Source of the DNA: an uncultured virus (IMG/VR IMGVR_UViG_3300030108_000125)
Taxonomy: Duplodnaviria > Heunggongvirae > Uroviricota > Caudoviricetes
IMG/VR virus record: IMGVR_UViG_3300030108_000125
Coordinates: 1 to 64,000 of that record
DNA length: 64,000 bases
Reading direction: 5' to 3' (one strand)
Of this stretch, positions 1 through 64,000 are shown in pieces (the stretch's first letter is position 1; each line of letters starts with the position of its first letter). The notes beneath the pieces were generated by a model that was given only the letters and a program-made list of their open reading frames with translations, was not told the origin of the DNA and did not search any database. Both the position numbers and the translations under genes were made by a program.

Positions 1-3000
1 CCTGTTCGTATTGCAATACCAGCAGATGATACACTGCTTGAACCAATAACAAGACCTGCACCAGAACCTGTAATGTCATCATAAGTAAAGTCACCACCAG
101 TTCCGATACCTGCGTCACCCGTTGACCTTATTCGCATACGCTCTGTTCCGCTAATATAGAAAGCGTGTTCACTGGCATCTAAGCGAAACTTTTTATAAGC
201 AGTCTCCACACGATCAAAGTTTGTAATTCTGTTTGTATCGGTTGTAACCTCTGGTTGGATTTCAATTCCAGAACCTGTGCTGCTATCAACGATGGACAGA
301 TCACCAATCGGATTTGTCGTCCCAATCCCCACGTTACCGTTGCTATCGATGCGCATGGCGTCTGTGCTTGAAGTATTGCCAGATGCAGTTGTTTTAAATT
401 GTATGCCTGTTGCACTTGAAGTTGAGGTAAAGTTTTCTTCTGCAATCGCACTTATCTGGGCAACAGTCTCCTCACTACCGTCTTCACCTGCAGTAAATAT
501 AATATTACCTATAGTATTTGTACTTGATACTGAAGTGTCTGTTCTTTCTAGGTTAATTGTCGGTGATCCTGCACCAGAATCAACTGCCAGATGTAATAAA
601 GAATTAGGCGAACTCGTCCCAATTCCAACACCGTCATCTGTAATAACCATCTTGGTATCACCAGAAGAATGTGGTGCATCTGTGGAACCAATGTTGTTCT
701 TGAAGTATATTTCACCTGTGCCTGATGTAGACCCAATATAAACATTGTTGCTATCAAAGCCTACCTTACCACGGTTTCCCGTTGATGGGCCAATGTCTAT
801 GTGTGGACTTGCAGCACCAAGATGAAGATCAGCATCAGGCGAATCCTCCCCAATCCCCACGTTGCCATTTTCATCAATCCTCATAGCCTCCGAAGAAGCA
901 TTGCCTGTCGATGTAATGAAGGCTAGTTCTTCTCGTCCACCTGTTGTGTTTAGGGCTACACCAACTATACCAGCAGGGGCTGTGCCTGATTGTGATCTGA
1001 AAGCAATTCCTGATGCAGTATTTGCCGCACCACGGTCTTGGAATATCTCAAACCTGTTCCATGTACTATCAGTTCCAGCCGCAAAGGTTGTATCTTCTGA
1101 GGGCAGTGTATGAAGTATTTCACCCGTTGATTTGATGCGCATACGTTCTTCAGAAGCACTTGTCCCTGAGTTAGTGTGGAATGTGAGAGCAGTAGCACCA
1201 GTGGAACCGCCATATGATCCTATCGTTGCTAACCCACTGTCTGTCTCATAGTAAAGCTGAAGTCCGTTTACAGCGCCTGTGGTATCAAATGCTGTTGTGC
1301 TGCCAGAAATACCGATTTGCCCATTGCTGTCGATGCGCATACGTTCCGTTGGAGTAAAAGTTGCGTCCTCACTACCACCAGCATTGCTAAACCATATATG
1401 CTGTGCGCCAGCATTATTCCCAAGCTGCTGATAAATAGCAACACCAACGCTGGCGGTTTCATATTTGAAATCTGAGCCATCGTGATAATAAGCATGCCCT
1501 AGTCTCGTTTCTGTGTTTGAAGCACCGTCCGAAACCAATGAACCAAGTGGAACAGACCCACCATCTCCAACAGATAGGCCGTTAACACCACTACTTGAAG
1601 AGTTGGGTACGCATGCAATCCCCACGTTGCCGCTGCTGTCGATGCGCATAGCTTCCGTGCCGCCAGATTGAAACGAAAGATACCCAGAGTTTGCGTTATT
1701 GAAAGACACTCCTCCAGCCGACCCCGTGCCGGAGATGACACCTAAATCCAGTGTCTGATTTGAGTTATTAGTAAATCGCCCAACAATCCCAGATGAAGAA
1801 TTAACGACTGTAAACTTTTCGGTTGCGTTGGTCATTCCAAGTGCAACATTTCCATTTCCATGAACATAAAATAGTGCATTGGACCCATCGTGATCGTTTA
1901 TCACTAATGCTCTATCAGTATTCGTTGTCCCTGCATGGATCAGTAACCCATAAGACTGGTCATTATCTATCTCTCTATTTTTAACTGTAAGTGCATAAAG
2001 ATTGGGAGCAACACCATCAGCTAAATCTATAGTAGTCACACCGTCAATATCCACAACATCTAGGTTTGTTGTACCGTCTACGTCTATATCACCAGAAATG
2101 TCTAGCTCTGTGCCAATTAGTTTTTGCGTTAATGTCACTACACCATCAGCAGCAATAGCTATAGCATCGGTGTCACCAGCAGAGCCAATATTGCCTGTAT
2201 TTGGTATGACAATATTGCCACCCGTAGTCATAAGGCCACCACCAGTGTATGTGCCAGACACATCTATATTGCCGTTAACGTCAAATACTGAAGAAGCGTT
2301 TATCTGCACGGTAGGAGCGGTTACGTCTAACGTAGTACCTGCATTTACTTCTAAATGACCATCTGCTGATGCAACTATATTTTCCCCGCCAGCAGCATCG
2401 TTGAATGATAATTTACTATCTGCGGCTAAAACAAGTTCGTCTGCAGACTCATCCCATAGTAAAAAATGGCTGGCAGATGCGCCAAAGAACTTAACATCAT
2501 AGCCTGTATCATCGACACCTACGGTTAGTGTGCCATCTAACTGCACGGCACCATCAATATCGACAGCATCTAGGTTAGTTGTACCGTCTACGTCTATATC
2601 GCCAGAGATGTCTAATGAAGCAAAAACAGAGGTGCCTGTGGCTGTGACTGTTCCACTAAAAGTAGCGTTGCCAGAACTATCTATTGTCAGTCTGGTGTTT
2701 GTACCGATTGCTGTGGTGCCGATTTTAAATTTATCACCATCACCATCATCAACACCCATCGTAAAAACTTGAGTGCCAGACAAAGCAAACGCAAGAAACG
2801 GATCACCGTCTGTAGCTGTATTGTTTATAAGCAAACCAGTAGTTGAACCAGCGCCGCCAAGAGTCAAGCTAGTATCAGCGGTGTGAGTAAGACTTATATC
2901 ACTATCAGCGCCAAAGTTTAAAACAGCGCCATCGGACTGCAAGGTTAGATCATCATCCACAAACAAGTCAGGCACAGCCAAGTCTTGCATCAAATCAAAC

Positions 3001-3398
3001 ACAGCAGCGCCAGACCCTTGACCATCTGTGGCTATGACTTTTACCTGACCTGCTAAGATAGCTACATTCGCGCCAGACCCCTGTGAAAAGGTCAAAGTTG
3101 CTGATGTAGTATTCTCAATAATCCAGACTTTAGATAACGTGTTAGGTGCAAGGGTTACAGTACAAGCTTGCCCGCCGCCTGTGCATTTTAAGTATAGAGA
3201 CCGAAACTCGTCAGCCACACCATCAGCCATTGTAATAGTATGAGTAGAGGCATTTGCTATGGCTTCGCCTGTCGAACTATAGCTGAACCCGTCAGTTATC
3301 AACTCAAGGTTTACATTTGTTTTCGTACCCCAAGTACCTGACTGTTCACCAGTTCCTATCTCTTCAAGACGTAGGTTGTTTTCAAACGTACTCGCCAT
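1..3398 (-). CDS. Tail fibre, N-terminal ~1130 aa (runs off left edge; continues at 60374 if circular)
   Basis: Absent from the ORF track because it has no stop. ATG at 3398 (MASTFENNLRLEEIGTGEQSGTWG...) is in frame with ...GIAIRTG at base 1. G/T/D/S-rich with repeated ERMRIDSxGNVGIG modules. Confidence 0.85.
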   Translation of the reverse strand, partial: MASTFENNLRLEEIGTGEQSGTWGTKTNVNLELITDGFSYSSTGEAIANASTHTITMADGVADEFRSLYLKCTGGGQACTVTLAPNTLSKVWIIENTTSATLTFSQGSGANVAILAGQVKVIATDGQGSGAAVFDLMQDLAVPDLFVDDDLTLQSDGAVLNFGADSDISLTHTADTSLTLGGAGSTTGLLINNTATDGDPFLAFALSGTQVFTMGVDDGDGDKFKIGTTAIGTNTRLTIDSSGNATFSGTVTATGTSVFASLDISGDIDVDGTTNLDAVDIDGAVQLDGTLTVGVDDTGYDVKFFGASASHFLLWDESADELVLAADSKLSFNDAAGGENIVASADGHLEVNAGTTLDVTAPTVQINASSVFDVNGNIDVSGTYTGGGLMTTGGNIVIPNTGNIGSAGDTDAIAIAADGVVTLTQKLIGTELDISGDIDVDGTTNLDVVDIDGVTTIDLADGVAPNLYALTVKNREIDNDQSYGLLIHAGTTNTDRALVINDHDGSNALFYVHGNGNVALGMTNATEKFTVVNSSSGIVGRFTNNSNQTLDLGVISGTGSAGGVSFNNANSGYLSFQSGGTEAMRIDSSGNVGIACVPNSSSSGVNGLSVGDGGSVPLGSLVSDGASNTETRLGHAYYHDGSDFKYETASVGVAIYQQLGNNAGAQHIWFSNAGGSEDATFTPTERMRIDSNGQIGISGSTTAFDTTGAVNGLQLYYETDSGLATIGSYGGSTGATALTFHTNSGTSASEERMRIKSTGEILHTLPSEDTTFAAGTDSTWNRFEIFQDRGAANTASGIAFRSQSGTAPAGIVGVALNTTGGREELAFITSTGNASSEAMRIDENGNVGIGEDSPDADLHLGAASPHIDIGPSTGNRGKVGFDSNNVYIGSTSGTGEIYFKNNIGSTDAPHSSGDTKMVITDDGVGIGTSSPNSLLHLAVDSGAGSPTINLERTDTSVSSTNTIGNIIFTAGEDGSEETVAQISAIAEENFTSTSSATGIQFKTTASGNTSSTDAMRIDSNGNVGIGTTNPIGDLSIVDSSTGSGIEIQPEVTTDTNRITNFDRVETAYKKFRLDASEHAFYISGTERMRIRSTGDAGIGTGGDFTYDDITGSGAGLVIGSSSVSSAGIAIRT

Positions 3399-3840
3399 TC
3401 TTCAATCCTTCTTGTCCTATGCGTATGATCGCATTTGAAACATCTGCTGTAGGAAACGTTATAGCAAAAGTGCTACTACTGGAAGATTTGTCAGACCCAA
3501 AGTCCAACACAGCTATTGCAGGGTTTGCGCCACCCGATTTATATATCAACGCACCTCTAGCTGTTATAGTAGAGCTTGTCCAAGATACATCGCCAAAATC
3601 TACAAACGCTGTGGCTCCTGAACTAGATGTGGTGGCTGTGATTGTCTTACCCCCTGCATCATACCCTGTGCCAGAAGCCTCGTTTGTTGTAGCATATGCA
3701 GTTGTAGTCTCATCAAGCGTAGCGTCAGATGTAAACAAAGCTATCTTAAACGTCTGTGACGTGTCAGAACTAAAATCCATCTCGCCTTCTAATAAAGCCA
3801 GCTTAAAGGATGTGCACATATAGTTGCCACTAAATGCCAT
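3382..3840 (-). CDS. Virion/tail-associated structural protein
   Basis: T/A/S-rich beta protein (FKIALFTS..GTGYDAGG..TITARGALIY), directly upstream of the fibre in the late operon. Confidence 0.7.
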   Translation of the reverse strand: MAFSGNYMCTSFKLALLEGEMDFSSDTSQTFKIALFTSDATLDETTTAYATTNEASGTGYDAGGKTITATTSSSGATAFVDFGDVSWTSSTITARGALIYKSGGANPAIAVLDFGSDKSSSSSTFAITFPTADVSNAIIRIGQEGLKNGEYV

Positions 3841-4481
3841 TATTGCCCCTTATCTACTGGTATTCTTTTCTGCCCGGATCGGTACGCATCTCTGCGTAGT
3901 TTACCGTCACCCATCTCCATAAGCAATGTTATTGCTTGTAAGTACAATTTTTCATAATTTGCAATTACATCAGGTTCGCCTTTTAAGAACCGTATAGCCT
4001 CTATCAAGGCACCGTTTAACAGTGCTGCGCTTGCATTATCGCCTAACCAAGATGTGCTGGCTGTAACAATAGACGCTGGATAATACCCATAAATATGTTC
4101 TAATTCATAGTTTTGATCTGGCGTTGGTCCTAATTGTATTTGTGTTTCACTATGTTGTGCATAGAATTTAGGTAGTCCATATTTTGCGCTTGTGTTAACA
4201 GGGAATGCTTCACGTATAAAATTAACATCCTTGTTTAACAAAAACGTATGTGTGCTACTGCTTATGACAGAGATGCTATACGTATATAAATAATCTGTAG
4301 GTAATGTGTATAACTTATTAGTTGCTGTAAGAGGCCCAGTATCTGTTTTACGTAAAGCAGGTATATCTACTGTTTGAAGTATTTTTTCTTCAGCCTGTTG
4401 TGTAAATAAAGCAAGTTGGTCATCCGTAAAAGATGTTTCACAGATGTCTTCAATGTTTGTTTTTAAAGAAGAATAGTTCAT
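3840..4481 (-). CDS. Head-tail adaptor / tail tubular A-like protein
   Basis: 213 aa, GPTPD motif, ALLNGALIEA helix; position between capsid and fibre genes. Confidence 0.6.
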   Translation of the reverse strand: MNYSSLKTNIEDICETSFTDDQLALFTQQAEEKILQTVDIPALRKTDTGPLTATNKLYTLPTDYLYTYSISVISSSTHTFLLNKDVNFIREAFPVNTSAKYGLPKFYAQHSETQIQLGPTPDQNYELEHIYGYYPASIVTASTSWLGDNASAALLNGALIEAIRFLKGEPDVIANYEKLYLQAITLLMEMGDGKLRRDAYRSGQKRIPVDKGQ

Positions 4482-4825
4482 GTGCTCACCGTAACATCGC
4501 CTATAAATCCAACAGCTACCAGATTATTAGGTGTTAAGCCAAATGGATTATTGAGGCCTACCGGATCGAAACCAAACTGTATGTTTCTACTTCCTTCCAA
4601 CTCTGCGCTATCTGGACGTGGATCACGTAATGCTTGTGGGTCGTTTATAGGAAACTCACCTAGCTTAAGCTGTGGGTGATCTGGACCCCAACATTCAGGA
4701 CAAGCTTTTATATTAGTATTTTTACCCTTCCTAATAATATTACGCAGCTTCCGCAACTTATAGGTAAACCCACATATGTCACAGATGCCTAACGCATTCT
4801 TATTTGAAGAGAACATATTAGCCAT
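4478..4825 (-). CDS. Small CxxC..CxxC (Zn-binding) late protein
   Basis: CDIC and CPEC motifs; translationally coupled to both neighbours. Confidence 0.7.
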   Translation of the reverse strand: MANMFSSNKNALGICDICGFTYKLRKLRNIIRKGKNTNIKACPECWGPDHPQLKLGEFPINDPQALRDPRPDSAELEGSRNIQFGFDPVGLNNPFGLTPNNLVAVGFIGDVTVST

Positions 4826-5511
4826 TACATATACCCCATCCGTGGCACAAAATGCACAGAGGCTTTTTCTCGGTCTTCACCAGCAGCTAAACTGTATTGC
4901 TCTTCATACGAAGCTTTTAACATTTCTATACGCGGAGCTAACTCTGGAATCTTCATAGCTATATGGTACGCCAAACCAGCAACAAGACAGGGTAGAAATC
5001 TAAACGGCATATCTGCTGTTTCTACACCTGCGCCAGCATCTTCAATGCGACGCATACGATAATACTTAAATACGTAGTCATTGTTGTTAGGTACAGGCCA
5101 CACGTTTATTCTAGGTTGAACGGCCCGGCGCTCTACCCACACTTGTATCGGACGACCCTGTGTTAACTTGTTAGGTATAGATGCGTATGTACTTACACTT
5201 ATTCTATTTATTGTTAGATCAGACTGAGTTGTGGTGTTACCTGAATTAGTACGTATAACTTGTTCTAATAAATCTATGGTGTCTGTTGGTAAATTGTATT
5301 GAGAAGTACCTTTTACTAAATTTACCGTGCCTTCATCAATCGTCCACATATTGATGCCACGGTTTTGCCACTCTATGGTCATCAAGTTCATAGACCTACG
5401 AGCAGTACGCAAATCATACCCTGACCGCATTTCACGACCTGCACGCTCGAATGCTTCTTCCGCAATCTCGGTGAAGTCCATGTCAAATGCTGTAGTGCCT
5501 GATGTAGCCAT
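4825..5511 (-). CDS. Putative head-tail connector protein
   Basis: 228 aa, VWPVP motif, LVAGLAY helix; paralog-like to 3840-4481; late-operon synteny. Confidence 0.55.
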   Translation of the reverse strand: MATSGTTAFDMDFTEIAEEAFERAGREMRSGYDLRTARRSMNLMTIEWQNRGINMWTIDEGTVNLVKGTSQYNLPTDTIDLLEQVIRTNSGNTTTQSDLTINRISVSTYASIPNKLTQGRPIQVWVERRAVQPRINVWPVPNNNDYVFKYYRMRRIEDAGAGVETADMPFRFLPCLVAGLAYHIAMKIPELAPRIEMLKASYEEQYSLAAGEDREKASVHFVPRMGYM

Positions 5512-5513
5512 AA

Positions 5514-5831
5514 TTACTTATCCTTAAAGTGTTTTATAACCTGTGCAACAAGCGTGGCTTTTGCTCTACGTTTATCAAGCTCTATACCCTCTGAACGCAT
5601 CATGGCCTCTAGTTCATTCTTATTCATAGCTTTAATTCTAGCAACGGTAGGAACTTTAACCTCTGGTTCTGGGGCCGCAGGTATCCCACCCATTGCTAAC
5701 AATCTTGCTTCAGCTTCACCTTTAGTCATAAGATCAAAGACTTCTATATCATATGTACCATCGGCGTTTTTTGTGCCTATCTGATACACTGGTTCACCCG
5801 TAGAGAACCTGCCATTTTGAAAAACTTCCAT
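5514..5831 (-). CDS. Hypothetical protein
   Basis: ORF with AGGTGA RBS, fills the late operon; short helical C-terminus. Confidence 0.7.
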   Translation of the reverse strand: MEVFQNGRFSTGEPVYQIGTKNADGTYDIEVFDLMTKGEAEARLLAMGGIPAAPEPEVKVPTVARIKAMNKNELEAMMRSEGIELDKRRAKATLVAQVIKHFKDK

Positions 5832-5838
5832 ATATCAC

Positions 5839-6171
5839 CTATGTATACAAAGTTGCCTTACGGCGATCTTCCATAACTGCCCCGCATCCACGAGCCACGT
5901 CACGCCTACGCCTAGCTAGACCACCGCTTCTCATATTTCTAACTTTTGCTTTTGGCGTATTTGCCACCACAGTTTTACCCTTTGCGCCAGCCTTTTTCTT
6001 TTTTCTAGCTGTTGAAGCTCTTTCGCTTTTAGATAAACTATTTGCTTTACTGCGAGGTAGACAGCGATCAGGATTCTTTTTGTCCTTGGATGTACCACAC
6101 TTACCTTTAATCTCGCCGTCAGTGCTGATACGAACCCAATCCTGTTTTAGCCAATCTTTAAGAGCGCCCAT
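5839..6171 (-). CDS. Small basic late protein
   Basis: K/R-rich, W..QDW..C..RCLP; C-terminal MRSGG and RGCGAV motifs. Confidence 0.75.
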   Translation of the reverse strand: MGALKDWLKQDWVRISTDGEIKGKCGTSKDKKNPDRCLPRSKANSLSKSERASTARKKKKAGAKGKTVVANTPKAKVRNMRSGGLARRRRDVARGCGAVMEDRRKATLYT

Positions 6172-6286
6172 TACGTTTCAACACCTTTTGTAAAGTCTTT
6201 GCTTGCCCAGCATGAGCCTTAGATGCTTTCTTTAATTTAGAAATCACCTTCTTCACTTTTTTCTTTTTAGCGCTTGGTAAAGCCAT
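6158..6286 (-). CDS. 42-aa Lys-rich peptide (MALPSAKKKKVKKVISKLKKASKAHAGQAK...)
   Basis: Hand-translated; fills the gap between coupled genes; below the ORF-track cutoff. Confidence 0.6.
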   Translation of the reverse strand: MALPSAKKKKVKKVISKLKKASKAHAGQAKTLQKVLKRNGRS

Positions 6287-6289
6287 GTT

Positions 6290-6454
6290 TTAACTTTTCT
6301 TTTTACCTTTTTTGCCACCGGGTGTTATCTTACCTTTGCACACTTGAGAAGCGTACATGTTGGCGTAAGCAGACGGATACGTATCAAATTTACGTTTTGC
6401 CGCTTCTTTACCCTTTGGGCATATTTTACCACCAGATTTATAATATCTTCGCAT
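6290..6454 (-). CDS. 54-aa basic peptide (MRRYYKSGGKICPKGKEAAKRKFDTYPSAYAN...)
   Basis: Hand-translated; GAGGT RBS; below the ORF-track cutoff. Confidence 0.7.
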   Translation of the reverse strand: MRRYYKSGGKICPKGKEAAKRKFDTYPSAYANMYASQVCKGKITPGGKKGKKKS

Positions 6455-6456
6455 AT

Positions 6457-6663
6457 CTACCTCATCTTACAAGCACGTGTGCCTTTACGTGCTATACCCA
6501 TGCCACGAACTTTCTTTCCTTCTTTAAACTTCTTCTTGGGTTTAGAATACATACCCTGACCCTGTAGCATTTTTATCTCCTCTAACAACACGTCATACAT
6601 GTCATCGTCAGGAGATAAACCTGCTAACTGGTCACGTAATTGAGCAATGCGGTTTTTGTTCAT
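6457..6663 (-). CDS. Small protein with basic C-terminal VRGMGIARKG motif
   Basis: ORF track; C-terminus paralogous to that of the upstream gene. Confidence 0.7.
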   Translation of the reverse strand: MNKNRIAQLRDQLAGLSPDDDMYDVLLEEIKMLQGQGMYSKPKKKFKEGKKVRGMGIARKGTRACKMR

Positions 6664-6667
6664 ACCA

Positions 6668-7168
6668 CTATCTCATTTTTGCTGGACGTACACCGCGTTG
6701 TGCAATGCCTGCGCCACGAACCTTGGCCTTACCACCTTTTGCGCCACCTTTAGTGCCGCCCTTGGTTACCATCTTACCGCCCTTCATCTTACGGATGGTG
6801 CCACCTTTAGCCATTTTCTTTATAGTACCACCCTTGGCTTTAAAGCCCATATTGTTACGCACTTTTTGAGGTAGCTTACCAAGACCTTTGTTGCCTTCGG
6901 GTACATCTTTTAGACCACCAGCCTTATAGCCTTTGACCTTCATGCCCTTTTTCATTTTCTTGATGGTGCCACCTTTAGCCATCTTACCCTTACCGTCAGC
7001 AGCAAATTCTGGAACCATTTTTCCATCTGGCCCTTTTACCATGGGCATCTTACCGCCAGCGGCATAACCCTTTACCTTCATGCCTTTTTTCATTTTTCTA
7101 ATAGGACCGCCCTTGGCTTTCATCTTTCCACCAGCTTTATAGCCTTTATTTTTCATCTTCTTCATCAT
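6668..7168 (-). CDS. K/G/M-rich low-complexity basic protein (xxKGG/xAGG repeats)
   Basis: Likely start MMKKMK after GGAG RBS; about 8 MAKGG/YKAGG-type repeats. Confidence 0.75.
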   Translation of the reverse strand: MMKKMKNKGYKAGGKMKAKGGPIRKMKKGMKVKGYAAGGKMPMVKGPDGKMVPEFAADGKGKMAKGGTIKKMKKGMKVKGYKAGGLKDVPEGNKGLGKLPQKVRNNMGFKAKGGTIKKMAKGGTIRKMKGGKMVTKGGTKGGAKGGKAKVRGAGIAQRGVRPAKMR

Positions 7169-7841
7169 CAGTCTCCGAATATAAGTTGTCAAAGATTTGG
7201 TTTACATCCAGCGTATAGTCTAAATCAGATTTACTGTAATGGATATGCTGGGACGGTTTGAAGTCAGGAGCACCTTCCCCAACCTCGAACCATGCAGGGT
7301 GAGTAACCCGCACACGGTTATTTGGCAACGCAACAATATTGCCTGTCCACGGACCTGCATCTAACAGTTCTAACACGTGCGACTGTTTGTGTTGCGCTGG
7401 ATCATCTGCAATTTCAGAGTCTGTGTAATCTACAGTGAAGTAATACTTAGCGGGGTAGAATTCTCCATCTATCTTTGCCATCCACGGACACGGTGTGGCT
7501 CTGTCTAATGTGTACACGCTATGGGTACGAGACGAACAGTCCCACGGCTGTGCTGCCCATACAGGCATGGGGTCAGGCCATTCTTCAAAGGCCGTATCAC
7601 CTGTAAGCGCAGTTATCGGCATCCTAGCCCACATAGCGCCACCGTGTATATTTGGTTCGTCTCCGTCATATGTTTCAGCACCTGTAAATATAACCTGAAA
7701 AGATAAACAGCGGTTTGGCATTGTTGTTACTGCTATCACCATAGCGTGTAAAAACTCTCCATGATACTGTTCGTGATTATGTGTGTATTCCTTTCTTACC
7801 CAGCATTTGAACTGAGGAACGTTGCTTGTTAGATACGCCAT
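7146..7841 (-). CDS. Phage hypothetical protein (GGAMWARMPI / WDC motifs)
   Basis: 231-aa globular ORF in the late operon. Confidence 0.8.
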   Translation of the reverse strand: MAYLTSNVPQFKCWVRKEYTHNHEQYHGEFLHAMVIAVTTMPNRCLSFQVIFTGAETYDGDEPNIHGGAMWARMPITALTGDTAFEEWPDPMPVWAAQPWDCSSRTHSVYTLDRATPCPWMAKIDGEFYPAKYYFTVDYTDSEIADDPAQHKQSHVLELLDAGPWTGNIVALPNNRVRVTHPAWFEVGEGAPDFKPSQHIHYSKSDLDYTLDVNQIFDNLYSETDDEEDEK

Positions 7842-7947
7842 TAAATTCTTTCTTACGTTTTTTCGCGGCCTCTTGTTTGCGTTTCTGAGAAACTTTAGAC
7901 GGAGGCGATTGTATTTGTTTGCCCATTTGAGCGCGAGAAATAGCCAT
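7777..7947 (-). CDS. Small basic peptide starting MAISRAQ
   Basis: ATG overlaps the upstream stop (TAATG at 7945-7949); overlaps the next gene by 65 nt. Confidence 0.5.
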   Translation of the reverse strand: MAISRAQMGKQIQSPPSKVSQKRKQEAAKKRKKEFNGVSNKQRSSVQMLGKKGIHT

Positions 7948-8255
7948 TAGCAGTTCCACTTCCGTAGGCTTTTGTTAATACGACTATTCGGATCGTTTGC
8001 TGTCTTAGCACTTGTAAGACGTTTCTTCATGCCCTTCATACGGGCGCAAAAGGATTTACGGCGTTTAGCGGCCTTAGACCCTTTTTTCAGTTTACTGGGT
8101 TTAGTTGTAACCGCAGTCTTTAGTTTGCTGCCGGGATTCTCACGGCGATAACTTTCAACACCTTTTTTATTGAGTCCACCGGACTCACTTTTTCCCTCCT
8201 TTCGTTGCCACGCGGGGGTTTTTACGCCCCCACCTTTTTTGTAATAACTACGCAT
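7947..8255 (-). CDS. Small basic protein, DUF6321-like
   Basis: PAWQRKEGK..GGLN..RRKSFCARM..SRINKSLRKWNC pattern. Confidence 0.7.
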   Translation of the reverse strand: MRSYYKKGGGVKTPAWQRKEGKSESGGLNKKGVESYRRENPGSKLKTAVTTKPSKLKKGSKAAKRRKSFCARMKGMKKRLTSAKTANDPNSRINKSLRKWNC

Positions 8256-8260
8256 ACGCG

Positions 8261-8665
8261 TTACCCAAATTTCTTCCGCATATACAAAATTATAGTGTAT
8301 GTATCTGCAGAACTATGCCCAACAGTAGTGAAGTTGATATCCCCTGTTACACCAGACCCAGCGTTGTTAATTAACCCACCGAATATGGTATAATCGTGGT
8401 TACCGCTTTGGTTTTCACCAAGTTCGATAGCCATGACATCAGTGCTTGCATCGAACAGTATTTGTACTTTCATACCAATACACTGCCACCAGATACGTTC
8501 TATAATAACACCTGTGCAAGTCTGGCCTCTCCAACTACTTTGAAGCGAACTAACATCAACCTTTGTTACAGCAGATTCTCCTGTGCCATCGGAGATATTA
8601 GTAAACTTCATAACAGCATGCGTAGGACCATCTAATATAGTCTGTGAAGCTACTGTATCAGCCAT
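8261..8665 (-). CDS. Putative virion protein
   Basis: AGGAGG RBS; beta-rich 134 aa downstream of the capsid. Confidence 0.7.
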   Translation of the reverse strand: MADTVASQTILDGPTHAVMKFTNISDGTGESAVTKVDVSSLQSSWRGQTCTGVIIERIWWQCIGMKVQILFDASTDVMAIELGENQSGNHDYTIFGGLINNAGSGVTGDINFTTVGHSSADTYTIILYMRKKFG

Positions 8666-8677
8666 GAAACCCTCCTG

Positions 8678-9226
8678 TTACGCTATTTGTACATATTCAA
8701 TTATAAACGTAAAGGAACCTGCGGTTGTAGCGTCTACTGTGTTAGTTATGTTGCAGAATATAGTTCTCGCTGTATCTGTATACTGAACAGAAGCTGGGGC
8801 GGTTGTTCCACTCTGCGTTTGTGTAACAAGAGTTGTTAGTGTTACATTATGTTCAACAACAGTTGTACCACCATCCAAAATTTCATCTGTTACAGCAGCA
8901 ACAATCTGTGCGCCAGAACTTGTTGTACCAACCTCATACCCAATGTCACCTGTCCCAATAACAGGAGATACATCACAAAAGATTTTAATATCTGTGATGA
9001 TCGTATTTGCTGGTTGTGTGAACTCACCAATAGTCGGGCTGTCACCTGCTGTAGTATTCACCGTTACACCTGTAGCAAAACCTACATGCTTTACGTATTT
9101 GTTGGTTACGATGCCCGTAGAAGCAGTGCTTGCGACTGTGGTTACAGCACCAGTGGAAGCATTTTTAGATATTACTTGAAATCCGTTTTCCGAACGGACG
9201 GGACCATTAAAAGTCGTATTAGCCAT
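8678..9226 (-). CDS. Putative capsid-associated/decoration protein
   Basis: MANTTFNGPVRSENGF start with AGGAG RBS; T-rich; first gene after the capsid. Confidence 0.7.
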   Translation of the reverse strand: MANTTFNGPVRSENGFQVISKNASTGAVTTVASTASTGIVTNKYVKHVGFATGVTVNTTAGDSPTIGEFTQPANTIITDIKIFCDVSPVIGTGDIGYEVGTTSSGAQIVAAVTDEILDGGTTVVEHNVTLTTLVTQTQSGTTAPASVQYTDTARTIFCNITNTVDATTAGSFTFIIEYVQIA

Positions 9227-9232
9227 GTGCAT

Positions 9233-9277
9233 CTCCTGTCTTGGCTAGTGTCAGACACACTATGTGCCTGTCAGGGA
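9233..9277 (-). ncRNA. Structured cis-RNA downstream of major capsid (Mu-gpT-DE-like candidate)
   Basis: CCCT-GAC-AG[GCACA TAG TGTGT]CT-GAC-ACTAGCCAA-GAC-AGGAG: 8-bp hairpin plus a closing stem overlapping the RBS; location matches that described for the Mu-gpT-DE motif. Confidence 0.4.
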
Positions 9278-9299
9278 TAAACGCATTATACATACATCA

Positions 9300-9332
9300 A
9301 AACAAAAAGAAAGGGGCAACCGAAGTTGCCCC
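9300..9332 (-). terminator. Rho-independent terminator after major capsid
   Basis: GGGGCAAC-TTCG-GTTGCCCC followed by TTTCTTTTTG. Confidence 0.85.
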
Positions 9333-9371
9333 AGTTCAGGCATACAGGCAAAGCCTGTCGAGCAGTAGTGT

Positions 9372-10280
9372 TTAGGCTCCGGGCGAACCGAAGATGCCGA
9401 GCGGATCAGAAACACCGAAGCTATAGCGCTCACGTGCTTTGTAACGGCTGTTGCCAGTATCAAAATCAGCGTCCATAGATGTAGCCATCGGGCTACGTGT
9501 AAAGTGTTTTAGACCGTTTGGAACGTCTGTCATAATGAAGAACGCATCAGTATCTGTTAGATAATGGTTGATAGCGTATCCTTCAGGTATGGAGCCGTTG
9601 TTACGAATAGCGTTCAGATCGTTATCCGCAGTTCCTACGCGTCCCTCTGTTTCCAACAGACGTGTTGCAACGAATTGCAAGTTTGGTGGAATGATAAGTT
9701 TACGAGGACGTGCGGCGATCAATAGACCACGTTCATCCGTCCAACCAGCAATCTGAATAACAGCCGCCTCAAGAGAGGTTTCGTTAAGATCAGCAGCTAC
9801 GGCTGGTTCGTTTGAGTTAGTCCCGCCGTTGACCAATGGGTGATCAGTTGCACAAAGCTCCTTACCGTCACCATAAGTCACACTTGAGTCAAAGGCACTG
9901 TTAAGAATAGCAGCGGCTTTAACCTGTTTTGTGTACGCCATAGCACGAGCGAGTGCCTTGGTATAACGAGCAGACAGTGAGTCATACAAGTTATCCTCAA
10001 TAGCTTCCTCAGTAATAGAGAAACCCATTGCCACTGTTTCGTGTGTATAGCGTGCGGTGAATGCTTCCTGTGCATTGTCATATTCGATGGCAGAGCCTTC
10101 GTCTTTGACAGGTGCTGCAGAAAAACCACTCAATTTTGTTTCTTCTTCAAAGGAACGATCCGATGTTTCAGATTCAAAAATTTCGGCGTGTTCTTCACCG
10201 TATTTTGCGTACTCCAATCCGAACAGAGCGTTCAGGCCGGGAAGGAGTTCTTTTAGTAACTGGGCGCGTGAAATAGCCAT
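9372..10280 (-). CDS. Major capsid protein (Mu gpT-like, HK97 fold)
   Basis: MAISRAQLLKELLPGLNALFGLEY..., KLIIPP, RERYSFG motifs; AGGAG RBS; followed by a terminator. Confidence 0.85.
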   Translation of the reverse strand: MAISRAQLLKELLPGLNALFGLEYAKYGEEHAEIFESETSDRSFEEETKLSGFSAAPVKDEGSAIEYDNAQEAFTARYTHETVAMGFSITEEAIEDNLYDSLSARYTKALARAMAYTKQVKAAAILNSAFDSSVTYGDGKELCATDHPLVNGGTNSNEPAVAADLNETSLEAAVIQIAGWTDERGLLIAARPRKLIIPPNLQFVATRLLETEGRVGTADNDLNAIRNNGSIPEGYAINHYLTDTDAFFIMTDVPNGLKHFTRSPMATSMDADFDTGNSRYKARERYSFGVSDPLGIFGSPGA

Positions 10281-10293
10281 AGTTTATAACTCC

Positions 10294-10887
10294 TTATACA
10301 CCAGTAGTGTTGTCGAACGCATGTCCTGCATTCCACTTCACATAAGCTTCGGTAAAGCCACCAGAACTGTTTTTGGTTTCTTGGACCAAATCAACAATGC
10401 GGAACGGCAACGTTGCGGTAGTCGCAGAAGAATCTGAGATACCACAACGGGAGTTACCCGATACAGAATCACCAGTATTATCTACACCAGCAACGTTTGC
10501 TCCGATGTCAGTTATTGCCAAGTCACCAACAGTGGTGCCAGATGAAAGCACAACAGCTTTAAACAGTACGTCTGTTGCGTCACACACATATGCTTCAATG
10601 TCAGAAGCCACGGTGCTTGCAGGATAAGACTGCCTAAATGTTTTTTGCGATGTGCCGGGATCGGTGTAAGATACACCCATAAAGACACCTATCGGTGTCA
10701 TGGCAGCGTCAAACGTATCACGTTCAACAGTGCCTCCGGTAACCAGCTTCACAGCGTCCCCATAGAATATGGCAGTACCATAGTTACTAGCGATTTTGTA
10801 GTGACGTACAGTACCCACGTAAGGAACACCGCTCAACAATTTTACCGGAACAAGCCCATAAGGGCTACTTACTGTAGGATATGCCAT
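10294..10887 (-). CDS. Capsid decoration/minor head protein
   Basis: PYGLVPV..IFYGDAV pattern; immediately upstream of the MCP. Confidence 0.6.
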   Translation of the reverse strand: MAYPTVSSPYGLVPVKLLSGVPYVGTVRHYKIASNYGTAIFYGDAVKLVTGGTVERDTFDAAMTPIGVFMGVSYTDPGTSQKTFRQSYPASTVASDIEAYVCDATDVLFKAVVLSSGTTVGDLAITDIGANVAGVDNTGDSVSGNSRCGISDSSATTATLPFRIVDLVQETKNSSGGFTEAYVKWNAGHAFDNTTGV

Positions 10888-10902
10888 TCTAAGCTCCTAA
10901 GA

Positions 10903-11352
10903 TTAAGTTCCTTTTCCGAATGTCACACGAGACTTTCTCTCGTTAAACAACGGCATGCGAGGGTCGTTCTCGCGCATCAGGTTGTTATCGACAGATTGCA
11001 TCTGACTATCTGTTTGTTGTGTAAAATACTCAGTGCGTTCTTCCACCATTTCTTTTGGAGCCTTACATAACATCAAACCACCAATAACTACGTTATCTCT
11101 AAAACGCTCTTGTTCTACAGTAACCATAGTAATTTCTGGGTGATCTTTTGCTTTGCAGGGTTCCCAACCTTCGCGCAACTTTGATGAGACATTCGTAGCA
11201 TCTGTCTGACCTTGATTGCTAACACGGACCCAACGATACGCATACCCATCTTGGGGAGTAGGAGACGGTAAAGTCTCTGGACGCATCCAAGCTTTCTTAC
11301 GTACTTTCTTTTCGCGGGTCTGTAGCTCACGATCAATTCTATTCTCAGCCAT
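10903..11352 (-). CDS. Head-module hypothetical protein
   Basis: YRWVR..LREGWEP..GGLMLCK; between scaffold and capsid. Confidence 0.7.
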   Translation of the reverse strand: MAENRIDRELQTREKKVRKKAWMRPETLPSPTPQDGYAYRWVRVSNQGQTDATNVSSKLREGWEPCKAKDHPEITMVTVEQERFRDNVVIGGLMLCKAPKEMVEERTEYFTQQTDSQMQSVDNNLMRENDPRMPLFNERKSRVTFGKGT

Positions 11353-12373
11353 CTGCTTTCCTCATGTCTATTGCAACCTGTTTGGCGTATTGTTGAGGGG
11401 TTAACCCCAACCTTTTAGCGATTTGCACTTGGGTCTTGGTAAGTGTCACCTTCTTAGGTGCTGTGCTCCGCGTTGCGGGTGCGACCACATTTGCCTTACG
11501 CTTAGGCTCTTCAGCCTCGGGTTCTGCAGCCTCCTCAAAATTATCTGGGAAGACCTGACGCATACGAGTGTTTATAGTCTCGTAGTATTCATCGCTCTGC
11601 GGGCTTACGCCCTGTTTGACAAGCTTATTATGCAACCCCAACGCTAAACTTGTCATCTCATCGTCAACCCCGAACCACGTATTAGCTTTTTGCCAATCTG
11701 CGGCTCTTTGATCGACCTGTCCTGTTGGAGCGGGTTCTGTATCCGTCTGTACAGGTGTTTCGGTCTCCTGTAAAGACGGCAATTTAAAGTTTGCTAGTTT
11801 ATCAGCCTTTAACTTGGCAGATGTTAGCTTGTCTTGTGCTTCTAATACTGCCTCGGAATCACCAGACTCATATGCTTCTTTATAAGCACGTTTGGCTGCA
11901 TCTGTTTCTATAGTGGCATTTTTCTTAGCCTGTTCTAGCAACGCGGCTTGGTTCTTGTTAACATTACCTTTTAGTCTTTTGTTTTCTTCCATAAGCTGTT
12001 GAGTAACACGTTCAAGTTCTTGACTCTGCCGAACAGCCTCTTCTTTGGCGCGGCGTTCGTCGTGGTAGCCTTTACTGAAATGTTTGATCCGCTTTGCGAC
12101 TTTTTCGGAATAGTCTTCAAGCTCTTCCTCTGTAACATCCTCAGGAGGTTCAGACGGTTTACGATTGCGGTCAGCCTTTGGCGTGTCGTCAACGACCTCA
12201 ACTGCCACCTCGCTGTCATCAGTATCCACCTCGACTTCAGGCTCTGGTCTAGCCTTAGTTTCAACTTTGGTATCCTCACCACTTATATCCACCTCAATAG
12301 CACTAGAAGATTCAACATCTATCTTATCTTCTGTTTCATGTGGAAACTCAAACTCTACTTTTTGAAATGCCAT
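11345..12373 (-). CDS. Putative scaffolding protein
   Basis: Acidic N-terminus, coiled coil, basic C-terminal IAKRLGLT; between portal and MCP. Confidence 0.65.
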   Translation of the reverse strand: MAFQKVEFEFPHETEDKIDVESSSAIEVDISGEDTKVETKARPEPEVEVDTDDSEVAVEVVDDTPKADRNRKPSEPPEDVTEEELEDYSEKVAKRIKHFSKGYHDERRAKEEAVRQSQELERVTQQLMEENKRLKGNVNKNQAALLEQAKKNATIETDAAKRAYKEAYESGDSEAVLEAQDKLTSAKLKADKLANFKLPSLQETETPVQTDTEPAPTGQVDQRAADWQKANTWFGVDDEMTSLALGLHNKLVKQGVSPQSDEYYETINTRMRQVFPDNFEEAAEPEAEEPKRKANVVAPATRSTAPKKVTLTKTQVQIAKRLGLTPQQYAKQVAIDMRKADG

Positions 12374-12375
12374 GC

Positions 12376-12756
12376 CTATACCCTCGTAACGCCACGAGGA
12401 TCAGCCACAACTGCCTCAATCGAATCATCATTCATCAGACGATATTCTAAACCTCCAACAGAAAACCGTGTGCCTGAGTTCATACGAAACAATACGTAAT
12501 CACCTTCTTTACACCACGGTCCATGCGGGAATCTATCTTTATCTCCGTAAGCTTCTGCGCCCATATCAACCACAAGGCCTATAATAGACATAATATGGTC
12601 CATTTGTTTTTCTTTTTCAGTTTTTAAAACGCTTGTCCCTTCGTAATTTTCTTCGGGTTGAGGTAGCGCTATGAGCAATCTATAGCCCACAGGTTTAGGT
12701 AGCTGCAGATCAAAGTCTGCATCATTTAGAGGTACTACTGTTTCAGCCATCGTCAT
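12376..12756 (-). CDS. groES: GroES-like co-chaperonin
   Basis: PVGYRLLI...GLVVDMG...KEGDYVLF...YRLMNDDSIEAVV Cpn10 pattern (start possibly 12750). Confidence 0.8.
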   Translation of the reverse strand: MTMAETVVPLNDADFDLQLPKPVGYRLLIALPQPEENYEGTSVLKTEKEKQMDHIMSIIGLVVDMGAEAYGDKDRFPHGPWCKEGDYVLFRMNSGTRFSVGGLEYRLMNDDSIEAVVADPRGVTRV

Positions 12757-12940
12757 CTTCCATATAACTGCGCGAGAGGTCTTCTATGTATCCTACGCTG
12801 GCTTCGAGACCCCGAATTAAGCCAACGACTTCCTTGTATTGGGCGTAGTCTTTTGCCCCACCTGTACCAAGAAATTCTAATGCAGAAGATTTATCACCTT
12901 CGATCTTTTCTTTAAGCACGTCAAAGACGGTTTTTGCCAT
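12743..12940 (-). CDS. Hypothetical protein
   Basis: 65-aa helical ORF coupled to portal and groES. Confidence 0.7.
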   Translation of the reverse strand: MAKTVFDVLKEKIEGDKSSALEFLGTGGAKDYAQYKEVVGLIRGLEASVGYIEDLSRSYMEDDDG

Positions 12941-12946
12941 ATATTA

Positions 12947-15418
12947 CTAGTTTCCTTTCTTAGGCGTAGGCATAGACTGCAGCATCTTTGCTGCCTCTAA
13001 TCTTGCCTTGTTGCGTTCTACACGCCCGGACTGCTGTAGTTTTACACCTTTTTCTTCGGCTTCTATAGCAACCTCGGCCTGCTCTATTTTAATACGCTCC
13101 GCATCCATCATAGCAGATGTAGCATCCTTAGCTTTTTGCAGGTTAAGCCGTTCTCTTTGCAGAGCACTATCTGCTTGATCTTTAGCTGCTTTACGCTGCT
13201 GCTCTTGCTGTTTGACCTGCAGTTCTGCCTGCTTCATCTGGATTATCGGGTCTTGTGCTTTCTGCTGTGCGGCTCTCTGTGCTGCTTGCTGCTTGTTTGC
13301 TTGAGTCAACTGTTTGCCTGCATCTGCAACCAAACGTGACAGTTGTACTTCTATCTCTTCCGGTAGCTCTTCGTTCGGTGCAGGCAGCGGTGCGCCAAGC
13401 TTCTCTTCTATCTTCTTGCGATATGAGAACCCTAAGTGCTCCGCTATGTGCGCCTGTAGAGACGCCATAATCTGTTTTGCCTGCGGGTTCTGCCCTATTA
13501 GCTGCGCCACCATCGGGTCTTGCATAAACGACATATGTGTACCGATATGTGCATCGTGATCCTGATAGATAAATGCCTTTACAGGCTTGCCCACAAGGGC
13601 ATCCATATTCTCGCTGATAGGGTCTGTAGGTTTCGCGTCATCCTTAGTCGGCACCAATTTATCAGCGTTCTTAACACCTAACACCTCTATCATCTGCCTG
13701 TGTAACTGCGGCAGGTCATATATCTGCGGAGCTTGCTGTGCCATCTGTAACACAGCCTGATACTGCACTACACGTTGTGCCATCGTAGAACTGTTGGGGT
13801 CGCTTACAGGTATTACGTCAACCATACCGTAGTCAGCTTGTCGGGCTGAGACCTCGCCTCGTTGTGGCTGATACGCGTAGTCCTTGGGAGCATACTCAGT
13901 CATTATAGCTTTGAGCAGTTTAAACTCCTGTTTCATAGCGTAATGCACCCTAGCCTGAACAGCAGCCATAGGTTTCAAGGTGCGCTCTAAAAGCGCTAGA
14001 GTGGTTCCAACGGGGGCGTTAGCTGACATATCCGATATGTTTATGTCACTGATAGCGCCTAGCCTACGTCCTTCCTGTGTTATCTGGTTCAGTAGGGCGA
14101 GAAGGGTCTGGCTAGGTTCTTTGTATGGGAGAGGCATGATGTTGTCACGAATGCTACCTGATGGCACATCCACATCTTTAAACTCTCCCGGCTCTATGGG
14201 TATATCGTCTCCCTTGATACGCAACCCACGAGACTTTAAGCCACCGGGCAGATTAGCTAGTGTACCAGCATCGACAAGCTGACGTATCAAGGAAGTCCCT
14301 GTCTTGGCGTAACCGCCAATAATATGTATCAGACCAAGGCCATAAAAACCAAAGCCGGGTACATACGCATAATGCACGAAGTGTTGTCTTTTCAGAGTGA
14401 GGGGATCACCCTCTTCGTAGTTTCTACGGATTGACAGGATAGAACCTGTGCCTCGTTCTATAGTGACCACATACGGACGAGCTATCTCGTCATCGTCATC
14501 CACACCATCTATAACAAGATCAGCGTGTATCTCGTATAGCGAATATCTGTCATCATCCGTCAGAGAGTACCCAGCGTCCTCTGCTTTCTTCTCTTCTATA
14601 TCAGAGTGGTACGGTTTTGGTTCACCTATGTCCAATTCTCTATAGAATCCAGAGGCTTGCAACTTCTTCAACTCATTCTTAGTCTTACGCATGACATGCG
14701 TCACACGCTCTGCAAACTCTATAGTAGACGCGCCATATGGCACGATAACATCTTCAGCAGATATATACAGCGCCATCTGCCGTCCTATATTGGGATCGTA
14801 GTACACTTTTTTAAACGCAGACCCAGCAAGGCCAAGGCTGTACAACATGCGCTCATGCTCTGGACGATACTCTACCATATTCTCGGTGAGTTCGTAATTC
14901 ATATCGGCTTTTACACGCTGGGCAGCTTCAAGCTTCTCTTTTGTTTCTTCGCCAAGAACTTTTACTTTGACCGGACCTGCAGCAGGGAATGTCTCAGACA
15001 TAGTTTCGGCTTGAAATCTGATAGCCGCTTCAGCAAGCACTGTAGAATATACTCCACAAGCTCCTTCCCACGGTGCTGTACGCTCTTCATATCTAAATCC
15101 TAATACATCCAGCCCATCCACATATGTTTCTGTCCACTCTTTGCGGCTGTCTATGTCAGCCTCTACAAGCTCCATTAACGTGCTTGATAATACATTAACG
15201 GTTGTATCATCTAAAAGTTCAGCCAGATTTGCGTTAAAATCAGACAAATCTATCTCAGTACCGGGAATTATGGTTACTTCCATACTCCCATCGGATAGGG
15301 TAACAGCCTCTGGGTCTACAATCTCTATCTCAAGATCAGGCACCTCCATTTCTTCCATGTCGGTTATGCCCTCATCAATCCCAAGCGGAGCAGAATATAG
15401 TCCTTTTTCAATAGCCAT
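12947..15418 (-). CDS. Portal protein (P22-like, long C-terminal coiled coil)
   Basis: 823 aa after terminase; GSAFKKVYYD, GFYGLGL motifs; Q/A/K-rich C-terminal helix. Confidence 0.8.
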   Translation of the reverse strand: MAIEKGLYSAPLGIDEGITDMEEMEVPDLEIEIVDPEAVTLSDGSMEVTIIPGTEIDLSDFNANLAELLDDTTVNVLSSTLMELVEADIDSRKEWTETYVDGLDVLGFRYEERTAPWEGACGVYSTVLAEAAIRFQAETMSETFPAAGPVKVKVLGEETKEKLEAAQRVKADMNYELTENMVEYRPEHERMLYSLGLAGSAFKKVYYDPNIGRQMALYISAEDVIVPYGASTIEFAERVTHVMRKTKNELKKLQASGFYRELDIGEPKPYHSDIEEKKAEDAGYSLTDDDRYSLYEIHADLVIDGVDDDDEIARPYVVTIERGTGSILSIRRNYEEGDPLTLKRQHFVHYAYVPGFGFYGLGLIHIIGGYAKTGTSLIRQLVDAGTLANLPGGLKSRGLRIKGDDIPIEPGEFKDVDVPSGSIRDNIMPLPYKEPSQTLLALLNQITQEGRRLGAISDINISDMSANAPVGTTLALLERTLKPMAAVQARVHYAMKQEFKLLKAIMTEYAPKDYAYQPQRGEVSARQADYGMVDVIPVSDPNSSTMAQRVVQYQAVLQMAQQAPQIYDLPQLHRQMIEVLGVKNADKLVPTKDDAKPTDPISENMDALVGKPVKAFIYQDHDAHIGTHMSFMQDPMVAQLIGQNPQAKQIMASLQAHIAEHLGFSYRKKIEEKLGAPLPAPNEELPEEIEVQLSRLVADAGKQLTQANKQQAAQRAAQQKAQDPIIQMKQAELQVKQQEQQRKAAKDQADSALQRERLNLQKAKDATSAMMDAERIKIEQAEVAIEAEEKGVKLQQSGRVERNKARLEAAKMLQSMPTPKKGN

Positions 15419-15431
15419 AGTTATCTCCGTA

Positions 15432-15725
15432 TCAAGATTTCTTCGTACCGCGCTGTCGCTTCAGGCTTTCTTTAGCCTTCTTTGCTATCCGTGCCTGTTC
15501 AGTTTTACCAGCCACCTTACTTCTTTGCTCCATAACGGTTAATATCTGTATCTTTCTAGCGTATGGTTTGTTTATCTTCTTTACCTTTGCCGCTGTAGCC
15601 CGTGCATCAGCAGGTGTAGCATATTTAATACTAACAGTATCCTTCGGGTTCTCGTCTGTATATAATCTACGACCAGAGCCTTTAGGCTTCTTACCTGTTC
15701 CTTTCTTAGGGTCTTTAGCAGCCAT
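15432..15725 (-). CDS. Small basic protein (MAAKDPKKGTGKKPKGSGRRLYTDENP)
   Basis: Start at 15725 overlaps the terL stop (TGATG). Confidence 0.7.
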   Translation of the reverse strand: MAAKDPKKGTGKKPKGSGRRLYTDENPKDTVSIKYATPADARATAAKVKKINKPYARKIQILTVMEQRSKVAGKTEQARIAKKAKESLKRQRGTKKS

Positions 15726-17275
15726 CAATAATACCCACCACTGCGCCGTCTCCAAGCTACAGGTTCATCCACCTCATCTGTAGGTAAACGTATAAACCCG
15801 CCCTGTCTAAACCGCATCAATGCCATAACTGTAGAGTCAACGAGGTCATCATGGCTCATAAACGGAAATCCTGCAATCTCTTCTATAACCTCTTCTGCCC
15901 AACGTGTCTGTGGCACCCATACCATGCCAGAGGCTATGATGTCAGCCACAGAATTTAATCTAGCCATCTTATCGCCTGATCCTCTATGCGGGGTGTATTC
16001 CTGTACAAGCAATCCTGTTCTGCGCATCTCCTGATAGAGGGCCGATCCTGAAGATTTTTTCTCCACGATAAACGCGTCAGGCTCCCATTCAGCGTATTCT
16101 TCCATAGCCAACTGCTTCAGTTCAGGGAACTCCAGACGCTGTTTGATACTATTAAGTAAAATTATGTGATGAGAGCTTTCTTCTTCGTTCAGAAACACGC
16201 CCCACGTGGTCAAGGCCGTATAGTCTGCACGGTTATGCTTTTCTGCGGCTGCATCCAAAGACATAATTATATATTCGCATGGAGGTGGCTGTTCACCCGT
16301 CCACTCCTGCCACCATTCGCGTTTTACTATGGCTGCTTCTTCCGCTGTGGGCTGCTGTTGGTACTGAGCATTCCACTGAAACGTAGGCATAGACGATTTT
16401 GTACGTTCTAATGCCTGCATATCAAAAAATTCAGGCCAAAGCGGCTTCTGGACCACTTCATCACTGTCTTTTTTCTTAATATCCAGTATTGCAGGGAACT
16501 CTACGACTTTATACTGGTCAGCCATGTCATTATTTGTCATGTCACGCGTTACACGGCCTGTAAGATCGTCCATATGCCAGCGTGTCTGTATTATCGCCAC
16601 ACTACCGTTTGGCATAAGGCGAGTACGTGCGCCAAAAGTAAACCATTCATATGCTTTTGCAAAAACCTCGAAATTTCCGTTAATTACGTCCTGTTCTGAA
16701 TGTGGATCATCCACAAGAAGCAGGTCAGCACCGCGCCCAGCAATGGCAGAACCGATGCCGCAGGCATAATACTCACCCCCTACATTCGTATTCCACCGCC
16801 CTGCAGACTTACTGTCCTGTGCTAGCGCCACAGTGGGGAATATGGCACGGTATTCGTCCGTAGATATCAGGTTTCTGACCTTTCTACCGAAGTCTACCGC
16901 TAAATCTGTGGTGTGCGAGACCATCATAACCTTCTTGTTAGGGTTACGACCAAGGAACCACGCTGGGAAATAGATAGAAACAAGCTGCGACTTACCATGA
17001 CGGGGTGGTATGTTCACACATATGCGGTCTTTGTTGCCCTGTTCGATGTCCATCAGCAGGCTTGCCAGCACTTTATGGTGTTTTCCCACAATATAATCAG
17101 GCTGCATACGCTTACAAAACTCTATAAGGTCGTTATATGCTGCTTTGTTTGCCTTCCGCGCCTGTAACTCGTCAACCATACGGTCAATTTCCAGTATTTC
17201 TTCGTCAGAGAACGCGTCTAGGTTGTCAAGAAAGTGGCCTACGTCTAATTCGTCAAAAGTTGTGGCCTTATTCAT
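15725..17275 (-). CDS. terL: Terminase large subunit
   Basis: Walker A PPRHGKS, Walker B LLLVDDP, IIQTRWH, nuclease SLD..DYT..HDDLVDS. Confidence 0.93.
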   Translation of the reverse strand: MNKATTFDELDVGHFLDNLDAFSDEEILEIDRMVDELQARKANKAAYNDLIEFCKRMQPDYIVGKHHKVLASLLMDIEQGNKDRICVNIPPRHGKSQLVSIYFPAWFLGRNPNKKVMMVSHTTDLAVDFGRKVRNLISTDEYRAIFPTVALAQDSKSAGRWNTNVGGEYYACGIGSAIAGRGADLLLVDDPHSEQDVINGNFEVFAKAYEWFTFGARTRLMPNGSVAIIQTRWHMDDLTGRVTRDMTNNDMADQYKVVEFPAILDIKKKDSDEVVQKPLWPEFFDMQALERTKSSMPTFQWNAQYQQQPTAEEAAIVKREWWQEWTGEQPPPCEYIIMSLDAAAEKHNRADYTALTTWGVFLNEEESSHHIILLNSIKQRLEFPELKQLAMEEYAEWEPDAFIVEKKSSGSALYQEMRRTGLLVQEYTPHRGSGDKMARLNSVADIIASGMVWVPQTRWAEEVIEEIAGFPFMSHDDLVDSTVMALMRFRQGGFIRLPTDEVDEPVAWRRRSGGYY

Positions 17276-17852
17276 TGTCAAAATCACTTAATATAGCATC
17301 AGCATCTAAAGAAGTTACTACATTTTCTATTTCTGGCTCCGGATTTACCAGTTTTGCCAGCTTTGCGCGTAGTTTATCCTTAATATCATCTGTAGTCTGA
17401 TGGGTAATTGTCACTTCAGACTTCTCGGTAAACAAACCTACGTCTGATATCTTACCCAAAAGCTCCAAAGCACGTAGACGATGCTTGGCATCGGGGTTTT
17501 CAGATTCAATTATCAATTTGTTTGTAACTAAATGACGAAGCTGTACAGAAGATTCCACAACAGAGTGATTAAATTCTTTAATTATAGAGTTTGCCAGCTT
17601 GATGGACGGGGGAGTAAGTGTAGCAGCGCGTTTGTGTGTGACCTGTTTTGAGGTTTTGTCGGGGTCTTGTGCATAAGCTGTTAGGAGAGTAGCGGCTACT
17701 TCTTCATCTAATGCGTCAGGTGTAGCATCTACCCCATGTTCTTCTAACTTGTTAACGGTATTGTCTAATGCCTCAACACGTTCAGGGAGTGTGATGTCTT
17801 TTACACCATCTGTCAAAGGTACACCAAGTTCGGGTTCTATGTTCATCACCAT
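17268..17852 (-). CDS. Putative terminase small subunit
   Basis: Directly upstream of terL; helical RLRALELLGK motif; true start probably MVMNIE at 17852 rather than 18017. Confidence 0.6.
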   Translation of the reverse strand: MVMNIEPELGVPLTDGVKDITLPERVEALDNTVNKLEEHGVDATPDALDEEVAATLLTAYAQDPDKTSKQVTHKRAATLTPPSIKLANSIIKEFNHSVVESSVQLRHLVTNKLIIESENPDAKHRLRALELLGKISDVGLFTEKSEVTITHQTTDDIKDKLRAKLAKLVNPEPEIENVVTSLDADAILSDFDNE

Positions 17853-17886
17853 AATGTGTTCGCAGGTACTAACCGTATAACACGTG

Positions 17887-17914
17887 AGGATATAGCATAA
17901 AAAATTTTTTGCAA
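17887..17914 (-). promoter_or_regulatory. Possible late-arm sigma70-like promoter
   Basis: TTGCAA-N16-TATCCT upstream of terS. Confidence 0.35.
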
Positions 17915-18059
17915 GGGGAGGTTGGGACTCCCATGGGGGGTGCTTCCTGAAACTGGAAAAATACAAAAGATTTGAGTAAATTAGTATAGTATAGAGTAGC
18001 GCGGAGTCACAGTACACACAGCGGGGGGTGGGGGTGGGGTACCTCTAACGAATTAACGA

Positions 18060-18077
18060 ATCGGGCATCTGCCCGAA
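18060..18077. repeat. Palindromic element copy 1 (ATCGGGCATCTGCCCGAA)
   Basis: Exact TCGGGCA-NN-TGCCCGA. Confidence 0.95.
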
Positions 18078-18123
18078 TAGTAATTGTAAATCTTATTATA
18101 AACTAGGCTAATCTCGCAAGCTA

Positions 18124-18152
18124 TTGTCTAACGTGTTATGTGCTGCTATAAG
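18124..18152 (+). promoter_or_regulatory. Early sigma70-like promoter
   Basis: TTGTCT-N17-TATAAG with extended TGn. Confidence 0.65.
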
Positions 18153-18212
18153 TTGGTTATCGGAACAAGGAAACATGGGGTTTCCAGCCGTATAACTTGA
18201 AAGGTTATTCAA

Positions 18213-18809
18213 ATGACTACTAAAATTGACATCAAAGCAATCCGCAAAGTTGGCGCTGATTTAATCAAGGTTCATGGTCTTGGCGGCGAATTTAAATCAG
18301 ATGATCTAGGCACTTTAGCAAGTGCGCATTCTGGCGAAATGACATCTAGTCAAGCATACGAATACCGCATTACTGAATTGAACGATAAGCCAGAGAATTG
18401 GTTTACACCTAGTCAGGAAGGTAGCACCAATGACAAAGTGTCATGGAGTATCAAGCGCAAAATGGCAATGGTAATATGCCTAACACCTAATGAGGTGGGC
18501 CGCATGGTGGAGACTGAGGGCACCACCAATGAATTGGATAAATTATTCCGCAAGCAAATATCTGATAAGATTAGCGATAAACTAAAAAATATCAGACGCG
18601 GTATGATTAACGCAGACCGCCGTCTCAATCCTGATAAGTACCAGCGCAATATCGTGAAGCGTGACGCACAGGATCGTAGTTTAGATAAACTTGCCGACAT
18701 CCTCAAAATACTTAATGAGGTCAACGAAGGCGATGATAGCATTTACGATATTCCAGAATGCATCATTGCAGCTAAAAACTTAGAAAAGCAGCTTAAGCGT
18801 AAATCTTAA
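18213..18809 (+). CDS. Early hypothetical protein (monocistronic)
   Basis: 198 aa with its own promoter, GAAAGG RBS and terminator. Confidence 0.8.
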   Translation: MTTKIDIKAIRKVGADLIKVHGLGGEFKSDDLGTLASAHSGEMTSSQAYEYRITELNDKPENWFTPSQEGSTNDKVSWSIKRKMAMVICLTPNEVGRMVETEGTTNELDKLFRKQISDKISDKLKNIRRGMINADRRLNPDKYQRNIVKRDAQDRSLDKLADILKILNEVNEGDDSIYDIPECIIAAKNLEKQLKRKS

Positions 18810-18819
18810 CTTGTTACAC

Positions 18820-18852
18820 TGGCCAGCCCTTCACGGGGTTGGCCATTTTTTT
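18820..18852 (+). terminator. Rho-independent terminator
   Basis: TGGCCAGCCC-TTCACG-GGGTTGGCCA + T7. Confidence 0.85.
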
Positions 18853-18877
18853 ATGTCTAGTGAAATGCCAACTAGGC

Positions 18878-18895
18878 ATCGGGCATATGCCCGAT
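18878..18895. repeat. Palindromic element copy 2
   Basis: ATCGGGCATATGCCCGAT. Confidence 0.95.
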
Positions 18896-18914
18896 TGCAC
18901 TTTTACCACACCAC

Positions 18915-19050
18915 TTTGATACCAGTACCCGAATAGCGCCGAGCCTCTGGAATGCAGTGTAAGAAATTATATGCTACGTGGTACAACTTTGTAATCGGGC
19001 AGATGCCCGAATGATATTTGATACCAGTACCCGAATAGCGCCGAGCCTCT
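18915..19050. repeat. Perfect 34-bp direct repeat x2 (18915-18948, 19017-19050)
   Basis: TTTGATACCAGTACCCGAATAGCGCCGAGCCTCT twice, 102-bp period. Confidence 0.95.
18994..19011. repeat. Palindromic element copy 3
   Basis: ATCGGGCAGATGCCCGAA. Confidence 0.95.
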
Positions 19051-19073
19051 TCGCGTGGTTTAAGCAAAGCGTA

Positions 19074-19330
19074 TAAGTTATTGAAATCATTATAATGTTA
19101 GAATGTGAGAAACCGTGTGAGAAAAATTTAGGGGTTAAGTCATTGAAAACAAAGCAATGTGAGAATGTGAGAGTTTTTAAAGAGTATAAGATTTATTTAG
19201 TAGTAGTAGTGTGAGAGAGTTCTTGCGCGTATTCTACGCTTTGCTCTCTACCTTGAAATTTTCTCACATTCTCACATTCGTTTAAAATCAATGACTTACA
19301 CCCACCCATTTTCTCACATTCTCTCACATA
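19074..19330. other. Symmetric iteron/IHF-site element, putative replication origin
   Basis: Nine TGTGAGA heptamers (5 forward, 4 reverse), inverted arms symmetric about 19217, IHF-consensus AATCAATGACTTA at 19286-19298, AT-rich core. Confidence 0.55.
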
Positions 19331-19367
19331 CACTCATATACCGACTTATAATACTTTGTACGTTTTC

Positions 19368-19396
19368 TTGACATAAGGTGTTATATGTGATATAAC
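19368..19396 (+). promoter_or_regulatory. Strong early sigma70-like promoter
   Basis: TTGACA-N17-TATAAC with extended TGn. Confidence 0.8.
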
Positions 19397-19443
19397 CATA
19401 CTAGGCCATGACACTTGGTGACATTGCCTACCAACTGTAACCA

Positions 19444-19461
19444 TTCGGGCATATGCCCGAT
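19444..19461. repeat. Palindromic element copy 4
   Basis: TTCGGGCATATGCCCGAT. Confidence 0.95.
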
Positions 19462-19479
19462 CCAAACTTAGAGGTCACA

Positions 19480-19686
19480 ATGCCAAACAAATGCACATGC
19501 CCATCATGCGGCAACGATTATGACTACCGCCGCCGACAGTTAGGCTACAACTACTGCCTAGACTGCGGCGACATCCGCGCAGAGCAACAACGTCAGTCTT
19601 GGTGTGTCGTGCCACTGCCAAAGCAGGCATACACTCTCGTCACCCGCAAGTCTGACTTGCTGCACCTAAACCAGAAAACACGTTAA
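19480..19686 (+). CDS. Small C4 zinc-finger protein
   Basis: GAGG RBS, ATG 19480; CPSC...CLDC. Confidence 0.75.
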   Translation: MPNKCTCPSCGNDYDYRRRQLGYNYCLDCGDIRAEQQRQSWCVVPLPKQAYTLVTRKSDLLHLNQKTR

Positions 19687-19689
19687 CCA

Positions 19690-19707
19690 TTCGGGCATGT
19701 GCCCGAT
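19690..19707. repeat. Palindromic element copy 5
   Basis: TTCGGGCATGTGCCCGAT. Confidence 0.95.
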
Positions 19708-19726
19708 CAGACAAAAGGAGAAACAA

Positions 19727-20605
19727 ATGTCTGCACCATCAATATCATCCGCTGCTATGCTTGTTAAGTTTAGCGTAACCATACCGACATTCCGCAAGGG
19801 TGACCGTATTGCCACTGAGGAAGTTGCTACCAACAACGGCGCAGATCGCAAGCGCTTCAATCTAACCAAGTCGCTCATTGACAACAAAGAGTTCAAAGCT
19901 CTGAAGACCCATGTCGGTGATGTGCGTAACAACATATACTATGCACGAACCCAGCCGTGGGATGACAAGGGGCCACGCCTCTTGTCCAATGCAAACTACT
20001 TCGACTTTCACGAAAAGATGACCTATGCCATCGACCAAGGCAAAGACCTGTGGGATATATTTCTTGACACGTACGAGCACCAGCGTGACGTGGTTGCTCC
20101 TCGCGAGTTAGGTGATCTGTACGATCCACTGCAATATCCGTCACTGTCTGACTTACAACTGGATGGGTTCCACATGAACCTTGGATATTCAGGCATTGCC
20201 GAGGCTGGCGACTTTCGTTGTGACATCGGCAAGGAGGCTGTGGATTATGTAAGAAGTCAGATGCAGTCTGACAACGAGGCACGGGTTCAGGGTGCGATGA
20301 AAGATTTGTGGCATCAGTTACACGATCAGATACAGCGGTTCCTCAAGAACCTAGCTGTCGACGAAACCACAGGTAAGAAGGGTAAGATCAGCGATGGCAT
20401 CTTTGATCGTCTGGTCGCACTCACTGACATGTTACACACATGCAACTACACAAACGATCCGGACATGGACGCCATGCGCCGTAAACTATCGGTTACTCTG
20501 GATAGTGTCACAACAGATGCTATGCGCAATAGCCCAACTACACGTGAGAAAACACGTGAGAAACTAACCGAGGCACTGAACAGCCTTCCATCATTAGACA
20601 TATAA
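19727..20605 (+). CDS. DUF3150-like helical protein
   Basis: AGGAG RBS, ATG 19727; TQPWDDKGPRLL motif; precedes AAA+ and vWA genes. Confidence 0.5.
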   Translation: MSAPSISSAAMLVKFSVTIPTFRKGDRIATEEVATNNGADRKRFNLTKSLIDNKEFKALKTHVGDVRNNIYYARTQPWDDKGPRLLSNANYFDFHEKMTYAIDQGKDLWDIFLDTYEHQRDVVAPRELGDLYDPLQYPSLSDLQLDGFHMNLGYSGIAEAGDFRCDIGKEAVDYVRSQMQSDNEARVQGAMKDLWHQLHDQIQRFLKNLAVDETTGKKGKISDGIFDRLVALTDMLHTCNYTNDPDMDAMRRKLSVTLDSVTTDAMRNSPTTREKTREKLTEALNSLPSLDI

Positions 20606-20622
20606 TCGGGCAGATGCCCGAA
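20605..20622. repeat. Palindromic element copy 6
   Basis: ATCGGGCAGATGCCCGAA directly before AGGAG RBS. Confidence 0.95.
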
Positions 20623-20633
20623 AGGAGAACAAC

Positions 20634-21728
20634 ATGAATACCGCTAAACAAATGTACGCACTTGACATCCAAGAGACTGCCGACTTGATTACCATGATCG
20701 GCAGAGATCAGACCGTGATTGCCATTGGCAGCATGGGTCAGGGTAAATCAGCCATACTCGACATTGTGGCTAAAGAGTTACCCACACACAAACCGTTCTA
20801 CTTCGATTGCACTACCAAGGTCGATGCTGGCGACATGGGCTTACCCAGAATGAAAGAGGCGCAAGAGAAAGACTTCTTCACGCATGCCGTTGCTGAAGAG
20901 TTGGGCTTTCATCACGATGGCCCGATATGCCTGATGCTTGACGAGATCGGCAAGAACAAGTCGCTGCTTCCTGCCCTGCAACGGATCGCATACGAGAAGA
21001 AGTTTGGTATGCACGAACTGCACCCAGACAGCATTGTCTTTGCTACGACCAACAAGGCAAGCGAGGGTATGGGTGACGTGTTATCTGCACTCATGCGTAA
21101 CAGGACAACAGTCGTCACCATACGAAAGACCACAAATCTCAAGTGGTTGGAGTGGGCTATCGACAATGATATCGAACCTCTGTTGATGGGTTATGTCAAA
21201 GACCATCCAGAGTTGGGTGATGACTTCGAGGATATCAAAGACCCACAAGAAAACTTGAAGATATACCACCCGAAAGACCCATCGCGTCAATCGTTCTGGA
21301 CATGGCGCTCTGGTGAAGCCGCGTCAAAGATACTGAAGAAACGTCACATGATGAGCAATCACATGCTGACTGCGGCACTCATCGGTACTATCGGTGAGCA
21401 AGCGGCGGTGGAGTTGATGACTTTTGTCAACGTGGCGAAGGACATGCCATCTGCTGATGACATCAAGAACGATCCGAAAAACGCCAAGGTGCCAAGCTCT
21501 GCTGCGGCTGTGTGCATGACTGTGTTTCGCACGTTAAGCACAATAGATCGTGATTGGATGGACGCATGGATGACATACATGGACAGGCTCGACACCGAGG
21601 CGCAAGGTCTGTTTGTCAATGGCGCACGATCCGAAAAGTACAGCAAGCGTAACATCGTGATGCAGAACAAAAAGTTCGGTGAGTGGTCACGTCTGAACGG
21701 TTACATGTTCCAAGCGGATAAAGTGTAA
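20634..21728 (+). CDS. AAA+ ATPase (MoxR/AAA_5-like)
   Basis: Walker A GSMGQGKS, Walker B LMLDE, sensor ATTN, Arg finger ALMRNR. Confidence 0.85.
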   Translation: MNTAKQMYALDIQETADLITMIGRDQTVIAIGSMGQGKSAILDIVAKELPTHKPFYFDCTTKVDAGDMGLPRMKEAQEKDFFTHAVAEELGFHHDGPICLMLDEIGKNKSLLPALQRIAYEKKFGMHELHPDSIVFATTNKASEGMGDVLSALMRNRTTVVTIRKTTNLKWLEWAIDNDIEPLLMGYVKDHPELGDDFEDIKDPQENLKIYHPKDPSRQSFWTWRSGEAASKILKKRHMMSNHMLTAALIGTIGEQAAVELMTFVNVAKDMPSADDIKNDPKNAKVPSSAAAVCMTVFRTLSTIDRDWMDAWMTYMDRLDTEAQGLFVNGARSEKYSKRNIVMQNKKFGEWSRLNGYMFQADKV

Positions 21729-21880
21729 TGGATTGGTATCTGATGAAAGAGAACGGTGACACGTTCTGGACGCAATGTGAGAGCCGCGAACAGGCTCTTG
21801 CAGATGCACAGTTGTGGAATGCAGAGTTAGTGCGACAAGCCACCATAGTTGAAACACATTACCTAGAAGAGGAGGAGTGA
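21728..21880 (+). CDS. 50-aa hypothetical protein (MDWYLMKENG...ELVRQATIVETHYLEEEE)
   Basis: Hand-translated; TAATG and TGATG coupling at both ends. Confidence 0.6.
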   Translation: MDWYLMKENGDTFWTQCESREQALADAQLWNAELVRQATIVETHYLEEEE

Positions 21881-22188
21881 TGTTGGCGCACAACTCGACC
21901 AGTTTTGCGAAACGCATCGACAGCAGTGGTAATGTGGGGATTGGTACCGAGTTAGTACGACAAGTTACCATAGGTGAAATACATTACCTAGAAGGAGAAA
22001 CAATGAAATACGAAATCAAAGTCGAAGTAGTGATATGGGGTATAGATGCCGCAAACGTGGATGAGGCTGAGTATATCGCAAGCTCTACTCTGTATACACC
22101 GCGATGGTGGGAAGAGGTGAAGCACAAGATCAACGTTAAACGTGTTATGTCAATCGGGCATCTGCCCGAACGGAAAGAGGAGAAGTAA
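21880..22188 (+). CDS. Chimeric small protein containing a tail-fibre RIDSSGNVGIGT motif (internal start at 22003 possible)
   Basis: GAGGAG RBS; in-frame fibre motif plus a duplicate of the upstream gene's C-terminus. Confidence 0.55.
   Translation: MLAHNSTSFAKRIDSSGNVGIGTELVRQVTIGEIHYLEGETMKYEIKVEVVIWGIDAANVDEAEYIASSTLYTPRWWEEVKHKINVKRVMSIGHLPERKEEK
22153..22170. repeat. Palindromic element copy 7
   Basis: ATCGGGCATCTGCCCGAA before GAGGAG RBS. Confidence 0.95.
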
Positions 22189-23448
22189 ATGTTTCAAGCA
22201 AATATGACATTGGAAGAGCGCATGTCGAGAGCGACAGTCGCTTGGATGAGAAAGGAGCCAGCACTCGCTGGTGTCCTGATGATCGGTGAAACGTATCTGG
22301 AGAAAACTTTTAGAGGCAAAGAGTTCACCGCATGCACAAACGGACGTGACGAATGGTATTGCCGCTCATTCATGGAAGCACTCAACGATCCACAGATACG
22401 GTTCGTCAAGATACATGAGGTGTACCACAAGATGTATCGACACCCGACAACATGGGGTCACTTGGCTAAGATCAACGCACGGCTTGCCAATATTGCGATG
22501 GACCACGTGATTAACAATCAGATCATGGAAGCCTATGGCAAGGATGGGTTCGTTGAGATGCCCGAGAACATTACCTACGGTGACGGTCAGTTCTTCAATG
22601 AATGCTGCTGTGATCCACAGTTTGCAGGGTGGGATACTGCCAAAGTATTCTGGCATCTGTATAAAGAGTTAGGTGAAGATGACGAAGGTGATCCCGGTAA
22701 TAAGGGTCAGAATGGTGACGGTGAAACAGGTCAGATGTTTGACGAGATTGACTTTGACGGCGCTGAAGAACTGACACGCGAAGAAAGGCAGGAGTTGGAG
22801 CGTGAGATTGACGAGGCACTGCGCCAAGGTGCGTTGGTCGCTGGCAAGATGGGCAGTGGTGGCAACCGTGACATTGACGAGTTACTTCAGCCCAAGATTG
22901 ATTGGCGCGAGGCGTTTCGTGAATGGTTCACTGCAACCTGTGCTGGCAGGGATCAGAGTACATGGCGTAGACCTAACAGACGATACCTAGCAAGCGGACA
23001 CTACATGCCATCTCAGATCAGTGAGACCGTTGCGTCTGTGCATTGCAGCAATGACATGTCTGGGTCTATCGGCGATGCCGAGGCTAAGATCATGGTGACA
23101 GAGACGGTCAACATATGTGAGACTGTATTTCCTGACGAGTTACACATAACCTATTGGGATACCGAGGTCTGCGGTTACGAGAAGTATGACAACACCGAGC
23201 TTGACACTGTGGCTGAACGCACGAAACCTGTGGGTGGTGGCGGCACTGACCCGACAGTTGTGCCTGAGTTTCTCAAGGAGAAAGACATAAAGCCAGAGGC
23301 TACGGTTGTCTTAACAGATGGTTACTTCTGGGGTGGCTGGGGTGATTGGGATCATCCAGTGTTGTGGGTTATCATCGACAACAAAGGGGCCAAGCCGCCG
23401 TTTGGTTCTGTAATACACGTTAGCAGAGAGGACTTTATGAATGGCTGA
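22189..23448 (+). CDS. DUF2201-like metallopeptidase-vWA protein
   Basis: HEVYH (HExxH) followed by NIAMD; MIDAS DMSGS, GGGGTD, VLTDG. Confidence 0.85.
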   Translation: MFQANMTLEERMSRATVAWMRKEPALAGVLMIGETYLEKTFRGKEFTACTNGRDEWYCRSFMEALNDPQIRFVKIHEVYHKMYRHPTTWGHLAKINARLANIAMDHVINNQIMEAYGKDGFVEMPENITYGDGQFFNECCCDPQFAGWDTAKVFWHLYKELGEDDEGDPGNKGQNGDGETGQMFDEIDFDGAEELTREERQELEREIDEALRQGALVAGKMGSGGNRDIDELLQPKIDWREAFREWFTATCAGRDQSTWRRPNRRYLASGHYMPSQISETVASVHCSNDMSGSIGDAEAKIMVTETVNICETVFPDELHITYWDTEVCGYEKYDNTELDTVAERTKPVGGGGTDPTVVPEFLKEKDIKPEATVVLTDGYFWGGWGDWDHPVLWVIIDNKGAKPPFGSVIHVSREDFMNG

Positions 23449-23707
23449 CAAAGACACACTGAGAATTTGTGACATAGTTTTTCAGATGAATGACGAGGGT
23501 GCCGCTTGCGGCATCCAATTCTCTGATGAATTTATGGCTCAAAGTGAAGAGTTGCAGGGCGCGATGATCGACGCGATGCAAGCAACCGTGAACAATTTTG
23601 TGGAGCGGTCAGGCATGGTTATGAAAGACGATGACATAGATATGGCAACCCAAGATGCGGCTAACTTCTTAGATAGTTGCGTCAAGAAACAAAGAGGTAA
23701 AATATAA
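23441..23707 (+). CDS. Hypothetical protein
   Basis: Coupled ORF with GAGGA RBS. Confidence 0.65.
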   Translation: MADKDTLRICDIVFQMNDEGAACGIQFSDEFMAQSEELQGAMIDAMQATVNNFVERSGMVMKDDDIDMATQDAANFLDSCVKKQRGKI

Positions 23708-23880
23708 TGAATGATGGGCCATACAAATGTGTTGACGATGAGCCATTGGGTGATTGGCACGACACAGAAAACAAAAGCGGATGCTATTGCGTAGTTTGTC
23801 TCATCTGCGTGAAAGAAGAATACTTTACGGATGGCGTGTGTGGTCGATGCAACTTCGATGATCCATGCACATACACATAA
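23707..23880 (+). CDS. 57-aa Cys-rich peptide
   Basis: Hand-translated MNDGPYKC...CYCVVCLIC...CGRC; TAATG coupling. Confidence 0.55.
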   Translation: MNDGPYKCVDDEPLGDWHDTENKSGCYCVVCLICVKEEYFTDGVCGRCNFDDPCTYT

Positions 23881-23899
23881 CATATGGAGGTAAAATGTA

Positions 23900-23998
23900 A
23901 TGGACGATAAACCAGATTGGCAGGACAAAGTTATCTTTGTGATTATTATCACACTCGCAATCGTGTTAATATTCCTAACCAGTATAGGTGTGATATGA
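23900..23998 (+). CDS. 32-aa single-pass membrane peptide
   Basis: GGAGG RBS; MDDKPDWQDKVIFVIIITLAIVLIFLTSIGVI; ATGA coupling to the next gene. Confidence 0.55.
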   Translation: MDDKPDWQDKVIFVIIITLAIVLIFLTSIGVI

Positions 23999-24264
23999 TT
24001 GAGTTTTTTACCGTGTTGATCCTGACGTATCACATACAAGGTGAAGCGCACCACACTACGGTCCTCTATGACACAGAGGACAGGTGCCAAGAAGCTATGG
24101 ACAGAGGCGTGATGCTGCCTCTGTATAACCAACTATACGATCTGTATGGCAACGATACGATGATGCGTTGTTACGTGACAGAGGAGGTATCTAAATACCC
24201 GATAAGACCAAGACGTAAACCATTAATCGGGCAGATGCCCGAACCAAAAGAGGAGAATAACTAA
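23995..24264 (+). CDS. Hypothetical protein with hydrophobic N-terminus
   Basis: Probable start MIEFFTVLIL at 23995. Confidence 0.6.
   Translation: MIEFFTVLILTYHIQGEAHHTTVLYDTEDRCQEAMDRGVMLPLYNQLYDLYGNDTMMRCYVTEEVSKYPIRPRRKPLIGQMPEPKEENN
24226..24243. repeat. Palindromic element copy 8
   Basis: ATCGGGCAGATGCCCGAA before GAGGAG RBS. Confidence 0.95.
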
Positions 24265-25214
24265 TGGGCTGGGCAAACATAAATCACGAAGTGGTACATA
24301 AAGCTACTAAAGAACACGATAGTATCATTGACACCTACATAACAAACCCTGTAAGTGGCACCCGAAATCAAAACACCATCACTGCTCTGGAGTATGCCAA
24401 GCTTGTGTGTAAGGAGTTACGTGGTGCGTCTTACGCAATGAAAGACCACACGTCGGTGTGGATATACCGTGAAGGTGATATCCATGTCATGGGCTGGGTT
24501 GGTTATGGCGATTGGCAGACAACAAAGACCTCAGAATATCAGTTTGTTGTGTATGCTCCGTTCCACGAAAACCACAAATACCGAGAAGAGGGTATTCAAC
24601 ACCATATGGCTATGTTTAACGACAGAGACAAAGCTATCAAGAAAGCCAAGGCTCTGTTCAGAAGTTACACGGTTGGCGAAAGTGCCTGTGCACTGAATGG
24701 TAAGTCTGCCAGTAAGATCACTGATGTGCAAAGCGTTGCGACTAAAGCGTACAAAGAAGCAGGCAAATATCTGGACATACATATAAGTAGTTACGGCGCA
24801 GGCAAGCACGTATTGATAGACGAGTTCAAAGCATTGTTGGCGTCTGGACATTCGTTCTTACGAGCCGAGGTCGGTATTAATATGAAAGCGTTCTGCGATG
24901 CGTATGATCTGTTCAAGAAGCGTAACGCATCAGAGATACCTATGATGTATGTCGATATGGTCACCGATAGGTTTGGTGACAAGATATACAGATTGGCACG
25001 GCTGAAGAACGGACGACACTACGGCCCGAACCCCTACAGAGAGGTAACAAGTGAGGAGCATTGCCAACAGTCGGATGTTCCTCAGTGGGTTGTGGATCGT
25101 GTGTCTACATTGCAGATCGTTGATGATGGCACCTATGTTGAAGGCGTTGGTTACAAACACTTCGATAACGCGTACACAATTCATGTCGACGAGGTAAATC
25201 CCTTTGTCGATTAA
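24264..25214 (+). CDS. Early hypothetical protein
   Basis: 316-aa ORF with strong RBS. Confidence 0.8.
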   Translation: MGWANINHEVVHKATKEHDSIIDTYITNPVSGTRNQNTITALEYAKLVCKELRGASYAMKDHTSVWIYREGDIHVMGWVGYGDWQTTKTSEYQFVVYAPFHENHKYREEGIQHHMAMFNDRDKAIKKAKALFRSYTVGESACALNGKSASKITDVQSVATKAYKEAGKYLDIHISSYGAGKHVLIDEFKALLASGHSFLRAEVGINMKAFCDAYDLFKKRNASEIPMMYVDMVTDRFGDKIYRLARLKNGRHYGPNPYREVTSEEHCQQSDVPQWVVDRVSTLQIVDDGTYVEGVGYKHFDNAYTIHVDEVNPFVD

Positions 25215-25509
25215 TATGTATGCACCAACCGCAGTGGGAATGATGGAGCATGACATCGCATGCCATGTTGTGATACGTCCTGTATCTAACTATGTTCATA
25301 TACGATGCCTAAAAGGTTTAACACTTGACAATGATATTAGAAAACACTATCTGTCACTTGATGATACCCCTGAGTGGATACGCCATAGAGTTTACGCCTT
25401 GTCAGTTTTAGACCCCGATGAAAACCAGATTGTGGAGAACGTGGGCGTGCGTTCAGCGCCTGATACATTTTGGGTATTTAAAAAATCAATCGGGCAGATG
25501 CCCGAATAA
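25204..25509 (+). CDS. Hypothetical protein
   Basis: PEWIRHRVYALSVL..VENVGVR resembles the C-terminus of the upstream protein (PQWVVDRVSTLQIV..VEGVGYK). Confidence 0.65.
   Translation: MSINMYAPTAVGMMEHDIACHVVIRPVSNYVHIRCLKGLTLDNDIRKHYLSLDDTPEWIRHRVYALSVLDPDENQIVENVGVRSAPDTFWVFKKSIGQMPE
25489..25506. repeat. Palindromic element copy 9
   Basis: ATCGGGCAGATGCCCGAA. Confidence 0.95.
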
Positions 25510-25515
25510 AAAATT

Positions 25516-25555
25516 CACACCACCTCTGATATTATTCGGGGTGGTGTGTTATAAT
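25516..25555 (+). promoter_or_regulatory. 11-bp hairpin fused to an extended -10 (TGtTATAAT)
   Basis: CACACCACCTC...GGGGTGGTGTG then TTATAAT; GAGGAG RBS follows. Confidence 0.5.
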
Positions 25556-25569
25556 GTGAGGAGAATAAT

Positions 25570-26274
25570 ATGGGGGTGTTACCCTGTTATGCCAATGGCA
25601 AACAGACTGCACGTGTGACGTGTGACTGTTGCGGCAAAGAGGTAGTGATTGGTATACCTACCACCAACTATCATAGAAATATGACGCCTAGTCGAAGAGC
25701 TAAAATAGCGGCTGAAGTAAAGACAAGTAAACCAGTTGTCCAAAAAATGAGGTCAGTTGGCTGGGTTGTAAACAAGGCCAAAGTTGTTTGTAATACTTGC
25801 GTCAAAAAAGGTAATGAGGAAAAAATGAACCAGAAAATTAGTGTGAAGAAGGTAGCGTCCACTGTTACGAAAATCGAACCCAACATGAAATCCACTCCTG
25901 CACAACGGCGTGAAATACGTAAGTGGTTAGATGATTTATACGACGTTGACAGGTGTTGTTATAAAGAAAATAACTCTGACCACAGTGTGGCTGATCTATG
26001 TGATGGTAAGGTGTTATGGGGTTGGGTTAAAGAAATCCGAGAAGCCGACTACGGCGAGGGCGGTGGTAATGAAGAAGCTAGCCTGATGGTAAAAGAAGTT
26101 AAGAAGCTGTCTGATGCCATAGATACAGCACTGGTTACCAGTGAGGTAGCACAACAGGATTTTCGTAAAGCCTATGAAGCTAACGCTGCTAAAATGCAGA
26201 AAGCACATGATGGGTTACAGGCACGGCACAAAGAAGTAAATGAACTTATCAAAAAGATAAAGTTAAAGGGATAA
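25570..26274 (+). CDS. Hypothetical protein with CxxC..CxxC and C-terminal coiled coil
   Basis: CDCC...CNTC; GAGGAG RBS. Confidence 0.7.
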   Translation: MGVLPCYANGKQTARVTCDCCGKEVVIGIPTTNYHRNMTPSRRAKIAAEVKTSKPVVQKMRSVGWVVNKAKVVCNTCVKKGNEEKMNQKISVKKVASTVTKIEPNMKSTPAQRREIRKWLDDLYDVDRCCYKENNSDHSVADLCDGKVLWGWVKEIREADYGEGGGNEEASLMVKEVKKLSDAIDTALVTSEVAQQDFRKAYEANAAKMQKAHDGLQARHKEVNELIKKIKLKG

Positions 26275-26275
26275 C

Positions 26276-26569
26276 ATGACACCCGAAGCGAAAGTTAAAA
26301 AGAAAGCGGTACAGATACTCAAAGAGTTGAGCGCCTATTACTTCTACCCTGTTACTGGTGGTTATGGGCGCAGTGGTGTGCCTGATATAATAGTTTGTTA
26401 TAGGGGTTTATTTATTGGTATCGAATGCAAAGCTGGCAAGAATAAACCCACGCCGTTACAAGAAAAGAATATGGAGGACATACACAAGGCAGGTGGCGTT
26501 GCGCTTGTCATCAATGAGGATAACGTATCACGTCTAAGCAGAATACTGTTTGATTTATCGTCCGGTTAG
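26276..26569 (+). CDS. VRR-NUC domain nuclease
   Basis: MTPEAKVK..GVPDII..FIGIECKA..TPLQ..GG pattern. Confidence 0.85.
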   Translation: MTPEAKVKKKAVQILKELSAYYFYPVTGGYGRSGVPDIIVCYRGLFIGIECKAGKNKPTPLQEKNMEDIHKAGGVALVINEDNVSRLSRILFDLSSG

Positions 26570-26584
26570 TTTGGTTCCGAGGCG

Positions 26585-26725
26585 ATGGGGGTAGAGCCGT
26601 GAGAGACCCCTACATTGAAATATCCACGGCAGTAAGAGGTGTGCATCCTTTCGAGAGTACCTCTAGCACATTGATCTTACACTGGTTCGCAGGGTGGCTT
26701 TGGCTGCTCTGCGATACCAGTTTCC
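26585..26725 (+). ncRNA. Candidate structured intergenic RNA
   Basis: H-type pseudoknot plus two long hairpins in a 200-nt intergenic gap. Confidence 0.4.
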
Positions 26726-26734
26726 AAAAATGTA

Positions 26735-26752
26735 ATCGGGCATATGCCCGAA
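26735..26752. repeat. Palindromic element copy 10
   Basis: ATCGGGCATATGCCCGAA before AGGAG RBS. Confidence 0.95.
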
Positions 26753-26771
26753 TGAAAAATAGGAGAACGAC

Positions 26772-27326
26772 ATGGCTCGTAATAAGAAAACTAAAGAAGA
26801 AAAAATTTGGGCATACAAAGTTAAACATCCAGAAGCATCAAGCTCAGAAATAGCAAAGGCTACCAAAACATCTTATGGCTACGTGTGGAAACTGATGAAA
26901 AAGGTCGGCACCCCAAAAGAAGTTTTAGAGGATGACACCGACTACGAAGCGGAAGCGCACGCACTTGCAGCGGAAGAAGCGGAGCGTGAGGCTAGCGGTA
27001 CGGCAGCGGATTGGGATTTTGAATTAGAGGGCGATGTTCCACGTGAAACAGTTTCGCGCCAGAAGATATTGGATGAGGCACTAAAGAAAATAGAAGGTGA
27101 ACGCCACGAAGAATACGGCGATGCAGCAGAAAACTTTGATCGCATCGCAGGGTATTGGAACGCTCACCTTGGTTTAAATAATTTCATTACACCTCGTGAC
27201 GTGGCGGCTATGATGGTTCTGCTTAAAATATCACGTCTACACGGTGACGGTCCTAAAGATGTTGACACTTATGTTGATATTTGTGGATACGCTGCAATCG
27301 GCGGCGAGATTGCGAGTAGCGATTAA
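26772..27326 (+). CDS. HTH + DUF6378-like fusion protein
   Basis: N-terminal SSSEIAKATKTSYGYVWKL helix-turn-helix; C-terminal R..EYGD..NF.RIA..W..MVLLKISR..DTYVDICGYAA. Confidence 0.7.
   Translation: MARNKKTKEEKIWAYKVKHPEASSSEIAKATKTSYGYVWKLMKKVGTPKEVLEDDTDYEAEAHALAAEEAEREASGTAADWDFELEGDVPRETVSRQKILDEALKKIEGERHEEYGDAAENFDRIAGYWNAHLGLNNFITPRDVAAMMVLLKISRLHGDGPKDVDTYVDICGYAAIGGEIASSD
27035..27050. promoter_or_regulatory. parS: Chromosomal-type parS site
   Basis: TGTTCCACGTGAAACA, exact match to the TGTTNCACGTGAAACA consensus. Confidence 0.75.
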
Positions 27327-29158
27327 TGAAATTAATCACGCTCGACTTTGAAACATTTTACGACAGGGGTTACTCCCTGTCTAAAATTACTACTGAAAAT
27401 TATATACGCCACCGAGACTTTGAAGTTATTGGCGTTGCGATAAAAGAAGGCGCAGAAGAGACCCACTGGATTAGCGGCACGCACGAACAAATAGGTGAGT
27501 ACCTAACACGTTATGATTGGGAAAACAGCATGCTGCTGGCACACAACACCATGTTCGATGGTGCGATACTCAACTGGCAGTTTGGCATAACTCCTAAGAT
27601 ATACGCTGACACATTATGTATGGCACGCGCTTTGCATGGTGTTGAGAGTAGCGTGTCGCTCGCAAACTTGGCAAAGGCTTACGGCCTACAGAACAAGGGT
27701 GATGAAGTTACACGTGTTATGGGTAAGCGTAGAGGAGACTTTACAGATGAGGAGCTAGGCACCTACGGGGATTATTGTGTGCTGGACGTAGACATAACAC
27801 ATGACCTGTTTATGAAAATGATCCGCGCATTTCCGCCAAGAGAACTAAAGCTGATAGACTTGACGCTTCGCATGTTTGTTGAACCAACGGTGGATTTGGA
27901 TGACGGTCTCCTTGAGTTGCACCTAGCCGAAGTTAAAGATCGTAAAGACACGTTACTTGCCAAGGCAAACGTAACGAGAGATGATCTAATGTCGAATGCA
28001 AAGTTTGCGGTTCTGCTACAGAAGTTAGGTGTAAAGCCGCCTACAAAAACAAGTCCTCGAACCCAGAAGGTTACTTTTGCATTTGCAAAATCTGATGAAG
28101 AGTTCTTGGCACTGCGAGAACATGAAGATGATCGTGTGCAAGCTCTGGTCGCTGCTAGGTTGGGTACCAAAAGTACCCTAGAAGAAACAAGGACACAGCG
28201 GTTCATAAACATATCCCGCCGTGGACTTCTACCTGTACCTGTAAGATATTATGCAGCGCATACTGGTAGGTGGGGCGGCGATGATAAGATCAACCTCCAA
28301 AACCTACCAAGCCGTGGGCCTAGTGGTAAAAAGTTAAAGAGAAGTATTATTGCACCAGCAGGACACACGTTGATTGACGCCGATAGCTCACAGATAGAGG
28401 CGCGTGTATTAGCATGGTTAGCCGAACAGAATGATTTGGTTACGCAGTTTGCCAATGGTGAAGATGTCTACAAACATATGGCTTCAAAGATTTATGATGT
28501 AGAGCCAGACGAAGTTGATAAAGACCAGAGGTTCGTAGGTAAAACCACTATCCTTGGTGCAGGGTATGGCATGGGGTCCATAAAATTCCAAAACCAGATG
28601 AGTAATTTTGGGTACGATATTTGTAAAGATGAAGCACGTAACATAGTAGATATATACCGCACCACAAATCACAAAATTAAAACCCTTTGGAAGGTTGCCC
28701 AAGAGACAATAAAAAATTTACATAACAATAAGTCTACGGAATTGGGGCGTAGGGGCGTTCTCAAAGTAGATGTAGACAAGCAAGCAATAATATTACCGTC
28801 TGGCTTGCCAATGTATTACCACGACCTTGAAGTTACAAAAGATAAGGATGGGGGTAATCTTCAATACCACTATAAAACACGTAGGGGCATGGTGAAAATA
28901 TATGGCGGTAAAGTTGTGGAGAATGTATGTCAAGGAATTGCGCGGTGCATCATAGGTGAACAGATGCTACGCATTGCCAAGAGGTACAAGGTTGTGCTAA
29001 CTGTACATGACAGTATTGTTAGCTGTGTAACAGATCAGGAGGTTCCAGAAGCACAAGCATACATAGAAGAGTGCATGCGATGGATACCCGATTGGGCAGA
29101 GGGTCTGCCTATTAATTGTGAGAGTGGAACAGGCAAATCATATGGAGATTGTGAGTAA
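27326..29158 (+). CDS. polA: Family A DNA polymerase with 3'-5' exonuclease
   Basis: Exo DFET/AHN..FD/Y...D; motif A DSSQIEAR, motif B RFVGKTTILGAGYG, motif C TVHDS. Confidence 0.95.
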   Translation: MKLITLDFETFYDRGYSLSKITTENYIRHRDFEVIGVAIKEGAEETHWISGTHEQIGEYLTRYDWENSMLLAHNTMFDGAILNWQFGITPKIYADTLCMARALHGVESSVSLANLAKAYGLQNKGDEVTRVMGKRRGDFTDEELGTYGDYCVLDVDITHDLFMKMIRAFPPRELKLIDLTLRMFVEPTVDLDDGLLELHLAEVKDRKDTLLAKANVTRDDLMSNAKFAVLLQKLGVKPPTKTSPRTQKVTFAFAKSDEEFLALREHEDDRVQALVAARLGTKSTLEETRTQRFINISRRGLLPVPVRYYAAHTGRWGGDDKINLQNLPSRGPSGKKLKRSIIAPAGHTLIDADSSQIEARVLAWLAEQNDLVTQFANGEDVYKHMASKIYDVEPDEVDKDQRFVGKTTILGAGYGMGSIKFQNQMSNFGYDICKDEARNIVDIYRTTNHKIKTLWKVAQETIKNLHNNKSTELGRRGVLKVDVDKQAIILPSGLPMYYHDLEVTKDKDGGNLQYHYKTRRGMVKIYGGKVVENVCQGIARCIIGEQMLRIAKRYKVVLTVHDSIVSCVTDQEVPEAQAYIEECMRWIPDWAEGLPINCESGTGKSYGDCE

Positions 29159-29472
29159 TGGATGAACGACATGAGTTTATAGCCGCAGAGATAGAACGTG
29201 CTTACGTTAATGCGGACGATGATTGGAAAAAAGAATACTACCATAACGCTGCAAGCTACTTAGCTAAAAACCGTTATGTGGAGGGTGGCAAAATTTGCGC
29301 GTTCTGTAGAGAACAAGGGATGGCTGATCCACACCACCACAATGTTTGGGGTGCGATGATCGCATCTTTGAAAAAACTAGGTTGGGTCGAGAAAATTGGT
29401 ATGGTCGAGCCTACCACGAAACACACGCATATAAACCAAGTGTGCCAGTGGGAAAGTAAATTATTCCGATGA
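29158..29472 (+). CDS. Hypothetical protein
   Basis: Coupled ORF; HHNVWGA motif. Confidence 0.7.
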   Translation: MDERHEFIAAEIERAYVNADDDWKKEYYHNAASYLAKNRYVEGGKICAFCREQGMADPHHHNVWGAMIASLKKLGWVEKIGMVEPTTKHTHINQVCQWESKLFR

Positions 29473-30149
29473 TACATAAAATAGCACCGTGGTCATTCAG
29501 CAAAATTAAATCTTTTGAGCAATGTCCTAAACAGTTTTACCATGAAAAGGTAGCGAAAGACTACCCGTTCAAACCCACGGCAGCTACTATTTACGGTAAC
29601 AAGTTTCACAAGGCCGCAGAACACTACATCAAAAATGATACACCGTTACCCGAAGAATTTAGGTTTGCGCAAAAAGGGTTGGATCGTTTAGCAGACAAAC
29701 GAGGTATTAAATTCTGTGAACGCAGGATGGGCATTACCGAAGACCTCAAACCTTGCACATTTGGCGACAAAAAAGTTTGGTTCCGTGGCATCGCTGACTT
29801 GCTTGTAGTTGACGTGCTAGGTGAAATGGCGTGGGTAGTGGATTACAAAACGTCTAGCTCATCTAGGTACGCAGACAAAGGACAGTTGGAATTAATGGCT
29901 CTTGCAACATTTGCGCACTTCCCTGAGATAAAAAAGGTACGCGCTGGTTTGGTTTTTGTGTTAGTGAATGACTTAGTAAAGCACACCTACGAAGAACATG
30001 ATAAAGCTGACTTGTGGGAGAAGTGGATTGCTAAGTATAATAATTTACGTGCCGCTGCAGACTCTGACACGTGGAACGCTAGACCTAGTGGATTATGTAG
30101 ACGGCACTGCCCTGTAGTAGAGTGCGTACATAATGGAGCAAATGCCTGA
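29469..30149 (+). CDS. PD-(D/E)XK (Cas4/RecB-like) exonuclease
   Basis: WSFS..CP..GNKFH..E..GIAD..VDYKT..QL..C..C....C. Confidence 0.85.
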   Translation: MIHKIAPWSFSKIKSFEQCPKQFYHEKVAKDYPFKPTAATIYGNKFHKAAEHYIKNDTPLPEEFRFAQKGLDRLADKRGIKFCERRMGITEDLKPCTFGDKKVWFRGIADLLVVDVLGEMAWVVDYKTSSSSRYADKGQLELMALATFAHFPEIKKVRAGLVFVLVNDLVKHTYEEHDKADLWEKWIAKYNNLRAAADSDTWNARPSGLCRRHCPVVECVHNGANA

Positions 30150-30418
30150 TGCCATATAAAAATCCAAAAGACCGTAAAAAACAAGTCAACAAGCCTGTGG
30201 GTAGTAAACCTTTTAAAGCAAGAATGGAACGCCAACGAGCCAGACGCAAAATAGACCGCGAAGGTGTAGATAAGAACAAGAACGGAAAAGCCGACAAACG
30301 TGAGGGTAAAGACGTTAGTCACAAGAAAGCATTAAGCAAAGGCGGTTCTAACAAAGACGGTGTTAAAATAGAAAGCCGCAGCAAGAACCGCGCAAGAAAT
30401 TATAAAAAGAAGAAGTAG
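30149..30418 (+). CDS. Small HNH-like protein
   Basis: DVSHKKALSKGGSN...SRSKNRARN. Confidence 0.6.
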   Translation: MPYKNPKDRKKQVNKPVGSKPFKARMERQRARRKIDREGVDKNKNGKADKREGKDVSHKKALSKGGSNKDGVKIESRSKNRARNYKKKK

Positions 30419-30426
30419 GAGAACAC

Positions 30427-31962
30427 ATGGAAATAGTGGACGGTAAAGCGTTGCTGTTAAAGCTGCGCAATCCAAACCGTGTTACCTCAGTAATACCCAG
30501 AAGCAAACAGGTTGATACAAATAGGGTGCTTGTTGATTGGGATATTGATGCGGCACACAAACTAAACAATCTAGGGGTGCGGGCACCTTCGCCTATAGAT
30601 ACTCAGTATAACTGGTCAGGCAGATACAAACCTTTTGCGCACCAGAAAAAGACATCTGCATTTTTTACCATGAACAGACGAGCCTTTTGTTTTAACGAAC
30701 AGGGTACAGGCAAAACTGCTAGTGCCGTATGGTCGGCTGATTTTTTAATGAACCAAGGTAAGATAAAGAGAGTGCTTGTCATATGCCCACTATCAATTAT
30801 GGATAGCGCATGGCGAGAAGACTTATCTACGTTTGCACCGCACCGATCTGTTGATGTTGCCTATGGCAGTGCAAAGAAACGCGCTGCTATTCTGAACCAA
30901 GGTGCCGAGTTTGTCATAATAAATTATGACGGTGTGAACATAGTGTTGGACGAAGTTCGTAACGGTGGCTTTGATTTGATTGTTGTAGACGAAGCCACGC
31001 ATTACAAAAACACGCGCACTAAAAGATGGAAAACGTTACGCAAGATAGTCACCGATAATACATGGCTCTGGATGATGACAGGTACGCCAGCGGCTCAATC
31101 TCCTTTAGATGCGTATGGCCTCGCTAAACTTATTAACCCCGATGCAGTGCCACGGTTCTATAGTTCGTTCCGCGATATGGTAATGACACAGATTACTCAG
31201 TTTAGATGGGTTCCTCGAGAAAATGCCTCAGATGTTGTGTATAACGCGTTACAGCCAGCTATACGGTACACGAAAGAAGAATGTCTCGACTTACCAGACA
31301 TGACATACACGAAAAGAAAGGTAGAATTAACCCGACAACAGACAAAATACTACGAAATGCTGCGCAAAAGACTGATTATGAAAGTGGGTGAAGACGAAGT
31401 ATCTGCCATAAACGCAGCCGCTACTATGAACAAACTACTGCAGATAAGTGCTGGTGCAGTCTACACCGATGAGGGTGATGCGCTAGAGTTTGACATAAAA
31501 AATCGTTATCAGGTTCTCAAAGAAGTTATAGATGAGACTAGCCAAAAGGTGTTGGTGTTCGTGCCGTTTAAACACACGATAGATGTATTGGTGTCGAAGC
31601 TACGGTCTGACAACTTAACAGCAGAGGTGATTCGCGGTGATGTCCCCGCGCATGTTAGAACCGATATATTTAAACGGTTCCAAACTATGCCTGACCCCAA
31701 GATATTGGTGATACAACCTCAAGCAGCAGCACATGGTGTGACTTTAACTGCTGCGAATACTGTGGTATGGTGGGGTCCGACTTCTTCACTGGAAACATAC
31801 TCGCAAGCAAATGCAAGGGTGCACAGATCGGGACAAAAGCACCCCTGTACGGTTGTACAGTTACAAGGATCGGCTGTCGAAAAGCGTGTGTACGCACTAC
31901 TTGATAAAAGAATAGACGTGCACACAGAAATGATAAACTTATACAAAGAACTGCTTGACTAG
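30427..31962 (+). CDS. SNF2-family helicase
   Basis: QGTGKT, VVDEAT, MTGTP, QANARVHRSGQ. Confidence 0.9.
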   Translation: MEIVDGKALLLKLRNPNRVTSVIPRSKQVDTNRVLVDWDIDAAHKLNNLGVRAPSPIDTQYNWSGRYKPFAHQKKTSAFFTMNRRAFCFNEQGTGKTASAVWSADFLMNQGKIKRVLVICPLSIMDSAWREDLSTFAPHRSVDVAYGSAKKRAAILNQGAEFVIINYDGVNIVLDEVRNGGFDLIVVDEATHYKNTRTKRWKTLRKIVTDNTWLWMMTGTPAAQSPLDAYGLAKLINPDAVPRFYSSFRDMVMTQITQFRWVPRENASDVVYNALQPAIRYTKEECLDLPDMTYTKRKVELTRQQTKYYEMLRKRLIMKVGEDEVSAINAAATMNKLLQISAGAVYTDEGDALEFDIKNRYQVLKEVIDETSQKVLVFVPFKHTIDVLVSKLRSDNLTAEVIRGDVPAHVRTDIFKRFQTMPDPKILVIQPQAAAHGVTLTAANTVVWWGPTSSLETYSQANARVHRSGQKHPCTVVQLQGSAVEKRVYALLDKRIDVHTEMINLYKELLD

Positions 31963-32009
31963 AGCAGCATACATAACTAAATAATACTTTGTACAAGGAG
32001 GAGATGACT

Positions 32010-32411
32010 ATGGGTGACTATTCAAATGCACCTGCCGATAAAATGACAAGAGCGTATCTAAAAATACGTAACAAACGTGCAGAATTAAAAGCGGCATTTA
32101 CAAAAGAAGATGATGAGTTGGCACGTCAACTCGACACTTTAAAACGCGCACTTCTTAGCTATTGTGATCGTAACAAAGTTGAGAGTGTTAGAACCGATGA
32201 GGGGTTATTCTTTCGGTCACAACGCACCAAGTATTGGACAAGCGATTGGGATGCTATGCACAAGTTTGTAATAGAACACGCTGTGCCTGAGTTGTTTGAT
32301 AAAAGATTAAATCAGACAAACATGAAGCAATTTTTGGAGGAGAACCCTGAGTTACAACCTGAAGGCTTAAAGATTGACAACGAGTATGTCATATCAGTTA
32401 GGAAGAAATAA
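32010..32411 (+). CDS. Replication-module hypothetical protein (coiled-coil N-terminus)
   Basis: AGGAGGAG RBS; precedes HTH and SSB genes. Confidence 0.7.
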   Translation: MGDYSNAPADKMTRAYLKIRNKRAELKAAFTKEDDELARQLDTLKRALLSYCDRNKVESVRTDEGLFFRSQRTKYWTSDWDAMHKFVIEHAVPELFDKRLNQTNMKQFLEENPELQPEGLKIDNEYVISVRKK

Positions 32412-32662
32412 TGACGGCACCATTCGTCCCAATAGAAGATTTAGCTAGCCACTTAGCTGTATCAATATCCACCGTAAGAGGGTGGGTTCGTCAGGGTCAC
32501 ATACCTGATGATACTTATTTAAAGATCAACAACGTATATCGTTTTGACAAAGAGGCTGTGTCTAAGGCGTTGTTGAAAAGAACCAGCCCACCACCTGTGC
32601 GATACACATCGCATGACAACACACAGTACGAGGAAGATTTAGACCTCGACAGAGACATATAG
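32411..32662 (+). CDS. Excisionase-like HTH DNA-binding protein
   Basis: IEDLASHLAVSISTVRGWVRQGHIP..KINNVYRF. Confidence 0.8.
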   Translation: MTAPFVPIEDLASHLAVSISTVRGWVRQGHIPDDTYLKINNVYRFDKEAVSKALLKRTSPPPVRYTSHDNTQYEEDLDLDRDI

Positions 32663-32671
32663 GAGAACAGT

Positions 32672-33361
32672 ATGGCAGACGCGTATAAGATAATGGGTGC
32701 AGAAGCACTATGGCCCAAGTTGGATAGAACTTATCACTTTGATAAAAAACTTAATCAAAGTGTGCCTTGTGATCCGATGGCACCAAATGCTGAATATTCC
32801 CTCGAATTGAAGATGGATAGCGAGACAGCTAGGCAGTTATATGTAGCTATGGTAACCGCTTATAAGAAAGACAAACAAAAAGGTTGGCCTGATGCACCGT
32901 CCAACCCAATGACAAAACACGATGATGGTACACGCACCGTCAAGTGCACACTAAAAGGCCAGTACAACGGATCAGTTACACGCAAGCCTTTACAAGTTGA
33001 TTCGAGAAACAATCCTATGCCGGATGATTTTCAGCTTACTACAGGCAGCATTGTAAACGTAGGTGTAACATTTTATCCCTATAAATACATGTCTAACGAG
33101 CCGAGCGTGTCACTTCGCTTACGTCAGTTGCAGGTTGTGCAGCTTGCAGATCGCACTATTCGCAGCATGTTCGATGTTGTTGATGATGGCTATGTTCACA
33201 ATGAAGAGAGCATGTTTTCTAGTAACGTAGTAGATATGCCACAGAAAGAAGAGGTTTCTGAACCAGAGCCAGAACCAGTTAAAACTACAAGCAAGAAGGC
33301 TGCATCTGGTGGTTCTACTGGTAGTTCATTGGATGACATTTTAGATAACTGGGACGACTAG
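32672..33361 (+). CDS. Single-stranded DNA-binding protein (T7 gp2.5-like)
   Basis: GSIVNV..VSLRLRQLQVVQL OB-fold pattern; acidic tail DDILDNWDD. Confidence 0.7.
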   Translation: MADAYKIMGAEALWPKLDRTYHFDKKLNQSVPCDPMAPNAEYSLELKMDSETARQLYVAMVTAYKKDKQKGWPDAPSNPMTKHDDGTRTVKCTLKGQYNGSVTRKPLQVDSRNNPMPDDFQLTTGSIVNVGVTFYPYKYMSNEPSVSLRLRQLQVVQLADRTIRSMFDVVDDGYVHNEESMFSSNVVDMPQKEEVSEPEPEPVKTTSKKAASGGSTGSSLDDILDNWDD

Positions 33362-33369
33362 TTAACATA

Positions 33370-33398
33370 GCGCGGTCTAACAAGGCCGCGCATTTTTT
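33370..33398 (+). terminator. Rho-independent terminator
   Basis: GCGCGGTCT-AACA-AGGCCGCGC + ATTTTTT. Confidence 0.75.
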
Positions 33399-33408
33399 CT
33401 AACAGTGG

Positions 33409-36177
33409 ATGAGAACAATGAACACCCAAGACTTTTTGGGTTCTGTGTTAAGTGACGAAGGGTATTACTGCATAACCATAATCAAAGGGGATTATGTTAA
33501 AAACAACTTTTACGAAACATTAGACGAGGCAATAGAGCAAGCTAATAATTTTAACGCCTCAGAGTATAATGTTTACTTCGCTTTAAGTACCTTCATAGAG
33601 CCGATTAACCGCAAGCAAATAAATGTCCAAGGAGTAAAATCTTTCTTCTTTGATTTGGACTGTGGTCCACTAAAAGATTTTACATCGCAAGACGAAGCGT
33701 TAAAAAAATTAAACTGGTTTTGCAAAAATAACCGATTACCCAGACCAACTATAATTAATTCTGGTAACGGGTTACATGTATACTGGCCTCTAGCTGCAGC
33801 AGTTGATGAAGCTACATGGTATCCAGTTGCAGAGAGCCTCAAGCAGTTATGCGCCAAACAAAACTTTCCTGCTGACCCGTCCCGTACATCTGATGCGTCT
33901 AGTATATTACGTGTACCTAATACACATAATTATAAAGAGGATGAGCCTAAACCCGTATTTTTATTAGGCGGCTATCTTGCGAAACCCATAGAGTTTTCCA
34001 AGTTTGAAGATAGTGTTGGTGGTGCGATACCAGTTCCTTATAGGTTTAAACCCAGTGCGTATAAGGATGCACTCAATGCACAAAGCACAGGTAGTTTTAA
34101 ACGGCTAATGGAGAAGACCAAAAACGGTCAAGGGTGCCAGCAAATAGAATATATTATAGAGAACCAAGCCACTGTGTCTTATGACATGTGGAGAGCGGGT
34201 CTTTCTATCGCTAAGGTGTGTGAAGATGGAGACAAGGCAGCGGAAGCCATGTCCAAACACCATCCAGATTACAGTTTTGACGAGACAATTCGAAAAATGA
34301 TGGACACAGGGGGGCCACAATACTGTAGTACCTTTGCTACGCACAATCCTGATGGCTGTGCAGGCTGTCCTAACATGTTAACTATAAGTACCCCAGCACA
34401 ACTTACAAAAATAGTACAAGAAGCCAAACCAGATGCTAATGTGCCAGATTACCCAGCACCATACATACGTGGTAAAAACGGCGGTGTGTATATGCGCACC
34501 AAAGATGAAGAGGGTAACCCAAAAGAAGAACTTATTTATCTAAACGATTTTTACGCTACTCATAGAATGCAAGACCCAGAAGAAGGCGAAGTTATTGCAT
34601 TTGCATTACATTTACCTAAAGATGGGATAAGAAGATTTAATGTGCCTTTAGGCTCTTTGACATCACGTGAGGAACTAAGAAAGGCATTATCTTATAAAGG
34701 TGTAACTTCTTATGGAGACGAGCTTAGTAGGATTATGAAATACATACAGGCATGGGTAAACGAGTTACAGCAAACAAATGCAGCCGACATCGCTTACACG
34801 CAATTTGGTTGGACAGACGATGAAAAGATGGACGCATTTGTTTGGGGTGACAGGTTAGTATTAGAAGACGAGGTAAGGTATAACCCGCCTTCTGCTAAAA
34901 CATCTTCTTTTATAGAATACATGCAACCCACTGGTAGCGCAGAACGCCAGAAAGAAATCATGGAATTTTTTAATAGAGATGGCCTTGAGTTGCACCAATT
35001 CTCAATCTGCATGGGGTTTGCCTCTCCTCTTATGGCCTTCACAGGCCTGTTCAGTTTTCTAGCGCATCTCAATGGTGGGTCAGGCGTGGGTAAAACTACA
35101 GCTTTATATGCCAACACAGGTATATGGGGTGATCCTGTAGGTATGTGCGTAGGGTCAAACGACACGTTATACTCTAGACAGAACAGATCAGAGCGTTTGA
35201 AAAACATATCGTGCAACGCTGACGAACAGTCGGAGATGACCCCGAAGGACGTATCCAGATTTTGTTACACACAAGCGGAAGGTAAACAACGTAATAGGTT
35301 AAAGAGTAGTGGTAACGAAGAGCGTTACAGGGGTGCGCCTTGGAGACAGACAGGTTTGTCTACAGGAAATATAAGTTTTTGGGAGTTCCTGCAAAAAGAA
35401 CGCGGTAACCCCGAAGCACAGATGCAGCGCGTGTTAGAATTTGATGTGGTTAAATACATTACCAAAGATCGCTTTGCGCAGATGCGACAGGAGGAAGGTT
35501 TCTCTTTAGCAGAAACATCTAACCTATTTAAGGACGTGCAGGTAAACTACTGTAACTTTACGATAGAGTATCTTCAATATGTTATGAAAAACCGCGCTCA
35601 AATAGAAAGTATTTATAACGGTGTCAAAGCAAGATTAGATAAAGAAGCAGACCTTACCCCTGTAAATAGGTTTTGGTCTGCTGGCTGTGCTTGCACCATA
35701 ACAGGCTGCATTGTAGCGAAGCAGTTAGGTATAATAAATTATGACCACAAGAAATTATTTAAGTGGGTAGTAAAAGAACTAATACGCGCAAAAGAAGAAG
35801 TGGAAGGCGCTAAACCTAATGTATCGAACATAATAGCAGAGTTTGCTGGAGCGCATTGGGGCAACATACTAAAGATAAAAAGCACAGAAGATGCTAGAGA
35901 AGAAGACTTGATAGTCCCAGAGCAGAACCCCCGCACCAAAATTATAGGGCGATATGAAACAGACACGAAACTTCTGTTTATTCCTACTAAGGAACTAAAA
36001 GATTATCTAGTAGATAGGTTCATACATTATGCCTCAACAGTAAAAATGTTAAAAGATGAAATGGGGGCCGTCACTAAAAGTGTTCGTTTAACAACAGGCA
36101 CCAGCTTACGCCTGCCTTCACAATACTGCATAGTTGTTAAGATGGATGGGTTAGATGATACCATTGAGGCTGGATGA
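33409..36177 (+). CDS. Primase-helicase (AEP/RepB-like primase + DUF927-like NTPase)
   Basis: FFDLDC, NSGNGLHVYW, ILRVPNTHNYK; Cys cluster; Walker A GGSGVGKT, Walker B NADE. Confidence 0.85.
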   Translation: MRTMNTQDFLGSVLSDEGYYCITIIKGDYVKNNFYETLDEAIEQANNFNASEYNVYFALSTFIEPINRKQINVQGVKSFFFDLDCGPLKDFTSQDEALKKLNWFCKNNRLPRPTIINSGNGLHVYWPLAAAVDEATWYPVAESLKQLCAKQNFPADPSRTSDASSILRVPNTHNYKEDEPKPVFLLGGYLAKPIEFSKFEDSVGGAIPVPYRFKPSAYKDALNAQSTGSFKRLMEKTKNGQGCQQIEYIIENQATVSYDMWRAGLSIAKVCEDGDKAAEAMSKHHPDYSFDETIRKMMDTGGPQYCSTFATHNPDGCAGCPNMLTISTPAQLTKIVQEAKPDANVPDYPAPYIRGKNGGVYMRTKDEEGNPKEELIYLNDFYATHRMQDPEEGEVIAFALHLPKDGIRRFNVPLGSLTSREELRKALSYKGVTSYGDELSRIMKYIQAWVNELQQTNAADIAYTQFGWTDDEKMDAFVWGDRLVLEDEVRYNPPSAKTSSFIEYMQPTGSAERQKEIMEFFNRDGLELHQFSICMGFASPLMAFTGLFSFLAHLNGGSGVGKTTALYANTGIWGDPVGMCVGSNDTLYSRQNRSERLKNISCNADEQSEMTPKDVSRFCYTQAEGKQRNRLKSSGNEERYRGAPWRQTGLSTGNISFWEFLQKERGNPEAQMQRVLEFDVVKYITKDRFAQMRQEEGFSLAETSNLFKDVQVNYCNFTIEYLQYVMKNRAQIESIYNGVKARLDKEADLTPVNRFWSAGCACTITGCIVAKQLGIINYDHKKLFKWVVKELIRAKEEVEGAKPNVSNIIAEFAGAHWGNILKIKSTEDAREEDLIVPEQNPRTKIIGRYETDTKLLFIPTKELKDYLVDRFIHYASTVKMLKDEMGAVTKSVRLTTGTSLRLPSQYCIVVKMDGLDDTIEAG

Positions 36178-36376
36178 TCTAAACCCTGACGGAGTGCATA
36201 TTACAGTAAACTGGAACAAATTGGTGGTTGGAGCCTCTGTGTTCATACCCTGCATCAATACCGAAAAGGCTAGGGAGCAACTCAAACGTGTGGCCCAGAT
36301 GAAACAATATGAGACAACTACGCACATATGTATAGAAAATGGCATGTGGGGGGTTCGCATGTGGAGATTGTTATGA
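36155..36376 (+). CDS. Hypothetical protein
   Basis: VGASVFIPC..GVRMWR; last early gene. Confidence 0.7.
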   Translation: MIPLRLDDLNPDGVHITVNWNKLVVGASVFIPCINTEKAREQLKRVAQMKQYETTTHICIENGMWGVRMWRLL

Positions 36377-36383
36377 TATGTGG

Positions 36384-36455
36384 TAATTGACAACATGGTC
36401 CACACTACCTGTTGTTCTCCTCCCTGTTGTACCCCCGCTTCGGCGGGGGTTTTTT
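36384..36455 (+). ncRNA. Candidate anti-Shine-Dalgarno small RNA
   Basis: Extended -10 TGtTATGAT (36369-36377), hairpin, TCTCCTCCC segment, terminator. Confidence 0.45.
36431..36455 (+). terminator. Rho-independent terminator ending the early arm
   Basis: ACCCCCGC-TTCG-GCGGGGGT + T-run. Confidence 0.9.
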
Positions 36456-39400
36456 ATTCTGACAAGTCTTGATAACCTGCTCTTATAGCCATCAAAGTAT
36501 CTTTGTAGGTGGGAGATAGTAGCACACCGTTTAGCATGTCCTGAGATGTCTCCATATGCTTGCTCAAAGACCGTTTTAGGAATGCAGGTGTAACCGCTGC
36601 TTCTGGGTGGCGTCTGTTAAAATCCATCATTTTAGAGAATACATTTCTGGTTTCTGCTATATCACCTTGCCGTAGCGCAACGTAATACTTTCTTGATAAT
36701 TCGCTACGCTTACGGTTTACAGTCTTATCTATTTTCTTTAGCTGACGGCTTATGTCACTGGCTTGTGTGTAACCTGCTGCTTGTATGCCGCCAGTTAGGG
36801 CCAGCAGTTCCAACCAGTTAAAATCATCATAGATCGGATCGCCTCGTCTAGTGAGCGCACCTTCATCTCTTTGATAACGATACAAACCTTTGTACGCGTT
36901 TGCCACGGCTGTAGGCATGAGGTTTTCTATACCTCTTTCTGTAAAACCATTTCCTAAATCTTCTATACCACGTTTAATTCTGTTTGCTGTAGATAGCGCA
37001 GGGCCACCAATGTAAAACCCGATTGTCTCTTCCAAAGATGGATCAGGATTGTATTTGTTTTCCTGTATCAACAAACCCGTAAGCGCGGTACGAGATGCTG
37101 TGTCTAAACCTGTTAGAGCTACGAGTGGACCTTTGTACCATCCCTCTCCTACGTTCCTACGAACAAGCGTATCAAAATCTTCTTCCTCATCGTCTAGGAA
37201 AAACAAGTTAGATATAAGTCTCACGGCACCGTATACTGGAATACCTTGCAATCCAGCAAAGAACAGAGCCGAACCGTGAATGCCTAAAAGTATACCAAAT
37301 GCTTCTTTTGCCTTGTCTTTGTCTTTTGCGTAAGCAGCGTCTATAAATCGTTTAGCTTGCTTAAACATACTATAGTACATCTGTAGGCCATAACTCTTAT
37401 ACATCAGGGCTACGCGTCCAACTCCCTCGCGTGCAAGGCTTGGTCCTGTTTCAAGATAAGCACCGCCATTCGCTTCTTGTGTCATATAGATAGCTTCTTC
37501 TACGGCTTCTTGTATCTGTTCTGGTGTAGGTTGTTTACCTCCAGTGAGTTTATTTAGATGCAGTTTATAAGCCGCTATCATTGTAGTCTGACGGTTTAGT
37601 TTTTCTGCATGGTTAAACAGGTACGCGGATAAGCCAGACACATAGTCTGCAATATTACCAACCCCACCACGTTTTGCTCTCGCTGCCTCATCCAGCCCCA
37701 TACTCTCGGCAAGATAACTTTGACTTACTAGCTGCCCTCTCTCCGCAGCGACTTTGACCAGCGGTGCAAGTTCTGTAAGTTCCCTACGCATCGCATCTGG
37801 TATGTCAGGATCGTTCTTTACTTTTATATTACCGTCTTGGTCGATATCATAATAATCACGTAGGGAGTTAAATTTCTTAAATCCACCGTTGATATTAGTG
37901 ACGGTGCCCCCAGCGTTTGTCAGTGCTTTGTATGTTTCAGAAACACCATACTTACCACTTAGATACGGGGCCACAAATAGAGGTATCTGTGATAAGTTAA
38001 CCAGAGCAGAAGAGGCGTTGAACCCGATTGTATAGACAAACGCAATCTGATTTAGCCTACGCCCTACTTCTTCAAAACTTCTTTGTGATCCTTGCCGTGC
38101 AAATTGCCCTCTACCCAGAAGTTCTGCTTTTGAATCTTCAAATGCTATAGGTGGCACGTCTTTAGGTTTTTCAGTTTCTCTAATTTTCTTTTCTACAGCA
38201 CGGATGTTTGCCGCAGCCGCTAGTTTTGCAGCTTGCACTGCGATGTCATAGCCCTTCGTCCTAAGAGCGTACATGCTGTCCTCTTTAAATCCCGGCCTAC
38301 CCTGACGTGGCTGCAACTGTTTAGCAAAAGATGTTTCAGGTAGCGTGGCAATGAACACGCGCATGACTTCTTCTATAGCCTTTGACTCTACTCCAGCTTT
38401 TTCCAACGCCCGTACAATGTCATATGCAAAATTAGGGTTGGTTTTTGTTTCATAATCTTTTGCTGATAACTCTCCATCCGTGGCTTTCGCATCTGCGTAT
38501 GACGGATCAGCCTCTACCTCTTTAAGCGCTCTGTCCCGTTCATCACGCGTATCGAACATCTCAACAATAAATTCTTCTCGCTTACTACGAGGGTCTTTTG
38601 CTCTATACGTTAGTTTGTAATTTCCTTCACGAACCAACGGGAAGTATACTTCTAACGTGCCTGCTTCAAATAACTTATCATAGATACTTTTCTTTACACG
38701 CCCAGCAAGCTCTGGGTCTCCACTCTCTTTACCTAACGCGTCAATCTCATTGAGCACAGTCTGTCTAGCCCGCTCGTACTGTTTTCTGTAGTGCTCTCGC
38801 ATTAGGTCGTAAGCTTTTTTGCCGTCACCTCGCAGCCCGTTCTTCTTTATGTGATCTTGCTGCTGCTTCCATATGTCAAAAAGAGGGTTGCCGCTTGGAT
38901 CAAACTTATCTTCGTATCGTTTCTTTGCCTCTGCTGCTGGTATGAACGGGTCTACCTGATAAATAGTAGCGCCAAAATCTGCGTGATAAATAAGTTGATT
39001 TAGCGCCACAACTTTATCATCGCCCATTCTTTTAAATATAGCTTGTACTTCTTCCACTTTCTCTTTTGTGGCTTGGGTTGCAATGGATATAGCACCGCGC
39101 TGCTCCAATATGGCCTTGTCTAAATCGTACCCTAGATTGCCAAACCCATAACGCTGTACGATGTCGCCCAAGGCTTGGTTAGCCATGAGTTTAAAGAACA
39201 ACTTTCGAGGTTTAGATGCAGCGTCCCTAATGAAATTTCTGGAATTATCTATGAACTTTTGTTTGTCAAAGTCTTTAGTCAGTTTGCGTTGCGTTGCGCC
39301 AAGCCTGCGTGCAGCCTCTTTAACATCTTTTATATTACCTAACGCATATTGCCCATCACCCCTATAGTCAGGGTCCGGGCGAAGTATGGCTTCTATCAAA

Positions 39401-42400
39401 CCGTTTAACTTGTCATCTCCTGTAATCTCTCTCGGTTTACCCACGAGAGCACGTACCGCGTTCTTGAACTTATCGTAAAGTGTTTCTTCTTTTCCTTCTA
39501 AACGGCGTATCAAAATGTTCTTAAATTTTTGGTTGGACAAAATTTCAGCCGCAAATTCTGCCATGTCTGATAGACCGTAGTGCGTTGGTATCTCACTGTC
39601 AGGGTCTTGTAGCAGCCGTCTGGCTTCGTCATACGCCTCTTTCAATTTTTCTTTAGCAGCTTTCTCTGCGTCTTTAAGCTTGCTCATAGGTTCTGTTGCT
39701 ATCTTGACCGTTAAGGCATGAGCAGTTTCATGCAACAACGTATGCGCGTCCATCCCTCTAACACTATCAATAAATATTGTTTTTGTTTTTGCGTCATACA
39801 GACCCTGCACCGCTTCGCCCTTGTCATTGGTCAGGTTCTTTTTAATTTTAAGTGTAACACCATAACCTCGCAAAAATGTTTTAAACTTAGTAGCCATACC
39901 GCGTATAAACGGGTCTTTAGCTCCAGTTAACACCTCCAGTGCACCGTCAATATCACCCTCTGACATAGCTCTTTCAAGACTGCCGATGCGCCCTGTTAGG
40001 GTTCGCACATAATCGTTAGCGTTCTTTTCGCCAAACAGTGTGTCGTCTATGGTGCGTTTGCTTTCGATATTTTCTTTTGCAATCTCAGCGTTGCGCTGTA
40101 ACTCATCTAATATTTTAGCATCGCTTGCATCTTTATTATCGTCTACAAGCTTGATTACTTTTCTGGCGGCTGAAGGCGCTACGCCAGCTTCGCCTGTTTT
40201 TGGAGGAAATAAAATGTCAATATACGCATCTTCTATAGCGGCCTCTACATTTGGATACCGTTCAAGGTAACGTCTTGTCTCCACATTCTTTTTCGTTTCT
40301 TCAAGCTTATCAAAGATGGCTTTGTTTAATTTATTAGATAGACGGTTCTCAGCATCCACTGCCCCGGCACGCAAGTCTCGTTGTTTTGCCACTGAGCTAA
40401 ACTTGTTAAGCTTATTCCAACGTCTGCGTAGTGCCTGTCCAAAATTCGTTTCAGTGCCTTTGCGTTGCGTAGTGTCTCTAGGAGGAGCTAGTGACGAGTC
40501 ATCTACAAAAGTTTTTTCCCCTGTTCTCTTTAACGTTTTACGGTCAACCTTAACTCTTGTGCCGGGTATAACTTGCCCTGTTGGACGATCTGGACCTTGA
40601 AATGTCAGTGCACTTGGCTTTCCTTTTTTTGCAGCAGCAGCACTTGTAACATCAGACCTGTCATCTTCCAATCTTCTGCTGTCAGATGTTTTAGCCTCTG
40701 TGGTGGCTTGAAGGTCTTTTTGTCCTGTTCCCACACTTTTTCTATCACTTGCATCGCCTTTTCTAAGTCCTGCATCGACAGGTGAGGCGGCAGGTGTACT
40801 TTCTCCAGTGACATTTTTTAACTCATTTTTTGGGGCAACTAGTTTTTCTAACTCTATCTGTTTTGGGTCTTTTATAGCTTCTTGCCTAGCCGCAACTTCT
40901 GCCACGGGGTCTTTTGCGCGTATTATGTCAGATGCACGGCGCAAACTCGTCATTTCTTGCTTTGTCGCCTTGGTATTTGCAAGCCCCGCATCTGCTAACG
41001 CTTTTTCATATAACCTACGCAATGCTTCTGGCCTACGCACCTCACCCGCATTAGCCACCGTGTCTTGAAGTATTCTTGTGCGTGTAGCTTTAGTTTGTGC
41101 CGCTCGGTCTGTTGCTAGTTTACCTTGCGCAGTTTCTGCGGCTGACTCGGCCCTTGTTTGTCCTTGCTGGCGTTTTACCGCTTCTTCCGCTTCAATTTCT
41201 CTAGCAAGTGCGCTTTCTTCATCCATTATGTCTACAAGATCACGTTCTCGTGGTCCTTGTATTGGTGCTTCCCCTGTTATAATTTTAGGTGTTATTTTTG
41301 CGGGCTGTGCACGCTGACGATCCTGTTCTAATTCTGCGGCTAACAAGTCGGGTTGCACAAACGCCGCTATATCGTCACGTTCTAAGGCGGCTTGTTCTTC
41401 ACGCCTACGTGCCGCTGCCTGCACTGCACTGCGCCCTGCTAACGCATCAGCTACAGCCGTTTGTCTACGTGACTCAGGTGTTGGTTCTTCAGGCGTGGTG
41501 AGTTCGTCTTCTATTTCTTCCCTAGCTCTTTGCGCTAGTTTAGACCCACGTTTTTGTGTTTCTTCAGCCACAACCTTCTCAAGGTCAGGTAAAGTTATGC
41601 CTGTGCGCGTTACAATATCTTGCATTTCGCCAAGGGCGACATCACCCTCAGCATCTAATATCCTGCCTATATCTGCACGTGCTTGGGCCTTAGCTCTTTC
41701 TGGCGCTGCGTATTCTATTTGTTTTGTGGGTGGCGGTAATAATCCAGCAATACCTTCTCTTTGATCTGTTATACCAAGTGGTGCCTCTTCGGTAGTTGGC
41801 GTAGGTGCCTTACGGCTGTTAGTAAACGCATCTACAAGGAACTGTATGGTAGCACCCGCACCGCCACCTAGTGCAGCAGACTCGCCTGTGCCTTCAAATA
41901 TAGCACGGTCTGGATTGTACCCACGCTCCGCTAAGTTTTGTACAATCTCTGCAGTAACCTCTTGCGCTGCTTCTGCGCCACCTGTGACACTTGCGTTGGT
42001 TATACGTTGCCCTATGGTTTCTACTGTTTCTGGCCCAAGCTGATCTATAAGTTTATTAATTGCAGGTACATCAACAGCACGCATAAACCGTCCAAGTGGT
42101 AATACCTCTAACACGCCAAATGGAGCAGCTTGTCGAATAGCACGGTTGCGTTCTTCTTGAGTTGCGCCTGCTGCACGGGCACGTTCACTAGCTTCACCCG
42201 CTGCGGTTCCTATGCCCAATAATGCACCTGCACCTGTAGCAATCCCTGTAGTAGCGGCAGCACTAAGAGTCACAGGAGCAGCAGCAATACCTGCCGCGAT
42301 ACCTGCAATAGGCGCAACAAAACCAGCAATAGAACCAAATGTCTGTCCAATTTTGTAAGATAAGTCGTCTTGGTCGCCGCCTTTGGGTTTTAACGCAGCA

Positions 42401-42753
42401 GCAATACCCTGTATTCTTTCACGTGCGGCTAACTCTGCGCCTTCATCTAAGAGTGTGGCTGCACCAAGTGCGGCTGTCTCGCCTGTGCCTACAAACCCTG
42501 CACCAAACCCCTTACGTAGATCACCAATAACACCTGTTTCTGGAGTGGGTATGCCATAGTCTATAGCGCCTAATTCTTCTGATAATCTAGCTTGACGTTG
42601 TTCTCTTGTTTCTCGGTCAGGACCAACTTCACTGGCACTAAAGCGACCTAGTTTTTGGTTAGCCAGAGCTACAATTTCTTCTTTTGTAGCATCGGCAGGG
42701 ACATCCACACGTACTTTCGTACCGTCTTTAAACTCGATGGTCTGCATGCCCAT
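36454..42753 (-). CDS. Giant internal virion/ejection (polyvalent-type) protein, 2099 aa
   Basis: G/A-rich hydrophobic N-region, zincin motif LLHETAH..EFAAE, PLxRFG-like YFPLVREGNY, helical C-terminus; last late gene. Confidence 0.7.
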   Translation of the reverse strand: MGMQTIEFKDGTKVRVDVPADATKEEIVALANQKLGRFSASEVGPDRETREQRQARLSEELGAIDYGIPTPETGVIGDLRKGFGAGFVGTGETAALGAATLLDEGAELAARERIQGIAAALKPKGGDQDDLSYKIGQTFGSIAGFVAPIAGIAAGIAAAPVTLSAAATTGIATGAGALLGIGTAAGEASERARAAGATQEERNRAIRQAAPFGVLEVLPLGRFMRAVDVPAINKLIDQLGPETVETIGQRITNASVTGGAEAAQEVTAEIVQNLAERGYNPDRAIFEGTGESAALGGGAGATIQFLVDAFTNSRKAPTPTTEEAPLGITDQREGIAGLLPPPTKQIEYAAPERAKAQARADIGRILDAEGDVALGEMQDIVTRTGITLPDLEKVVAEETQKRGSKLAQRAREEIEDELTTPEEPTPESRRQTAVADALAGRSAVQAAARRREEQAALERDDIAAFVQPDLLAAELEQDRQRAQPAKITPKIITGEAPIQGPRERDLVDIMDEESALAREIEAEEAVKRQQGQTRAESAAETAQGKLATDRAAQTKATRTRILQDTVANAGEVRRPEALRRLYEKALADAGLANTKATKQEMTSLRRASDIIRAKDPVAEVAARQEAIKDPKQIELEKLVAPKNELKNVTGESTPAASPVDAGLRKGDASDRKSVGTGQKDLQATTEAKTSDSRRLEDDRSDVTSAAAAKKGKPSALTFQGPDRPTGQVIPGTRVKVDRKTLKRTGEKTFVDDSSLAPPRDTTQRKGTETNFGQALRRRWNKLNKFSSVAKQRDLRAGAVDAENRLSNKLNKAIFDKLEETKKNVETRRYLERYPNVEAAIEDAYIDILFPPKTGEAGVAPSAARKVIKLVDDNKDASDAKILDELQRNAEIAKENIESKRTIDDTLFGEKNANDYVRTLTGRIGSLERAMSEGDIDGALEVLTGAKDPFIRGMATKFKTFLRGYGVTLKIKKNLTNDKGEAVQGLYDAKTKTIFIDSVRGMDAHTLLHETAHALTVKIATEPMSKLKDAEKAAKEKLKEAYDEARRLLQDPDSEIPTHYGLSDMAEFAAEILSNQKFKNILIRRLEGKEETLYDKFKNAVRALVGKPREITGDDKLNGLIEAILRPDPDYRGDGQYALGNIKDVKEAARRLGATQRKLTKDFDKQKFIDNSRNFIRDAASKPRKLFFKLMANQALGDIVQRYGFGNLGYDLDKAILEQRGAISIATQATKEKVEEVQAIFKRMGDDKVVALNQLIYHADFGATIYQVDPFIPAAEAKKRYEDKFDPSGNPLFDIWKQQQDHIKKNGLRGDGKKAYDLMREHYRKQYERARQTVLNEIDALGKESGDPELAGRVKKSIYDKLFEAGTLEVYFPLVREGNYKLTYRAKDPRSKREEFIVEMFDTRDERDRALKEVEADPSYADAKATDGELSAKDYETKTNPNFAYDIVRALEKAGVESKAIEEVMRVFIATLPETSFAKQLQPRQGRPGFKEDSMYALRTKGYDIAVQAAKLAAAANIRAVEKKIRETEKPKDVPPIAFEDSKAELLGRGQFARQGSQRSFEEVGRRLNQIAFVYTIGFNASSALVNLSQIPLFVAPYLSGKYGVSETYKALTNAGGTVTNINGGFKKFNSLRDYYDIDQDGNIKVKNDPDIPDAMRRELTELAPLVKVAAERGQLVSQSYLAESMGLDEAARAKRGGVGNIADYVSGLSAYLFNHAEKLNRQTTMIAAYKLHLNKLTGGKQPTPEQIQEAVEEAIYMTQEANGGAYLETGPSLAREGVGRVALMYKSYGLQMYYSMFKQAKRFIDAAYAKDKDKAKEAFGILLGIHGSALFFAGLQGIPVYGAVRLISNLFFLDDEEEDFDTLVRRNVGEGWYKGPLVALTGLDTASRTALTGLLIQENKYNPDPSLEETIGFYIGGPALSTANRIKRGIEDLGNGFTERGIENLMPTAVANAYKGLYRYQRDEGALTRRGDPIYDDFNWLELLALTGGIQAAGYTQASDISRQLKKIDKTVNRKRSELSRKYYVALRQGDIAETRNVFSKMMDFNRRHPEAAVTPAFLKRSLSKHMETSQDMLNGVLLSPTYKDTLMAIRAGYQDLSE

Positions 42754-42764
42754 GCTAGTAGCCT

Positions 42765-44768
42765 TTAATCAACCATGTCTTCGGTGCTGTAAGGTCTTGT
42801 AAGAGACTCATAAGCATCACCCAGTTTTTCTAACTGATTTTCATAACCAATACTGTTAGAAATCATATCTGTCTCTAAGTTAATAACTGTTGTTTCTGCG
42901 TCTATACGCCTCTGTAGTTCAGCCCTTTCTTCTTGAGTCTCAGCTTGTGCGGCCTGCATTTTTAAGAAAGGTATCGGACTAACTTCATACAGTTTGTCGT
43001 ATATATCACTTTTTAGTTTTAAAATTCTATCTTTAGAAATTAGTATGTCGTCTATGCGGTTGGTTCTATCTTTTGCTTGGTCCCTTGCCTCGTCAATGGC
43101 TTGTTGTGATGCTGTAAGTGCATTACGTTCTTTGTCTATCTCGTAACTATCCTCTGCTCTTATAGCGTCTAGTTTTATCCTAGAAGACTGTACTAACGCA
43201 TTTACATCTGTGTTTCGCATATTGGAAAGTATTTGAGCAGCGGTGCGCCTGTCCTGCGCAGCTTGGCTAAACATTTCTTGGCCCAGACGTACACCTGCCG
43301 TGCTTAATGTGGCATCCGTGCCTATACGCTCTTTTTCTAACTTAAACTCGTCCATTAGCCTATTACGGCGGTTGCGTCTGGTACGGTCCATTGCTTGGTA
43401 GCCACCCTTCATAGCAGCGCCAATAGACCCTGTACCACCTGTACCAATTAAAAACGCATTTAAATCTTCGTTGGGGTCAAAATTAGCCTCATCAAACTCT
43501 GTTAGTCTCTTCTTCATATCCTCGTAGGATTTACTAAACTCATCACGTTTTGTGTAAGCATCAGACTCTGCAAACCCCTTACGCATCATGGCTAGAGGAT
43601 CATCTCCACCTATACCCAAATTAGGTTCAGCCACAGTAGTAGGCATATTTTTAAAGTCATCGTATTTACTAGCTGTTTCCGCAGAGGTGCTATCTGTGCC
43701 GGGTGGTGGTTGGTTAGGCACAGGTGTTTGTGGCTGTGGCTGTGGTCTGTTTTTAAACTCGTCTGCTGCATCTTGTATGGCGTTCATATCAATAGCAGGA
43801 CCGCCCTGTGGTGGATATTTTTGACTTGGGTCAGGCAGAAGTCCCATTACATCCGCTTCTGTAATGCCGCCTTGTGGCGTAACGTTTTTGCGCATAGAAT
43901 CTAACACAGCCTTACGAGATGTATTGTACTCAAATTGCTCTCTAGGATTAAGCGGATCAGACAACCCTAATGCACTACCTACACGAGATTCTAATGCCCC
44001 TATGCCTATGTTACCAAGAGCTTTAAGAGGGTCTTTTATTAAGGTGTCAGTTATTTCTGCGGGTATAGTAGCAGTAGCTTGTCCTGTTTTAGCCGCAAGA
44101 GACCGATCTTCTATAGTCTGCAAAATTCTATTTTTTTGGTCTTGGGGCAACCTTTGAAATTCTTGTTGCGTTAAACCTAAATCTCTAATTCGTTTTCTTA
44201 CAGCAGAACCTAAACGATTTCCTATATCTGGTTTATTACGAAGAGTCACATAGTCACCTAAACTAGTAGATCCACCCGGAGCAAAACCAACAATACCACC
44301 ACCTGACATCTTAGGCATAGGGCGTCTACCCATCATTGCCGGGAGACCGCCTTGTGCTTGTGGGGGTGGCATCTGAGGACGGCGTTGCATGCCAGCACCT
44401 AAGCCAGCAATACCTGTAGGACGCGGTTTAGCCTGTGCCATACGCCTCATGTTACCTTGCTGCATACGTTGCTTTTGGTCTAATGTGCCTTTGGTGCGAC
44501 TTGTTAAATCTCTAAGAGTACCACCCATTTCCTGTTTTGTTAGGGCTAAAGCCTCTTGTTCACGTTGTTGAGCTATGGTTCCGGGCTGCTGCTGCATTTT
44601 CATCTGCATGTCTTGAGCAGCGGCTTTCTTTTCAGACGTAAGTTTCTGCAGTGCCAGCAAATCAAGCAACTCTTTGTTTGCCCCATACCGCTTCTGTAAC
44701 TGTTGTGGGTTGCCTCTATAGGCATCCATGCGCTGTTCTATTTGGGAGTCAAGTCCACCAGTTTCCAT
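42765..44768 (-). CDS. Putative internal virion/ejection protein
   Basis: 667 aa, Q/M/P-rich helical; MSGGGIVGFAPGG. Confidence 0.6.
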   Translation of the reverse strand: METGGLDSQIEQRMDAYRGNPQQLQKRYGANKELLDLLALQKLTSEKKAAAQDMQMKMQQQPGTIAQQREQEALALTKQEMGGTLRDLTSRTKGTLDQKQRMQQGNMRRMAQAKPRPTGIAGLGAGMQRRPQMPPPQAQGGLPAMMGRRPMPKMSGGGIVGFAPGGSTSLGDYVTLRNKPDIGNRLGSAVRKRIRDLGLTQQEFQRLPQDQKNRILQTIEDRSLAAKTGQATATIPAEITDTLIKDPLKALGNIGIGALESRVGSALGLSDPLNPREQFEYNTSRKAVLDSMRKNVTPQGGITEADVMGLLPDPSQKYPPQGGPAIDMNAIQDAADEFKNRPQPQPQTPVPNQPPPGTDSTSAETASKYDDFKNMPTTVAEPNLGIGGDDPLAMMRKGFAESDAYTKRDEFSKSYEDMKKRLTEFDEANFDPNEDLNAFLIGTGGTGSIGAAMKGGYQAMDRTRRNRRNRLMDEFKLEKERIGTDATLSTAGVRLGQEMFSQAAQDRRTAAQILSNMRNTDVNALVQSSRIKLDAIRAEDSYEIDKERNALTASQQAIDEARDQAKDRTNRIDDILISKDRILKLKSDIYDKLYEVSPIPFLKMQAAQAETQEERAELQRRIDAETTVINLETDMISNSIGYENQLEKLGDAYESLTRPYSTEDMVD

Positions 44769-45682
44769 TATGCAGTCTCCTCGGGTCTTGATGGGGGTCT
44801 AGGTGACGTATCAGGTGCTAAACTAGACCCACTATCGCCAAATATCTTGTTATACAATGTACTTATACCACCCGTACCAGATAATATTTCGGATAATGCA
44901 CTTGGCTCGGCATAGGAATAAGACTGTGCGGCTAATGGTAAGCCCTGCAATAAAGATTGCATGTACTGCACTTGTTTGTAAGGAAAGTCTCGCTCTTCTT
45001 CAAATTGAGCCAAATCTGCCAATATACCTTCCGACTCAATATCTCTCTGTATTTGTCCAGCGTCTGCTAATGAACCTATACCCTCCGCGCCATAAAGATT
45101 AATTTTATCTTGTGCGGTCATGCCAAGGTCTTGCTCTCTATTAAACTGATCAAGAGCATCACGGTATGCCTGTGCGTACCCCTGACCCGTTATATTTGCT
45201 AGATTTGCCTGTAACGCACGTTGGTTTTCAGCATCTATTACAGCTTGACGCCCCCCACCAAAAGCACCTGCTTGGGTTAGACGTGACGCATTAGCCAGAC
45301 GATCTATTTCTGATTGTCTACGAGCTTCATCTATCTGTGGTTGCAGAGCTTGCATAATGTAAGGGTTCATATAGCTCTGTTGTTCTTCAGCCGTTAAGTC
45401 TGCAAACACTTTTGGCTTATAACCCTCTATGCCCATGTCATCAGTAGGCAAAGTTAAACTAGCTAAACCCTCAAACGCTTTTGTCTGTAAGTCAGATTCC
45501 CCTGCTGTAAGTGGACCCATATAGGCTTCGTATGGTGCATCACCTAATGCTGCGCCTCTGCCAAGCATTTCAGTAACGTAGGGGCCAACATAAGAAGAAA
45601 GCGCTGATTCAGTGCCAGTTTGTTGCCCTACAATATCGTTATTTGTTGTGCCAGTGAATATGTCTGTTTGATCTTCTGCCAT
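44768..45682 (-). CDS. Putative internal virion/ejection protein
   Basis: YMNPY..AGAFGGGRQAV, Q/A-rich. Confidence 0.6.
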   Translation of the reverse strand: MAEDQTDIFTGTTNNDIVGQQTGTESALSSYVGPYVTEMLGRGAALGDAPYEAYMGPLTAGESDLQTKAFEGLASLTLPTDDMGIEGYKPKVFADLTAEEQQSYMNPYIMQALQPQIDEARRQSEIDRLANASRLTQAGAFGGGRQAVIDAENQRALQANLANITGQGYAQAYRDALDQFNREQDLGMTAQDKINLYGAEGIGSLADAGQIQRDIESEGILADLAQFEEERDFPYKQVQYMQSLLQGLPLAAQSYSYAEPSALSEILSGTGGISTLYNKIFGDSGSSLAPDTSPRPPSRPEETA

Positions 45683-45691
45683 GAATCACCT

Positions 45692-46330
45692 TTATACAGG
45701 TAAGAATTTTTTAGGGTCTATTTCTTTACCCTGTTTTTCATTTCCAGTACGAGCTTTACGCACTCTATCTAACATTTTATCTAATACTTTTGCACCAGCA
45801 TCGGAATTACCATTACCTAAATGGCTAACCACATCTGCAGGTATTACATATTCACCATCACTAAGTCGTGCTTCTTGCGTTCCATCTATATTAGCACGCA
45901 CTTCGTCAGCCATACCATCTGTTTCACCTGTTAGATATCGACCTTTTTCTAATTCAGCTATACCACCTTTAGCCATTGTGGTTACGGGCTTGCGTTCTTG
46001 ACGTGCAGGGTTTGCTTCGTTTAACGCTGCCAATCCTTCAGCTGACATAGGTTCCGCTGGTGTTATGTCTTCTGTTGGCACAAACTGTGTTTGTGTAAAA
46101 TATCTCTGCCCACCACTTCCGGGCCGTCTGTTAGGGTCATATGTTCTAGGCACACGTTCACGTTGTATTGTGTAATCTGGAATGCTACCTTGATAACCTG
46201 TTTGAGGTATCTGCGCCTGCCCCAAACCTGTTTGGTTTAACAGCAAACTACCCCCAAGGCCAATTAGGGTGTTAGTTTGTTTGTCATCGGTGCCAAAAAT
46301 ACCGGATAATGTTTCGTCTAGCCAACTCAT
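45692..46330 (-). CDS. Virion protein with MAKGG...LSDGEYVIPADVV domain
   Basis: Motif resembles the [FY]AxGG..GE[FY]V segment at tape-measure C-termini. Confidence 0.6.
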   Translation of the reverse strand: MSWLDETLSGIFGTDDKQTNTLIGLGGSLLLNQTGLGQAQIPQTGYQGSIPDYTIQRERVPRTYDPNRRPGSGGQRYFTQTQFVPTEDITPAEPMSAEGLAALNEANPARQERKPVTTMAKGGIAELEKGRYLTGETDGMADEVRANIDGTQEARLSDGEYVIPADVVSHLGNGNSDAGAKVLDKMLDRVRKARTGNEKQGKEIDPKKFLPV

Positions 46331-49300
46331 TCTAACTCTCCAAGTATTCTTAGTAACATATCATTGTTATCCTCTACCTGTCCACCCCGCGAAAACCTAC
46401 TAACCCGTCCTAATGGTGGGCGTGATATGTTAGCGGGTATACCAAATGCGGCTCTAGGATCACCATATGGCCCGACAAATTTACCAGCTTGTTGCTGATC
46501 TCTAAATATAGTTTGAAAATCATAGGGTGTAATATCTGCTAACTCTTGTGGTGTTTTTACATCAACACGTGTACCTCTTGCATCTCTTGCGCCAGCTAAC
46601 AACTCTGCTAAATCAGCCACGTTTTGCTGCTGTGTCTGTGTTTGTACTTCAGTATTTATATCTGTAGCTAAATCAGTAATTAAGTCTTGTGTGGTTTGAG
46701 TGTCTTGTTCTTGCTGCGCAAAAAGCCCTGTAGCAGGTGTAAATACAGATGTGTCTGCAAGGGTTGTATCTTCGCCCGTAAGCGTTTGTTGTAATAAATC
46801 TACATCTAATTCGTCAACTGTACCGTCACCAGTGACATCATATTCTAATACTAATTCATCACTAACATTTTGTTGTGCCACTAAATCAATTACAAAATCT
46901 ACGTCAGTTTGTGTAACTTCACGTGCAGGCTTGCCGATAAGTTCGGCTATAGCGTTAATATCTGCACCAAGTGTAGTTTCTAAATCACCTACCGTTGTAC
47001 CTAACGTACCTACCGTTGTACCTAGATCACCTACCGTTGTACTTAGATCACCTACCGTTGTACCTAACGTGTCTACCGTTGTGCCTAGATCACCTACCGT
47101 TGTGCCTAATGTGTCTACTGTTGTGTCTAAATCACCTACGGCTGTGCCTAATGTATCTATATCTGCAGCAAGACCGCCTATTTCTCCGAACAGACCTGTG
47201 CTTTCTTGGTCTACAGTGCCATCTTCATTGAGCGTTTCTTTTTGTCCAACCGTATTGTCTACAATAGTTTGAACTTCGTCAGAACTTAAGTTTTCTAACT
47301 TTCCAAGTTCGGTGGTAAGAATATTTGTAACATCAGTTTCGCTTAAATCGTTTAACCCTGCAAAAGCTTCAGTAACTGCGTTTTGTAAATCAGTTGTAGT
47401 TGGAACTTCAGGTAAACTTGAAATAGCTGTGGCTAGAGCGTTAGTAACATCTGTATTAGTTGCTAAATTACTAACTATATTGTTTACAGTGTCTTTAACA
47501 TCTTCAAGGCTTATATTTTCTAAACCACCTACTGCTTCAGCTAAAGAGTTTTCTACGCTGGCGTATAAACCTGTAGCTTCTTTAGACTCATCTATATCTG
47601 TTGTATTAGGATCGTCTTCTACAGCAGGAGACCCGATTACCTGATTTACAATATTAAGCGTAGCGGTGGGCGCATATTGTCTTAACTCTTCTAAAGCAGC
47701 GGCTTCGTCACGCTGTCCAGTAAATCTATCTACATCTTCTTGTAGTACGTCTACTAACCCAAGAGCTTCATAAGCTGCACGTATTTCGGCTGTGGTAACT
47801 TGGCGTGGGTCTACATAATCAGCTACCCCTGCTTCCTGCGTTTCTTGATCGAACTGACCAGTAAACAACGCTACTTCTTCGTCTGTAGGTGTAAACCCTG
47901 CCGCAGCAAACGCTGCACGTATTTCTGCGTCTGTGGCTAGACGTGGGTCTACGTAATCCCCTATTGCCGTTTCTTGTGCTGTTTGCTCTAACTGACCGAC
48001 GAATCTTTCTATCTCAGCTTCTGTAGGAGTGTACCCTGCAGCAGCAAATGCAGCTTCTACTTCTGTTTTTGTAGTTTGAAGTGGGTCTATATAATCAGAA
48101 ATTTTAAGCTCTTGGTCTGCTTGGTTTAGTTGACCAACAAAACTGTCTATTTCTTCGTCTGTAGCCGTAAACCCTGCGGCATCAAACGCGGCGACTACTT
48201 CATCTCTCGTAGTTTGAAGTGGATCAATAAATTCTCCAACCGCTGTCTCTTGCCTTGTTTGATCTAATTGCCCTACAAACTGTTGAACCTGCTCGTCTGT
48301 AGGCGTAAACCCTGCTGCTTCGAATGCTGCACGTACCTCTGCTTCTGTGGTTTGCCGTGGGTCTACATACGTTGCTATATTGTCTCTTACATATGATTCA
48401 AACGGTTTTCTTGTGCGTCGTGGGCCTCTTACGGTGTCATCTGTATTTTGCCCCACATAGCTTTCAATTTCTTCTTCTGAAGGTTCGTATCCCAAATCAC
48501 TAAAAAATTGTCTGGCTTCTGCCTCTGTAATTTGACGTGGGTCTATGTATGAACTTATGGCTTCTTTACGTGCATCTGTTAAAGTTAAGCCATCAAGAAA
48601 ATTATTTACTTGAGCATCAGTAGGATCGTAATTGTTTTCTTCAAAGAAGCTTACTATCTCACCTTTAGCAGCTTCAACATCCTCAGCAAATGTAGTGAGA
48701 GATGTTTCATTAGCGGATTGCCCTACATATTGGGCCTTCTCTTCATCTGTTAAAGTTATACCTGCAGCGGTTGCAGCGGTGTCTACCTCTTCTTCGGTTA
48801 CATAGTTGTCGCCTACAAACTGTTCTATTTCTGCTTTAGTGTCAGCCTCACTCCGTTCACCTACGTAACTAGCTATGGTGTCTGCATCTGCTGTAAAGTC
48901 AGGATTTGCTTCTGCTATAATTTGCCCAACTTCATCGGTGGTTACAATAAACTCGTCATAGGATGTGTTAAGCATAGTATTTAAACGGTCAACATCGGTA
49001 AGACCTAGATTGACCAATGCATCTCTAGCAACAGTTGGGTCTGCACTATTAAGAGCGTTTCGCACGTCTTCGTTGCCTTGAATTAGGCTGTCTATCAAGA
49101 AGTCTCCTGTGTATATACCACCAGCAGTACCGCCACCAATTAGTGTACCTAATATACCAGCCTCAACAATATCACCCGCTACATCATAGTTAGGGTCTAT
49201 CTGCACAAGAGAACTAGCTAGGTGTGCTGAAGTAAAACCCTCTTCAAACCCTTCAGTTACGCCCTCTTTAAATGTTACTTCTAAGCCATCAATCGCTCTG

Positions 49301-52300
49301 TTTGTTATTTCAGAGTTTTTAGGGTTAAAAATAGATTTAGCTAATGCAGCGCCACCCAAACCAGAAGCTACTGTAGTTAAGACTGCTGCTACCGTCCCAT
49401 TTTTTATGGCTAATTCGGAAGCATAAGCATCTGCATCTTCTTCAGTAAAACCTTGATTTATAGCTACGGCGTATGCTTGGTCATAGGCACCATCTACAGT
49501 AGCAAAATATGCCTCGCCAATATCTGCTGCTACAGCGCCACCTACACCTGCGGTGTTTTCTATGGTGCTGATAAGGTTATCCCCCATGTCTGTTATATCG
49601 GCTTTTTTAGCGCCTCGTAAAAATACAGAAGTTCCAAATTTAGCAGCAGCGCCAAAACCCAAAGTAAAAAACTCTTGAATAATTTCACCGCCGATATTCT
49701 CCGCAACCCATTGCACAGGGGCATCTTGTATATTTGTAAATATAGCTTCTGTTTTGAGAAGTCCTTTTTGGGCATTGGTTAATTCTTGGCCCGGATTGTC
49801 TGCCTCCCATTCAGCAATCAAATTGTTATACCGCTGCGCATTCTCCTCGCCTTGAGCTAACCATTGATCTGATTTTGCTGAATTTGAAAAGCTAAGTAAG
49901 TCTTGAGACATTTCTTTTGTAAACTCAGAAGCGCCCTCTGCACCCCCATAGTCTAGTGCTACAGAAACAACGTTAGCCACTTCCCCAAAAGCACCAGTAA
50001 CAACGCTTGCAACGTTGCTAAACATCTCTTCAAACTCTTTAAATCTTTCTTCACCACCTGCGGCTGGCACATACCCAAACATATTCGCTAGTTTTGTTAA
50101 ATTTTGGTATACATTTCCTCCTACCTGTGCATCAAATGCTGCCCCGTCTTCTTTATTCATAGACATTATAAGGGGTGTATGAGCGTCTTTTTCTGCTCTT
50201 ATTCTCTGTAAATCCGCAAAAGTATAAGTTATATTTTCTGTTTCTATAACTGGAACATTAAGCCCAAGACTGCTAATAACATCTTCTCGCATTGCAATAG
50301 AAGTGCCACTATCTGCACTTTCGTAACCAAATCTAGCAATGCCTTCAAATTCGTTACCTAAATTTTCTACAAATTGTTCAGCGCTAATATTACTGTCAAA
50401 CAAACCACGTTGTTCAATTAAATAAGAACCGATTTTCTCCTGAGTTTCCTCATTATACGTGTCATCCAAATTAACAACACCAGCATCTACAAGCCCTTGA
50501 AGTGTCCTGCCAACAACTTGATATTTGCCAGCAGGAGTTGAAATAACACCAGTGCCATCATCACGAAGAAACCCACGATCTTCATTAACATCTTGCGAGT
50601 ATGCAGCATAAGTACCCGGACCACGTGCTTTCTGAAACTCTAAAACCTCCTCGACTGTCATATCCGTAAGTGTAACCCCAAAGTTACTTTCTTGGTTGCC
50701 TAGCAAGCGATCATAACCACCTGCATCAGACGTACCCTCAACTTCAGAAACACGTTGTTTAACGTTATCCATCAGGGCTTCTCTTAACCCTGCGCCAAGA
50801 TCATCAACTGCAGTAATGTCGTAGCCAAGTTTTATTAAATCTGCTATTCTACTGTATGTATCTGTTAAGCTATCCCTATTCATATTTATAACAGCAAATG
50901 CGGGCTGACCCTCTTCCCTCATTAAACGATTAATTGTTTGCTGTGTCGATGTTGCGGTATTGTCTGCTATTGTTTTGTCTGTCCACCGTAGTTTAAACTT
51001 ACCATCTTGGTCTCTTACAGGCATTGTCACGGCGTTCCCAGCAGCTATGTCACTAAGAGTTACCCCCTCATCAAATATATAGTTATCTGGGTCTATAATT
51101 GCGTTATTTATATCTGGGTTAATTGCAGATGCCCTAGTCTCAATCTCCCGTAATATATTATCCCCAATCCTAATAAGATCATCAGGGCCAGTTAAAGAAG
51201 CAAAATTTGGTACTTCTTCCTCTAAATATTCTATGGCAGCGGCAATTTGTTCTGGATTTAAAAATCTATAATCAACACCATTAGCGTTAAGTGTTTGTTC
51301 TAATACATTACTATGCGTATCTCGTAACGCTCTTTTTAAGTCGGTATCTAATGCCAAACCTTGGTTTCTAAAATAATGTTCGTAAACTTCGTCTTCACTA
51401 TCCAACCCGTGTATTGCCGCATAAACCGCTTTATCAAATTTTGGACCTGCTTGGTCCGTAATAGCGTTTGTTAAAGCTAAGGCTGTGGCAACAGTTTCAT
51501 TATGCACCTCTTCTACACTTGGAAACTCGTCACCTAAATCATCTATGTCAGTCAACATACTTTTTAAGGCTGTGTCATAGGCACTAGTAAGCCCGGGTAG
51601 TGTGGGCGCTATTTCGTTATACGTGCTTAAAAACTCTGCCTTGGCATCGGCGTTATCATTGCTATAAGTTGTAAAAGCTGTGCCTGCTGCATTAACTGCG
51701 TCAAGATTTGTTTGATTTTTGTTTGCATTATAGGTATCTACTGCTTCTGTATATAATTGGTACAGCCGATCTTCTTCATTATATATAGCTGTGTACCCAT
51801 TAGCAGCATTAGTAGCATTGGTTCGCGCAGCTTGTAGGGTTTCAAAAGCCTCTGTTGCCCTACCTTTATTACCAAACAACGTATCTAACTTATCGTTTAG
51901 AGCCAAACCTTCAGAAGAATCTATAAAATCTCGTATTTGAGTGTCTGCCTGTGTTTTAAGATTTGCAAAAAACGCGTCAGTTGGCTCTAAACCACCCTCA
52001 ATAGCAGCGTTTAAACTAGAGTTTAGGCCTTCTCCGATAACACGCACCATGTCATCACCAAAAGTGTCTCCCAAACTTTTTTGTAAATCAGATAAGATTT
52101 CTATGTTGTTGGTATACCCACTAACTAAGTTTCGTAGGGCATCTTCTGTTATATTTCCACCTTGAACGGCAGCAACTATACCCGCAGTGGCGCTATCTCT
52201 TATTCCTGCGCCTAAATTAGTCCAAGCACCATCTTCGCCAATGGTATTAATTAAAGTGTCATCTATAGCGCCTAATGTGTAACCTATTCCCGAAGCAAGG

Positions 52301-52824
52301 TTACCTGTTAAAAACGCGTTAGATGCAGCCTCAAAATTAAAACTACCATCAGCAGGATTAAACGAATGTATTAAAGTAGTAGAAAATTGCTCCGTGCCAC
52401 CAATAATTGCAGTAGATAGAGGAGAGGAAGCAACCGCTTCACCAAAATTTTGAGTTAACGCTGTGCTGGCTTGGTTACTAACTACCTCTCCAACTTTACC
52501 ACCTGCATACGTTAAAGCCATGCTTGTAATTATATCTTCTGCAGAGCCGCCTCTGTACGCGGTAGAAGCACCTTGATTAAGCGCTAAAGCTAGTGGCCCT
52601 CCAAACCCTGTCACTAGTAATGCTGCTGTACCAACTGTACCAAACGGGTCTTCTACAATAGCTGCGGCTATATCTTCTGCTGTAGCGTTAAAGTCTAATT
52701 CTAACGCTTCGCCTTCGTCGAACGGATTCAAATCAATAGTGTCATAATTACGAGTGGCATAGTACACTTCATGCTCAAGACCACCAAGTATATCTATATC
52801 ACTAAAATCTATGTTGCCGCACAT
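46327..52824 (-). CDS. Giant acidic virion protein with lysozyme-like domain and tandem repeats, 2165 aa
   Basis: EGT..GYD..TPAGKYQ..TL..Q (approx. 50330-50750); 46-aa repeats; heptad repeats. Confidence 0.7.
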   Translation of the reverse strand: MCGNIDFSDIDILGGLEHEVYYATRNYDTIDLNPFDEGEALELDFNATAEDIAAAIVEDPFGTVGTAALLVTGFGGPLALALNQGASTAYRGGSAEDIITSMALTYAGGKVGEVVSNQASTALTQNFGEAVASSPLSTAIIGGTEQFSTTLIHSFNPADGSFNFEAASNAFLTGNLASGIGYTLGAIDDTLINTIGEDGAWTNLGAGIRDSATAGIVAAVQGGNITEDALRNLVSGYTNNIEILSDLQKSLGDTFGDDMVRVIGEGLNSSLNAAIEGGLEPTDAFFANLKTQADTQIRDFIDSSEGLALNDKLDTLFGNKGRATEAFETLQAARTNATNAANGYTAIYNEEDRLYQLYTEAVDTYNANKNQTNLDAVNAAGTAFTTYSNDNADAKAEFLSTYNEIAPTLPGLTSAYDTALKSMLTDIDDLGDEFPSVEEVHNETVATALALTNAITDQAGPKFDKAVYAAIHGLDSEDEVYEHYFRNQGLALDTDLKRALRDTHSNVLEQTLNANGVDYRFLNPEQIAAAIEYLEEEVPNFASLTGPDDLIRIGDNILREIETRASAINPDINNAIIDPDNYIFDEGVTLSDIAAGNAVTMPVRDQDGKFKLRWTDKTIADNTATSTQQTINRLMREEGQPAFAVINMNRDSLTDTYSRIADLIKLGYDITAVDDLGAGLREALMDNVKQRVSEVEGTSDAGGYDRLLGNQESNFGVTLTDMTVEEVLEFQKARGPGTYAAYSQDVNEDRGFLRDDGTGVISTPAGKYQVVGRTLQGLVDAGVVNLDDTYNEETQEKIGSYLIEQRGLFDSNISAEQFVENLGNEFEGIARFGYESADSGTSIAMREDVISSLGLNVPVIETENITYTFADLQRIRAEKDAHTPLIMSMNKEDGAAFDAQVGGNVYQNLTKLANMFGYVPAAGGEERFKEFEEMFSNVASVVTGAFGEVANVVSVALDYGGAEGASEFTKEMSQDLLSFSNSAKSDQWLAQGEENAQRYNNLIAEWEADNPGQELTNAQKGLLKTEAIFTNIQDAPVQWVAENIGGEIIQEFFTLGFGAAAKFGTSVFLRGAKKADITDMGDNLISTIENTAGVGGAVAADIGEAYFATVDGAYDQAYAVAINQGFTEEDADAYASELAIKNGTVAAVLTTVASGLGGAALAKSIFNPKNSEITNRAIDGLEVTFKEGVTEGFEEGFTSAHLASSLVQIDPNYDVAGDIVEAGILGTLIGGGTAGGIYTGDFLIDSLIQGNEDVRNALNSADPTVARDALVNLGLTDVDRLNTMLNTSYDEFIVTTDEVGQIIAEANPDFTADADTIASYVGERSEADTKAEIEQFVGDNYVTEEEVDTAATAAGITLTDEEKAQYVGQSANETSLTTFAEDVEAAKGEIVSFFEENNYDPTDAQVNNFLDGLTLTDARKEAISSYIDPRQITEAEARQFFSDLGYEPSEEEIESYVGQNTDDTVRGPRRTRKPFESYVRDNIATYVDPRQTTEAEVRAAFEAAGFTPTDEQVQQFVGQLDQTRQETAVGEFIDPLQTTRDEVVAAFDAAGFTATDEEIDSFVGQLNQADQELKISDYIDPLQTTKTEVEAAFAAAGYTPTEAEIERFVGQLEQTAQETAIGDYVDPRLATDAEIRAAFAAAGFTPTDEEVALFTGQFDQETQEAGVADYVDPRQVTTAEIRAAYEALGLVDVLQEDVDRFTGQRDEAAALEELRQYAPTATLNIVNQVIGSPAVEDDPNTTDIDESKEATGLYASVENSLAEAVGGLENISLEDVKDTVNNIVSNLATNTDVTNALATAISSLPEVPTTTDLQNAVTEAFAGLNDLSETDVTNILTTELGKLENLSSDEVQTIVDNTVGQKETLNEDGTVDQESTGLFGEIGGLAADIDTLGTAVGDLDTTVDTLGTTVGDLGTTVDTLGTTVGDLSTTVGDLGTTVGTLGTTVGDLETTLGADINAIAELIGKPAREVTQTDVDFVIDLVAQQNVSDELVLEYDVTGDGTVDELDVDLLQQTLTGEDTTLADTSVFTPATGLFAQQEQDTQTTQDLITDLATDINTEVQTQTQQQNVADLAELLAGARDARGTRVDVKTPQELADITPYDFQTIFRDQQQAGKFVGPYGDPRAAFGIPANISRPPLGRVSRFSRGGQVEDNNDMLLRILGELE
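46970..47165 (-). repeat. 21-bp (TTVGDLG/TTVDTLG) tandem repeat in giant protein
   Basis: About 9 heptads, e.g. CCTACCGTTGTACCTAGATCA. Confidence 0.9.
47700..48555 (-). repeat. 138-bp (46-aa) tandem repeats [YF][VI]DP[RL]Q..
   Basis: DP anchors near 47807, 47945, 48083, 48221, 48359, 48539. Confidence 0.85.
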
Positions 52825-53247
52825 CTATCTACCCTCTTGGACGTTTACGGTAACAAATAACAAACCTGTGTCTTTAACTTTTCGTATCTCCATAGGATAT
52901 CGTCTACCAATAATTGGTGCGACAGGCATTAAATTTTCATTTTCAGCCGTAAATTTTAACACAGCTACCTTTCTTTGTTTTATTTTAGCTAAATAATCTA
53001 ACATGTTTTTTAACATATTTTTGGGGGTATCTGCATTATACATTACTACAAAAGCTACAAGCATGCCTTTTTTATTTTTTCTAACAGGTATAGTTATAAA
53101 AACAGTATTTCCAAACTGATCTATTACTGCGTTTTTATTGTCACTTAATATAGAAGCTGTTTGTAATTGCGCCCCCATACTTTGATTAGGATTACCCATA
53201 CTCTCAATGCCCTTAGCAATGACAGTGGGTATGTCCATCTGTCCCAT
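52825..53247 (-). CDS. Hypothetical protein
   Basis: Coupled 140-aa ORF between tail and ejection genes. Confidence 0.7.
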   Translation of the reverse strand: MGQMDIPTVIAKGIESMGNPNQSMGAQLQTASILSDNKNAVIDQFGNTVFITIPVRKNKKGMLVAFVVMYNADTPKNMLKNMLDYLAKIKQRKVAVLKFTAENENLMPVAPIIGRRYPMEIRKVKDTGLLFVTVNVQEGR

Positions 53248-53567
53248 TATGTGACCTCAAGAATACTTGCTACTACGTGTAACCTATTAGCAGTAGCGGC
53301 GGTAACCTTTAGTATTTCTTCGGCTTGTACAATTAGTGGTGCCGATAGAAGCTCTAACGTGTTATTAGCAGACACAGCTTTAGTCTTAAATAAACTAAAT
53401 ACATCTGACCCGCTGGTAATCGTCAGGGTAATCGTGTCGGCGTTGCCACTATCTTCAGAAACAAGAATAGATTTGACAATGCCAGTTGTAGACGCAGCAC
53501 AGGTGTAAAGCGTGGTTATGTTAGTAGTGGTTAGGTCCACCTTTGCGTTTACATATGTGTTTGCCAT
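53247..53567 (-). CDS. Small beta-rich virion protein
   Basis: Probable start MANTYVNAK at 53567 (TAATG coupling). Confidence 0.7.
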   Translation of the reverse strand: MANTYVNAKVDLTTTNITTLYTCAASTTGIVKSILVSEDSGNADTITLTITSGSDVFSLFKTKAVSANNTLELLSAPLIVQAEEILKVTAATANRLHVVASILEVT

Positions 53568-53755
53568 TAACTTAAAAACCACCCTATTGCATCGGTTTGA
53601 TTTGCCAGTGATCTATCACGTAACGTATTATCGACTTGAGTAAAATACAGGCGAAGCACTTTATTAAACTGCTCAAACTCAAATGCAGAATACTCTTCAG
53701 GTGGGTATGGCAGGGCAGGAGCCACAAATCCTACGGTATAATCGTTACTAGCCAT
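53567..53755 (-). CDS. Small virion protein
   Basis: PALPYPPEEY..LRLYF; coupled on both sides. Confidence 0.7.
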   Translation of the reverse strand: MASNDYTVGFVAPALPYPPEEYSAFEFEQFNKVLRLYFTQVDNTLRDRSLANQTDAIGWFLS

Positions 53756-55899
53756 TACCGTCTCCCGTCTGGACGCATATCAAGGCGTGGTGCGCCTAGC
53801 TGCCACTGTACTCCTGTGGTGCTGGAATCTACCTTCAAAGACATTTGTCTGCCTCTAACCCTAGTGTGTATTTGTTCTGTGTACACGTCTACAGGTGAAC
53901 TTGCTGACCGTACAACTGTACCTGAGTTTACACCGCTTTCTGATGCGGGGCTGTTTCTGCCAGAGCCTGATGAGTTAAGAGGAAACAACGTCATGGTTAT
54001 TGTAGGTGTGTCACCTGTAGACCCCTCAAAAGACACATCAGGAAACATCCTAGACACAAGAGCAAACTGATGTCCGTCCTCTAAGTCAAACTGTGCAGAT
54101 GTAATAGATGCAGTAATAGCTGCAGGTGTTCCTGTCTCGTTATCGTCAATACCGTTTTCATGGTCCACAAGCACAGAGTTATACGTGGCTGCAAGAGGAA
54201 AACTTCTAAGACCGGAATCTAGCCATGCAGTGCGTGCCATGTTTCCATAGTACCAGATATCTTCTAGGTAATTGTATATAACATACCGATCTATGTTAGA
54301 TGAAGCCGCAGAGCAGTAGAACCACCATACTTCATGGAACGCTTCGTTACTGCCACCAAACACCTGTACATACTGCAGGTCATTAAAGTCTGTAAATATG
54401 TACTTTCTAAGATCACAACGCAGTGGCTGCACCCGACCATCGTATTTGTAAAACTTATCCTTGCCCATCCAGTACGAAACACCATTAGCGTAGGCCACAG
54501 CATTCTGAGACGCGATAGAAGTCTGTTCACCCACAATCGTAGCACCCCATACACCAGACCCTGCACCCACATACTGCAGAGAATAAAGTGAAGAATCGGT
54601 CCAAACCAAAACTTCTTGTCGTGCCTGTTGTGCAGCTACAATTTCCGTACCCCGTGACAAACGAAGACTACCTGCCTGTGTAGTTGCAGTGGGTGTCCAA
54701 TTTACCGCGCTTTCTTGGTCAGACCACCGGATCAACATAGGGTCTTTGGACGAACTACCTAATATGTTAGTACCAAAACAGAACACAAATCTGTTAATGT
54801 CTGATACAAGAACGTTGTTAACAACTGTTGGCACATTAGAGGCACCAGCTAATGAAGTAAGTTCTACTGCACGTGTAGCAAGGTCGCCACTGGCTGCAGA
54901 CGCATCCCAATAATATAAACGTCCGTTACGGTGCGCGAATATTAAGTCTTCACCAAAGTTTTGCTGTGACCATACACGCAACGCTTCTGTATCAGACTCG
55001 CCCTGACCCCAAGCACCTGATCCCCAACCACTAGCACCCCAGCCAACAAGTGGGTTAGCAGAAGATGCACCTGAGTTTATTTGATATGTGCCAACAACAG
55101 AGCTACCACCGTTTCCTGAGTCCGAACTAGTGCCAGCAACACTAGTATACGATGCGTTTGTTATAGTTTCTACGCTAAAGCTTTTACCTAATATAATGTA
55201 GTTGTTTGCATCTACGACTTCTTCTATTTGGTATTCTTGGTTGAGTATACTGGCAACTAGATTGCCACCAAGAGATACTGCATCACTAAACGTAACAAAG
55301 TCATTTTTCTTGGCTCCATGACTGTTGTCGGTCACTGTAATGCTAAAACAATTTACAGCTACCCCATCACTGTGCGATGCTGCTGTAGATGCTGTAGATG
55401 TACCCGCAACCAAGGAAGAAGCACCTCTAGTACAACCTGTTAATGTATTACTGCTAATAGCTGAGTAATCTATAACTTCACTATCTATGATAATCTTCCC
55501 TGCTTGAGGAAATCCAGTAGTGTCAGCCAGTGTTATAGTTGTAATGGAAGCGTTTATTGCACCATTCAAAGTAGAAGCCACTGCACTAAATGTAACATCG
55601 CCTGCACTAGTGGTTTCTCGTAGCGGCGTTATATCGTTAAACCCACCACCATTTTCTATGTAAAACTTTAAGTGTGTGCCAACACCCACTAGGTTCTGAC
55701 TGCCCAGTGTAATCCAGTTAAGAAGTGACCGCGCAAGTCCGAGGAATGTAGCCTCTGATATACGTGTCCAACCACCGATCTTTTCAGGTGAGCCTTGCCT
55801 AAATCTTATGTTATCAGACTCAAACCAACCACCCTCGTTAGTATAACGAGTGTTTTCTCTATTTACACCAGATTTAAAAACTACCTTTTTTAGGGGCAT
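53755..55899 (-). CDS. Tail nozzle/stabilization protein (P22 gp10 / tubular B-like)
   Basis: 714 aa, W-rich beta-propeller-like, IRWSDQE motif. Confidence 0.65.
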   Translation of the reverse strand: MPLKKVVFKSGVNRENTRYTNEGGWFESDNIRFRQGSPEKIGGWTRISEATFLGLARSLLNWITLGSQNLVGVGTHLKFYIENGGGFNDITPLRETTSAGDVTFSAVASTLNGAINASITTITLADTTGFPQAGKIIIDSEVIDYSAISSNTLTGCTRGASSLVAGTSTASTAASHSDGVAVNCFSITVTDNSHGAKKNDFVTFSDAVSLGGNLVASILNQEYQIEEVVDANNYIILGKSFSVETITNASYTSVAGTSSDSGNGGSSVVGTYQINSGASSANPLVGWGASGWGSGAWGQGESDTEALRVWSQQNFGEDLIFAHRNGRLYYWDASAASGDLATRAVELTSLAGASNVPTVVNNVLVSDINRFVFCFGTNILGSSSKDPMLIRWSDQESAVNWTPTATTQAGSLRLSRGTEIVAAQQARQEVLVWTDSSLYSLQYVGAGSGVWGATIVGEQTSIASQNAVAYANGVSYWMGKDKFYKYDGRVQPLRCDLRKYIFTDFNDLQYVQVFGGSNEAFHEVWWFYCSAASSNIDRYVIYNYLEDIWYYGNMARTAWLDSGLRSFPLAATYNSVLVDHENGIDDNETGTPAAITASITSAQFDLEDGHQFALVSRMFPDVSFEGSTGDTPTITMTLFPLNSSGSGRNSPASESGVNSGTVVRSASSPVDVYTEQIHTRVRGRQMSLKVDSSTTGVQWQLGAPRLDMRPDGRR

Positions 55900-55901
55900 G
55901 A

Positions 55902-56354
55902 CTAATCCATAAGTTCAAAGTGAGGTCCATCTATAAAAGGTCTACGACCTTGTGATCTGCGAAGATCGACATAAGAGTTCATAGCATTTTCCATTGTGTC
56001 GTTCCAAGTGCGAATGTCATCAATGTGCCATGCTGCACCCCAGCGCACAGGGCAGCCTACTACAGAAGCAGCTTCTTTAATGGCGTCCGCAAGATCATCG
56101 TACAGATTTAACTCCCAACTTGCACGTCCATTTACATACGCCATAATGTCTATGGCTTTACCTACAAGATGTTTAGACTTCATTGTTTGACTAGCGCCCT
56201 TGGCTACCAACTCTTTTTGTTGGGCCTCAGTTCTCATGCCTTGGATCACGCCAAAATCAGTTTTAGTCAATGTAATAGCTTGTTTGGCTACGGCTTGCAG
56301 CCTTTCATCAACACCTTCTAACCTATCAAGGCTACGTCTACTTAATTTAAACAT
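55902..56354 (-). CDS. Endolysin, M15-family peptidase
   Basis: GMRT..QQ, SKHLVGKAID, RWG..W, DGPHFEL; probable start MFKLS at 56354. Confidence 0.88.
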   Translation of the reverse strand: MFKLSRRSLDRLEGVDERLQAVAKQAITLTKTDFGVIQGMRTEAQQKELVAKGASQTMKSKHLVGKAIDIMAYVNGRASWELNLYDDLADAIKEAASVVGCPVRWGAAWHIDDIRTWNDTMENAMNSYVDLRRSQGRRPFIDGPHFELMD

Positions 56355-56544
56355 CTGTTCCATCTCCAAAAAGTTTTACACACCGCCAAGAAACAATATT
56401 ATAATTTGGATAACGTTGCCTCACAATATTTACCCCATAAGCACTTATAGACAATTCACACATTTCCTTGTTTGGAAACACGGGACTGCCTATGGACATA
56501 CAATTTCCTTCTGTACATACTAAAAAGATTGCAGCCCATATCAC
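56347..56544 (-). CDS. Small Cys-containing exported-like protein
   Basis: Hydrophobic N-terminus, C....C..C..C; in the lysis cluster. Confidence 0.6.
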   Translation of the reverse strand: MIWAAIFLVCTEGNCMSIGSPVFPNKEMCELSISAYGVNIVRQRYPNYNIVSWRCVKLFGDGTDV

Positions 56545-56867
56545 TTTTTCTTCGCCATACCCGTAAACGTTTCTCTTGGTAAAGCATAATCCTTCATTAT
56601 TCTCCGAACCTCTGGCTCAGAAATATTTAAAGCAATAGAAATATTGCACACATCCATACCATTACGTGCCAGTCGATCAAGTTTTCTTCCAAAATTAGTA
56701 AGGGGACGATCCTTTGGCAAAACAGAAGAAAACTTCTTTTTCTTCTCATCCTCTTTTAATCTTAATCTAGGATCAATCGCCGCATCTCTTTTACGTTGTG
56801 CGTCCCATGCCTTCCGATACAAATCTTCGTATTCGATGCGTTTTGCCTCTTTTAAACAAGCGTCCAT
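56541..56867 (-). CDS. Hypothetical protein with possible C-terminal HTH
   Basis: VCNISIALNISEPEVRRIM. Confidence 0.6.
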   Translation of the reverse strand: MDACLKEAKRIEYEDLYRKAWDAQRKRDAAIDPRLRLKEDEKKKKFSSVLPKDRPLTNFGRKLDRLARNGMDVCNISIALNISEPEVRRIMKDYALPRETFTGMAKKK

Positions 56868-57325
56868 TATGGTTTTACTTTCATGTATTTGCTGACTGCG
56901 CGGTTCCCAAACCAGAACGACATAATAGCAGCAAACAATCCTGCCGTTGCGTCATCCCATATTAAACTAAGAGCGCGGCCCAAGTCGTGTCCGACATTAA
57001 GCAAAGCTAATAACGCTGTTACTTTAATGGCAACGAAAAGGCCAAAAAAACAATAAGTAATGACAGGGCGGACAGAACCTCGAAGTGCGTTAATAAAACC
57101 TCCCGCATCAATTGAATCATGCCTATACAGCCCCTCTGTTTCTTTTATGTCAGCCTCTTTGTCCATAATGCTAAGTTTTAATTCAGCACGTTTGGACATC
57201 AGGTCCATTTCAAGCTGTGCTCTTTCAAGCTCGTGTTTATGTTCTTGGTTTGCTTTAAAATAGTTAAGGACTTCGGGTAAGAAAGAAGTACCGAAGCCAA
57301 GCAAACTACCTAATAGTGTAATCAT
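56867..57325 (-). CDS. Holin (3-TM, GTA-holin-like)
   Basis: LRGSVRPVITY..TM..IMSFWFGNR; upstream of the endolysin. Confidence 0.75.
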   Translation of the reverse strand: MITLLGSLLGFGTSFLPEVLNYFKANQEHKHELERAQLEMDLMSKRAELKLSIMDKEADIKETEGLYRHDSIDAGGFINALRGSVRPVITYCFFGLFVAIKVTALLALLNVGHDLGRALSLIWDDATAGLFAAIMSFWFGNRAVSKYMKVKP

Positions 57326-57337
57326 TTCTTTTTCCTT

Positions 57338-57559
57338 TTAGTCCCAGAACTTGGTTTCTTTCGGGAAGAACTTTGGTTCGCAGTGCGCTTTGATTTTGCT
57401 GCTGCGGTAGTAGTTGTTTTTGTAGGTGTAGATGTGGCCTGTTTTTTCAACTTCTCTTGCAAAGTAGGCACATCTATGGATGTCTCTGAACGCCGCCACG
57501 CCCCCAATGTCCAACTCTTTATTGTCGATATACACGACCAACAAAAATCCAAGAACCAT
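57338..57559 (-). CDS. Hypothetical protein
   Basis: Hydrophobic start, F.DIHRC..F..C pattern. Confidence 0.55.
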   Translation of the reverse strand: MVLGFLLVVYIDNKELDIGGVAAFRDIHRCAYFAREVEKTGHIYTYKNNYYRSSKIKAHCEPKFFPKETKFWD

Positions 57560-57560
57560 T

Positions 57561-57761
57561 TCATTTTTCTGAACCTAGCCAGACTGCTATCGTCCCTGTC
57601 ATAGCCCCGCTAACCACTGAAATCATAGCAGATTGCTGTGTTGACAAGTCATCAAGGCTCATCCCCCAATTTATAACTTTGATGTACATAATCGTCATCA
57701 CAAGCATCATTAGTCGGGGCATCAATTTATATTGGAGTATTTTTTCAAAAGTGTTTGTCAC
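57561..57761 (-). CDS. Two-TM membrane protein
   Basis: PRLMMLV.. and SAMISVVSGAMTG helices; GAGG RBS with GTG start. Confidence 0.65.
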   Translation of the reverse strand: MTNTFEKILQYKLMPRLMMLVMTIMYIKVINWGMSLDDLSTQQSAMISVVSGAMTGTIAVWLGSEK

Positions 57762-57762
57762 A

Positions 57763-57999
57763 TTACACCTCTATATCGACACTAGAACCCTGTGGTTGTT
57801 CTATAGCCTTTCTTTCGCCTAACCTATCATAACTATGGGCTAAAGCAACCTGTTGCTGTTCTACGGCTTTTTGCTGCTTATGGACGCGCTGGTGCTCACG
57901 TTGAATATTTTGTTGTGCTTGTTGGCTCTCAATACTACGTTGAGTTTTTTGAACCTCTGATAACACAGAAAACTCAGACTTTCCTACCATACTAACCAT
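57763..57999 (-). CDS. Q-rich hypothetical protein
   Basis: Coupled ORF. Confidence 0.6.
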   Translation of the reverse strand: MVSMVGKSEFSVLSEVQKTQRSIESQQAQQNIQREHQRVHKQQKAVEQQQVALAHSYDRLGERKAIEQPQGSSVDIEV

Positions 58000-58468
58000 T
58001 TGCTGTCCTCATCAACCAAACAAAGACAAATAACCCTCCAACCAAAACCAAAAATAAAACAATACCTGCTACCCACTCAGTAATAGCTTGTTTTATTTCC
58101 ATACGTCTAAATTCATGCTCTCGTTTTTTCTTGCGTATTTCAGCCTCTATTCGTAGAAACTCTTGCCAGTGAGACGGACCAAGGATTGCTGGGTGCGATA
58201 TTATTTCACGTAACTCATCGCGCATTTGTTTTGCCTTTTTGCGAGCTAAAAAAACTTCCATAGCTTGCGCTTGTACACCGCCCCCGAGAGCTTTGTACCA
58301 AGGCGGTCTTTCAATCATCTTTTCTGCTTGGTCGATGTCAGCCATGCAGCCAGCCCACTGCTGTAACTGTTGGCCCATGTCTTGAAGGTCACGTCCAACT
58401 TGAACGCCCTTTTTCATAAAGTTAAAAGCTGCGGTAGCGCCCGCTATAGCGGTCATAGGGTCTATCAT
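57992..58468 (-). CDS. Membrane-anchored coiled-coil protein
   Basis: MIDPMTAIAGA N-terminus; C-terminal TM helix. Confidence 0.7.
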   Translation of the reverse strand: MIDPMTAIAGATAAFNFMKKGVQVGRDLQDMGQQLQQWAGCMADIDQAEKMIERPPWYKALGGGVQAQAMEVFLARKKAKQMRDELREIISHPAILGPSHWQEFLRIEAEIRKKKREHEFRRMEIKQAITEWVAGIVLFLVLVGGLFVFVWLMRTANG

Positions 58469-58477
58469 AGATCATGC

Positions 58478-58711
58478 CTACCGTTCCATTAAACGATCTA
58501 TTTTTTCTTCTAGCCTGTCAAACCTATCCATAACACGATCCATAACCGTATTATTTTCTACTTTACTAACATACTCTTTTGCTAATTCTTCACGTGTTTT
58601 ATTAAGTAAAATACGGACGCGCCCAAGTTCGTCGTGTTGGCTTTTTAACCACCAACCTAGACCACCTATTGCGGCGGTCAGTCCCACGTTTATGAGCGCG
58701 TCCATTTCCAT
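58478..58711 (-). CDS. Small TM + coiled-coil protein
   Basis: N-terminal TM, RFDRLEEKIDRL. Confidence 0.7.
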   Translation of the reverse strand: MEMDALINVGLTAAIGGLGWWLKSQHDELGRVRILLNKTREELAKEYVSKVENNTVMDRVMDRFDRLEEKIDRLMER

Positions 58712-58935
58712 TATTCTGCTGCTATATCCTCTGGTGGTTCTTCTAAAGTCTTTGTCAACATTTCCATAAAGGCTTGCTTGCCTACCTGTAATTGGTCAAG
58801 GTTAAACTGCGTAGAACTGATCTTACGATCTAAATCAGTAATGTGGTTAATCATTACCTTCTGTTGATCTGTTAGTTGGTCTTCAGTATATTCTTTGTCG
58901 TTAATCGTGATGGATTTTGTTTGTTTCTCAGCCAT
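58711..58935 (-). CDS. Small coiled-coil protein following the fibre
   Basis: AGGAG RBS; ITINDKEY..HITDLDRKI. Confidence 0.75.
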   Translation of the reverse strand: MAEKQTKSITINDKEYTEDQLTDQQKVMINHITDLDRKISSTQFNLDQLQVGKQAFMEMLTKTLEEPPEDIAAE

Positions 58936-58958
58936 CGTGATCTCCTTCTAGGTTAAAA

Positions 58959-59273
58959 TTAAGCGGCCCAAGGTCGTCCGCTCATGGTGGGTGGGTTTTT
59001 AAGATTATCTATGCCTTTCTTTAGATTTGCTTCCGTCACGTCTTTGTCTACCTGCGCTTGCACCCAAGCAATGCAGTTAGCTTCTGTAACACTCTCGTAA
59101 GCAGTGAAGTTACTGTCTGATGGATCAGGTGTGTGGCTAGTCGTGCCATAGCTGCTTACAGAGTGATCGCCATCTTTTGCGACGCATCGCCAGTGCAGCC
59201 TTTGTATACCTTTGCTTCCACTTGCGGTTTCATATTCGGTATTACTTACTGTCCATGTGTATTCGATTGCCAT
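58959..59273 (-). CDS. Fibre-associated small protein (possible assembly chaperone)
   Basis: YTW..HWRC..FTAYESVTE..W..PW; immediately after the fibre. Confidence 0.65.
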   Translation of the reverse strand: MAIEYTWTVSNTEYETASGSKGIQRLHWRCVAKDGDHSVSSYGTTSHTPDPSDSNFTAYESVTEANCIAWVQAQVDKDVTEANLKKGIDNLKNPPTMSGRPWAA

Positions 59274-59275
59274 TT

Positions 59276-62200
59276 TTATGCTCCTTCTAATGCGGCTATA
59301 CGAGCTTCTAATGCTTCATTCTTAGCTATAGATTCTTTAAGTGCAGCAGTAAGTAAAGGTATGACATCTGTGTAAGATAGATACAATTTGTCCGTTACAC
59401 CTGTTTTATCTTCTACATTAGGATCATTTTCTATTACGCTAACCGCCTCTGGTAAAACAGCTTTGACATCTTGAGCAATTAAAAATGGATGTAAAACTTT
59501 TTGTGAGTCATCATTATAATGACCCATTTTTGTTCTGAGTGTTTTTACTTTATCTATGGCATTTTCAATATCACCAGTTAAAGTTTTTAATCTTTCATCA
59601 GACGCAGAAGTCCAACTTGTTGCGGCGTCGCTTAAATTGACCCCTCCTGATGATCCTGCACGAATACGAAACCCTCCATTGGGAGAGGAGATATAGTTTA
59701 AGCCAGAGCGAGTATAAGCCAGTTCATTACCTGTACCTGAGGCACAAATGGCCCCTACACTTCCACCAATTCTAAATTGACCTGCATTAGTTGCAGAACC
59801 TGTTTGAGTGTTAGCAGGATATGAACTTGGGTCAGTATCATTAATACCAACTGCACCGCCGCTGTCGACGCGCATACGTTCCGTATTATTAGTAGCAAAA
59901 ACCACTGGTTTTTCACCACGATTACCAATTTCAAGGGCATTTAAACCAAAACCTTCAATTCGCGCCGAATAAGCAGACCCAGACCAACCAGTAAAATTAC
60001 CTGCAGTATAAATATATAGATTTTCAGAAGAACTTGTTGTACGTGTGACTTGTATTCCATTTATCCCTGCCCCATTTGAGGCTGGAGCAGCAGCATTGTC
60101 ACCTAGAACAGTAAGTCGTGAGGGTGGGTCGTTATCTGCGATCCCCACGTTGCCAGAGCTATCTATTCTTGCATACTCACTTGAACCATCTGCATTGTCG
60201 AACGTGTATGTTCCACCACGCATAACAAAGTCTTCTTTAGCATACAGCCTTAGATCGTCTTCAGCCTGAATTGTCATGTCGTCTGTGCTATGATCAAATT
60301 CTATTGATCCTGCTTTTCGAGCATCCGCAGAGCCACTGTTATCTGCAAAATATATCCTACTTGTTCCTGACGTGCCTGTTCGTATTGCAATACCAGCAGA
60401 TGATACACTGCTTGAACCAATAACAAGACCTGCACCAGAACCTGTAATGTCAGTATAAGTAAAGTCACCACCAGTTCCGATTCCCACGTCACCCGTTGAC
60501 CTTATGCGCATACGTTCCGTTGGAGAATCTGAGCCATCAGCAGTAGTCGAAAATACTAACCTTCCTGGCATGTCAGTAGCATCATCTGCTGGCGTACCAT
60601 CTACCTGTGCTTCAATCCTTGCAGCTTGTTCAAAATCAGTTCCATCACTTCCATAGAAAGCAATAGCACCCAGTTGATCGTTATCATTAACAACAGTGTG
60701 AGAACCTTTAGTTGTATTTCTACTATGTCCTAAAGATATATTTGCTCCGTCTGATCCATTTCTGTAGGTAGCAAAAGATGCAAGACTGAAATTAGTGTCT
60801 GAAACTTGTAACTCATGGCTTTCAGCATTAAAATTAACACTAGAAGAATGTCCAATAAGTAATTCTCCGTTGCTGTCGAGGCGCATACGCTCAGACGAAC
60901 CAGTAGCAAAACGAATGTCTTCTGCCCGAAAGCCCATTGGTTTCAAGGCTGAACCAGCAGAATTAGTTGTTTGAAATGCTAGATTACCACTTCCAACTTC
61001 ACTAATTGCATCGTTGATTGTTAGCTTCGCATCCGTGCCAGACGTTACACTAACATCACCGCCAAACGTAGCACCTGCGTTAAACGTAGCAGCCCCAGCC
61101 TCAGACATATCAAGGGTCAAGGCAGTTACGGTTCCACCACCATCATTACCTTTAAATATTAAATCTTTATCTGAAACAGCACTAAATAAAACAACATTTT
61201 GACTATCTTGACTAAATGTAAAAAGTGTTGTTGCATTATCTTTAAAACGCCAGTTACCACCATCAGCATCAAGAATAATGTCATTACCAGAATCAATATA
61301 AAGATCAGAATCATTTTCTATATTCAAGTCACCAGTGGTATTTTTTACAAAACTATGACTACCATTATGATATAATTTTAAATCACTACCTGCACCTAGA
61401 GCTAGCTCACCTGAATCTGGCAATTTAACATCATGGTTAAACGTAGCTGTCCCTGCATCACTCATATCAAGTGTAAGAGCAGTTACATTAGCTCCACCAT
61501 CATTGCCTCGAAATACCATGTCTCCATCTTGGACAATAGAGTACAGTTGAAAGTCATTAGTATCTCTTCTTAATAGACCATAAAAAGTGCCACCATCATG
61601 AAGTTGAATTCTTCCATTATCTTCAGCATCAAGAATAATATCGTCAGCTACATCAATTGTCAGATCACCACTAGCTGTTTTATTTGTGAGAGCATCCGCA
61701 GCGACGCCAAAACTTCCTATTTGTACACGTTCAGTTCCACCAGTGGTAAAACCTATCGTATCACTTGCTGATTTAAACATGCCTGTGTTTGTGTCGCCAC
61801 TAAAAGTAAAGCTAGGTGTTGAACTCCCACCAGTGCTTGCTGTGACGGTGCCTGTAGAGACTAATGCTCCAGCAATAGTAGTAATAGAATTTGTACCATT
61901 ACCAATAGTTACATCTATTTCATCCTCTGCATTACCATCGGTTATTATAAGACCGTTTTGCATCTCCCCATCATGGGAAGCAATTTGAAGTCTTAGTTTA
62001 CCACCTTCAGCACCGTCAGAAGCATCTGCAACCTCTGCACGAATTAATGCAAATTTAGTCTGTTCTTGGGCATCATTATCAGCAAAAAACTCTATTGTAC
62101 CAATATCATCATCATCAGCGCCAGCAGCACCTTTGTCTTTTACAAAACGAAGCCTCGCAGCATTAGCGTCATTAGTTGTGTCTTTGATAATTATTAAGGG

Positions 62201-63992
62201 GTCTTNNNNNNNNNNTTGTAACATCTAGATTAGTCGTACCGTCTACGTCTATATCGCCAGAGATATCTAACTCTGTGCCAATTAGTTTTTGTGTTAATGT
62301 CACTACACCATCAGACGCAATAGCTATAGCATCAGTATCACTAGCTGAACCAATAGTACCACCATCTTTAATTACTAGATCATCTGCAATAGTAAGCAGA
62401 CCTGCAGAGCTTAGTGTCATCTTAGCAGTAGCACTAGCAGCAGCAGTTTCAGATGCACCAGTGGTAAAAACTAATTTAGTAGAGTTAACACTAGAGGTAA
62501 ACTCTGCTTCTGCTATGGCATGAATACCTGCAGCCACAGTAGCGGCATCTGTTCCACTGTCATCCCCTGCAGCAAACTCAATAGAACCAATAACTTCATT
62601 TGCAGTGATTTCGTTTTCTTCAGATTTAAGTTGTAATACTGTAGGTGTATTATCTCCTGTATTAGTATTAGTAACTGTCAAACCTGTATCGTGCACATGA
62701 GTAATTGTAATCTCATCGTTTGCACCAAAAGCTATTGTAGCACCGTCATGCTGTAACTCTAAGTCTTGAGTAAGTGTAACATCACCGTCAGAACCTATAG
62801 CTATAGCATCAGTATCACTAGCTGAACCTATATTACCTGCATCAGGTATGACTATGTTACCACCCGTAGTCATAAGACCACCACCAGTGTATGTACCACT
62901 TACGTCTAGGTTAGCGTTAACATCTACAAGTGTAGCATTAAGTTCTATTTCATCTGTTGCATCAATGTCAAGTGTTGTTGCATTAGGAGCACCTATCTTT
63001 TGACTTGCATCGTTAAACTGAATAACACTAGTGCTATTAAGAAGTAACCCTGTATCAGCTACGTGTGTAAGTGTGACATCATTATCTGCACCAAAGTTAA
63101 GCACTGCTGCATCATGTTTTAAGTGCAAGTCATTAGTTAAATTAACATCCTGATTTGCATCTACGGTCATGGCAGTGCTACCACCTGTAGCTACAGTAAT
63201 AACATCAGAACCGCTAAACGTAATACTTGTGTTTGTATCTCCATCTCCTGCAATACTATCAAGCTGAACTGCACCTACGTTACTTAGTGCCGCATCTCCA
63301 AAGTCTACTGCACCAGCTACTGTAAGTGTGCCTGATACCTCTACATTTGCATTTANNNNNNNNNNTGTAGCACTAGGGGCGTTAATAAACTGAGAGGCAT
63401 CATTGAACTGCAACGCCATTGTGCTATTAAGAAGTAAACCTGTATCTGCAACATGCGTTAGTGTAACATCGCTGTCAGCACCAAACGAAAGGACAGAGCT
63501 ATCTGATATAAGTCTGAGGTCATCTCCTACTGATAAGTCAGCAGCTACACCTGCGCCACCTGCTACAGTTAAAGCACCTGTAGTAGCACTAGAGCTTGCC
63601 GTAGTAGCTGTTACCGCAACGACACCACCGCTTGATATAGTTATAGCGTTTGTATCACTAGCAGAACCAATGGAACCTGCATCATCAATTACAATAGTTC
63701 CTGTTGTAAGTGCACCGTCAAAAAAAGCATCTTTAAATAATAGAGAAGAAGTACCTAAGTCTAATGTATTAGTTGTTTTAGGAGTAACTGTTGTAGCGCT
63801 AACAACGAAGTCTTGCGCTGGGCCTAATACAGTAACAGGCCCACCCTCTGCAGATGTGCCATCGTGTGTGTGTCCACTGGTAGAGAAAGCTGTTACAATT
63901 GCATCAAACTCTCCATCAAAGTCTGCTGCGTTAATAACGTTACCATCAGCAATGTTATTGTCTGTATCGTTTCTTGTGTAACCTGTTCCCAT
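59276..63992 (-). CDS. Tail fibre with C-terminal S74-type intramolecular chaperone (split by N-gaps)
   Basis: ORFs 62172-63992 and 59276-62224 meet at the 10-N gap 62206-62215; ERMRI modules; SDERLK..LIAQDV..LSY..LEARIAALE. Confidence 0.8.
60375..60521. repeat. Direct repeat of window bases 1-147 (first 78 bp identical)
   Basis: Base-by-base comparison; about 8 mismatches in the next 69 bp, then similarity ends. Confidence 0.95.
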
Positions 63993-64000
63993 TGTACTAC

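Follow-up and report, generated by a model that had tools for sequence, protein, structure and literature searches.

A dispersed palindrome array in the early arm of uncultured tailed phages changes spelling together with the first early gene

The window analysed here comprises 64,000 nucleotides of an uncultured virus of the Caudoviricetes (positions 1 to 64,000 of IMG/VR record IMGVR_UViG_3300030108_000125). A motif scan of the window identified ten exact copies of the 16-mer TCGGGCA-NN-TGCCCGA, spanning positions 18061–26751 (Table 1). An earlier note, made from the letters alone, had described ten copies with invariant arms and TC, GA, TA or TG centres; the exact scan bears this out, and its ten positions stand except that each true start lies one base further right than the number quoted. 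On the + strand, the centres are GA in four sites, TA in three, TC in two and TG in one. The array, with 10 copies per 8.7 kb, is found exclusively in the early arm, as had been claimed: no copy lies outside this span in the whole 67,528-base record (a 67.5-kb genome), no extra site appeared there at up to one mismatch or within the window at up to two, and none of 100 dinucleotide shuffles contained a single copy. Comparison of the site surroundings revealed that a palindrome of 16–18 bp is the only element common to all copies. In agreement with the ribosome-binding-site proximity reported earlier for six copies, sites 4 to 8 and 10 end 12–21 nt ahead of a start codon, the interval holding a Shine-Dalgarno (SD) word, and three copies are indeed imposed on gene 3′ ends, giving the protein tails IGHLPE (gene 21877) and IGQMPE (genes 23995 and 25204). 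The putative promoter of the first early gene is absent from the scanner list, as the scanner requires T at position 6, and the overall promoter scan count was at chance (15 versus 16.2). Sites 1 and 9 precede their promoters instead of overlapping them, an arrangement that we counted against repression. The 292-aa product encoded after site 5, which we take to be DUF3150-like, had no Pfam match.

Table 1. Features of the early arm, in window coordinates (residue numbers for the protein parts).
Feature	Position	Strand	Remarks
Site 1, centre TC	18061..18076		Directly after G-tract; ~48 bp upstream of putative -35 of first early promoter (motif scan; promoter by eye)
Putative sigma-70 promoter of first early gene, TTGTCT-17-TATAAG	18124..18152	+	By eye; partly conserved in L178
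First early gene, 198 aa	18213..18809	+	Predicted all-helical; likely site-binding protein
Parts of gene 18213 product	Long basic helix 107–138, in N-terminal domain; C-terminal helical hairpin 152–194		Predicted
Intrinsic-terminator-like hairpin ending first gene	18820..18845	+	Scanner
Site 2, centre TA	18879..18894		After terminator; motif scan
Site 3, centre GA	18995..19010		Precedes origin-like AT-rich region; motif scan
Putative strong sigma-70 promoter of main early operon, TTGACA-17-TATAAC	19368..19396	+	By eye; similar hexamers in L178
Site 4, centre TA	19445..19460		~+43 of main early promoter; 19 nt before zinc-ribbon gene
Site 5, centre TG	19691..19706		20 nt before 292-aa DUF3150-like gene
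Site 6, centre GA	20606..20621		12 nt before AAA ATPase gene
Site 7, centre TC	22154..22169		Gene 21877 3′ end; 19 nt before DUF2201 metallopeptidase/VWA gene
Site 8, centre GA	24227..24242		Gene 23995 3′ end; 21 nt before gene 24264
Site 9, centre GA	25490..25505		Gene 25204 3′ end; ~45 bp upstream of TG-TATAAT -10 element (25550–25555)
Site 10, centre TA	26736..26751		20 nt before DUF6378 gene, itself preceding DNA polymerase

Across the family, 63 of 64 loci spanning terS to the AAA ATPase (a redundant set) carry an array, in many palindrome spellings, L281 being the sole locus without three or more sites. Two complete relatives possess 13 and 16 sites, and in three complete genomes the sites are restricted to one block of 9–18 kb. 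Spacer length differs by one base inside some genomes, with 17- and 18-bp sites mixed in the same arrays. An SD word and start codon follow within 25 nt at 117 of 264 sites, compared with 8.5% of random positions, and the first gene has no site ahead of it in several relatives (L271, L273, L330 and L201). The L202 locus displays an apparently mixed array, or else an assembly chimera, with one spelling in its 5′ block and another in its 3′ block. A similar array of 37 sites over 41.9 kb, many of them inside genes, was identified in the cultured Rhizobium phage RHph_TM3_14A, and none was found in the 29–39 kb scanned of each of the cultured relatives HTVC023P, DSL-LC04 and KPP25. A tblastn search with the first protein of L209 gave no matches in 50,697 phage records, and a prophage search of 185,579 genomes with two peptide patterns returned one match, on a 3.4-kb MAG contig.

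Comparison of near-identical relatives revealed that the whole array can be swapped. L178 and the independent scaffold L339 match the window at 97–98% identity in their DUF3150-like and AAA proteins, while their arrays, of 10 and 9 copies, respectively, are spelled GTTAGGGA-NN-TCCCTAAC and include no window-type site. The different palindrome occupies nine of the ten window site positions in the near-identical relative, and the first gene (18213 in the window) is replaced in both scaffolds, with 18% identity. Between the window and L178, the flanks are near-identical to within a few bases of sites 5, 6, 8, 9 and 10, and at site 7 this holds for the downstream flank alone. L185, which has a window-type array, and L178, which has the other, carry the same zinc-ribbon allele between sites 4 and 5. 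Among three genome pairs compared, extra genes bounded by a duplicated site and ribosome-binding site were observed in L341 (versus L340) and L357 (versus L358), and another insertion in L341 came without a new site. In lambdoid phages, repressor and palindromic operators also swap together between near-identical phages, and there the operators are grouped next to the repressor gene and are exchanged as a unit, whereas the sites described here are dispersed between genes that stay put.

Co-variation was assessed among 41 loci, in which 17 close pairs were defined by an AAA identity of at least 87%, a cut-off picked after the table was seen. In the 11 close pairs with the same palindrome the first genes are 68–96% identical, whereas in the six with different palindromes, representing four independent switches, they are 18–43% identical; terS identity remains at 82–99%, and within each of the six switch pairs the flanking proteins retain 72–99% identity. 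In the first-gene tree, all 11 TCGGGCA loci fall into a single clade (support 86), which the AAA tree breaks up. In 1120 distant pairs, the helix at residues 110–131 predicted the palindrome class with an AUC of 0.79, compared with 0.49–0.64 for four other parts of the protein. The palindromes of L297 and L298 differ in their inner bases, and their first proteins, 74% identical, have an almost entirely common C-terminal third, with about a quarter of the differences falling within the 110–131 helix. Over all 820 pairs, the AUC was 0.759 for the first gene and 0.759 for the DUF3150-like gene, the trees gave 16 changes of palindrome on the first gene versus 16–19 on three other genes, and L264–267 and L268–269 have a palindrome in common despite first genes that are 30–33% identical. 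Moreover, given the linkage of the first gene with sites 1–3, block exchange may supply part of the signal, and since the first genes of L178 and the Rhizobium phage have no detectable homology to the family (E 0.45 and 0.42, respectively), their assignment is positional. Because palindromes and first early gene change together among close relatives, the sites are likely operators bound by its product; from these comparisons, the gene 18213 product very probably binds the palindromes. The expectation that relatives would carry their own palindromes co-varying with one gene was thereby supported among close pairs, the gene being 18213 and its long helix the best predictor. Four products, including this one, had been put forward as binders; the HTH parts of 26772 and 32411 are nearly unchanged across palindrome changes, which speaks against them, as does, for 56541, the finding of homologues in 0 of 5 array-bearing relatives in a search run without a positive control.

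The gene 18213 family comprises 746 clusters at 50% identity without a Pfam or PHROG name; its proteins have a median pI of 9.3, and their alignment displays no invariant residue and no conserved stretch. The window protein matched nothing in Pfam and PHROGs, 61 aligned family members gave single-member weak matches at most, and a PDB sequence search returned nothing but coiled-coil noise. Structure searches yielded one ESM Atlas match at 0.77, under its lead level, and no Foldseek match in PDB or BFVD at E 0.001 or better, and the matches of a whole-protein VIA search were taken up by the C-terminal hairpin. With the N-domain model, 14 of the best 50 fold matches were sigma-factor or RNA-polymerase complexes, aligned over model residues ~43–112 (for example SigmaE region 4 on DNA, with Z 5.0, rmsd 2.8 and 56 aligned residues). 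Matches of the N-domain had Z scores of 4.1–5.9 over 46–67 residues, a Z range common for helical domains, and the co-varying helix falls inside the range aligned to sigma-region-4 folds. The predicted N-domain weakly resembles sigma-region-4 helix-turn-helix folds, in which the last helix reads the major groove, and the blank family and fold searches do not make the first-gene fold new.

On the sense strand, the centres of the family are GA 21/TC 18, GG 10/CC 8 and CA 4/TG 3, and in 49 one-mismatch sites a G-U pair would form on the sense strand in 12, on the antisense strand in 18 and on neither in 19. These wobble and centre-symmetry tests favour a DNA site over an RNA hairpin. DNA sites scattered along the arm and read by a protein with two-fold symmetry are supported. 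The preference of the earlier note for DNA over RNA is thereby strengthened, while its suggestion of a dimeric binder stays where it stood, as a prediction. The note had further taken compensatory stem changes as a sign of RNA. Such changes do occur, as relatives alter both arms symmetrically and L267 carries symmetric double changes at two sites, but the sign is misleading: a palindromic operator changing specificity also alters both arms, so symmetric changes do not imply RNA.

Profile searches that included the window genome detected no tyrosine integrase (PF00589) in six records and no serine resolvase (PF00239) in five, and ParA (PF13614) was absent from five records, while the control profiles matched in 12–14 of 14 genomes; none of 65 window ORFs matched ParB. 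No classical recombinase had been recognised earlier, and the searches agree; the phage-centromere option, which would call for partition proteins, loses ground. With no integrase, resolvase or ParA found, there is no evident lysogenic state needing a repressor. Hairpin promoters for a virion RNA polymerase were also considered and rejected, the D-x-D-[GI]-D motif, which we take to be that of such enzymes, being absent from both 2,100-aa proteins.

Among known systems, the Cluster A mycobacteriophage stoperators (PMC6550527, PMC9283540) are many short dispersed sites whose motif varies together with the repressor, with proposed roles in repression, elongation block and superinfection immunity. 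Stoperators lack symmetry, are oriented with transcription and are recognised by a monomeric repressor whose two DNA-binding domains are an HTH and a stoperator domain; the phages are temperate and encode an integrase or parABS. The earlier likening to stoperators is apt in that one short motif is dispersed along a transcribed arm (10, 13 and 16 copies in three genomes) and co-varies with one phage protein among relatives. It fails in that the sites here are palindromes whose centres occur evenly in either orientation, integrase, resolvase and ParA were not detected, and motifs jump between near-identical genomes. The gene 18213 protein, compared with a Cluster A-type repressor, gave no Pfam, PHROGs or PDB-chain sequence match and weak generic fold matches. 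Cluster O mycobacteriophages, as described in PMC4351075, carry 17-bp repeats with 7-bp inverted arms, a short variable centre and a proposed dimeric binder, unoriented to transcription and many near gene starts, at more than 30 copies genome-wide with one motif in all five phages and no binder identified there. The invariant 7-bp inverted arms and short variable centre recur in the window; in contrast, the sequence differs, the ten copies lie in the early arm, and the family has many spellings and a co-varying candidate. The system appears to work like stoperators or Cluster O repeats yet belongs to neither.

Taken together, we propose that the palindromes are dispersed operators for a new phage DNA-binding family that would act as a phage-specific repressor or roadblock of the early operon, a reading to which we assign a probability of about 0.5; given binding, repression as the main effect is somewhat favoured. 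A host sigma-70 promoter would drive immediate expression of the small stand-alone first gene. In its product, the long basic helix of each N-terminal domain would read one palindrome arm, and two subunits would dimerise through the C-terminal hairpin via a flexible linker, which would explain arrays mixing 17- and 18-bp sites. Early transcription would then be lowered or stopped by dimers sitting beyond the main promoter and at the junctions between genes. Silencing may extend to a co-infecting phage of identical spelling, an immunity-like effect that would proceed without integration, and spelling switches would consequently be favoured. More tentatively, this large family of apparently non-integrating aquatic phages might run a self/non-self system of this kind, from which a genome could escape by acquiring a new reader gene and then having its ~10 sites rewritten by short-patch conversion with the intervening genes kept; the window and L178 could represent a completed switch and L202 one midway. 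New here are the exchange of an entire array between near-identical phages, a mixed array at one locus, and a comparable array in the cultured Rhizobium phage. For early-gene timing and the handling of co-infecting kin in abundant, integrase-less uncultured phages, the system offers a candidate protein together with its sites and naturally occurring variants of specificity. As a large family is paired with many palindromes, the recognition code is directly testable, with orthogonal repressor–operator pairs as a possible yield, and RHph_TM3_14A, a cultured phage of similar layout, brings the system within reach of bench work. How dispersed regulatory networks switch specificity is a further question, posed by the concerted replacement of sites between near-identical genomes.

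The same protein dimer could instead be architectural, coating, looping or shielding the early arm and labelling it as self, while transcription is hardly affected directly. We regard this as unlikely, although the confinement of sites to one block, the site-flanked origin-like region and the many intragenic sites of RHph_TM3_14A are consistent with it. The block also starts next to terS, at a conserved G-tract that may be the point where packaging begins, and the early arm is possibly the first DNA entering the cell. The excess of sites near SD words and start codons weighs against it, or may merely mark tolerated places. A positive role, in which a sigma-region-4-like activator or RNA-polymerase recruiter boosts early transcription from the sites, is quite unlikely: sigma-region-4 domains recur among the N-domain fold matches and sites 1 and 9 lie ~60–100 bp upstream of putative start points, but most sites occupy gene junctions without an adjoining promoter, site 4 comes after the main promoter, and four relatives lack a site ahead of the first gene.

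The operator reading would also fail in its assignment if another phage protein or a host factor were the binder and the first gene merely travelled by linkage. Its global co-variation, no better than that of the DUF3150-like gene, allows for this, and the co-variation tests covered a selection of genes in an arm with many small ones; however, the conserved flanking proteins at the switches, the steady HTH parts of 26772 and 32411 and the concentration of the signal in one helix make it improbable. Similarly doubtful is a principal role as cassette boundaries for gene shuffling or as recombinase targets. T4-type PeSL cassettes (PMC2839356) each hold a sigma-70 promoter and a terminator stem-loop and bound non-essential early genes, with gene gain and loss between copies. 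The two insertions with a duplicated site and ribosome-binding site resemble them and point to a side role for the recombination option raised earlier, as does the zinc-ribbon allele common to different arrays; the sites here are, in contrast, 16–19 bp palindromes without their own promoter and tied to a co-varying protein. The second L341 insertion brings no new site, a passive role would not require concerted change of all sites, no recombinase profile matched in the window genome and 4–5 relatives, and the first-gene family lacks an invariant residue. Finally, RNA hairpins read by the first-gene product as processing, stabilising or translation signals are likewise improbable: each site can form a hairpin of 6 bp, closed by a 4-nt loop, immediately 5′ of a ribosome-binding site (folding z from -0.8 to -3.1 at three sites), and the L267 double changes and one-base spacer variation fit this, but no RNA holder is listed in this region, the sense strand has no G-U bias, site 1, as judged by eye, precedes the first promoter, and the loop sequences are equal in both orientations.

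A pattern scan of the window revealed ten matches to TCGGGCA-NN-TGCCCGA, spanning 18061 to 26751 (sites 1–10, numbered from left to right), and the palindrome was absent from all 100 shuffles of the window. No extra copies were found within the window at two mismatches or across the whole 67,528-base record at one mismatch, bearing out the earlier note's claim of ten copies in the early arm only. A start codon follows the end of six of the ten sites by 12–21 nt and three lie within gene 3′ ends, again as described there for ribosome-binding sites and gene tails. The sites can also be folded as 6-bp RNA hairpins. Nevertheless, reverse-complement partners are about equally represented among the site centres, one-mismatch sites display no sense-strand G–U bias (12, 18, and 19 with sense G–U, antisense G–U, and neither, in 70 partly redundant arrays), and site 1 is located upstream of the first putative promoter. 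For these reasons, the sequence evidence favors a site acting as DNA rather than RNA, the reading originally proposed.

Comparison with related loci revealed that the operator-like array is real and family-wide. In 89 of 117 loci, a single palindrome having 6-bp arms occurs at least three times, and 61 of the 64 loci spanning terS to the AAA ATPase gene were arrayed at this arm length, with two more at 5-bp arms (both being redundant sets rather than independent genomes). The spelling differs among arrays, including TCGGGCA-N2, GTTAGGGA-N1/N2, GTTAGTG-N3/N4, GTTATAC-N3/N5, GTTATAAC-N2, CATCTCA-N1, and CCGACG-N3, among others. In two complete relatives, 13 and 16 sites are confined to 14 and 18 kb, respectively. 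In the cultured Rhizobium phage RHph_TM3_14A, TTAC-N7/8-GTAA occurs 37 times in 41.9 kb versus 0.42 in shuffles, and the order of elements is as elsewhere: G-tract, site, lone first gene, terminator, and AT-rich region. These sites carry no annotation in MN988472.1, and EVB41_028 is a purely positional candidate for their reader. Our literature search found no published description of the arrays of this phage family.

The array can switch between near-identical phages. In particular, locus L178 is 97%, 98%, and 94% identical to the window in the product of a gene that we take to be DUF3150-like, in the AAA ATPase, and in terL, respectively, and contains no window-type site. Its array comprises ten copies of GTTAGGGA-NN-TCCCTAAC, nine of them at positions equivalent to window sites; site 2 is without a counterpart, and the tenth copy lies within the L178 first gene. 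The same switched state was observed in L339, a separate scaffold. The flanks of sites 5, 6, 8, 9, and 10 are near-identical between the window and L178 up to a few bases from the palindrome, as is the downstream flank alone at site 7, where the upstream gene differs and hence the upstream flank as well. The clearest nearby coding difference is the first early gene, which is 18% identical. Between L297 and L294, beyond the DUF3150-like gene, the inner bases have changed with the outer GTTA/TAAC and both flanks retained, and some sites are gone or imperfect. L185 combines a window-type array with the L178 allele of a zinc-ribbon gene; genes do move between array types. A mixed array was identified in L202 (reverse strand, 7604–13495), with five GTAGTG-N3-CACTAC-type sites upstream followed by four GTTAGTC-N3-GACTAAC-type sites downstream and the border within the DUF3150-like gene, and may represent a switch intermediate or an assembly chimera. 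In L341 and L357, extra genes lie between duplicated site-plus-RBS units. No dedicated enzyme for site change was seen, and ordinary recombination with strong selection can account for the changes. In line with the earlier note, which recognized no recombinase, tyrosine integrase was found in none of six records, and resolvase and ParA in none of five.

The product of the first early gene (18213–18809, plus strand, 198 aa) belongs to an unnamed family and is, from its sequence relationships, a well-supported candidate for the site-binding protein. Iterated profile searches seeded with this gene retrieved 91 ORFs (58 distinct) among 1,923, with a member in 46 of approximately 50 loci having the terS-to-DUF3150 interval and none detected by profile in L178, L184, L255, and L281. 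The family forms 746 clusters at 50% identity and has no residue that is invariant across it, as expected of a binding protein more than of an enzyme. Among close pairs (AAA identity of at least 87%, a cut-off chosen with the table already seen; 17 pairs among 41 loci), first genes are 68–96% identical where the palindrome is the same (n = 11) and 18–43% identical where it differs (n = 6; terS 82–99%). Counting against this candidate, the DUF3150-like gene predicts palindrome class just as well as the first gene does over all 820 pairs (AUC 0.759 each), the changes on the tree number 16 versus 16–19 for three other genes, and exceptions occur in both directions below the 87% cut-off. Within the protein, helix 110–131 predicts palindrome class with an AUC of 0.79, versus 0.49–0.64 for other parts (49 proteins, 1120 pairs below 45% identity, seven class-less proteins left out), a pattern first noticed in L297 and L298 and formally tested afterward. 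At position 122, 10 of the 11 TAGG-type proteins have S, and 8 of the 11 TAGT-type proteins have A or G. The earlier note had envisaged palindromes of relatives co-varying with one HTH gene: the spelling does vary and the first gene co-varies in close pairs, but the HTH of gene 26772 is nearly unchanged between the window and L178, as is that of gene 32411 in five genomes with four palindromes. The AlphaFold model of the first-gene product is all-helical (pLDDT 89.9); a long helix (107–138) is followed by a linker modeled with less certainty and by a helical hairpin at the C terminus. Its N-domain model (pLDDT 96.3) gave no strong structural match; 14 of the 50 matches listed were sigma-factor or RNA-polymerase complexes spanning the co-varying helix (best Z 5.9), a modeled likeness that lies inside the generic range and serves as a lead. 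Since the sites are symmetric, we infer that the candidate reader would dimerize.

The first gene possesses its own putative promoter and terminator. We propose that it would be expressed first, and that its product would bind the ten sites and damp the early operon by acting at gene junctions and at a site lying at about +43. Once resident, such a phage would also silence an incoming one that shares its spelling, which would give rare spellings an advantage. Of the steps in this mechanism, the transcriptional effect is the least secure, and the bound product may have an architectural role or may activate instead of damping. The array would work like the Cluster A stoperators of mycobacteriophages, a likeness suggested in the earlier note, yet it departs from them in defining features (PMC6550527, PMC9283540). 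Likewise, it looks like the Cluster O repeats, yet differs from these too in defining features (PMC4351075), and the likeness to PeSL cassette elements of T4-type phages, also raised previously, is partial (PMC2839356).

Features of the window in and around the array
Feature	Position	Location or content	Remarks
Terminase, portal, capsid genes	leftward from about 18,000		annotation of window ORFs
Rightward arm		small early genes, AAA ATPase, DUF2201 peptidase/VWA gene, DNA polymerase A, exonuclease, SNF2 helicase, SSB, primase	
G-rich tract	18023–18039	immediately before site 1, upstream of terS	conserved in relatives and RHph_TM3_14A
31-bp direct repeat	18918–18948 and 19020–19050	after sites 2 and 3	
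AT-rich region	19050–19330	between sites 3 and 4	inverted short repeats (TGTGAGAA, AAGTCATTGA words)
Strong hairpin	25517–25549	between site 9 and extended −10 element	z −4.9 for 25485–25575; conserved in L178

Additional elements accompany the array. The G-rich tract may mark a genome end or the point where packaging begins. The AT-rich region, of similar layout in L178, L294/L297, and RHph_TM3_14A, coincides with a local minimum of cumulative GC skew and is likely a replication origin. The GATACCAGT core of the 31-bp repeat recurs ahead of site 10 and in L178, L294, L297, and L281, including cases in which the palindrome is a different one, and is a possible second conserved motif. The hairpin is terminator- or PeSL-like. 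Inside the DUF6378 gene, positions 27035–27050 contain a single exact match to what we take to be the bacterial parS consensus, encoding VPRET in the window and VSRET in L178, L339, L021, L265, and L270. This match is kept in close relatives, whereas scanned loci of greater distance lack it, and it might load host ParB in this ParA-less phage.

The window represents most of an uncultured tailed phage genome whose closest cultured matches are remote (HTVC023P-like by terminase, 44–47%; RHph_TM3_14A or KPP25 by polymerase, 34–37%). Two peptide patterns searched against 185,579 prokaryote genomes matched solely one small MAG contig labeled Alphaproteobacteria. The DUF3150-like/AAA ATPase/DUF2201 peptidase-VWA module occupies 19727–23448, with a site preceding each of its three genes, and distant relatives of its ATPase occur in N4-like phages. 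Two long tail-fibre-like genes (1–3384 and 59276–62224) have at least 55 identical bases in common, record position 1 recurring at 60374; the first (1,132 aa) runs off the record start. In L283, an ORF identified by eye as presumably ThyX-like, from its motif, is inserted with other genes ahead of the first early gene, within a 3635-base interval after terS.
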